A stretch of DNA of 54,835 nucleotides, counting the filler, from Sluysia triapertura (taxonomy: Eukaryota), in NCBI GenBank assembly GCA_046118255.1. It is 4 parts of 4 records of this genome, joined end to end, with 100 filler letters (N's around TTAATTAATTAA, not from the genome) between each part and the next. Parts side by side here need not be neighbours in the genome. Positions count along the whole stretch, not along the records: positions 28,673 to 39,813 come from JBJNIA010188365.1; 3 more parts are not named here. One strand, given 5' to 3'. A model generated the notes under the pieces. The model was not told where the DNA came from. It ran no database searches and saw nothing but the letters and a program-made list of their open reading frames with translations. This document shows positions 1 to 54,835 of the stretch, in pieces. Position 1 is the first letter of the stretch, and each line of letters opens with the position of its first letter. The position numbers and the translations under genes were made by a program.

Positions 1-439
1 CGATTGACGTAGGCGAACCCAAAGTATAAACTTAAAATTTTTCATAATTGTTCAGGTAGTAGTAAAACCGAACAATACTATCTATTTAAATTATTAAGGC
101 TTAAAACGATCAAGATAATAATAGTGAGTCTTAGTAATTCACAAGCTTCAAAGACGCAACATGCATATAATTGTTCTATCAAAATGCCTTTTTGGAGATA
201 ACCAATATCAACTGAAGCACTTTATTCAATCCATATAGAAACAGTTTTATGAACAGTATTCGACGGCTTTATAATGCATTTCGAATATGCCGTAATACAT
301 TCAAGTAATTTATATAAATAAATGTTTATTTGATGACCAAAAAGCTGCCACTTTTTTTAGCAAACTCCCTATTAGATGCGCATAAACATACGATTAGCAA
401 ATTTAGTGTCTACAAACACAATTCATTAGATAAACATGA

Positions 440-706
440 CCTACTTTTATCTGTTTAATCATCTCGAACTTCTGAATATTGTTCATTTTGTGATTCAGCC
501 GTATAAACAAAGATTTTGATTCGTTCGCAGCATCTTTAGGATAGAAATATGTCCAATCGAATCCATAACCACCATTAATTTGCTAAGTGTTCCAAAAATT
601 CCTTAATCTGCTTTAAATTCGTCATTCGATAAGCAACACCTCGTACAATTTCATTTTCTTTAACACTGATAGGCGACCAAGCTCTTTTATTAAACGTGAA
701 ATTCAT
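440..706 (-). pseudogene. ChaC-like glutathione-specific gamma-glutamylcyclotransferase fragment, frameshifted
   Basis: Manual minus-strand translation over three frames gives EIVRGVAYRMTNLKQIKEFLEHLAN / GGYGFDWTYFYPKD / VYTAESQNEQY. This matches the ChaC motif order (WGVAY...L..RE..GGY.....FYP.D...Y....N..Y). The RE motif is lost at a frameshift. Confidence 0.5.
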
Positions 707-1119
707 TTTCTTCAATACAAACAAACCTAATACAAACGCTGACAAAATATACGTTTATGTCCTTTAATAATAACCAATTTTACAATTACAATATGAAAAA
801 CCCTGTTTCCAAATTAATGAAGCATAACCGAAAATATAAATATGATTGTGTCATTTCACTGCTCAATCTATATGCATTTAACTAGAAAAACAACTTATGA
901 TTCTAAATTAGTTCTCTTAGTGACAAAACAAAGTTAAATATTATTGTAACATTTAATATGATTAAATACTTCAATTTGTTTTTCTTAAAATTAAATAATT
1001 TAAAATTTTTTCGCCTAATTATTTACAAATTTACTAAACACTTAAATGTAAATAAAATAGAATAAATAATATTAAATAATATTGCATAATAATGCCGATT
1101 GATTTATTAATACTCTAAG

Positions 1120-1536
1120 ATGATCTACTTAAATTTTTTATACAAATGGATTGTTTTATATTTTCTTTCAAGTGACTTGACGTCAGTGTTATTAAAAAAT
1201 GGTTTGTATTTTAATCAAAAATTTTTTCAAATGTGGATTAATTTAAGTATCAATTTAGATGTAATAGATTTGTATAGTCAATTTAAGGTATTTAAATATG
1301 TTGATCGTTACTATAAAAATTATTCACTAACACTCAAAATAGTAACTTTTCCAGGATATACACTCGAAACTGTTCATGTTACCATTAATAATAAGAAAAC
1401 GTTATTATTTAATTTATCAGTTTTTACTATTACAGATCTTTTTTACAATACAAAGTATGTAATGTACATAGAAACTAATGCTGGCACTGATTTACCCTTG
1501 TATGAGACCATTACTCATTTGGAAATGTGTAGTTAG
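1120..1536 (+). CDS. Putative secreted protein with a divergent fibronectin type III-like domain; possible in-frame 57-bp intron at 1202-1258
   Basis: 138-aa ORF with a hydrophobic N-terminus. FTITDLFYNTKYVMYI resembles the FN3 'xTIxxLxPxTxYxVxV' motif. It aligns nearly ungapped with the 11341-11620 ORF. GT..AG at 1202/1258 preserves frame. Confidence 0.45.
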   Translation: MIYLNFLYKWIVLYFLSSDLTSVLLKNGLYFNQKFFQMWINLSINLDVIDLYSQFKVFKYVDRYYKNYSLTLKIVTFPGYTLETVHVTINNKKTLLFNLSVFTITDLFYNTKYVMYIETNAGTDLPLYETITHLEMCS

Positions 1537-4500
1537 CGTATTTTATAAATAGAAATTTTATTTTCAAAGTTAAATCTTATATAATGTTAATATTGTCAAA
1601 TTAAACTAAATGAATAGTACTAATCAATTTAAGTAAACTATTTATTTAAACAAACTGCTTCCTTTGGTTATCAAAAAGCTACTAAATTCAATTTTTTTCA
1701 AATTTATTATTTTTATTATAACGTAAAAGTATTACACAATGTAACAGAATTGTAATAAATTTTAGTAAACCTTGTGTGTTTAATACTTAAATCAAAATAA
1801 ATGTTGATTTATTTTTTCTGTAATCTTTGTTAACTTTATTTATTAAGGGTATTTTTTACTTATACTATTAATGTCAAAAGTATTCGCAAACTTTATAAAA
1901 TCTAAGTATTAAATCAAATTATAACTTAAAACCCAAATGATGATGAATAACTTTTAAACCTCAATTTAATTTAGCATATTGTCACTAATTCTTTTAATTT
2001 GTTTCTGTTATGAGAAACGGAAGTCCGGAGTTTACAGTTTTACATTTTCAAATCTTTTAAAGCTTCAATTTACTTTACTCAATAACGAAAATTTATCTCA
2101 CTAAGATGTATTTACTAACAATTACAAAAAAGGCGTAAATAATATTTTATTAAACAGAAAACCAAACGTAATTGTTTACACTAAAATTTAAATAAATTTC
2201 TGTTAACTTTATTTAAGTATTGTACTTTCATCACAATTATTTTATTTTTATTCAATCAACAATGTAATTAAACTTCTCGATGAATAAATGTTTCAAATAT
2301 TTAGTCAAGGTTGCATAAATAAATAATGTAATTAAAATTCTTGATAAATTAATAAAATATTTTTTCTCATAAATGCTAATAACAATTGTTTTTACCAGAT
2401 GAATACCAGATACCACTTTTCAATACACATTTTGTCCAATGCCCTAATATAATTCTAATAGTACAAGCGAATTTTCTATTATTAACTTTTAATTTTAATT
2501 ATTAACTTTCACTGTAAACCCTATTTTATATTGTTTTCACTGCTACTATACTATGGTCAACTATTTTTTGAATTTCACTTTATAATAGCTTTCATTTAAT
2601 TAAGTTCTTCCTAAGGTTAGTTCCATTAAGCCAAAATTCATTCCGTAGTTACTAATATGCACATGATCTTATTCTACATATTTTTATGATTATATGGTTG
2701 TCAAGGTAGAACTGAGACGTTTTAAATTATCAATAATAAAATAAAACATGAATTTATTTTGAAATTAAATTTAATAAAATTGGGAAATAATAAAACAGAA
2801 ATTATAATAAATTTTCTAATAAAATTCTAAAATAGTAATAAAATGGTAGTTAAAACGCGAATAAGTAAAAATAGAGCAGCAATACAGACTGACAAAAGGG
2901 ATTGATACAAAAAGTAATACTGAAAATCGCATTTAAAAAAGGTTATGCAAAAAAGGTATGAATTGTGAATTTTTGTCAGACAACAATAGCAAAAACGTAT
3001 GTTTAACTTACAAAAACTTTAAAAATTAGCTACTAATTGCTAATTATTATAATTCTATCGCCAGGCAAGGATAAATGCGATTATTCTACATTTCGAATTT
3101 TCTTAATTCTTTTTCGACATCCAATATCCAGTTATCCCACCACATTGTGTTATAATTCCTATCTTATTTTGAGGATTTGAATCCAATTCATTTTTAATGT
3201 AAAGTTTGATTTTACAAGTTTTCCCCTTAATTAATTTAAGGGTCAAAATCCGATTAAAATCATTTATAAACTTGACGCTAGCATAAGGCTAGTAATAAAA
3301 TATTTTTTAAAATATCTAGACGAAATCATACTATAATGAAATAAATTGCATATATTTTTAGATATTTTTCTATCATAAAATTTGTTCATGGTATGCTTTA
3401 TTGTTATGAACAAACACATAACACATTATTATTTGTCGTATAGTTTGTAATACAACTAATTACTATTTCATTATTAGAGAAGAATCATTAAGGAAAAGTA
3501 AATTATTAATTGCTTTTATAGCAAAGAGCAGCAAGAAAAGTCACTGTTATTTTATTTGCTGTAAAGATTATAAGGGGTTACCATTTTTATATAAAAAGAT
3601 TAAATCGAACATTTGCAAAGGAATACATGCTTAAAATAATCCTAGTTCCAAAGAATATAAAGGAAGATATTGATAATTTACATTTAGTCAAAACAATCGT
3701 CTTCATAGTTGTAACAGACCTTACAGCACTTTAAAAGATAATTTATTAGGAAGAAAATCCTATAGAACGCCTTCCATTTGGATATAAACTCTTTACCAGA
3801 GGCTTACCTTAAACTAAGTTAACTTTATTGTGAAATCAGTTCTTTAAAGAAAACATTTGCATGACTAATTTCTTCGATATAATAGTTAATTTCATTCTAC
3901 ATTATAATTTTGGTTACAAATTATTTGCATCCCTTTCGTATTTATTCATCTGTGCGTGTTAGAGTTTATTTATATTATAATTTTCATTTATATTTTATTA
4001 ACATTAGATATTTCGGTTCCTACTGTGTTTGCGTTTATCTAGAGCTTTTCCTTTTAGTTTATTAAGTGTCGCAGGTTCCATTCCCCAAACTTATCATTAT
4101 TTTTTGTTTTTCTTTATGTATTTTTCTGTGGTGGTCAAACTCATTACATCTAACTTTATTACAAAATCAGCCCAAGACAAAATTCTAACTAATTTAAAAA
4201 ACAAAAATCCCAGTTAAACCACTTAATTCTTAAATAGTCCATTGTTTTTTAAATTTTATACCGTAAAACCTTCACAATTAATCAACTCATAACATCATTC
4301 AATCAAGCATTTTAAACCTTAACCACCTAACAGTTACCTTAAAATTAACAAATTCAGCTTACAAATCAACTGCAAACTCAAACAATCCATATAACGTATA
4401 GCAAGAGTACAAAATAACTCATTGAATCCACTTCAGATGCACCCATTTCTAGAATACCGAACAACAATATTTCACAGAAGAAAAACCACATCTTACAATA

Positions 4501-4566
4501 CCAAATTCATTTCACAGACTCATCCTACAGATCATTTAGAACTCAAATAAATTATAATTACAGAAT

Positions 4567-4725
4567 TGTTAGACTTCATAAAATGGACTGACTGGGGATC
4601 GAACTCGGGACCTCTATCTACGCAGTTCGATGCTCTACCACTGAGATATCAGCCCCGTCTAACAATTTTATTTTATTATAGTCAATTTTACCAAATGGCA
4701 CTTTAGGACTTTTTTTACCCCAACA
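4567..4725 (-). mobile_element. 159-bp TGTT..AACA element (solo-LTR/TRIM-like or MITE) carrying a tRNA-derived sequence; 4-bp TSD GAAT
   Basis: Starts TGTTAGAC and ends CCCAACA, with GAAT on both sides (4563-4566, 4726-4729). Absent from the paralogous site near 12600-12620. Second copy at 36386-36543. Confidence 0.85.
4584..4655 (-). tRNA. tRNA-Ala-derived pseudo-tRNA inside the mobile element
   Basis: Reverse complement GGGCTGATATCTCAGTGGTAGAGC...GGTCCCGAGTTCGATCCCCAGTCAGTCCA shows A and B boxes and an acceptor stem GGGCTGA/TCAGTCC with a G3:U70 pair. The anticodon arm is degenerate. Confidence 0.7.
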
Positions 4726-5360
4726 GAATATTAAAATATCACCACAACAAAATGCAGCAAATTTACTTCGTATTACGTGGCTAGAAATCACTAAATAATG
4801 CAGTAATAATAGTACTCACACGATTTATAACATTATCCTTTAAAAACTCTTTCCCCAGATATCCAGATCAGAAACGCAAATACCAAATGATATGTAAAGT
4901 TATGCAAAGATCCTGTAAGAAGAATTAAAGATTAAGCACAAGGAGTGTATTCAAATTTATCAAATTAAATCATATTTTTCTTAGTCAAGTAATATATTCT
5001 AGACTCCAGAAATAATTAAATTATTATGTTTTGTGTATGCAATATCGCGTGGAATTCGAAGATTCAAAAGAAAGGCAAAAAAAATTTTAAAGTTATAAAG
5101 AAATAGAGAAGAAATATAAATAATTTTAATACATAAAACACTAAGCAAATACTTAAACATTACAACACGCAAAGGTCGCCAAATAACTCTTCATACTCCT
5201 GCACCTTATACCTTATATCCTTGACCATACATATATGTTTTTGCATACAAGTTCGTCTTAGAAGTGACGATTTTTAAAGTTAAAGAATTAATTAATTAGA
5301 ATTTAAAGATTAAAATAGTTCAAAATCAAGATTTTCAGTTTTACTATAAATAATAATAGT

Positions 5361-5361
<1 letters not shown>

Positions 5362-5422
<61 letters not shown>

Positions 5423-5428
5423 TGATGC
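5362..5428. repeat. (AAT)n microsatellite
   Basis: Perfect AAT run ending in GAT units. Confidence 0.95.
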
Positions 5429-8400
5429 TGAACATAGTAATAACACTGCCAAGTGACGCAATAACTGTTGTACTATGAAATAGTTTATTAAGTAACGCAT
5501 CTGGGATGTAAAATTTTTATGAAAATTCAAGACATAAAATCAAGATATCATTGTTTTAAAAAGCAGTCAGAAAATGCGTTTAGCGTGTATGCAAAATATT
5601 AAAATCTCCTAACAATCATAATAGTTGATTTTAATAACAAAACTAAGATTATTAATTCGAAAATGACGAATGAATAAACATGAAACAGATGATGTATTCC
5701 CCGCAAAAATTGCGAATTTAGCTCAGGGAAATAATTTGATGTATGTAAATCGCTGTATAAAGCCGGCGCACAAACGAATTCTCGCCTTGAAGCACGATGT
5801 AAAATTAATGGATCAATTATTGCACTATCTAGAATAAGTGAACACTTAAGAATGATGATAATCTATTTTGTGTTTATCAAAGTAGACAAATGGTACAATT
5901 CATCGAACTTGGTAAAGTGATGCATGTGTTTCGATTAATAATTGTAAATTTGATTCCTGTGGTGCACCGAAACGTAAAAGTAAAGAAGACGTTATGTTAG
6001 AAATGCAGAATATTAAGATACGCTACGCCCCTTTATCTGGCGTTGTATTTATTTAAGGCATTTCAATCTTCACGATGGAGATAATAAAATCTAAGTAAAT
6101 TGTTTTTAGTAATTTTTAAATACCCGATCTAAATTTTAAATTGAAATCTGTCAGGAAAAAGATTAATGATCTATTACGATTTTAACCCTAAAATATTAAA
6201 TTGTCAATTTTCTTATCTTCATATATTATAGATTTTAATGTTAGTATTTGCTAATATATTCTTTAATTTTTTTTACAGTGTCTTAATTTATTTTTGATAC
6301 AAATTAAAATTAGAAGAGCATAATAATGTTAGTAGTACAATTATAATACTAAACAGGTTCGCCTGTGATATACGATTTATATCCCAAGGAAGACGTATTC
6401 ACATGATGTCAAAAACTTTCTTCGTAAAGAGGTCTTATTGCACGTAAACTTTTAATCTTAATCTGAAAGTCTCTTCGATAATTTTCTAAACTACAATTCA
6501 CGTTTCTAATTATTCGAACAAAATTATTAGTTAAATTAATATTCTTACAGTTAATTTATCGTTACAAATCTTATTTTTCTTAAAAGAAATTACGTTACTT
6601 TATTATGGTTTAACTACAATTAAGTTATCTTTGCTAAACTTTATTACGATGCTTTGCTATCTTTAATAAATATAGAACTCACTAAGAAACAACGTTATTT
6701 ATTACGAAGTAATCAAATATAAACAAAAAAATTTTAAACAATGATATATAATATAACAAATAATAAATAAGATAGAGGATCTCTCCATGTATTATAAAAA
6801 TGTTTTTACAATAGACTTTAATCCAAGCGAATGCTTGGCTGGAATTTAAGATATTTTAAGTATATTTTGAAGCAGTCTTAATTGAAGCTTATAACTTACA
6901 AATAACCAGCTTACTTATTCATTGACTATTAAAAGAATTGTCCAAGTATATGCATGTACAGAATGAGACGAGTTAATATTTGTCAGTTCTCTCATTTTTT
7001 ATGTGCAAAGTGTTTAGTTTTATTTTTTTAATTTATATGTGCTTTTATTCCTTTTAAGTTTACCGAAATAAAATTATTTGATAAAAATAATCAACATTTT
7101 TCTTTAGATTACAAATGCATTTTTCTGTAAATAACCGACATCCTTTAGATTATTCTGTAATTTATCAATTTATTTAAGTAAACTATTTATATTCTAAATT
7201 ATTTACATTTGTTAATAATTAAACTATCTAAATTAAATTATTTACTTTTATTAAAAAATTATTAAATTACTATTTAAATATATTTACATTCATGATTATT
7301 TACAAATTTCATTTATTTAATTGATTGATTATTTACAATAATATAAAATTCAGCTTTTAAAGTTAAGTGATGGAGTTAGAAATCATTCGAAAAACATAAC
7401 GAATTGGAGTGACTACAATTATAAAACAAATACAGAAAGTTTAATTAACGAATTTTCAGTCATTCTACATCTAATTTTGCGTTAAGATTTGCTTAGATAT
7501 AGTTACAATAACGCCATCTTGACGACACAAGACGTTTACTGTAAACTGACACCTCTTAATTTCTATTTTGTAGTAGGTTAAGTGTTAAGTAAAGCCACAA
7601 CACATTGTAGAATCACATCTTAATCTCGAAGTATGAAACTTGCATGCATTATATCTCGTAGAATCATATCTAGTAGCATGCATTATTTTCTAAAACAAAA
7701 TGTGTGTAATTAAAAATATTAATTTATCGTTTGAAAATTTTATTTTATTGTCATTAAAATGTCTCTTAAAAATAATTTTATTTACCTTAGAAAAAATTTA
7801 TTTAAAGCTATTTTTATATTATTGTGAATTATTATTAATTTGAGACGTTTATCAATTGAATTTTTTAAACCAGAATCCATAAATCGTGAAGATGAATTCA
7901 TAATTCACTCACTTGTAGAGATGAAAGTGCAAAATGTATCTTATTTAAAGTCTTAATTTTCTAAGCTCAAAATTAATTAATGCATATAATATATTTTACA
8001 GTAAAAATAAAGTAAACTGTTAACAAAAATTATTAAAATATGACGAAGAGACCATAAGTAATTTTAATTTAATTTGTATTAATAATTTTAGATATTGTAT
8101 TTTATTTATTTAATAATATTCAAAAAATCAATTTTCAATCGACTTAAATTTCTGCATATTTGCACATTTGCGTAACCATTTTGATTATCAAAAGAAACCC
8201 AATAATTTCACTTTAAGTTCCTGTCAATTAACAAATTGATCGATAATAAGAGTATGATAATTGAATTAAAGCAAACACTATAACACATTGTGCTATAATA
8301 ACTGTGTTTTGACAGTGGAAAACTATATAAAATTATATTGCGGTCAATAATATTTATAATTCCACTCTAAATGTTTTTATAATTAAGTTTAATTACTGAA

Positions 8401-9189
8401 CCAATCAAATAAATAATTTTAGTATATGTATTTTAGTAATACTATACCAATTTCTTTTATATATTACAAAATGGTTTGTTATAGTGTTGATTTGGCCTTG
8501 TTTATTGTGTACTTATTAGTAGTTTTATTAGTTTGTATTTGTTTATCAGCTCATATTCATATTTTATTTCCCACTTTTATTAAAGTAGTGCGTTTCAATT
8601 TATTACGTTCTTTTAATTGTGGTGATTCCCATTCTATATGCTTGATCTATTTTTGTTTTTTGTTTTCATTGTGGATTTAGTACGTATTGCCCTCTTGATT
8701 TTAAATTTTAAGCTTTTAGTTTATAAATTTTTAATTAAATCATTTCAAAATTATCCCTTAAATTTATAATTATTTAAATTTAGATAAGTTTTTTCTCCCA
8801 AATATGTATTATTATTTCTAAAAAACGTTACTTATAAAACACTTTTTACTAGATTTAAAAATTTTGTACATTAAACTTACTAACAAGTTTGATAATAAAC
8901 TAATTTAATGTATTAACTGATTTTTCACATTTGGAAATAAAAAAACAACAAAACAATTCAAAAATTGTTTTTATTAAAATATTTTTCTTTTTCATACGAC
9001 ACAGTCGAACAATTAAAAAAATACAATTTTCAAAAGGTAAAAATAAGAATTAAAGAAATTTTAAATTTAATATAGTAAATTATAAACATAAGTTACTCAC
9101 AATACGACTGTTGATTTAAGTGATGCGTGCATCTGAACTGTTATTCAAAATCCATTGATATGTTAGTTGATACACATAAATCATAAATT

Positions 9190-9530
9190 TCCGAAACAAT
9201 AAAAATATTTTCCGAAAGGAAAATATAATTTACTAAAAAAGAAAAAAGCTTTCTAGGAAGTTCTAGAATTCTAATTGATTTTGATTGGACATCAGTTGAA
9301 AATCAATTCACAATTTAATATTACAATTTTTTGAATTACACTTTGATTTTATGCATGGTTCACTTATTATTATTGCATGATTTGGACGGCCATTTTGAAA
9401 TTCATTTAATTATAAAAATGAATTAGTAAGTTTTTCAATATTAAAGTAGTTCTGTTCGCAATAGTGAAACAGTAAATTCCAAGTAAAAAATCTTTTTAAT
9501 ATTTTTACATCCCGATTTACTGAGGGGTAA
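9190..9530 (-). repeat. Inverted, diverged copy of the interior of the 13880-14730 MITE
   Basis: Reverse complement of 9190-9290 (CCAATCAAAATC..TAGAAC..CTAGAA..GCTTTT..GGAAAATA) matches 14552-14645. Reverse complement ACCCCTCAGTAAATCGGGA matches AACCCTCAATATATCGGGG at 14271. Confidence 0.6.
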
Positions 9531-11340
9531 AATTATTTTTTAAATTTCAAGGTTTTGATTTTTGTCTAATTGATCTTTACATTTTGTCTATATTGTAGCT
9601 CGTCTATATTTTTGTTATATTTACTCATTTTATACGATTTTTATTTAATAAACATTAGTAAAAGCTAGTTTACGAATTAAAGAATAGACCCTCTGTTAAA
9701 TACATAACCTACTTATTAAAGGCAAAGTAAATTTGAATTACTTTGCATAAATTTAACGAGACATTTAAAAGATTCAAAGATCTAAGGCTAACTTTCAGCT
9801 TTTTCTCTTTTAGTTATAGGTACGCCCTCAACACGTCGTAAATAGGATAATGTAACCGAATGCTTCTAAACTTTATTTTAAGAATAATAAAAACTACAGA
9901 AAATAATTGAAGAATCAAATATTAATATAGGAATATCATTTGTTTATGAAAGGATACCACGGCACTGGGATTTGGAAGATAATGTACGAAAATTCTTCAT
10001 AATTCGTGCTTATTCGTATCATTTCTTATTTCAATGCATTCAGATTTCAGGCATTTATTTAATGCACCATTATGACAATTAAAGCTAATACAAAAAATAA
10101 TATTATTCGAAACGATCCAAATTAATTCAAATAGAATTGACTAAAAGTAAAATGTTATTTACAATGAAAAAAAAGATTCACAATGAATTATCTACAAAAT
10201 ACAATAAAATTAACATCTAAATTTATAAAAACTCGAAAATCATTTAGTATTTGATGAGGTACGTTTTATTATCAAAACCAAGTAGAACGCCTTTATATGT
10301 GCTTTAAATAAACTTTTGACAATAAAACATCCAGTAAATCTGTTTTTAACTATAGGATTTTATTGAATTATTCAATTCAATCTCGAAAATTTAATGGTCA
10401 ATATGGAATAATTTTATATGGTTTGGTGTAACCTCACTTCGAGATGTCTTACCGAATTTTTTAAAAATATCATAAAGCAGACCTCGTATTAAGGTCCAGT
10501 TTCAGGCAATGCTTTTTGACGCGGAATACTATTCATTTTTGTACTCATTTTAAATATAAAAGGTAAATAATGTACAAGTATTAGTATGTAAAATCAATTA
10601 TTAAATAAACAGTGAAATTAAGTTAAACATGATATACTAAATTACATTAAAAACTATAAAAAAAGGATGTTTGTTAATTTGTTAAAATAAATAATGTTTA
10701 ACATTTAAAATAAATAATTTCATTTAGTTTTTAGAATAAATAATTAATTTACATAATTTGTTTGACAGTGATTGTTTTACTTATAAATACAGATGTACTA
10801 AAAAGTTTTTTCAGTTTTATTGTTTTGATCCATTTTTTAATATATAATTTTTAAATGATTTTTGTTCAAAATAATAAATATTACAAAAAATATTATAAAT
10901 ATTAAAAATATTAAACATTTTATTCTTGGAAATTTTAAAGAAACAACTAAATCTGGTATCATTATTTCGAACGTTTTCATGCAATTACTGACATTTAATT
11001 CGTTTATTTTCTATAAGAGCTTATCTGTGCGTCAATCAACTTATAAGATATGAAAGATGTTTAATTGTTTTTATAACGAATTAAGGATTGTACTAGTGCT
11101 GGCAAACGAAAAAATTCGTGTATCGATATATTTTTGCAAACTAGATTCTAAATAATCATTAGTTATTTTTCTAGTACTATAAAGCTAGTTGACATTGTAA
11201 ATTCTTTGTTTTATATATATTATAAATGATTGTCTAATTATTAAATATTCGTAAAACTAATAAATTCAAACAATTAGAAAATTATTATTATAATATGTTA
11301 ATACATTACATGCAAATTAAATTAATAATTATGTACACAG

Positions 11341-11949
11341 AGAAAATTGATGTTGGACGTATAAAACATTATGTAAAAAAAGTTATCGAATATGATAAAT
11401 ATTATACAATAATAATACGAATTATACCAACTTATTGGCTTCCAGAACATTTCATAATAGTAGAGGTTAATAATAAAATATATAAATTTTCAGAAAGAAT
11501 ATTTACATTAACTTATTTCGAATATTGCATAAGTTATGAATTATATGTTCGAATATGTTCATGTTCCGATGAATCAGTGCCTAGATTAATACATGCATTT
11601 ATCGGAAATCATAAGATTCAATTTCACAAATTTTTAAAAAAAATGTTTCCCAGATTGTACTACTAATTCTACTGCTTCTGTTACATTGCCATTTAGAGTT
11701 ATTCAGGTTTATTTTAATACCAATGCAATTTGTACTCTAAGTTATTATTTAAATTATCAAGTATCGAAATTTTTTAATGACGTTGAAGTAGAACATAATC
11801 CAGAAAAAGTGTTAAATCCTAGTCGTCGAGAAATAAACGTAGATTCAGTTGAACCGTGTTATAAAGTGTGTATTAAAGTTAGATTGTGTTATAATATTGA
11901 TTTTTGTACAGACTGGGATACTAAATGTTATTTGAATGCTTTAAGTTAG
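11341..11949 (+). CDS. Tandem FN3-like protein, paralog of 1120-1536; the frame changes near 11620-11645 (frameshift or short intron)
   Basis: Acceptor CAG ends at 11340. Domain 1 aligns with the 1120 ORF (ID, KxVxxYxKxY, VxVNNK, FxxxxFTLT, YxxxYxxY). Domain 2 ends INVDSVEPCYKVCIKVRLCYNIDFCTDW, resembling FN3 strands E-G. Confidence 0.45.
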
Positions 11950-12220
11950 TTTTATGTTTTAACAATAATATATGATTCTATTACGAACCTATAATTAAAT
12001 TAACTAGACATAAAAATAAAGAAATAAATATATAAATCAGCAAAAGTATTTGGAAAGAAAAAAGCTACGTATCGGAAAACATGTTATATACCTATAAAAT
12101 AGTCATGAAAAAAGTGAATACTAACATACACAAATAAAATGCATACTAACACAAATTGGATGTAAATAAACAAATTATAACACAAAAATTAAATATAATC
12201 TTTAAAAATAATAATATAAT

Positions 12221-13030
12221 TGTAGTTCAACTCATTACATCTGCTTTTATTACAAATCAATACGTAACAAACATTTAATTCTCAGTTTAAATCACATAAT
12301 CCTTAAACATGTCACAACCATATTACATTGTGTATCTTAAAACTTTCACAATGAAGCGTCTCAAAACGGCATTCAATCAAACGTTTTAAACTTTAAATAA
12401 CTTAACAGTAACATTACATTAAACAAAATCTGCACACTCAATCAATCTACATGAACACCATATTAAATCAAGAGTACACATAGCTTATTGAATCAACTTC
12501 ATATCCACACGTTTATAGAATACCGAGTAACAGCATTTAACAGAAGAAAAGTCACATTTTACAATACCTAATTAATTTAACAAGCTCATCTAAAACACAA
12601 ATAAATTGTATAAATTATATTAAAACATTACTACCATATAATTCAGTACATACATTTCATATCACACGTTTATAAATTACTAAATAATCTCTTATACATC
12701 ATGCAGCGTACACATTAATACTCATACAATTTACAACATTATTCATTTCAACATTTACACACCAGACAACCAAATAACATCTGAATTTATGCAAAGATCT
12801 TGTAAGAGAATTAAAGATCTGACACAAAAAGTATACTTAAAATTCCCAATTTAAGTCATATATTTCTTAATCATTTCATGCGTTTTATACTTCAGAATTA
12901 ATTATTTTATTATGTTTTATTTATGTGTGGAATTTGGAAGATTCAATAGAAAGACAAAAAACTTTCAAAAGTTATAAAAAATGAAGAGAAATATAAACAC
13001 TCAGCAAAATTTGTAATCATAATCGTATTC
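12221..13030 (+). repeat. Dispersed C/A-skewed repeat copy lacking the tRNA-element insertion
   Basis: Colinear with 4127-5200 and lacks the 159-bp insertion. Confidence 0.8.
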
Positions 13031-13879
13031 AAAGATCACCCATGTCATTCCTCCATTTCTAAATTACAAGTACTTTATATTTATACATGATCTTGGAGTT
13101 TAAATTCAAGAAGATTAAGAAGAGAAATAGAAGAGAAGTTAACTCATTAATCAAATAATTTCATTCTACAGATCACAATTCTTGTACTATTCTCAATATT
13201 TAAATATGTTAAATAGGCAAAAGTTATTATTAAAATAGATAAATGTTATTGTTAAGCAAAAGAGAAGTATGGTTTGCAAAGAAATTTAATTAATCAGAAA
13301 AAACATTTATAATAATAAAAATAATAATTAAATTAATAATCAATAACTAGTTCTGTAATCATTAGTGGTTGCGTAACAATGATTGAACTATTAATAATTT
13401 TGTTATGCAAGTACTAATATTGACGTAATAAGCATTATAATTTATTACTCAAAATGAAGTGGCATAATGAGAAAAAGTGATCGAAAACAATAAAGATGTT
13501 GAAGCACTTCAAGAAATCAGATTGGCTAATATAACAAATTTTGTACCTAATAAAACTCGAGTGGCTAATTACGGCATAATTAGAAGTTAAGATAGCCAGA
13601 TTAACAACGTTATAGTGAAATAAAAATTAATAAGTGACTAAAACTGACACTCGTGGTGGTTCAAACCTATCATTTAAAATTTCATCAAAAACAAATAAAT
13701 ATTAAACATACATAAAATCACATACGGACTTAGCAAACCAACATCAAAACCTCTAAAACCTTGAAATCTTACTAAGGTTTTATGCCTTACTCTATGTTTG
13801 ATTGCAGCTTAACTCATCCTGACAACAGTAACTTAAGAATTAATTATCTTTAGAATCACTTGATAATGCATGTTCATAC

Positions 13880-14730
13880 TGTTAGGTTGTCATCACAACC
13901 TCTAAAATAATTTTAAAATGATAAAATGACAGCCTAAAATTAATTTAAAATAATTAAAACGATCAAAAAATTAATTAAAAACATATAAAATATTTTAAAA
14001 TCAATTATTAATTAAAAAAACAATTATTTTCCAAAAAAGAAATGTTATGTGGATAGGCTTTTAACAAGTGCTCAAAAGTATAATTTTCTCAAATAATTTA
14101 TGCTTAAACTTTAAAGAATTAAATAATGCAAAAAAACCTTGATTTTATTCAAAATACATAAGTCTAAATAATAATCGTGGTAAGATATGGGAATATAAGT
14201 AATAATTATTTTTAAAAATTAATGCGCCAAGAGCATTTAATCTAATATTAAAATATTTTAAGTTGATACTAACCCTCAATATATCGGGGACTTAAAAAAT
14301 TTACAAATGATAGGAAATTTACGTAAATTTTATAATTTCAACTTCTAAAGTTGAAAATAACTCTATAAATATATAATTTATCAATAAATGGATTTGCTGT
14401 TGTCCAATTTTTGAATTAACTGCGAATTACGAACAGTTACTAAAAATTCACAATTCATCCAACAAAGACGCTGCAAATTGAATCAAACTAAACTGATTAT
14501 TCAAAATGGCGATTTTCATTAAACTGGTGCTAGTTAATGTATTAGTCATCACCCAATGAAAATCTATGGAATATTGTAGAACATTCTAGAAGCTTTTATT
14601 CTATTTTAGAAGTGAATTTTCTTTTTTGGAAAATAAGATTTTTATTTGACTTGTAAATGGTTTTAAATAATTTTAAAGTGTTATTATGACATATTAAATT
14701 ATTTTATAAGGTTTTGATGACAACCTAACA
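13880..14730. mobile_element. 851-bp non-autonomous TIR element (MITE) with TGT..ACA termini, Ginger-like ends
   Basis: Left end TGTTAGGTTGTCATCACAACC versus right-end reverse complement TGTTAGGTTGTCATCAAAACC; similarity extends ~50 bp. No ORF and no clear TSD. Confidence 0.8.
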
Positions 14731-14954
14731 ATTGTCATGGAGATAGTTTTACATGTTTCACTTTGTATTAATTAGCTAGTACTCTACCAAGTGATGTATA
14801 GATATAAATATAGATAAATTGAATTTTAACAAAATATATTATATTAATCTGTCAAATTATAAACTTTAAAAACTACTGGTGATATTTTATGATAAAGTAA
14901 TTCATTATAGATGAAATATTAGTTTTCTTGCACAACCTTTTGAAATGGTTAAAG

Positions 14955-15044
14955 CAGTGGTGTCAAACCTTTTTGCTTTACGGGCCGCATGATTTGCCTC
15001 CGCGGGCCGCAAGCGGCACGTGGGCCGCCACTTTGACACCACTG
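14955..15044. mobile_element. 90-bp hAT (Buster-type) MITE; a second right end lies at 15231-15254
   Basis: TIR CAGTGGTGTCAAA / TTTGACACCACTG with repeated internal GGGCCGC motifs. The 8-bp flanks GGTTAAAG, CACTATAT and ATCTAGAG all fit nnnTAnnn. Confidence 0.8.
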
Positions 15045-15254
15045 CACTATATAATATATAGTATTATATAGTATACAAGTAATATGTAGTATAGAAGTAC
15101 TTGACCACCTGTAGTACTTTTATTTTTAGGTGTTAATAAATGAATTAAAAATTTAATTAATCCAGCTTGATCATCGTCAAAATAACGGATGAATATTCGT
15201 GTACCTATCCTGGTATTGTTTGTAAATACACGGGCCGCCACTTTGACACCACTG

Positions 15255-15409
15255 ATCTAGAGTGTCCTGAATGTCTTATTAACTAATAAATAACTTTAAA
15301 ACCTTAATAAAACCTTTAAACATAAAATGAGATAAAGTCTAAAAATAGATTAATTAATTATAATTAAAGAAAAACTTTTGTGAATAACTTTTGAATGCGG
15401 AATGCTACA
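15255..15409 (+). repeat. 3' part of a repeat also present at 38350-38522 (ends GAATGCGGAATGCTACA)
   Basis: Direct colinear match ATCTAGAG..CCTGAATG..AAATAACTTTA..ACCTTAATAAAAC..AAGTCTAAAA..GAATGCGGAATGCTACATTAA. Confidence 0.8.
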
Positions 15410-17216
15410 TTAAGGTTTAATCGTGAATAATAATTAATATTTCTTAGTGTTGCGTTACCTCTGGTTTCATGGATATTATTATAAACATTATTTTTAATTT
15501 TGTGATTTAGTCATTTTTATTATTGTTAAAGTGGAAATTTATAATATTAATTTGTATTTGATTTTGTAATTATTAAATTATTGAGGTATTATTAATTTGA
15601 TTTCAAAACGTAAAATTTTGGTTGAATTACTGATAATTTATACTTGATATAGTGAGTACTTAAATTATTGAGATTCCATTTAAGTTAATTAAATCGAAAT
15701 TGATTTATCATAAGTAATAATTTTTTAAGATTCAAACTGATCGACAAAAGATTCATATAAAGTCTAATTATTAAAACGTTATTTTAATAATTGGTAGTGA
15801 TTTTCACGAGTTTACGAAAATATTCGCGATTTATTTTATATTTTGTAGACAATTATTATTCCCTGGACCCATATTTGATTGAGTTCCGATTATGTTATTA
15901 CCTAATATGACGTAAATTCTTAGTTTAATAAGAAAATTAATGCCAATAACCTTTAGTTTACGAATTTATAAAATATGCAAAATGTGCTGGAAACCGATTC
16001 TTTTGAACTCAACGCTGCCATTTTTAAGAACACTCTTATTGTTCATATTACATATGTATTACTTGTCTTTTGAATTAAATTTTATAACATTTGTCCATTT
16101 TGATAATTAATTTAAATGTTAGATATGTATAACATTCTTACACTAAAGGTTAAAATAGATTTCTAAATTTTATTTTTACAATTTATCAATCTAAATGTGA
16201 AAAGATTCAGTTTATTTTATGATCAGAATTTATTTATTAGAATTTTATCACTAAGATGTATAGTCTTGCATAAAAACATTTGCTTATTTTTTATGAGTTG
16301 TTTTATTTAGATTTGGTGTTTAGTTGTACGAAGCAATGTCAAAAATATTTTCCAAATTTGATAAATGTCAGTTTTTAATAAATGAATTCATTTATGTTTA
16401 TGTTTGTTTAAATTTATCACAACATAAGTATATAAAACAAATATTAATTTCAAATTTAATAAAAAAACTTTAGTAAAATAATAATTTAACTAATAAATTT
16501 AATTCATATGAAATCAAAATAAATAATTAAATAGGCGTGATATTCTTATTTTAATATTGAATTACAATTTTGGGTGTATCACCATTTTTAATTTATTTTC
16601 ATATTTTTGGAAATAATTTTATTGAGATATTTAGGGAGTAGCACCTCTAAAATTTAATATAAAAACAAAAATCGACGCAAATTAACAGATAAGTTACAAG
16701 TTACAGTTTTCATAATATTAATTGTAGATTGTCAAATATTTATTCGGATTTATCCAATTTAAGGAGTTATTGATTATAATTACGTATTAATTCGATTTGA
16801 AGAACCTATTGACAATACATTCAGATCTATTCAATTTGGGAAGTTTGTGAATTATATATTTAGAGCTTTTCCATTTTGGTAGCTGTATCTCCTACTACTT
16901 TTTTTCAGAAAAAGATAGATTGTAAGTTAGTATTTATTAAGTTATTCTCTTATATCATATAAGGGTTAGTGTACTTAAAATCACAACATTTTTTCAGTCT
17001 TTAATAATTTTAGACTTAAAATTTTGTTTAAAATAAATCCAATGAAGGATCAAACCTTGTTTTCAACATTGTATTATTGTGTATTGTAAACATTTGTACT
17101 TTATATTTATGACATCTTTAGTAATAGACTTTAACTTTATTATTAGTTGTTTGAAAAGTTAAACGTCGGCTTAAGGCCGTAACAATAACAATTAAATTTT
17201 GATATGAACAAAAATT

Positions 17217-17316
17217 NNNNNNNNNNNNNNNNNNNNNNNNNNNNNNNNNNNNNNNNNNNNTTAATTAATTAANNNNNNNNNNNNNNNNNNNNNNNNNNNN
17301 NNNNNNNNNNNNNNNN
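17217..17316. other. Artificial 100-bp assembly linker (44N-TTAATTAATTAA-44N)
   Basis: Same length and core as the two other linkers; the core has stop codons in all six frames. Confidence 0.95.
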
Positions 17317-19266
17317 CTAAAAATATTATGTTAATATATTTTATTAAAAATATTATGATAGAATATTATGTTAACAGTTTAGATAAAGATAATGAAATGA
17401 AAAAAACTAAGAAAAACATTTTATTTTATAATATATGTTAAATTATTTATTTTTTCTCCAATTCATTTTATATTATATTTTTAAATGTGTTTTTGTGAAT
17501 TTTCTTAAAATAGTAACTTATTTTATTATTACAACTTAAGATGTACAATTTTAATAAATATTTTAAATCACTAACACAATACATAATTATATAATGAAAT
17601 TTAGTATTACATTAGTTATAAATTTTCTTAATTTTTTTTAAAATATAATTTATATTTTACAATACGGAAAATATTGTTGAGTAAGATAATAATGTTTGTA
17701 AAATAAATTGTTAAAATCTCGATTAGTTCACTTTCTGATGTCCTACAATATAAGCTTGACAACATTAGCGACACATATTACTCTTTAGGAAAATATTTTA
17801 TAATAATAATAATGATTATTGCTATTGGTTATGGATAATAGCAATTACAATTATAATTATATGCATATTGAATCTTGAATTATATTTGAATGGTTTAGTT
17901 AAGTTTGAAATATACCGACATTGTTTGGTAATGAATTGTTCGGCAGTTGTGTAAAGCTACATAATCAATGTAATTTGTCAAATATTTGTCATTAAAATGT
18001 TATAATATCTTATAATGTATAAAACACATTTATAATTTTAAAAGTTAACTTTTTATTGCTTATTTTTATAAAAAGTGTATAATGGAATTATTTTGATGAT
18101 GATTTATACAAAACTATTAAATTATTTTTTGGTTTAATGCTACCGTATTTTGTTCAGAAAAAGTCATTGTAAATTAGATATTTGATCGTATTATTGAAGT
18201 TTATAGTAAGTGTGACTTGTTAAAACTGTAATGCTGCTTGTCTAATGAGATAGCTTGTTTTCAATAGATGACTAATTTTAAAAATGAGTATGAAAACTTA
18301 TTTTCGGAAAAACACAATATTTATCATTCTGCAACTCAATAAGAAGCATTTTTGTTTTGCATATAGATCAATATTTCTACTTGATTATACAATAAAGTTG
18401 TTATCAGCAATATGTAATAGATGTATAATTTTTTCATGTCTTTTTTATTATTTTATTTGATTTTTCAAATTATTTATTTCTTTGACTCTTATATCAGAAT
18501 TATCTAAATATAACTTTGGTTGCTTTCTCAATAGGTCATTGCCATTATATCACTGTTTGAAAAAGATAATCCTGAATTCAATGTTTCATAAATATGACTA
18601 TAAAATGTCCTCTATAAATATTGCGCATCTAAGCTTGAAAAAATATAGAAATATTATTTAAGACATTACCTACTGCAATTCAGAAATACAAAAATATTAA
18701 ATAAACTGAATAATAATATTTACACTAGCCAACTGGAACTTTTTTGTCATAATTGTTATTATTTTTAATATTTTCATGGAGGAAATGATACTATCTCATT
18801 ATTTTAACGGTTGTATTTTATTTATAAGTTGCAGTTATTAAAAGGAAAAAATTTGAAAATATGTCCCAAAAATATAGAACAATGTGACAAATAATACTAG
18901 GCTTTAAGTAGTTATTTCAACTTTTGTTGAAATATAATTTGTCAATTATGTAATTATTGTTTTGGTTACCACGTACAATTACAAATTTATATAAAATTCA
19001 ACTACTAACATTTCTTACATTTCGTAACTGCATCTCATATCACATCAATCACAAAAATTAAAATAAAATAAAATCAATATTTAAGCTACCACAATCTATC
19101 ATGTCAATATCACAATTAGCTCAGTGAATACCGCCTTTTCTATTCGGCCTCAGCACCTACATAATTCACTCACCGCATTCTCTTTTTCTGTTTTACGTGC
19201 ATTGTTTATGGATTAAGTGTAAAGCAAAACAAAGTAAAAAATGTACTATTTTTACTTAATTCTATG

Positions 19267-19730
19267 TATGGTGGACAACCTTTTCATTTAAGATTCAAAT
19301 CATTATTTTACATGAAATATTACATTCCAAACATTTTAAATTCACAATCGCATAACATTAAAATTATGCTTACATTGAAAACATTTTTAATTCACAACTT
19401 CACAACACTATAATCACAATTTACATCTCAAATTATCAAGCATGCATTCCAAGTTCATAATTCTTCAATAGTGAATCATTAACATCAGCGGAAAACATTA
19501 AGTTCACATTTTAAAATCATTTTTTAAACAACCTAATCAAAATAGAATTTTATTGAAGTTAATTTTATTTTAAAATATAAGAATTTATAAGATTTTAAAG
19601 AATTATTTGTTTTTTATTATTTTATATATCATTACTACTATTTTATTATTAATATTATTTATTATCATTATTATCTTCATTTTTATTATCATAATTATTA
19701 CTGACATTAATTTGTTTATTTTATTTTCAA
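19267..19730 (+). repeat. C/A-skewed repeat copy (head TATGGTGGACAACC, (ATT)n-like tail)
   Basis: Head motif; body homologous to the reverse complement of 22900-23060. Confidence 0.7.
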
Positions 19731-19734
19731 TTCA

Positions 19735-22559
19735 TAGTCTGTCACCAGTCTGCAGTTTAATTAAAATCAATCCACACTACCTTGTTAACTGTCGACTGAT
19801 GACAGTTGCTTAGTGTGTTAATCTAGTTTATTATCACAACAATTGCAAGCAAAAGTCAATAACTTTTCGCGACATTCATTCTTTTGGTTTGATTGGAGGT
19901 TCAATCAGTGCTATTTTTCTGCACTGTCATTTGTAGTTTTTATTGGACACCCAATCACGATTAATTTTACAATGTCAGTAGTTATAAAAATAATAGAAAT
20001 ACACAAAGGTAACACAAATAAATGTCTAAAAGTTAAAATAGGAAATATAGTGTTGTTTCGATAAAATTGCTGTATAAAATGACAATCGTTAATTTGGATA
20101 TTATTAAGAATGATAAAAAGCTGTTTTGTAAAGTTTTAAATCTTGATTATAATGAAAGTGATTACGATTCATCTCTTAATGAAAATGTAAATGATATGAT
20201 TTTAGTAAGTCATTCTGCTAGTAAAATGAAAATCAGTTGCTGTATTGCATTGACCTGAAATATAAGTTTTCTACTGTCTTAGATGTTAAAGTTAGACGTA
20301 GTAATATACCGTTCAGTAGATAAAAATCGTACTATTATTGCTAATGAATTATAAAGTATGCCTCCTAATTCTAAATATCGAAAGTGTTACATATATCGAC
20401 TTAATCAAAGTAATTACTCAACGATTACATCAGACCGATTTCATAGAAATAGTAGTGAAACAATTTTGAATAGTTCACATATATCAGCAAGTCTTGCATG
20501 TAGTATAAACAAAAACTTAAATGATCTAACTCTCACTGATGATAAAGGACCATCTAAACATGCTAAACAAAGTATTAAATCCTTAACTAGAAAATTTTTG
20601 AATCGTAAAAATCAATTTCGCACAGTTACTATTCGTAATATTAAATTGTACAATGATAATGCTGATTATATATACAGACAGGCTATTTTGAGTCATTTCG
20701 CAAAAGCAACTATATCATCTACAACGTTAAAGGAGAGATGTATCAAGTTGATTTTATTCTTGTTGAATATTGTCAAATGCACGTTAAAAATTATTTTCAT
20801 TTTACGGCTATTGCTAATGTTATCATACCCAATCAAAAACGTATGACACAATGCCCATCTCAATTAGATGCATTTGGAATATGTATCAAATTGGGTACAT
20901 CCTGCCGCTATTACTGTAAGGGGCTATAAGATTTGATTACGTTAGTAATATCAAAAGTTCGTAACTTTAAGTTATAGTTATAAATAATTAAATTGTGAAC
21001 TTGTTTAAAAAGTTTTATAATTTCAAATTTACTATTAACAAATACGTTTGCATTAAAATTTATAAAATATAAATACATAAATGTTGGGATATATTATAAC
21101 AACAAAACATTTACGACTTAAAATATAATTATAATTATTGTCCAAAACGTTTATCCAGGGACACTTTGCCAATTTCATCGGTTGCAAAAAACAAGTATCA
21201 AATATTAATTGATTATTAAAATTTAATATTACTTTATTTTTATTGTTGTTTAAACACTTGATTGATTGAATCTTGCCTTCATGTTCCTTGAAGTGCTCTT
21301 TACTTATTTAACGACTAATTTTATCGAACTCTAGCATGGATAGTATTAGATTTTGAATGCGTTGGACATGATCTTGTAATACTGATATTAATTTGATCGA
21401 CTCAATGAAAGTAATTACATAAAATTCCAAATTTAATGCATTTCCCTGACATGTAAAGCTTTGAACTCACTATCATTTTTGCAACATTGATCATATCAAT
21501 ATGATGTTCGACAATATGATGGGGAATATTTGTTGAAGGATGCATAGTACTAAGCTTTCCAAACACGTTTACATTTTCATCAGCAAAATGAAGCAATAAT
21601 TCTATGAAACATAGATTCGCTTTTAATATTTTGAAACAACTTGTATAATTAATTATAGAAACAGTTTTATTGATGACGCTAGACGACTTTCTCGTAAAAA
21701 TTTTCAATTATGATTAGTATAGATCTTTTTTGATTACCATCATTACTTTGTTCATCTATTGAAATACTATCGATAAAAGTAAGTTCTTGATCTAATGCGG
21801 ATTGGCCAGTATCTTGTTTGGACAATATATCCAACTTGTTTGTAAACATTGTTGCAAATTTGCGTATTAATCTTTTGTGGAATTAAACTAAATTCATCAA
21901 TTTTTGACATCAAGATTAATGTTGTCGGTACTAGTAGTCATGCATCATTACACTTTAAAATATACATCATGTGAAGTCTTTTACAATACATCATTCCCGA
22001 TAATATAGCTTGTGGTCGAAGTCTAAGTCGTTTATTAAATACTAAATTAACATCATTGGAAATAGTTATCAGATTTTGATATTCTTTTGTAACACATACT
22101 TCATCCATAACACTTTGATGATTTTTGAACATATAATCTTTATCCAACAAACAGTCTAATTAATGAGAATTTCTCTAAAATATTCAGCTGTAAATTAATT
22201 ACAATAAATGTTTTATCTTTATAATAACTAAATCGAAACTATTGAATCTTTATATTTTTTGTAAAGATATAAATTTTTTTAACTTGCATATTAAAATAAT
22301 GAAAATTCTTTTTTTGATTTTTTGTTTTTTTGTCCAAATAATTTTTGTTTAATTTGAAATTTGCTTTTGATTGAACGTCCAGTTAAAATGAAAATACGAA
22401 TGTAGAATAATATTATTGATTGGACATCCAATCAAATATATTAACGAAATACTATCACCAGTGTTAATAGTGATGCCGCACACAGCAACTGTCATCAGTC
22501 GACACTTTATACGATGTTAATTTAATTTAATTGAATTACTGTTGACTGGTGACAGACTA
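19735..22559. mobile_element. 2.8-kb degenerate DNA transposon with TAG..CTA termini and bipartite ~80-bp TIRs (Academ-like ends; family unconfirmed)
   Basis: TAGTCTGTCACCAGTC (19735-19750) is the exact reverse complement of 22544-22559. TGTCGACTGATGACAGTTGCT (19790-19810) is the exact reverse complement of 22484-22504. Convergent broken ORFs lie inside (+20067-20929, -21402-22150). Confidence 0.8.
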
Positions 22560-22599
22560 TACTACAAAAATTGCTGATCTTACTTACAAAATGAGAATA

Positions 22600-22654
22600 A
22601 AGATTTTATAATAATAATTAAACGATTAAAAATAATAAGTATTATTAAAATAAA

Positions 22655-22702
<48 letters not shown>

Positions 22703-23371
22703 TTTACAAAGAAAATAAAAAATAAATTGTGCATAAATTCTTAATATTTTACACGATCTTTCTTTTATTTAAAAAAAACAAAATATTTCTTTACATAAAA
22801 ATAAATGAATTTAATTAAGATGCAATTTGTTGATTTAAGATGCCAAAAATAATTAAAACATGTAAATACTTAAGGGTGAGTGAATTGAGAACTTGAAAGA
22901 GTTAATTTTATTATATATGTTAGCTAATTTAAGATTTAAGTTGTGATTCTGATGTTGTGAAATAAAGAATAAAAAATGTTTTATATGAATTTTTAAATGT
23001 AAGTAAAGTTTGGATGTTATAAGATTGTGACTTGAAAATGTATTGAAATGACAATGGTTTTAATGGATCTGAAGGGAATTAAATAAGGCAAAGGTTTTGA
23101 TGCATTATAAAAGGTAATTGTATAAATGTTAAAAAGTGTAATTATGATTGTAATGTTATGAAATGTGCGATATGCTGAATTAAATTAGAAATGTTTTAAG
23201 TTAGTTTTTTTAGTATATGTTTGATGATTTTCGATGTTGAATAATATTTTAACGTTATGGAATTTTATATGTAGAATGTTTGTAAGTATTAACAATTATG
23301 AAATATTCAGAAGAGTGATTTTGTTGTGTGTTGATGAAATAAAATTTATAAGTATTAGGTTGACCACAATA
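22600..23371 (-). repeat. C/A-skewed repeat copy, inverted relative to 19267-19730
   Basis: Ends GGTTGACCACAATA. Its reverse complement aligns with 19320-19445. (AAT)n at about 22660-22700. Confidence 0.7.
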
Positions 23372-23379
23372 TCTTCGAA

Positions 23380-25370
23380 ATGAATTGTAATGAACGAGAT
23401 ACAGACGAACTCATGCAAAGATTAGACAGTTTATTGACATCGTTACAATCCAGTCAATTTCGTTTCCAAATTCGTTTCAAGCGTGAAGATAATGACTATT
23501 ATCAACTTGATAAACTAAGACTGAAAGTAATTATAATTTTATTTTTTCATGAACATAGGTTTTAGGACCCTACAATCAATCGAATCAGCAACGTATGGAA
23601 ATATAGAAGTAATAAGAAATAATTTAAAACTTTTGATAATTTTCATTTTAAAAATTAGATTATATATTTGGCAATAAAATTTTGTCTTAATTTAATTAAT
23701 TTAGTAAATAATAAAAATAATTGTGAAGTTTTCGAATTAAATTTAATAAATGCCTTTTGTAATAAACCAGCAAATTTTTATAATTTAACTTACATTAATT
23801 TTTATCAAACATGTACTAATAATAAAATCTCAAAAATAATTTCAAATCAATTAACCCCAAACTATGTTTTTTGTTTCTATTTCCTTATATTTTCAATGTC
23901 TATAGATCAAAAAAATTCTTAGAACAATGTGATGATGTGTTAGATTAGATATCCAAAACGATAAAGCTTTGTAGAGAAAAGAATCGGGATTTATGATGTG
24001 ATCTGATTTTATAGAATGAAAAACATGTATTTTGCAAGTTTAAGGTACTAGAAGACAGACAAGCTCAAGATCAATTGCAGGATTTTCAAATATATTTTTT
24101 TGCATTATTAAAAAAAGAATTGTTTAAATATTAAATATCAACAAATATTAAAAATTTTGTAAACGAAAAGAAAAGAAAAGTAGTTATATAGTTAAACAGC
24201 AAATAATTTAAAAAGAAGATTCTGAATCAATCGAGTAAATTTAAAAAGCATTATAATGCCTACCGACGAAATCACTTTTAAAAGAAAAATCTATATACAA
24301 ATAATTTGTATTCAAGCAGTGACTTTTAGAATCAGAGGTCCAAGGATGACTGAAAACTTGGATTCGAATTTCAATTAAGAAGAACTGCGATATGTATACA
24401 CTAAATGCGCTTTTTCTGTGAAGATTAAAGTCATAGGAATATTTTATATATTGAATACATTAGTTAGATTATGGTGTTTTCCGAGTTTCATTCAAAAAAT
24501 GGCAAAGATGACATTTGAAAGTGATGCAACTTAGTTATTTCATGGACACCTGCTTTAACTGTCAGAAAACTATTAAATGATTTAACTGAATTCAAACATG
24601 CGATTTCGTATTACTTTGTTTTGGTGCCAACAGAAAACATTTGGGAAATTCATTTTACAAGAAATTTAGTGTCACCGATCAAATTTCGAGATTCAAAACG
24701 TAAGACTTTCCATGGCCTTTTGCCTAACTTATGATACCTATGTTTTTTGTACCAATATATGTAAAATCTTATTATTCTTCTAATTTGTTATTAAAGTTTT
24801 TTAACGATATTTTAACTAAACTTAGCAATAATTTTCAAGCAGATTTTTGTAATTGGATTTTAATAATTATCATTTGTAAAACAAACATATTTCATTTCAA
24901 TAATGGTAAGGACCTTAAGTCCATTTTGTGGTAATATCGATATTTATGTAATCAGATTCATACATGTATACACTTGTAATATTCATTATATGATCTGTGA
25001 ATATTATTATTTTACTAATTAATTATATTTTTAATAATAGAATTAAGAATAAGTTAGATAGAGAAAGTCTTAATTTAATACTCGTATTGTAAAATTAGAA
25101 CAAGACATTCTTGTTCCGTTCGGTGATTTAAATGATATACGGTCAAATTCAGAAGTTGCATTTTAAAATTCTTATTTAATGCATCTTTTACGCTAGAAAC
25201 CCTTAGTGATTTATCAAATTCAATTATTGCTTATATTGATTAAAAGTAAAGAAAAATGGAAAAGCCATGCTTTTGGTTATTCAACTGATCCACTATAATT
25301 AAGATTTTACAACGTGCTGCCTATTATGATTTTCGTGTCTGAAGCCAATCAGAATCAGACGAGTTTTTAT
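23380..25370 (+). pseudogene. Decayed multi-exon gene with short GT-AG introns; weak E2 ubiquitin-conjugating-like motifs
   Basis: ATG-initiated exon followed by a ~32-bp GT..AG intron, then many in-frame stops. Fragments FRIRGP and SWTPALTVRKLL resemble UBC motifs (I.GP, WSPALT...L). Confidence 0.3.
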
Positions 25371-26554
25371 TCTAAATAAACTTATGTTTATATTTTGTAA
25401 TAGCTATAATTGTTGCTGTTATTCATACATGAAAAATTTTATATTTCAAGCTAATGTTTATACGTGAACTTTAAACGCGTTAGATTCTTTTATTGTCATA
25501 TCGAGACCGAAACATAGTCAGTTGTGCGATGATCGTGTAATATTTCCCAAGTGTTTTCATTAGCCATATTTTTGGAAAATGTTTTATATGAGGATTAGCC
25601 TGATAAGGATAGTGCTCAATTTGGAGATATATTAAATGATGAGTCTACATTGCTATTTTGTATGTTTCAAAACTCATTAATGTTTACATAAAAGTGACGT
25701 GTATTTGATTTAGTAACATAAGTTTGAAGGGTGAGTGTACAATTATGAAGCTTATTTATGTAGTTAAGTTTGGTTACGGTTTCTAAGAGAAATAATATAT
25801 TATTATTCGAGACTTTATTTAATTTATGATTACTGGACGTTTAATGTAGTAATAGTGTATAAACATTATTATCCCTTCTTATAAATGTAACATAATATTC
25901 ATTAATTTAAATTTTATAATAAAAATTATTTCAAAATAAAATTAAAATCATTATCATTAAGATTATAATGCTTTATGACAATTTAAAATGAGATTTAATG
26001 GAGTTAATATATATTCAAAATTTAATAACACTTAGTTTTAGATTGAAATAAAATAAATAATCATTTTAAAATGAGATTCTATAAGAACGTAAAGATTATT
26101 CTAATATGACAGTTAAAATTATATTAAATTGAGATTGGGTAAAACTGGTATACAATTAAAAATTAATAACAAAAGCATTATCGTCAAAGACTTTTATCAG
26201 TTATTTATATATTTAAAAATCGTTATTAGACTGCTTCTGTTTTAGTCTTAAAATTGTTATTAAATTTATGCTAGCTCATGTTTATTTCAGCATGAATACC
26301 AATTTCAAGACTTTTGTAATGTATCACAAATCTGTATTCATTTTCAACTACCGAAAACATTATTATTTAAGATAAAATAAACATTTAAAGTTTTATACAA
26401 ATTAGAGGTATAACATTCATTATTTCATGAAATTTTGAAAAAGTCAATAGAATTGCGTACTTGTAAATAAGATTTTATTTCTTCAACTGACATAAAAGAA
26501 CTTCTTGTGCAAAATGGATCCACATTTGATTAGATTGACCTAACTTGATTCTCT

Positions 26555-26975
26555 TTAACGATCATTCAAACTTAATTTAGTATCATTCGTATTGAATTGA
26601 TTTATTTTTAGTTGATGACCCCTAGTATTCATTTTAATATTCAATTCATCATAATTTATATCTCTATAATATTTATATCTCTATAATTTACATTCGCTTT
26701 AAGATTCTGATCATCACAACTTAGGTTTGCTTTGACTTTTAATTCATCATAATTGAAGTTTAATCTTATAATTAACTCATCGTAATTTAAATCATCACAG
26801 ATTGCATTCGCTTTAACTTTTAAATCTTCATAATCAAAGTAGCTAATAAATCATCATAATTAACGCTTACTTTAACATTTATATCTTCATAATTTATGTG
26901 TGCTTTAAGATTCAGATCATAGTAATTTAAGTTTGCTTTAATGTTTAAATTGTCGTAGATTACATTGGTTATCAT
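26555..26975 (-). repeat. Coding-type 33-bp minisatellite (11-aa unit ~NYDDLNLKANL), with one frameshift
   Basis: Translation IYDNLNIKANL NYYDLNLKAHI NYEDINVKVSV NYDDL / DYEDLKVKANA ICDDL NYDELIIRLNF NYDELKVKANL SCDDQNLKANV NYRDI NYRDI NYDELNIKMNT. Confidence 0.7.
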
Positions 26976-27175
26976 TACTAGCGCTACTCTTTGTTTTCTT
27001 TTCAAAAGTTTTTATTTTTTTGAATAATATCGTAGCCATGTTTTTATTTATTTTTTCCTAATATTTTAAATTTTTCTGAGGTAACCATTTCACATTTGAA
27101 TTTAACATAAAGAAATGCATACAGCCTAGATTCCGAAATTAATATTAAATTATTACTATTATTCTTTGAATATTA

Positions 27176-27700
27176 TGTGAATTTACCTACGATCCTAGAC
27201 TTACGAGTTACGGCTAGTACGTAGGATTTTAAAGAGTAATGTGAAATTTAATTGAGGGAAGAAAAATAGTACGGAATTTAAATTCTAACTCATAATAATT
27301 TATCTCTTATTAGTACTATTCAATTAAGACCTTAAGATTTACATAATTCTAAACTGAGATTTACAAAGTAGATTAAGGGTTATATGGGATCTTAGAAATG
27401 TTATTTTAGTATGGTTTCGTCTTAAATGAAACAGTAATAGTCAATAATTTAATTAGATTTGTTCATTAAATCAATCCTTAAGAGAAAATTTATGTAAATT
27501 CCTTCTTAAATAGAATTTTAAAGAATTTTTTAATTTATTTGATATTATTTTGAATGTTATAAAATTTACTAAATAGTTTATTCCGGTTTCTTATTAAATG
27601 AAACCGGGTGAAAAAATATTTTAAAAGGTTTTCTTATTAAACGAAACCTCTTATATAATAAAGATTTTAGGGTTACTTTGTAATTTCTGAATATTTTAAG
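27176..27700 (+). repeat. Repeat terminus TGTGAAAT..CCTACGATCCTAGACTTA; an inverted copy lies at ~35750-36060
   Basis: 18-bp exact inverted match CCTACGATCCTAGACTTA / TAAGTCTAGGATCGTAGG, plus the shared internal motif CGGT(A)TTC(C)TTATTAAA. Confidence 0.65.
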
Positions 27701-28497
27701 ACAAATATCACTTGATATTAAGGACTAACGAAAATCTAAAATTTACAAATGGTTTAATAATATAAATACAAATTACAACAATTTAAAGCACAATATGAAA
27801 CTTCAACTACTTTAGTATAAGGGAAAAGGATTTATATTAATTTCCAAGATTATTTTAATTTAATAATCTTTAAGTTTAAGAATTATAAGAAATTATTTTA
27901 CTAAGTTACCAATTTAAAAGATAACTGAAATGACTTCAAGCTGATTTTAAGTATAATTTATGAAGGAATTTTAAATATTGCCAAAAACTAGTATAGAACA
28001 AACTAAAGATGATTTTATCCGAAAATATTTATCAAGAATATTCTTTTTTATCAGTAATTTAAAATTGTATCTCTGAATGAAGAGCTAATTCATTCACTAA
28101 TTGATTTAACTGTATCGTTAAAATTATACCTGAACTGACTAATGGTTGTAAACACTAATTGTGTTTATATTTATACTTAAATTTGACCTTAAAAGTATAT
28201 AATTTAAACAGCAATATTTAAAAATATTTAGTGTATATAATTATTAATATTTAACCATAACATTTTATACAAAAAAGAATATATTTTTAAAAATTATTCA
28301 TAATATTTTATAGTATAATAAAGAGTAAAATATATTTTTAATAAAGATTATACATTTTAAAATGTCACATAATATAATATTTACATGATTTTTTCAAAAA
28401 TATAAAAATCTTATCATCACAATATCAAAATGTTATAAAAATGTTACTAAAATTAAATATTACATAACAAAAATGTTATCAACCAAAAAATTCATTG

Positions 28498-28499
<2 letters not shown>

Positions 28500-28567
<68 letters not shown>
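28500..28567. repeat. (TAT)n microsatellite at a contig end
   Basis: Perfect run just before the linker. Confidence 0.95.
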
Positions 28568-28572
28568 GTTGT

Positions 28573-28672
28573 NNNNNNNNNNNNNNNNNNNNNNNNNNNN
28601 NNNNNNNNNNNNNNNNTTAATTAATTAANNNNNNNNNNNNNNNNNNNNNNNNNNNNNNNNNNNNNNNNNNNN
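28573..28672. other. Artificial 100-bp assembly linker
   Basis: 44N-TTAATTAATTAA-44N. Confidence 0.95.
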
Positions 28673-29819
28673 CATTTATCTAAATTTAATAAATTTTTAT
28701 AATTTAAATTATTTTTTAAAAAATATAAATTTTATATACACTCTTACATAATTAAATCATAAATAAATAAATTAAATTTATAAGATTAAAAGAAATAAAT
28801 TAAATTATGAAATTTAAATGTAAAAAAATAAAATTTAAATTAAATTAATTAATAAAAAATCCAATTTGTTTTAATTAATTATTTTGTTAAATGGTCGAAA
28901 TCAACATGGATGACCACAAATTATGATATAAATAGATGAGTGAACATGTGGAACAAAAAATTTTGCAGTTTAGGTAAAACGAAAATAAATTTTGCAGAAG
29001 ACTTTTGAAAAAATTTACTCCTGAAGATTTTTAACATCAATGAAAAAGTAATTTTATTTTATTAAGTTCGATTCACCAAATTAGGAATAAAAAAAATATA
29101 CCTAAAATCATTTTTATTTTATGTAACATCTTAGAAAGAGTTGCGAAAGTTCATTATAAATTTTCATTAAAATCAACCGAGGTTGAATTGTATCATATAA
29201 AATTTTATTATTATTATAATTATCGTTTCTTTTATTGTAAGTAAATTTTTTTAGTTTTAGTAATAAACCTTATTGTGTTAGGTTGTATTAATACTTATAA
29301 ACTAATTTTTTAAAAACAACATCTTAAGAAGGATTGCGCAATATACTAAAATAACATTAAAATTTTTAAAAGCAACACCTTAATACGGGTTGCGTAATTA
29401 TAAAATATATAATTGATTAAGAAGTTGATCGTTATAAGTTTCATTATTAAGTTTATTTGATAAGTTGATATTGATTAAATTTGAATTTAAGTTTTGTTAT
29501 TGAATTTTTTGACTAAAGTTTATTTGATAAGTTTAAGCTAATATTTAAAGTTTAAGTTATATTTGTTGATTAAGTTTTAAGTTTATTAAGTTAAAAGTTA
29601 AGTTTTGATAAATTATAAGTTACGTTTTCAATTTTTTTAAAGCTACACTAACTGGGTTATACTGCTAATTGTTAAATAAGTTTTGATTACGACTATTTGA
29701 TTTACGATTACATTTTTCAATCTTATTGTTAAATAATTACGTTAAGAATAGATAATAATAATAACCATAAGAAGAAATATACGAGAACTTTAAGAAGTAG
29801 CTCACTTGAAAGATTTACA

Positions 29820-30810
29820 ATGACGGTACCATTTAAAGAATTTAAAGACTGGATGTCTAAATTGACTCAGAATATTAAACCAATAGTAATACTTCCAGAA
29901 ATGCGCAAGTTTAATGGCGCCGAAGAACTTTGTGATTTTTTATTTGAATTTCATAGCCTAGCTGAAGTTAATGGCTGGACACCGATAGATAAGGTTAAGA
30001 TGTATTATTTAACTGGTATTATTTACAATATTATTTAACTGGTGTTGCAATACAAACATATAAAGAGATAAAAGATGAACATTAAGAAGATTGGAACACA
30101 AATGTCGACGTTTTTACCGAAGAAATAGCATTAGAAGACATATGATTATACTATCTAAGAATGCTTAGTATAAGGGTACAGAAACCGCACGAAACAGTTT
30201 ATGAATTTGCATGTGTGCTTAGAATTCCAGATAACAGAGAGAAATAGTATTAATGGATAAGTTTACAAATTACGAATTTATGTAAATTTAATCGAAGAAA
30301 TGCCATTCAAAGGCATAGTTACGAAATTAAGAAGTATTGAATATACTAAAAATGAAACCAAAAAAATATAAGTTACATAGATGATAACAAGAATACAAGA
30401 AATCATTACAAGCATAAGCATGAGAATTCTTTTGAAGGCAATAATTTTAATAGTAATAATAGTGATTTTAATAGCAATACAGATAACAGTAACAATAACT
30501 TTGGAGGTAACAATAGAAGAAATTCAAATAATTTTGAAATAATCCAAGAAGAAACGACACTAATGTTGATAGGAATAATAGAGGATTTGAGAAGGACAAA
30601 TAAATAATATAGGTTCAAGAGAGTATGAACAACTTCCACTGCCAAGGTGGCCTAGTAAACAGTCGAATAATAATAATTTTTCAGTAAGAAATAAAAGTCC
30701 TGCACGATCAAACTATAATAACAGTTATGAAACAAGAACAAATATAGGTGACATAGTATGTCACAATTGCGGTAGACATGGGCACTATGCTCGAAATTGT
30801 AATAAGTTAA
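29820..30810 (+). pseudogene. gag: Ty3/Gypsy-type gag (capsid plus CCHC zinc knuckle), disrupted
   Basis: KFNGAEELCDFLFEFHSLAEVNGW..DK..YLTGVA...Y, then RVQKPHETVYEFA (major-homology-like), an N/R-rich linker and CHNCGRHGHYARNC at 30759-30800. A duplicated TATTATTTAACTGGT breaks the frame near 30003-30043. Confidence 0.85.
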
Positions 30811-32279
30811 GCAAGACTTAAATAAATGTCGACCTCCAGACAAACCTCACCAATGAGGGTAAGATTCCATAAGAGTAGGAATGAAGGACAAATAAATTGT
30901 AATTACGATTAGGAGTATGAAGATTAAGAATATGAGAGACATCCAAGAACACTGACAGATGAAGAAGAGATGCTAAGAGAATTTCGTAGAGAAAAAATAG
31001 TTAATAACGATATTAAGGAAGAAAAGAAACAACCTAGGAGTAGGCATGATGATGAAGATGATATGTTTATTAATTGTTTACATAATTCCTTTATGCAATT
31101 AGTAAATAAAAGTTAAGAGAGGATAAGAAGAGAAAAGACGTAGAAGAGCAACAAAATTCAAAAATAATTAAAAGTGCTCAACAAATTGAAGAAGAAAGAA
31201 AGTATGCCGAAGCAATTGTAAGTAGATGGATGAAGCATAGTGGCATAACAGAAGAAGACGAGGATAAAATCAACATTAAGTGATATTAACTGTATAGTAA
31301 ACTTAGAAGAAGAAGAAACAATTAGTTCATATGATCAAGAAGAAAAGATTGATTATATACTCTCAGATACTGAACCGATGATTATTTTAGGTAATGAAGA
31401 AGATATTCCAACCGAGGGAAATAGTACACAAAAAACAAATTTTTTAGAGGTTTATCCAAAGAGGTAGAAATGTTTCTTTCAGATTTAGTAGGCGGTAAAA
31501 ACATGGATAAAAATTTAAATATACTTTTAAAAATGAACTTAGATATGTTTAATAGACAAAATATTCGGTCATGCTTAACTTCACTTAAGTGAGGAAGATA
31601 GCCTACATAGTGTTAAGGCACGAAGATTATTAAGAAAAATAGGTTTGGCTGATAGAACAGAAACACCTGACACATTGATAAACATTAATATACTTATATA
31701 TGGAATTGCCTGTTACTCTAAGAGTAGAAGATGTAATAAATATGCTTATATTAAACGACCTATCAATATTGAGTGCGAAACTATATATCTTTAAGAGACA
31801 TCTAAAACCCAGAGAATATTTAATAGATTAGGTTATCAATTGGGTGATCATGATGAAATGATAAAGGCAGAAATAGTACATGAGAATTCAAATGACGTTA
31901 AAAATGAATCTCCACGTACACTACTAAGACAATTAATGGAGGATGATTATGTACATGTAGTTGATATCGATGCCGAAGCAGAAAAAGATGACCCACTTGA
32001 TTATATAGTGAACCTTAATAAAAACTCACATCTAGAAACCGTCGATAAAGAAACGAATACAATAAAAAGAGACGAGAATGATATAATAACTGCACATTTC
32101 GTTAAAAATACTATCGATATCCTAAAATACTAATAATATCAGGATTTATGTATCAAGATAAAGACGAATACCCATTGGAAGAAATAAATAAAAATACTGA
32201 CCAGATACAAAGAAAAAGGCTAGATGAAGTCGAACACCGACAATACTAATGGCTAGTAGAGAAGAAGATAGTTTAATTT

Positions 32280-33290
32280 TTATTTCAAAAGGAACAATAA
32301 TCCGCTCTGGAAAAGAAATAACAGAAACTAACTCAGAGAAACTATCTCTCAGAGAAAATAATTCAACAAGCTAAGAAAGGCCTATTTTAACAATAAAATC
32401 GATTTCTATTACCATTTAGGTTTGATTTCGCTAGAAAAAATTTATCAAATTATGATTACTCGGGATTGTCAATTTAACAAAGAAATTCTACGCACAAAAT
32501 AGCTATTACAAATCCAGACTTAGTCGCACCACTACCACCATTAGAAGAAGGAGTTTTACACGCATAAATGTAAAAAGGTAGAAGTACAATTAAGGTTAAC
32601 CACCGAATGCACAAATGAATTGCTTATACTATACGGTAAAACAGAAACATACCTCGAACCAGTAACCAAAGTAATATTTCCAAATAATAAAGTCAAACCA
32701 AAATTAATGCACTGCTCTAACGTCATGGCACCAGAATATAGAATCGATGATAATTTATGGATATCCTTGCTACACAGAAGCCAGGTAAAAACTCCAGAAA
32801 TAATAGGACTAACTGAATTAAAGGGAAAACTAAAATTTTTAGCTACAAAAATATACCAAATTCTGGCATTTATACGAATGACGATATGTAAGCAGCCTGG
32901 CGGAAGATACTATTCCCAATGAAAAGGTCAAAAATATTAACTGAAATTGTAGATAAAGCAACAGTTGAAAAGTATGGACAAGTAAATTTCGAATTACTAT
33001 TTGGACCCGATCATTTTAAAAGATCTGCACAAGATACACTGAAACAGATATGGGGAAAATTTTTAATATTAGAACAAGCATTTTCTGGATTAATAGGAAT
33101 ATTTATAATCATTAAGGTAATGTCTTTGATAATTTTTCACGCTTTTTCAGTAGTCTGAATTTATAAAATCTCGTGATTTATGTAGAAATTAATAATTGGA
33201 TGTTTTCCATTCCTGGCAAAATACTTCTTGCACCACCACGCAAATGCTCAAATAAATGCATTAAGAAGACAATACACAGAAGAATGACAG
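32280..33290 (+). pseudogene. env: Chuvirus (Jingchuvirales)-like envelope glycoprotein, C-terminal portion with transmembrane helix, disrupted
   Basis: KAYFNNKIDF..LEKIYQIMITRDCQFNKEILRT / IAITNPD..G.VLH / KCKKVEVQLRLTTECTNEL..YLEPVTKVI..CSNVMAPEYRIDDNLW / SGIYTNDDM...ILFP..IWGKF..FSGLIGIFIIIK. This follows the recalled chuviral G motif order (AYVNSK, C..E, PD, HIIKC.PVEV..R.T.EC..EL, C....P.Y.I...W, SGIY, MFP, W..F..F..G.IGI). Confidence 0.75.
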
Positions 33291-36149
33291 CAATTACAAA
33301 CATTGCAAAACAGTGAAAATGAATAAATAATAGAAAATCAAAAATGCATTGAAATTCAGAAAACAGCTATAAATTTTACATAAATTTTAGATAAAATTTT
33401 ACATAAAGATTCAATTTGACACAACTTTCAGAAATTATTTATTACTCGCACTTTAAAATTTTAATTTATTTATGATTTTTATTCATTTACTTTTTTAGTG
33501 AATGTGTGTAAAAAATTAAATTTACTTAATAAAAGCATAAAAGTAAGTTTCATTAAATTGAATTTAAGAAAAATTACTTTTATTTAATATTTGTAAGTAG
33601 AGCATAAAAACACAAAATTTCAATAAAGATTTTGTTAATGTGAACTTTTTATTATTTTTGCATCAATAAAATGTATAGAATGTAAGGGTCAGGACTCAGA
33701 ATAACAGAATAAGTTGAACATTATTAAAGAATTAAGATGAGGTATCATGATGAATTGTAATGGTAAGATAAGTATATAAAATACTTACATTAAAACAAAA
33801 TAATGAGAGATATTTGTTAATTAAATTAATTAAAATTTGTTTAATTTGATAAGTCAGTAAAAATGTGTGTTTATGATATAATGATTTTAGATTTAGTGTA
33901 TAATATTGAGTTTTATTACTGTTTTTAATGATGAAGTATTGCAAAGCACGTCAACGTAGATAACGTAAAAAGTAGTTATTTTAATTAATTTTTATAATTT
34001 AAAATTAAAGTTAAATGTGTTCCGATGTCTAAGTGTTAATAAAGTATATATCAAATTGATGCTTATAGCAGAGATCAATTCAAATATGTTATTGAACTTG
34101 ACTTGAAATGCAAGGTTGACGTACAAAATATTAATACAAAATTAGTCCTGTGAGAAATAAATTTATTATTTCATTATTTTATCTTTAAATTAAGTTGACA
34201 AATTACGATATTATTATAAAAACAATGTAACAATGACTTTAAATTTTAATTAGATGATATTAAGAAGATAAAGAGATTGTTTATCACAAATCCCATTAGC
34301 TTTGGATAATTAGAATGATAATGAAGTTGAACATAGACGGAAATTGCTGTCGACATTTAATCAGCGAAATTAGTCAGCTTATTGCCGACTAAAAGAAAAT
34401 CGACAGCTTTAATTTCCGTCTTGTCAATTTCTGATTTTTAATTTCTCTAATTATCATAAAACTGCTACTTTCTAGTTGTAGGGACGCTGCCTTGATTCAT
34501 CTGTGGTTAACGGTGATATAAAGACTTATTCTTTAGTAATTGATTAAAATAAATATTTAGAGTTAGAGTAGTAAGGATTAGTGAATTATTTTATATTGTA
34601 TTAATACGGATGCAAAAATTTAAATAAGTTCTGTCACCCTGGTTAATATTTGCCATTGAAGAGTGATTTATATTGTTATAAAGAATAATTTGTATTGTTA
34701 TTGTTATAAAGAATATTTCAGGTGTAATCTTGTGATAATATAAAGAATATATCAAGATTTTGAATTTATTTAGTTATTGAGTTTTGATTTAATAATTTGG
34801 GAAATAAAAGTATTAAAAGATACAACAATAGTACAAAAAGAATGGATGCATTAGAATACCATTTTCAATAATTATTATTAAACTAGAAATCAAACGTTTC
34901 AAGCTTATTAAAATGAGATAACAATTAAGCAAGACGAAAGTTTTTAAAATTTTTAAAGAATCGACTATCTACTTGGAAAATATGACATAGATTATTCTTT
35001 TTCGAAGTTAGTGTAAGGTTGTTTTATAGGATTTTGTAAGTCAAATTTTAAACTATAATTAAATTAAATGTCATAAATTTATTTTCGCATGGTATTTTAA
35101 GGGTAGTGAAACATTTTTGATTAAATAAATATGTAATTGTCATATGTTAAAGTTTATATTTATGTCAGAGTTAAGATACATTAAAAATACAAAGTTTGTG
35201 TACAGAATTTATTTATGTTAATTTGTAAATTTATAAATTTATAAATATAATTTGTAAATTTAGTTTTAATTAATAATGAAATTTAAATATTTAAACATAC
35301 CATGTTTGCAAACTAATTAAATATTTTGTTTAAATTAAATAATTGATATCATTCTGTTTAACTACAATGTCCATTCTCATTAGAATATAAAAACACTAAT
35401 CACAATTTACATTTTACACAATTTTTCGATTTATCTGGAAAAACAACAAATCTTTGCACAATTTTGCTCAACTTTCAAATAGTGTGGAATTTTCTACGGT
35501 TTCTGTAATTAACAAATTACTTCAACGTACCACCTGCAATACATTTCCTGATTCTTCAAAAAATTAATTCTTGATAGTTTTTGTTAGTAAGTTGTACCTA
35601 TTTTAGTAGGTAGTAAACTCGACTTAAAATCTTTTCATAATTTTTTAATAGACCTTTTAATTGGGTCTTGAAACTAATTTTTATATTCCTTTATTAACGT
35701 TGTCATTAATATACTTTAATTTTTTAGAGTTTGTAATTTGATTGTTAGAAAATTTTTTAATAAGGGATGATGTTTATAAATACATGGTCGTAAAATTCCA
35801 CTCAAATTATTTTTAATTTAGATTTGATTTTAATAAGGAATACCGCTTTTAATTACACGGTAGAAAAATTCTACTTAAATTGTAAATAGTCACTGAAAAA
35901 TTAATTGTATTACTATTTACAAGCTGAAAGACGAATTTAGGATTTATTGCAATAGTTGAATTCAAAAATAAACCTCCACTATTGTTTCTGTTGATACCTG
36001 TGGACTAGTCCTTAAGTGAATAAGTCTAGGATCGTAGGGACCAACATGTCACATTTCACATTATATTATCAAACATAAAATTTCTCTGCATAATATATAA
36101 ATTAATTTTAAATTATAACAATAGTAATTATTACTACAAATTGTTACAG

Positions 36150-36321
36150 AAATAATATGAAAGCAGATTCTGCCAAATCGTTAAAGTATTACGATATGAA
36201 TAATGATGGTAAAGTAGACTGGAGTGAATATGTACAGATGGCCTATGAAATGGATTTGAATACACTACATATGATTCAAGAACGAAAGAACAAGTCAGCC
36301 AATGATGTACATTTTCTTCGA
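36150..36321 (+). CDS. Isolated intact exon of a CREC-family EF-hand protein (calumenin/reticulocalbin-like)
   Basis: Flanked by an acceptor ending CAG at 36149 and a GTTAGT donor at 36322. Encodes YDMNNDGKVDWSEY, a canonical EF-hand loop with the CREC-type 'V.W.EY'. Other exons were not found. Confidence 0.65.
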
Positions 36322-36385
36322 GTTAGTTCAATTCTTTGATAAATTTATATTATAAATATATACTTATTTTTTATTTTATTATTAT

Positions 36386-36543
36386 TGTTAGACTTCGTAA
36401 TATGGACTGACCGGGGATCGAACCCGGGACCATCGTCTGGGCAATCGATGCTCTACCACTGAGCTATCAGCCCCGTCTAACGATTTCATTTTCAATATAT
36501 TCAATTATACTACTTGGCACTTTTTAGGCCTTTTACCCCAACA
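36386..36543 (-). mobile_element. 158-bp TGTT..AACA tRNA-carrying element, second copy; 4-bp TSD TTAT
   Basis: End-to-end homologous to 4567-4725, with TTAT at 36382-36385 and 36544-36547. Confidence 0.85.
36403..36473 (-). tRNA. tRNA-Ala-derived pseudo-tRNA inside the mobile element
   Basis: GGGCTGATAGCTCAGTGGTAGAGCATCGATTGCCCAGACGATGGTCCCGGGTTCGATCCCCGGTCAGTCCA has intact acceptor, D and T stems and a G3:U70 pair, but a defective anticodon arm. Confidence 0.75.
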
Positions 36544-38349
36544 TTATTATATATTTACTACATTAATAAATTTATTATAAATACCTTGTGTTTTCTTACA
36601 CATTTATTTTCAGATTATCACAATAATTATTATTGAAGTTGCAAGTATATGTCAAAATAAAATGGATAGCATTGGATTAGATTATTGGTTGAATGTTTTA
36701 TATTGGCTAGATTGAGTATTACATTAAATTTGGATTTGGTGTTAATTAATTGGAAAATGATTTTTAAACTTTTGATTTTAATCAATTTTATTTTATTTTA
36801 AGTAGTCAAAATTGATTTTAATTGTCAGTTAATCAGAAAAATTTACTGTGTGTCACTATAACATATATTATAGAAGCATACTTATACAAGAATGTGATAT
36901 GATATTATTCCTTACATACATCCATAGTTGTGCCTGTCATTGCAGTTTAAATACTTCAACACATATCAAATCTTGTAACAAGACATCTCCACCTCTTTAA
37001 ACAGCATTCTTTATGATCACACAAACCTATTTATACTTGGGTTGATTTCAAAGTTGTAGAAGATTCTTTTAATTGATAATAATTGGCAAGAAAATGATTT
37101 TCTAAATATATTAATTTATATACTAAATTTTTTAATTGAAATTATCCAATTATAAATGAAACACTATTTGATTTTTAATTTTTTTACCACTGTTGCACCT
37201 TTATAAATAGATCTTAAAATTAATTCATTTTATTCAATATCAACTTTAAATTCCAACTGTCTTGGTTATCAAGTTTTTAGAAATTAATTGATTTGTAAAT
37301 TTTGAATGTGACTGTGTATGATTGTATGGGATGCTGATTAGATATGAAATATGTTCTACCGTTTACTATTTACATATTTCATTTACCATTTGCAAAAATA
37401 ACCAATTTTCTTAAATACTGTTTTAGTTTCCATTGATAAAATTTTAAATGATTAAGATCATTTAAAACGTGACTTACAAAATGTCGGAATGATTTCTTTG
37501 TACCTATTTATATCCGCACAATAAATGACTAAACTCTTTGTACATATATGTGAGGCGCGTTTCATCATTATCTTATATAATTTTCATATCCAAGTCGATA
37601 AAACAATACCAATTTTACCAAAATCGTCGAAATTGTTTACAGTACCAAAATCGTTATCCTATAGTAAAAAAATTTAATCAATCCATTTATGAAAGATGAA
37701 ACACAAATGTACAAACATCTAGAATTTTTGACACATATGAAATTCACTTTCTACAAAAGGATATGATTTACAAATTCAAATAACGTGCAAATATGCTGTG
37801 AACTCAATTTGCTGCCATGTTATTAGAAATAAGTACAGAAATAATAAACAAATTCAACATACCAAATGTAATTCCAGAACATCCTCATATAATGTGCTCC
37901 ATTCATTACTGCTGAGATTAACTGTTAAATAAGAAAAAAGTAAGGAAGATTGGAAATTAAAAGTGTAGGAATAATTGATAAAGTGATGGGCAAACCATGA
38001 TTAAATATTGTTGAGTACGCTTGATGAAGATGAATACGTTTATAATAGTGTTAACAACTGAAGAATACTTTGGAGTTCCAAAGATCTATTGGGTGTTGAG
38101 ACGTTGCGTAAGTTTGAGATGGGTTTTGAAAACCTTTAGAAGCATTAAGGTACCTTGAGATCATTGGAGATTTTATTGACCTTTAAGTAAACGTCAAACC
38201 TTGATAAACATTTAAGACTTTTGATTAATCTTATAAAGTAATTGAAATCATTAAAATATTTGAGAAATAAAATCATAGTTGATAATATTAAAGATAAGTT
38301 TAATAATGTAGTAATTAGTATAAAGAAGTAGAAAAAGGAATCAGAAACC

Positions 38350-38522
38350 ATCTAGAGCCTCCTGAATGCCTTATAAACTACTAAATAACTTTAGAACCTT
38401 AATAAAACTTTTAAACGTAGAATAAAATTAAGTCTAAAAGTAGAATAATTAATAACATCTTCATTAAGTTAATTAAGAAAAAGTACGATTTTGTTAGTAA
38501 CGTTCGAATGCGGAATGCTACA
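38350..38522 (+). repeat. Repeat shared with 15255-15409; possibly the 3' end of an LTR-like unit starting near 37867
   Basis: Direct match to 15255-15409. Ends in ..GCTACA. Confidence 0.7.
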
Positions 38523-39736
38523 TTAAAATTGAAACTATGTATTCATTTGTTTTGAAAAGACCTTTCGATAAAGGTATGGTTTGACTGATTTCATGCACGG
38601 AAAGCCTTAATATTAAGCAAAGCCAAATTTTAATTAATTTTTATTTATGGAATGTTGAATTTTTCGAACTTAGAATGATGAAAATATAATGAATTGAATA
38701 TGAGACGATTACTCTGAAAGAGGATAATCCAGAAGTGAATTTGAAATGTTTACAGAGTGGTTTGCTTAAGAATAAAAGTCTTAAAAATTTTCCATAAGAA
38801 AATTAGGTTTGAAAAATAATATTTTGATGCGAAAAGTAATTTAAGTAAAAGTAGATTGGGTAGAGTAAATAAAATAATAGATCATAATAATTCAACTTTT
38901 TGAGTTCTGTCTCTAATACCGTTTGACAGACCGTACCATGTAACAGTATGAAAGAGTGTTTATGATCGTTAAACTCAAAGTGATTAGATGATGTGAAAAT
39001 TTTTACACACAATAACAACAATAACACAAAATAAATCTAGCAGTTAAGTTTATGTATGTGTAATTTTGTTTATTATTTTATTTTATTTTAAAATAATAAT
39101 TAATAAATTAATATTAATTATAATTTTTGGTTTTTGAGAAGCTCCCTATCCAAATTTATTTTAAAAAGGCAGAAGTTTGTGAATTATTAACTTTTTTAAT
39201 TTTTGGGTAGGTTCTTTGCCCATGTTATTTTTGATAAAATCATTAAGAAATTATTAAACTGAGTGATATTGAATTTATAATATTAAAATTGTGAATCAAT
39301 TAATTGTAAATTAATTTATATTTAATTAAAATATATATCGTTTCGATGACATCTCTAGTATATTTCATAATACGTACTTTATTTGTATCCACCTTACTAG
39401 TTAATATTAGTCTGTTAATATTTTTCATGTACGTTTATCCATAATATTTTCTAGATACTAATTAAGTATGACAGATTTTTGCCTTCTTCCTCTATATTTG
39501 TCTATTAATTTTTAGCTTCTACTTTGTTTAAAAAGATGTTTTGAGTTTTTAAAGTTACATCATGAATATTCGTAGATATTTGGACATTTTCAGATATTGT
39601 AAAGTCAATGCAATGTAATTTTATGTAATTTTATTTGACATAGTCTTAGTCTAAATAATTTTTAACAATGGTAACATTATTCAAAATTTATTTATATTTA
39701 ATAATGATCTCCATTAACATTAACTTTGTATACAAA

Positions 39737-39781
<45 letters not shown>

Positions 39782-39813
39782 CATTATTATTATCATTATT
39801 ATTATCATTATTA

Positions 39814-52986: not shown

Positions 52987-53894
52987 TTGTTGAAATAAGA
53001 ATTACTTAGAGTAATTCTATCGCAAATTATACTATCTTTTATTTTTATTTTTTGTAACAAAGTCTTTTAATCATTTTTAATAAAATTTCTTAGTTCTTAT
53101 TAAATAGCTTTAAATATAAAAAGATAGCACGAAAAAGATTTCCATAGTTATATTTTAATTCTAACTACGTAAAATACTTATTAACGATCCTTTTCATCGG
53201 ATCTACGTAAAATATCAATTAAATTATTATTTTTGATTATATTTTTATACAACTCCAGATTTTCTAAAAGATTCAAAAAGTAATAGTAATAATAATAAAA
53301 CCAAATAAAGAAGTTTTTAATTAACGTTGCACTTCGAGGAAATTCTTTTTCACTTTTATCTACAAATCCAACGGTTGGCCCTAACTGGTAAGTCCAGTAC
53401 GTTGGTGAACTCACGTTGTTCTTTCACTTTGCACTAAATTTCTCACATTGTTTTAATTTATATTGTTCTTAACGTTAATAAAAGATTCATTTATTTGTTT
53501 AATTTGTCACAACAATGTTTAAAGTATTTTAAGATTAAATTATTGTTAAAGTTAAAAAATTTTAAAATTTCTTTTAAAAATATAAAAAATAAAATTTCAT
53601 CAATGTTTCATCGCAAATTTTCGGCTAATTTTATGACAAAAATGACGCCATCACTAAAATTACTAAAACATACGTCAAAGAAACGATTTTTTTAATTATT
53701 AAATTAAAAATTATTAATTAATTAATCGAAATAATAATGTTAAAATTAACCATTTTTTGTTACATATCAGAAATACTTTTCTAAATGAAGAATAATTCGT
53801 ATTTTATTCGTGGTGGTCAAATTATAAGTCAAAAACAGGAAAAATATGTTTTTCTTTGGTTTTCTTAATATTTGCTCATCACTGAATGTGTAAG

Positions 53895-54248
53895 ATACGG
53901 AATGATAGATATTTGGTGAAACTATCTACGATGAATCATAAAGCTACTAGCATGACTTTACAGAAGCAGTTAGAGACTTGCGGAATTAACGTTAGTGCCA
54001 GAACAGTCGGAAGAAGACTTGAGGACAATGGTTTGCGAGCGAGACGGTCCGGAAAAGCCTAAGTTGACACCAGGAATGATAGTAAAAGGTTGGTATGAAG
54101 CAAGCAACATCAACATTTAACCAGAGTCAAGTGTGTTTTAGTGACGAGTAGTCCTTTCAAGTATTGGATGACAAGACCACCTTTTTAAGGAGACCTAATG
54201 AGAAGCTTCACTCTGATTATGTCATAGAAACTGTGAAAGATCCAACAG
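53895..54248 (+). mobile_element. Tc1-like transposase fragment (second HTH to first catalytic Asp), disrupted
   Basis: RNDRYLVKLS..N.KATS..LQKQL...GINVSARTVGRRL..NGLRARR / KPKLT / VCFSDE*SF...RRPNE.LH.D....TVK. Confidence 0.9.
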
Positions 54249-54835
54249 TTTTAGTCTTTAGTTTAGTAATAAATAAATTACTATGAAAATTGTGAGTAGT
54301 TAAAGTGATTTTTTATATAAAATCATTAGAATATATTCTAGACTTAAAACATAAGCAAACAAATATCATTTAATGAGAATGAGAAGTTAAAAAGTTTTGG
54401 AAATTTGTCCATCAATTTAACAATATCTACAAAATAGAAATATTAAAGTAATATGTTTTCATATTTCTAAAGAAACATTAATTGCAATAAAAAATAAAAA
54501 TACATAAAATTCAAATTTATGCAACTACTGATTATTGTAGATAATACAAAATTTTCCGTTTAATTAAACTAATTACGAAAACAAATGAAATTATAAAAAT
54601 GAGATAAAATTTTGCGATGAAAGAATTATCATTAATNNNNNNNNNNNNNNNNNNNNNNNNNNNNNNNNNNNNNNNNNNNNNNNNNNNNNNNNNNNNNNNN
54701 NNNNNNNNNNNNNNNNNNNNNNNNNNNNNNNNNNNNNNNNNNNNNNNNNNNNNNNNNNNNNNNNNNNNNNNNNNNNNNNNNNNNNNNNNNNNNNNNNNNN
54801 NNGTTACAGTTATTATTAAATATTATAATTATTAC

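What the first reader, a model, noticed from the sequence alone, without database searches (positions are those of the whole stretch)
4567..4725. A tRNA-like gene packaged inside a 159-bp TG..CA element with integrase-type 4-bp TSDs
Seen: two copies (4567-4725 with TSD GAAT; 36386-36543 with TSD TTAT) share identical boundaries. The tRNA-like part is internal, with ~70 bp of element upstream and ~17 bp downstream, and there is no A-rich tail. An empty site exists in the paralogous host repeat near 12600-12620. Known: SINEs start at the tRNA head and have variable-length TSDs, while TG..CA ends with fixed 4-bp TSDs indicate a retroviral-type integrase (LTR elements or Ginger transposons). Pol III genes inside LTRs are known for Cassandra TRIMs (5S rRNA) and, as I recall, for tRNA-bearing Ajax elements. 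Inference: a solo LTR of a Pol III-driven TRIM, or a Ginger-mobilised MITE carrying a tRNA. A/B boxes and the acceptor stem are retained while the anticodon arm differs between copies, suggesting use as a promoter or structure rather than in decoding.
Basis: partly seen in the sequence, partly recalled or inferred. Interest (0 to 1): 0.8.

Follow-up and report, generated by a model that had tools for sequence, protein, structure and literature searches.

The report
Helenus-type solo LTR, probable flatworm
Two short mobile-DNA remnants each carry a tRNA look-alike; they fit the leftover end-repeats of a miniature retrotransposon type described in 2024, and the only likely news is that the host appears to be a parasitic flatworm.

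Summary
Two 158-159 bp copies (4567-4725, 36386-36543; 83% identical) share TGTT...AACA ends and 4-bp flanking duplications. A tRNA-like module lies on the minus strand, 70 bp from one end and 17 bp from the other, and the paralogous host repeat lacks the element. This is the layout of a solo LTR of Helenus, the tRNA-bearing miniature LTR retrotransposons (Kojima 2024, PMC10886601). Animal Helenus make 4-bp TSDs, have 104-323 bp LTRs and leave solo LTRs. A Ginger MITE is unlikely (TIR 4 bp against 40-270 bp; wrong target). So is a SINE. The tRNA arms that hold the promoter boxes differ at 3 of 50 columns, the anticodon/variable region at 8 of 22 (P=0.002), which fits use as a promoter. Not shown: a two-LTR copy with PBS and PPT, because no genome was available. 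A nearby pseudogene groups with neodermatan flatworms (support 92/93), a phylum absent from the published Helenus list. This scan noted Helenus-type LTRs before on other DNA (fungi, a diatom-like alga). Verdict: new member of a known kind, modest interest.

The parts
4563..4566 (.). left target-site duplication of copy 1 (GAAT)
4567..4725 (-). copy 1: 159-bp LTR-like element, ends TGTTGG...CTAACA on the minus (sense) strand; the more decayed copy
4656..4725 (-). copy 1: 70 bp upstream of the tRNA-like module (inferred U3); no stable fold (z 0.19)
   Evidence: U3 label is inference
4657..4664 (-). internal 8-bp sequence just 5' of the tRNA-like module that is the perfect reverse complement of the element's 3' end (4567-4574); 7 of 8 in copy 2
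4584..4655 (-). copy 1: tRNA-like module (Rfam tRNA 27.8 bits); acceptor stem intact, one D-stem and two T-stem pairs broken, anticodon stem unpaired
4638..4648 (-). A box of copy 1 (one substitution against copy 2)
   Evidence: box consensus as
4595..4605 (-). B box of copy 1 (first G changed to A against copy 2)
   Evidence: box consensus as
4567..4583 (-). copy 1: 17-bp trailer (inferred U5); begins with T4 in copy 1, TATT in copy 2
4726..4729 (.). right target-site duplication of copy 1 (GAAT)
4195..5120 (+). host repeat interrupted by copy 1
   Evidence: 73-76% identical to 12265-12997
12265..12997 (+). paralogous host repeat with the empty site near 12615-12618
36382..36385 (.). left target-site duplication of copy 2 (TTAT), inside a (TAT)n run
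36386..36543 (-). copy 2: 158-bp LTR-like element with intact A and B boxes
36403..36473 (-). copy 2: tRNA-like module (Rfam tRNA 53.5 bits); acceptor, D and T stems intact, anticodon arm non-canonical (ARAGORN anticodon undetermined)
36544..36547 (.). right target-site duplication of copy 2 (TTAT)

Best explanation
Both copies are solo LTRs of a Helenus-type TRIM (TRIMp3), a non-coding LTR retrotransposon whose LTR carries a tRNA-derived internal Pol III promoter. Shown here: fixed ends, 4-bp flanking duplications, insertion into a previously empty site, a tRNA-like module near the 3' end of the unit, and conservation focused on the arms that hold the promoter boxes. Inferred from the family model: (1) Pol III starts at the tRNA-like module of the 5' LTR of a full element. 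It reads through the 17-bp U5, a PBS, a short internal region, a PPT and the 70-bp U3 into the module of the 3' LTR, so the module acts as both promoter and R region. (2) An autonomous Gypsy-type element supplies reverse transcriptase and integrase in trans, which gives TG..CA ends and 4-bp TSDs. (3) Recombination between the two LTRs removed the middle and left one LTR between the TSDs. The module is probably not a decoding tRNA. My own speculation, untested: the 8-bp pairing between the leader and the LTR end extends the acceptor stem and may shield the transcript from tRNA-processing nucleases. The host is probably a neodermatan flatworm.
For: Layout and size match published Helenus LTRs: TG..CA ends, tRNA-like part near the 3' end, often followed by a short T-rich trailer; animal LTRs are 104-323 bp with 4-bp TSDs; solo LTRs are common and some families are known only as LTRs (sequences compared by eye). 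Both ends follow the TGTNR pattern of Gypsy LTRs. Empty paralogous site. Differences between copies: acceptor, D and T arms 3 of 50 columns; anticodon plus variable region 8 of 22 (Fisher P=0.002); U3 body 11 of 52 (P=0.04). Uneven divergence of this kind suggests selection on source elements and matches the box A/B conservation reported for Helenus. A terminus repeated in reverse on the far side of the tRNA also occurs in bivalve Helenus LTRs such as Helenus-2_PeMa and Helenus-1_ArIr (by eye). Flatworms have LTR machinery that makes 4-bp TSDs and solo LTRs from TRIMs: 52 of 57 ta-TRIM cases in E. multilocularis. Host: the hillarin/KY-like pseudogene at 40128-40714 has its highest identity over the full domain with Protopolystoma (48%), Cichlidogyrus (45%) and Paragonimus (42%) and groups with them in a tree of 24 rows at 92/93 support.
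Against: No two-LTR copy, PBS or PPT was seen. The flanks of these copies have no PPT-like run, and copy 1 has no PBS-like start. That is expected for solo LTRs but leaves the defining feature untested. There are only two copies, so TSD length rests on n=2, one of them in a microsatellite. None of 4 element-specific short motifs of this element occurs in the published Helenus sequences, so it is not a close relative of a listed family. No autonomous Gypsy pol was found in the window. Copy 1 has T4 right after the module, which would stop Pol III in a 5' LTR (many published Helenus LTRs also have such a run). Host assignment is not firm: tree support is below the starred threshold, and a myosin pseudogene's hits among only 54 candidates were cnidarian wherever named, at 58-68%.
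Confidence: 0.8

Rival explanations
1. The 159-bp unit is the whole mobile element, with no internal region. It is an 'LTR-only' Pol III element that is copied from tandem or circular intermediates and inserted by a borrowed integrase.
For: Only single units are seen. Some published Helenus families have no known internal part ('n.d.'). Tandem arrays are reported for LTR-11_DR.
Against: Without a PBS and PPT no known route makes double-stranded ends. Two single copies in 55 kb are expected anyway, because LTRs outnumber internal parts about 2- to 12-fold in most published families.
Confidence: 0.08
2. A non-autonomous DNA transposon (MITE) mobilised by a Ginger-type transposase that happens to carry a tRNA.
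For: TGTNR at both ends and 4-bp TSDs are also Ginger features. The internal 98-bp unit 4567-4664 has perfect 8-bp inverted ends.
Against: The true ends pair over only 4 bp (5 of 6), against TIRs of 40-270 bp (Ginger1) or about 50-180 bp (Ginger2). The targets GAAT and TTAT are not CCGG/CCGT, and their 6-bp contexts do not fit RTATAY. The 98-bp unit has no TSD of its own in either copy. A cut-and-paste element would not need conserved promoter boxes. One literature search for such an element found 0 papers.
Confidence: 0.07
3. An ordinary tRNA-derived SINE or processed tRNA pseudogene.
For: tRNA-derived repeats are abundant in schistosomes (2,342 of 2,368 tRNA-Gln-like sequences classed as SINEs).
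Against: 70 bp of shared sequence lies upstream of the tRNA, only 17 bp follow it, there is no tail, and both ends are identical and symmetric in two unrelated sites.
Confidence: 0.03
4. Two real tRNA genes or a small segmental duplication, with chance 4-bp repeats.
For: Copy 2 passes Rfam's tRNA threshold. Its TSD lies in a microsatellite.
Against: The anticodon arm is non-canonical in both copies. The empty paralogous site and the sharp shared ends show insertion.
Confidence: 0.02

Closest known systems
Helenus (TRIMp3), animal families, closest in look to bivalve ones such as Helenus-4_CVi and Helenus-2_CGi; Kojima 2024, PMC10886601 (whole main text read; supplement parts 1, 5, 6, 7, 11 of 11 and one motif search)
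   Same: LTR-sized unit with TG..CA ends, 4-bp TSD, internal tRNA-like module near the 3' end, conserved A/B boxes, non-functional anticodon arm, solo copies.
   Different: No listed family shares its element-specific motifs. Platyhelminthes is not among the six listed animal phyla. The full-length form was not seen here.
Cassandra and Ajax TRIMs (PMC10886601)
   Same: Small-RNA-derived Pol III promoter inside an LTR.
   Different: They carry 5S rRNA sequence, not tRNA; Ajax makes 5-bp TSDs.
ta-TRIM of taeniid cestodes; Koziol 2015, PMC4558846 (passages read)
   Same: Flatworm TRIM, many solo LTRs, 4-bp TSDs in E. multilocularis.
   Different: The passages seen mention tRNA only as primer and describe spliced transcripts from the LTR; no tRNA-like module in the LTR is described there.
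Ginger1 / Ginger2 DNA transposons; Bao 2010, PMC2836005 (passages read)
   Same: TGTNR termini, 4-bp TSD.
   Different: Long TIRs and specific targets, neither present here.
Sm-alpha-like tRNA-Gln SINEs of Schistosoma; PMC2770079 (passages read)
   Same: tRNA-derived interspersed repeat in a flatworm.
   Different: Classed as SINEs; here the tRNA is internal and the ends are fixed with a short TSD.

Membership tests
Helenus (TRIMp3) | tRNA-derived sequence inside the LTR | tested here: met
   Rfam tRNA 53.5 and 27.8 bits, internal to the unit
Helenus (TRIMp3) | box A (TRGCY..YGG) and box B (GGTTC) conserved | tested here: met
   intact in copy 2; one substitution each in copy 1 (motifs)
Helenus (TRIMp3) | TG..CA LTR ends and LTR length in range (animals 104-323 bp) | tested here: met
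   TGTT..AACA, 158-159 bp
Helenus (TRIMp3) | 4-bp TSD in animal hosts | tested here: met
   2 of 2 copies; one lies in a (TAT)n run and shifted 2-3 bp readings are possible
Helenus (TRIMp3) | full element under about 1.3 kb with two LTRs, PBS and PPT, no coding region | not testable with these tools
   no genome held; laying contigs gave no result; collection scans found no further copy
Helenus (TRIMp3) | PBS shared with an autonomous Gypsy element | not testable with these tools
   no internal part available; no RT or integrase domain among the 89 window segments scanned
Helenus (TRIMp3) | Pol III transcription from the module | not testable with these tools
   not shown for any Helenus either
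Ajax / Cassandra | 5S rRNA-derived sequence in the LTR | tested here: not met
   Rfam gives tRNA and no 5S match
Ginger-derived MITE | TIRs of about 40-270 bp | tested here: not met
   4 bp perfect, 5 of 6
Ginger-derived MITE | target CCGG/CCGT (Ginger1) or RTATAY (Ginger2) | tested here: not met
   GAAT and TTAT; n=2
tRNA-derived SINE | element starts at the tRNA head and ends in a tail | tested here: not met
   70 bp shared upstream, 17-bp trailer, no tail

The most novel reading that the evidence does not exclude
The 159-bp unit moves as it is, with no internal region, PBS or PPT. It would be a minimal Pol III element whose leader-to-end stem around the tRNA serves in copying and whose ends are handled by a borrowed integrase or Ginger-type transposase: a hybrid between SINE, TRIM and MITE, in a flatworm.
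Probability: 0.12. Interest if true: 0.7.

Novelty: new member of a known kind. Interest (0 to 1): 0.3.

Why it matters
If the host is a flatworm, this adds a seventh animal phylum to Helenus and supports repeated, independent capture of tRNA promoters by TRIM LTRs. In practice, such copies pass tRNA finders (copy 2 does) and inflate tRNA gene counts in parasite genomes. The reverse repeat of an LTR end across the tRNA, seen here and by eye in some bivalve families, gives a small testable handle on an open point: how such transcripts avoid being processed or terminated as tRNAs.

Tried and rejected
No whole genome is held, and laying the holder runs' contigs gave no result. Genome-wide copy number, TSD spectrum and full-length copies therefore remain untested. 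Pattern scans found 0 matches in metagenome contigs, viral contigs and prokaryote genomes, and BLASTN found none in plasmids. These blanks say little for an animal repeat. The idea that the lack of T4 in the sense U3 shows selection for Pol III read-through was rejected: 39% of 10,771 70-bp windows lack T4, and so do 70% of shuffles. The idea that the 98-bp inner unit with 8-bp inverted ends is the transposed unit was rejected because it has no TSD of its own. Whole-element folding is only weakly better than shuffles (z -1.9), and U3 alone is not better. Troyka was rejected: CG..CG ends, 3-bp TSD (PMC12440569, passages). Host identification: word-index searches with the hillarin and EF-hand pieces found nothing; the Atlas gave no answer; the myosin piece gave only 14 hits among 54 candidates, cnidarian where named. 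Literature: 'Helenus'+'retrotransposon' gave 6 papers (5 listed) and none places it in flatworms in what I saw (listing; passages of PMC12859917 and PMC13570524). 'TRIMp3' gave 1 relevant paper of 6. Searches gave 0 papers; searches gave nothing on this element by their listings. Repbase, Dfam and subscription journals were not searchable, so an existing entry cannot be excluded. Supplement parts 2-4 and 8-10 of the Helenus paper were not read apart from the motif search.

Full report
Observation. They are 82.7% identical end to end (E 2e-40), and neither BLASTN nor nhmmer finds a third copy in the window. Similarity ends sharply at TGTT and AACA. A tRNA-like module lies on the minus strand, at 36403-36473 (Rfam tRNA 53.5 bits; ARAGORN anticodon undetermined) and at 4584-4655 (27.8 bits). 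It has 70 bp upstream, 17 bp downstream and no tail. Copy 1 interrupts a host repeat (4195-5120) whose paralog (12265-12997, 73-76% identical) runs straight through the site, so the unit is an insertion.

Strength of the TSD evidence. A chance 4-bp repeat at this spacing occurs at 1.1% of positions. Each copy alone is ambiguous. Copy 2 lies in a (TAT)n run and could be read as 4 or 7 bp, and copy 1 allows a 7-bp reading that takes the last ACA of the element. With common ends, the 7-bp readings drop out. Readings of 2 or 3 bp with a shifted left end remain possible because both TSDs end in AT, but only the 4-bp reading gives symmetric TGTT/AACA ends. The evidence is good but rests on n=2.

Anatomy. 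On the sense (minus) strand the order is TGTTG..., a 70-bp AT-rich leader, the tRNA-like module, a 17-bp trailer and ...AACA. Differences between the copies (last ten bases left out) are 3 of 50 columns in the acceptor, D and T arms, 8 of 22 in the anticodon plus variable region (Fisher P=0.002) and 11 of 52 in the leader body (P=0.04). All three core differences break pairs or boxes in copy 1, so copy 1 is decaying and copy 2 is close to a working source. Uneven divergence suggests selection on the promoter-bearing arms, not on decoding. The 8 bases just before the module are the reverse complement of the element's 3' end (perfect in copy 1, 7 of 8 in copy 2) and fold as a stem that encloses the module. 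I tested whether the lack of T4 runs in the leader indicates Pol III read-through; it is unremarkable.

What it is. Kojima 2024 (PMC10886601; whole main text; supplement parts 1, 5, 6, 7, 11 of 11) describes Helenus: TRIMs with a tRNA-derived sequence in the LTR, conserved A and B boxes and mostly non-functional cloverleafs. In animals they have 4-bp TSDs and 104-323 bp LTRs, and solo LTRs are frequent. Ajax is the 5S-bearing group. The published LTR sequences show, by eye, the same layout as here, and some bivalve families (Helenus-2_PeMa, Helenus-1_ArIr) also carry the reverse complement of one LTR end on the far side of the tRNA. None of 4 element-specific motifs was found in the published set; the two more generic ones and an end motif gave 6 scattered hits. 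So this is a separate family, not a listed one.

Mechanism. Shown: insertion, fixed ends, 4-bp duplication, promoter-like conservation. Inferred from the family: Pol III transcription from the module in a 5' LTR through PBS, internal region and PPT into the 3' LTR; reverse transcription and integration by a Gypsy-type partner; LTR-LTR recombination leaving solo LTRs. Pol III activity is not shown for any Helenus. The T4 after the module in copy 1 (TATT in copy 2) is a difficulty shared with many published LTRs. That the enclosing stem protects the RNA from tRNA-processing enzymes is my speculation.

Rivals. Ginger elements share TGTNR ends and 4-bp TSDs but have TIRs of 40-270 bp and CCGG/CCGT or RTATAY targets (PMC2836005, passages). 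Here the ends pair over 4 bp and the targets differ. A SINE would start at the tRNA and end in a tail. An LTR-only element that never has an internal part cannot be excluded without the genome.

Host. The window is eukaryotic, about 24% GC. An intronless, broken hillarin/KY-like copy at 40128-40714 has its highest identities over the full domain with neodermatan flatworms (Protopolystoma 48%, Cichlidogyrus 45%, Paragonimus 42%). By HMMER score two other proteins ranked higher. In a tree of 24 rows drawn from 15 of the stored homologues it groups with the flatworms at 92/93, below the starred threshold. A myosin fragment pointed to cnidarians among only 54 candidates, which speaks against certainty. 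I put a flatworm host at about 75%. Platyhelminthes is not in the published Helenus list. A flatworm TRIM with 4-bp TSDs and solo LTRs is known (PMC4558846, passages), as are tRNA-derived SINEs in schistosomes (PMC2770079, passages).

Limits. No genome was held, laying contigs gave no result, and five collection searches found no further copy. The feature that defines a TRIM, two LTRs around a PBS and PPT, is untested. The element works like a Helenus LTR with good confidence; formal membership awaits that test. Earlier notes of this scan list seven Helenus-type findings on other DNA; none is this sequence, and I had the Helenus paper before seeing them.

Verdict. Real feature, new member of a known kind, probably a new host phylum. 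Interest 0.3.

Noticed in passing
window 29700-33300 (+): Decayed retroelement-like stretch, broken into many short frames: zinc knuckle at 30591-30818 and Monjiviricetes-type fusion glycoprotein pieces at 32545-33155. No RT or integrase hit in the segments scanned and no flanking direct repeats in the self-BLAST. LTR elements with a chuvirus-derived envelope are known (Anakin, mentioned), but one in a probable flatworm could merit a look.
   Followed up: partly
window 40128-40714 (-): Intronless hillarin/KY transglutaminase-like pseudogene with a frameshift and a stop; used for host placement.
   Followed up: yes
window 47685-47939 (+): Isolated myosin-head fragment, probably a processed pseudogene.
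   Followed up: partly
window 36151-36321 (+): EF-hand-like exon with plausible AG/GT ends about 64 bp before copy 2, so copy 2 may sit antisense in an intron; no next exon was established.
   Followed up: partly
window 53886-54059 (+): Tc1/Tc3-type transposase HTH fragment.
   Followed up: no
window 1111-1536 and 11238-11949 (+): Open frames of 103-142 aa with no Pfam hit, upstream of the two copies of the host repeat; by eye possibly diverged paralogous exons.
   Followed up: no
window 26560-27010: Degenerate 33-bp repeat that keeps an open frame on the minus strand.
   Followed up: no
window 19323-19817 vs 22479-23050; 13880-13970 vs 14642-14730; 15255-15413 vs 38350-38526: Other diverged repeats (71-78%): two inverted pairs that may be old DNA transposon ends, and one dispersed pair.
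   Followed up: no
published Helenus LTRs and window 4567-4664: A reverse-complement copy of one LTR end encloses the tRNA module here and, by eye, in several bivalve Helenus; I did not see it mentioned in the paper's main text.
   Followed up: partly

What the first reader, a model, noticed from the sequence alone, without database searches (positions are those of the whole stretch)
29820..33290. Gypsy-type gag paired with a chuvirus-like fusion glycoprotein: candidate enveloped retrotransposon lineage
Seen: on one strand and in retroviral order, a Ty3/Gypsy-style capsid with a single CCHC knuckle (30759-30800), then ~330 codons of a Cys-patterned glycoprotein ending in a transmembrane helix. 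Known: the glycoprotein motifs match chuviral G as recalled. Capture of chuviral G is described for BEL/Pao elements (Anakin) in insects, whereas insect errantiviruses (Gypsy) use a baculovirus F-like env, and BEL/Pao gags carry a triple Cys-His cluster not seen here. Inference: this may be an independent capture of a negative-strand RNA virus fusogen by a Gypsy-like element, i.e. a once-infectious retroelement in this host. This copy is dead, with many stops.
Basis: partly seen in the sequence, partly recalled or inferred. Interest (0 to 1): 0.85.

Follow-up and report, generated by a model that had tools for sequence, protein, structure and literature searches.

The report
Dead envelope-carrying Gypsy retrotransposon, known kind
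This is a broken, cut-short copy of a repeated jumping-gene element whose capsid gene sits next to half of a virus-like membrane-fusion gene; it likely comes from a flatworm and likely belongs to an already described group of envelope-carrying Gypsy elements, so it is an ordinary new example rather than a new kind.

Summary
A Ty3-type capsid with one CCHC knuckle lies upstream of a broken gene for a chu-like class III glycoprotein (PF24664, E 7e-19 and 2e-11). The novelty claim does not hold. The closest relative found, L047, is 46% identical in env, against 17-22% for three viral G proteins (tree support 100/100). L047 is a single ORF reading linker-env-protease-RT-RNaseH-integrase, with a Ty3-type pol. 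Gag next to env is therefore likely the native gag-env-pol order. That order, with a mononegavirus-like env, is published for planarian Burro/GYPSM1 elements (PMC6431247) and for Schmidtea 'errantiviruses' (PMC13524379); the second paper also reports 114 Gypsy elements with the Chuviridae-like glycoprotein. By eye, the window matches a Schmidtea env stretch at 15 of 33 residues. This copy lacks the env N-terminal half and all of pol and belongs to a highly repeated family. The scan reported this kind before on other DNA (e1-9803730). Verdict: a relic of a known kind, low interest.

The parts
29100..29819 (+). AT-rich leader with several imperfect short hairpin units and a tandem-repeated T-rich tract; likely 5' untranslated region of the element. 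No LTR or primer-binding site recognised
   Evidence: Summed contig depth rises from 48 (28700-28910) to 406, 1,126 and 33,970 over 28911-29543, then dips to 579; tandem repeats; hairpins of -1 to -8 kcal/mol, no shuffle control; no convincing primer-binding site
29820..30250 (+). Ty3/Gypsy-type capsid region of gag, broken by a small tandem duplication at 30002-30043 and by stops
   Evidence: Alignment to Ty3_capsid protein P0006 over 29865-30029; Atlas; duplication from TRF
30759..30800 (+). Single CCHC zinc knuckle (nucleocapsid), preceded by an Asn-rich spacer
30850..32100 (+). Charged linker between gag and env, in several frames; 31615-31995 is weakly collinear with the pre-env part of L047 (aa 40-169). 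No protease, RT or integrase
   Evidence: 11-13 of 1000 shuffles reach the score, region chosen after looking; no Pfam hit; no pol hit
32000..32227 (+). Inferred junction of an internal deletion of roughly 500 codons relative to L047, removing the rest of the linker and the env N-terminal half
   Evidence: L047 aa 169 maps near 31995 and aa 724 at 32228; 9 N-terminal conserved Cys columns absent; no positive-scoring match of profile positions 1-307 anywhere in 29700-35000
32228..33296 (+). C-terminal half of an HSV/gB-type (chu-like, PF24664) env, in 5 pieces with 4 frame changes and 5 stops
   Evidence: (tblastn to L047 E 3e-57)
33078..33160 (+). Predicted transmembrane anchor of env
   Evidence: Hydropathy; aligned with the helical C-terminal region of the L047 model
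33335..33680 (.). Apparently single-copy DNA: the element's shared sequence likely ends near 33360, so pol is lost by 3' truncation
   Evidence: One 375-nt contig, depth 12.3, no differences, covers 33335-33709; bin depth drops to 1,515
33681..34827 (+). A separate very high-copy repeat with TG...CA ends, AATAAA at 34803 and a 6-bp flanking direct repeat with one mismatch; likely a solo LTR, probably not this copy's own 3' LTR
   Evidence: Depth 143,000-537,000 over 33764-34818; ends, no polypurine tract upstream, no second copy in the window

Best explanation
The locus is a broken, internally deleted and 3'-truncated copy of a highly repeated element that likely was a Ty3/Gypsy retrotransposon of the gag-env-pol type described in planarians, and it is predicted to make no working capsid, fusogen or enzymes. 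Shown: Ty3-type capsid, one knuckle, the C-terminal half of a PF24664 env with its anchor, stops and frame changes, no pol in the window, many similar copies in one sequencing run. Shown for the closest relative L047: one ORF with env upstream of protease-RT-RNaseH-integrase, a Ty3-like RT, and a predicted herpes-gB/chuvirus-G fold. Inferred: the parent made one polyprotein, cut into capsid, env and enzymes, copied itself by reverse transcription and may have used env to pass between cells; this copy then lost about 500 codons inside and everything after env. The host is probably a triclad flatworm (about 0.75, inferred).
For: Window env pairs with L047 at 100/100 and 46% identity; the other 18 rows are at 17-24%. 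tblastn E 3e-57. L047 domain order; best PDB match of its RT is the Ty3 RT, E 4e-97 to 1e-96. The L047 env model (mean pLDDT 62) matches herpes gB, E 7e-13, and chu-like G, E 9e-37. Schmidtea errantivirus env rows resemble the L047 N-half by eye, and window 32237-32335 matches Smed_errantivirus_3 at 15 of 33 residues without gaps (counted by eye; L047 matches 9 of 33 there). The 19 nematode C1 rows show no such likeness by eye. Burro elements carry a mononegavirus-like env in frame between gag and pol, and decayed fragments are reported in Dugesia japonica (PMC6431247). A purine-rich + strand runs across 29800-33300 (0.60 against 0.50 in both flanks), and all bins from 29755 to 33341 have depth 6,789-137,778 against 48 in the left flank. 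No pol: 3 Gypsy pol queries gave no hit at E<=1 in the 54.8 kb.
Against: No relative was found that holds both this gag and this env: L047 starts inside its ORF and has no gag. The gag search returned 5 proteins, of which 4 are knuckle repeats and 1 is a distant gag. The linker match to L047 is weak (11-13 of 1000 shuffles). Burro gags have 2-3 knuckles, this has 1. SUMO-like and BCL2-like domains of Burro were not shown in L047 or the window. The likeness to Schmidtea sequences was counted by eye only. Contigs are short (listed pieces 209-438 nt), so none links gag to env, and that run may be the window's own sample. The host was not confirmed from a host gene (one search found nothing).
Confidence: 0.8

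Rival explanations
1. Same Gypsy plus gB-type env kind, but with the usual gag-pol-env order; one deletion of about 4 kb removed pol and the first half of env.
For: Such elements exist and were retrieved: L056 and L079 read gag-pol-env with PF24664 env. An LTR-like repeat follows env.
Against: Their env is 18-22% identical to the window against 46% for the env-before-pol element L047. About 320 nt of apparently single-copy DNA and no polypurine tract separate env from the LTR-like repeat. The linker is weakly collinear with L047's pre-env part.
Confidence: 0.08
2. Chance adjacency or nesting: a gag fragment of one family lies next to an env fragment of another.
For: No single contig or relative spans both. 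Depth dips to 6,789 at 31654-31864.
Against: Same strand and the order expected from L047; unbroken purine bias; all bins between gag and env are covered far above the flank.
Confidence: 0.06
3. The shortened gag-linker-half-env form is not a one-off decay product but a pol-less family that spread using the enzymes of full elements.
For: High depth over the whole stretch, including the bins that hold the inferred junction (26,296 and 44,963).
Against: Full-length copies would cover both sides of the junction just as well. No contig was shown to bridge it. This copy has no LTR pair and ends in single-copy DNA.
Confidence: 0.04
4. A BEL/Pao element of the Anakin type, or a recent direct capture of a chuvirus G gene.
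For: Anakin elements carry the same glycoprotein family (PMC7642597). The env motif retrieves chu-like viral genomes.
Against: The capsid matches a Ty3_capsid protein; there is one knuckle; the closest relative's pol is Ty3-type with no BEL/Pao Pfam family listed; viral G proteins are only 17-22% identical.
Confidence: 0.02

Closest known systems
Schmidtea mediterranea errantiviruses Smed_errantivirus_1-6 (HSV/gB-type ENV, C1a, GAG-ENV-POL; Chary and Hayashi, eLife 2026, PMC13524379)
   Same: Ty3/Gypsy element with a Chuviridae-like, gB-fold env placed after gag; multi-copy (1-215 copies); the env stretch matches by eye at 15 of 33 residues
   Different: Those are intact with pol; this copy is broken, lacks the env N-half and pol. 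No alignment or tree with them could be computed
Burro / GYPSM1 giant Gypsy elements of planarians (as described in PMC6431247, citing Jurka 2007 and Grohme 2018)
   Same: Gag with CCHC, then accessory region, then mononegavirus-like env in frame before protease; thousands of copies; decayed fragments known in Dugesia japonica
   Different: Burro gags have 2-3 knuckles and carry MATH, SUMO-like, BCL2-like, BIR, ankyrin and dUTPase domains; one knuckle and none of these were shown here. The gag-to-env distance is much shorter here
Metagenome element L047
   Same: 46% env identity, 100/100 pair, weakly collinear linker
   Different: Intact 3,426-aa ORF with complete env, three protease domains, pol and a downstream exonuclease ORF; gag end not on the contig
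Anakin (BEL/Pao plus chuvirus glycoprotein; Dezordi et al. 2020, PMC7642597)
   Same: Same glycoprotein family inside an LTR retrotransposon
   Different: BEL/Pao backbone in mosquitoes; here the capsid and the relative's pol are Ty3/Gypsy
Non-canonical nematode ERVs (Sacco et al. 2022; only the title and its citation in PMC13524379 were seen)
   Same: Metavirus with an RNA-virus glycoprotein and env before pol
   Different: The 19 nematode C1 env rows shown do not resemble L047 by eye; nematode C2 rows were not looked at
Chuvirus and mononegavirus G proteins (PF24664; L022, L023, L024)
   Same: Same Pfam family, four shared Cys in the part present, same predicted fold
   Different: 17-22% identity; they lie in L-G-N or N-P-G-L RNA virus genomes

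Membership tests
Ty3/Gypsy LTR retrotransposon | Ty3-type capsid gag with CCHC nucleocapsid | tested here: met
   (P0006, Ty3_capsid and Retrotrans_gag)
Ty3/Gypsy LTR retrotransposon | pol with protease-RT-RNaseH-integrase of Ty3 type in this copy | tested here: not met
   No hit from 3 Gypsy pol queries in the whole window; no pol family in 128 ORFs scanned. The copy is therefore filed as a truncated relic, not as an intact member
Ty3/Gypsy LTR retrotransposon | Ty3-type pol in the closest env relative (L047) | tested here: met
Ty3/Gypsy LTR retrotransposon | Paired LTRs, primer-binding site, polypurine tract | tested here: not met
   No LTR pair by self-comparison; one downstream LTR-like repeat without a tract, apparently a separate insertion
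HSV/gB-type (chu-like) env | PF24664 match above the curated cut-off, with C-terminal anchor | tested here: met
   67.7 and 43.5 bits against cut-off 27; hydropathy
HSV/gB-type (chu-like) env | Class III fusogen fold | tested here: met
   Tested on the intact relative L047, not on the window. The alignment used held chu-like G proteins, which favours that match
HSV/gB-type (chu-like) env | N-terminal half (domains I-II with fusion loops) present | tested here: not met
   9 conserved Cys columns absent; no match to profile positions 1-307
Planarian gag-env-pol elements (Smed errantiviruses, Burro) | env between gag and protease | tested here: inconclusive
   gag-env in the window and env-protease in L047; no single sequence shows all three
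Planarian gag-env-pol elements (Smed errantiviruses, Burro) | env sequence of the Platyhelminthes C1a group | tested here: inconclusive
   By-eye match only: 15 of 33 with Smed_errantivirus_3; no computed alignment
Burro / GYPSM1 in the strict sense | 2-3 CCHC knuckles | tested here: not met
   One knuckle
Burro / GYPSM1 in the strict sense | SUMO-like and BCL2-like accessory domains before env | tested here: inconclusive
   Only ubiquitin-like FUBI rows at E 1.3-1.5 for L047; no Pfam hit; model pLDDT 38, no fold match
Burro / GYPSM1 in the strict sense | Total length above 30 kb | not testable with these tools
   No whole genome held
BEL/Pao (Anakin) | BEL/Pao gag and pol (triple Cys-His cluster, Peptidase_A17, DUF1759; these markers are recalled) | tested here: not met
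   One knuckle; none of these Pfam families listed for the window ORFs, L047 or 32 ORFs of related loci

The most novel reading that the evidence does not exclude
The host carries a high-copy, pol-less offshoot of a planarian gag-env-pol element that has kept gag and the stalk-and-anchor half of env while dropping the fusion loops: a defective passenger that rides on, or interferes with, the full element's particles. The data do not exclude this because the copy census could not be done.
Probability: 0.1. Interest if true: 0.45.

Novelty: new member of a known kind. Interest (0 to 1): 0.14.

Why it matters
Little beyond annotation. It adds one decayed example, in a host probably not surveyed, to a class already shown to be old and widespread. 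The family is very abundant in the one run laid, so it is worth adding to this genome's repeat library. It does not show a new capture of a viral fusogen. It would matter more only if the shortened form proved to be a spreading family of its own.

Tried and rejected
No whole genome is held, so no tBLASTn census or RT tree of sister copies was possible. Word-based protein searches with two env pieces and one host-gene-like ORF found nothing (79, 177 and 38 candidates, none scored). Peptide scans of viral contigs with env pieces found nothing. The gag scan gave 21 loci, none of which matched the element by tblastx at E<=0.05; they were rejected as chance. Atlas on an env piece gave only rows at 0.81. 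PDB sequence searches with gag and env pieces gave nothing meaningful. Of 56 metagenome motif hits, 19 held a family env at E<1e-9; the other 37 were dropped. The tree used 16 of those 19 (L059, L077 and L037 were left out as split or short), 3 viral G proteins and the window. The idea that 31450-32230 is a diverged env N-half was rejected. The idea that the downstream repeat is this copy's 3' LTR was judged unlikely. The gags of L056, L069, L079 and L080 gave no capsid match to the window (158-995 of 1000 shuffles). SUMO-like and BCL2-like domains in L047 were suspected by eye but not shown. No RNA holder was listed. Sacco 2022 and Grohme 2018 were not held. Sequence, place and Burro look-ups in earlier findings were blank. 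One literature search for pol-less gag-env elements gave one unrelated paper; that is too thin to call such forms unreported.

Full report
Observation. The window is AT-rich, gene-poor DNA (GC 13-31% per kb) with many (AAT)n runs. Over 29800-33300 the + strand is purine-rich (0.60 against 0.50 in both flanks). The CCHC knuckle lies at 30759-30800 and is the only one in the three forward frames of 29700-32200. Two frames of 32383-33302 match PF24664 Monjiviricetes_fusion, positions 310-461 and 471-623 of 653, at 43.5 and 67.7 bits against a cut-off of 27. A transmembrane-type helix starts near 33080. The capsid has no Pfam hit of its own. A search of 1.84 billion representatives returned 5 proteins, 4 of them knuckle repeats and one, P0006, a Ty3_capsid/Retrotrans_gag protein. 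P0006 aligns with 29865-30029 at 17 of 55 residues, 0 of 1000 shuffles (it was selected by this query). The Atlas places the same piece near reverse-transcribing-virus clusters at 0.92-0.93.

Relatives. No whole genome is held, and word-based searches failed. A degenerate motif from the env Cys pattern (1 match in the window, 0 in 100 shuffles) found 3 loci in viral contigs. All 3 are in PF24664 G genes of negative-strand RNA virus genomes, two in L-G-N order and one in mononegavirus order (the order is read from ORF positions and Pfam). These G proteins are only 17-22% identical to the window. The same motif gave 56 metagenome loci, of which 19 encode the family. One stands out. L047 matches the window at E 3e-57 and 46% identity over 324 columns, and pairs with it at 100/100 in a 20-row tree in which every other row is at 17-24% (16 of the 19 loci, 3 viral G and the window; midpoint-rooted, so no donor can be read). 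L047 is one ORF of 3,426 aa: a pre-env region, env at aa 470-1109, three protease matches, RT, RNase H and integrase. Its RT is closest to Ty3 among solved structures (E 4e-97 to 1e-96). Its env model (pLDDT 62, 17-sequence alignment) matches herpes gB (E 7e-13) and chu-like G (E 9e-37). The contig begins inside the ORF, so L047's gag is not seen. Two other loci, L056 and L079, are Gypsy gag-pol-env elements with the same env family but are distant from the window.

Anatomy of this copy. Homology to L047 env begins by 32228 (aa 724, 0 of 1000 shuffles) and runs to about 33296 in five pieces with four frame changes and five stops. Nine conserved Cys columns of the N-terminal half are absent, four are kept and one is changed. 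A profile of 17 family members finds no trace of positions 1-307 in 29700-35000. The stretch 31615-31995 is weakly collinear with L047 aa 40-169 (11-13 of 1000 shuffles, chosen after looking), which implies an internal loss of roughly 500 codons. No pol was found in the window by three Gypsy pol queries or among 128 ORFs. Contigs of one run (X1, possibly the window's own sample) show a highly repeated family: 22,599 contigs were laid on 28700-35000, most 80-95% alike, and summed depth is 6,789-137,778 in every bin from 29755 to 33341 against 48 in the left flank (depth is not a copy number, and hundreds of copies is my inference). A 375-nt contig of depth 12 with no differences covers 33335-33709, so the shared element likely ends near 33360. 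A different, still more abundant repeat follows at 33681 to about 34827, with TG...CA ends and no polypurine tract before it; it is likely a separate solo LTR. No listed contig links gag to env or bridges the inferred junction.

How it most likely works. Shown: the parts above and their breaks. Inferred from L047 and the papers: the parent was a Ty3/Gypsy element making one gag-env-pol polyprotein, cut into capsid, a class III fusogen and enzymes, spreading by reverse transcription and perhaps moving between cells. Whether such env proteins mediate infection is untested for most elements (PMC13524379, discussion). This copy can do none of it. It is a passive relic after an internal deletion, 3' truncation and point decay. 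Confidence 0.8; rivals are gag-pol-env with one large deletion (0.08), chance adjacency (0.06), a pol-less family in its own right (0.04) and BEL/Pao or recent viral capture (0.02).

Comparison with what is known. [quoted passage not shown] They state that this glycoprotein resembles Chuviridae envelope genes, that Anakin-type baits found 114 such gypsy elements, and that the order is GAG-ENV-POL in Nematoda, Bryozoa and Platyhelminthes. Their six Schmidtea env rows resemble the L047 N-half by eye, and window 32237-32335 matches Smed_errantivirus_3 at 15 of 33 residues without gaps. The 19 nematode C1 rows do not show this likeness. Arkhipova and Yushenova (author names recalled; PMC6431247, passages) describe planarian Burro/GYPSM1 elements with a mononegavirus-like env in frame between gag and pol, and decayed fragments in Dugesia japonica. 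Dezordi et al. (PMC7642597, passages) describe the BEL/Pao case. PMC11410931 (passages) gives above 70% A/T and expanded LTR/Gypsy for planarian genomes, which fits but does not prove a planarian host. PMC5408684 (passages) reports DEDDy exonuclease ORFs in LTR elements, as in L047. PMC3118150 (passages) added nothing. Sacco 2022 was seen only as a title and citation; Grohme 2018 only as cited. Figure supplements of the eLife paper, which hold the alignments and trees, could not be read and bear on the exact grouping. The element works like these planarian gag-env-pol elements. Strict membership of Burro is not met (one knuckle, accessory domains not shown), and the copy is filed as a truncated relic because pol and LTRs are absent. 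An earlier scan note on another genome (e1-9803730) reached the same class; I had found the paper before reading it.

Verdict. Observation confirmed, interpretation partly supported, novelty low: a new, dead example of a known kind. Interest 0.14. The boldest reading not excluded is a spreading pol-less offshoot that kept gag and half of env (probability 0.1, interest 0.45).

Noticed in passing
L047:2-10279: Unusual polyprotein: after env come three aspartic-protease matches and, by eye, two extra signal-plus-beta-domain-plus-transmembrane segments, one between the second and third protease and one after integrase. No Pfam family names them. How one ORF threads env, membrane segments and cytoplasmic enzymes is unexplained.
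   Followed up: partly
L047:10617-12104: Second ORF of 496 aa with an RNase_T (DEDD-type) exonuclease match, E 1.4e-5; similar accessory ORFs are described in rotifer LTR elements (PMC5408684).
   Followed up: partly
L047:38-1270: Pre-env region looks by eye like a ubiquitin-like domain followed by a BCL2-like helical domain, as in Burro; the tools gave only weak or no support.
   Followed up: yes
L079, L080, L069, L039: A GC-rich group of Gypsy elements with dUTPase and a PF24664 env, apparently in head-to-tail arrays (env followed by the next gag).
   Followed up: no
L056:1-12849: Gag-pol-env Gypsy element with PF24664 env and a further 259-aa ORF, assembled with identical 118-bp ends.
   Followed up: no
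window 33681-34827: Very high-copy LTR-like repeat, probably a solo LTR of unknown family.
   Followed up: partly
window 47601-47930: Myosin head fragment (Pfam E 5e-21) with altered P-loop residues by eye; looks like a decayed gene copy.
   Followed up: no
window 36112-36336: EF-hand fragment (Pfam E 2e-4).
   Followed up: no
window 36403-36473 and 4565-4674: tRNA-like element on the minus strand with an 86% identical copy at 4565-4674; likely a tRNA-derived SINE.
   Followed up: no
window 40397-40726 (-): 110-aa ORF that recalls hillarin/transglutaminase-like proteins (recalled, no hit).
   Followed up: partly
window 53886-54059 and 50219-50539: Tc1/mariner transposase HTH fragment (Pfam E 2e-9), and an ORF that recalls the C-terminus of L2/CR1 LINEs (recalled, no Pfam hit).
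   Followed up: no
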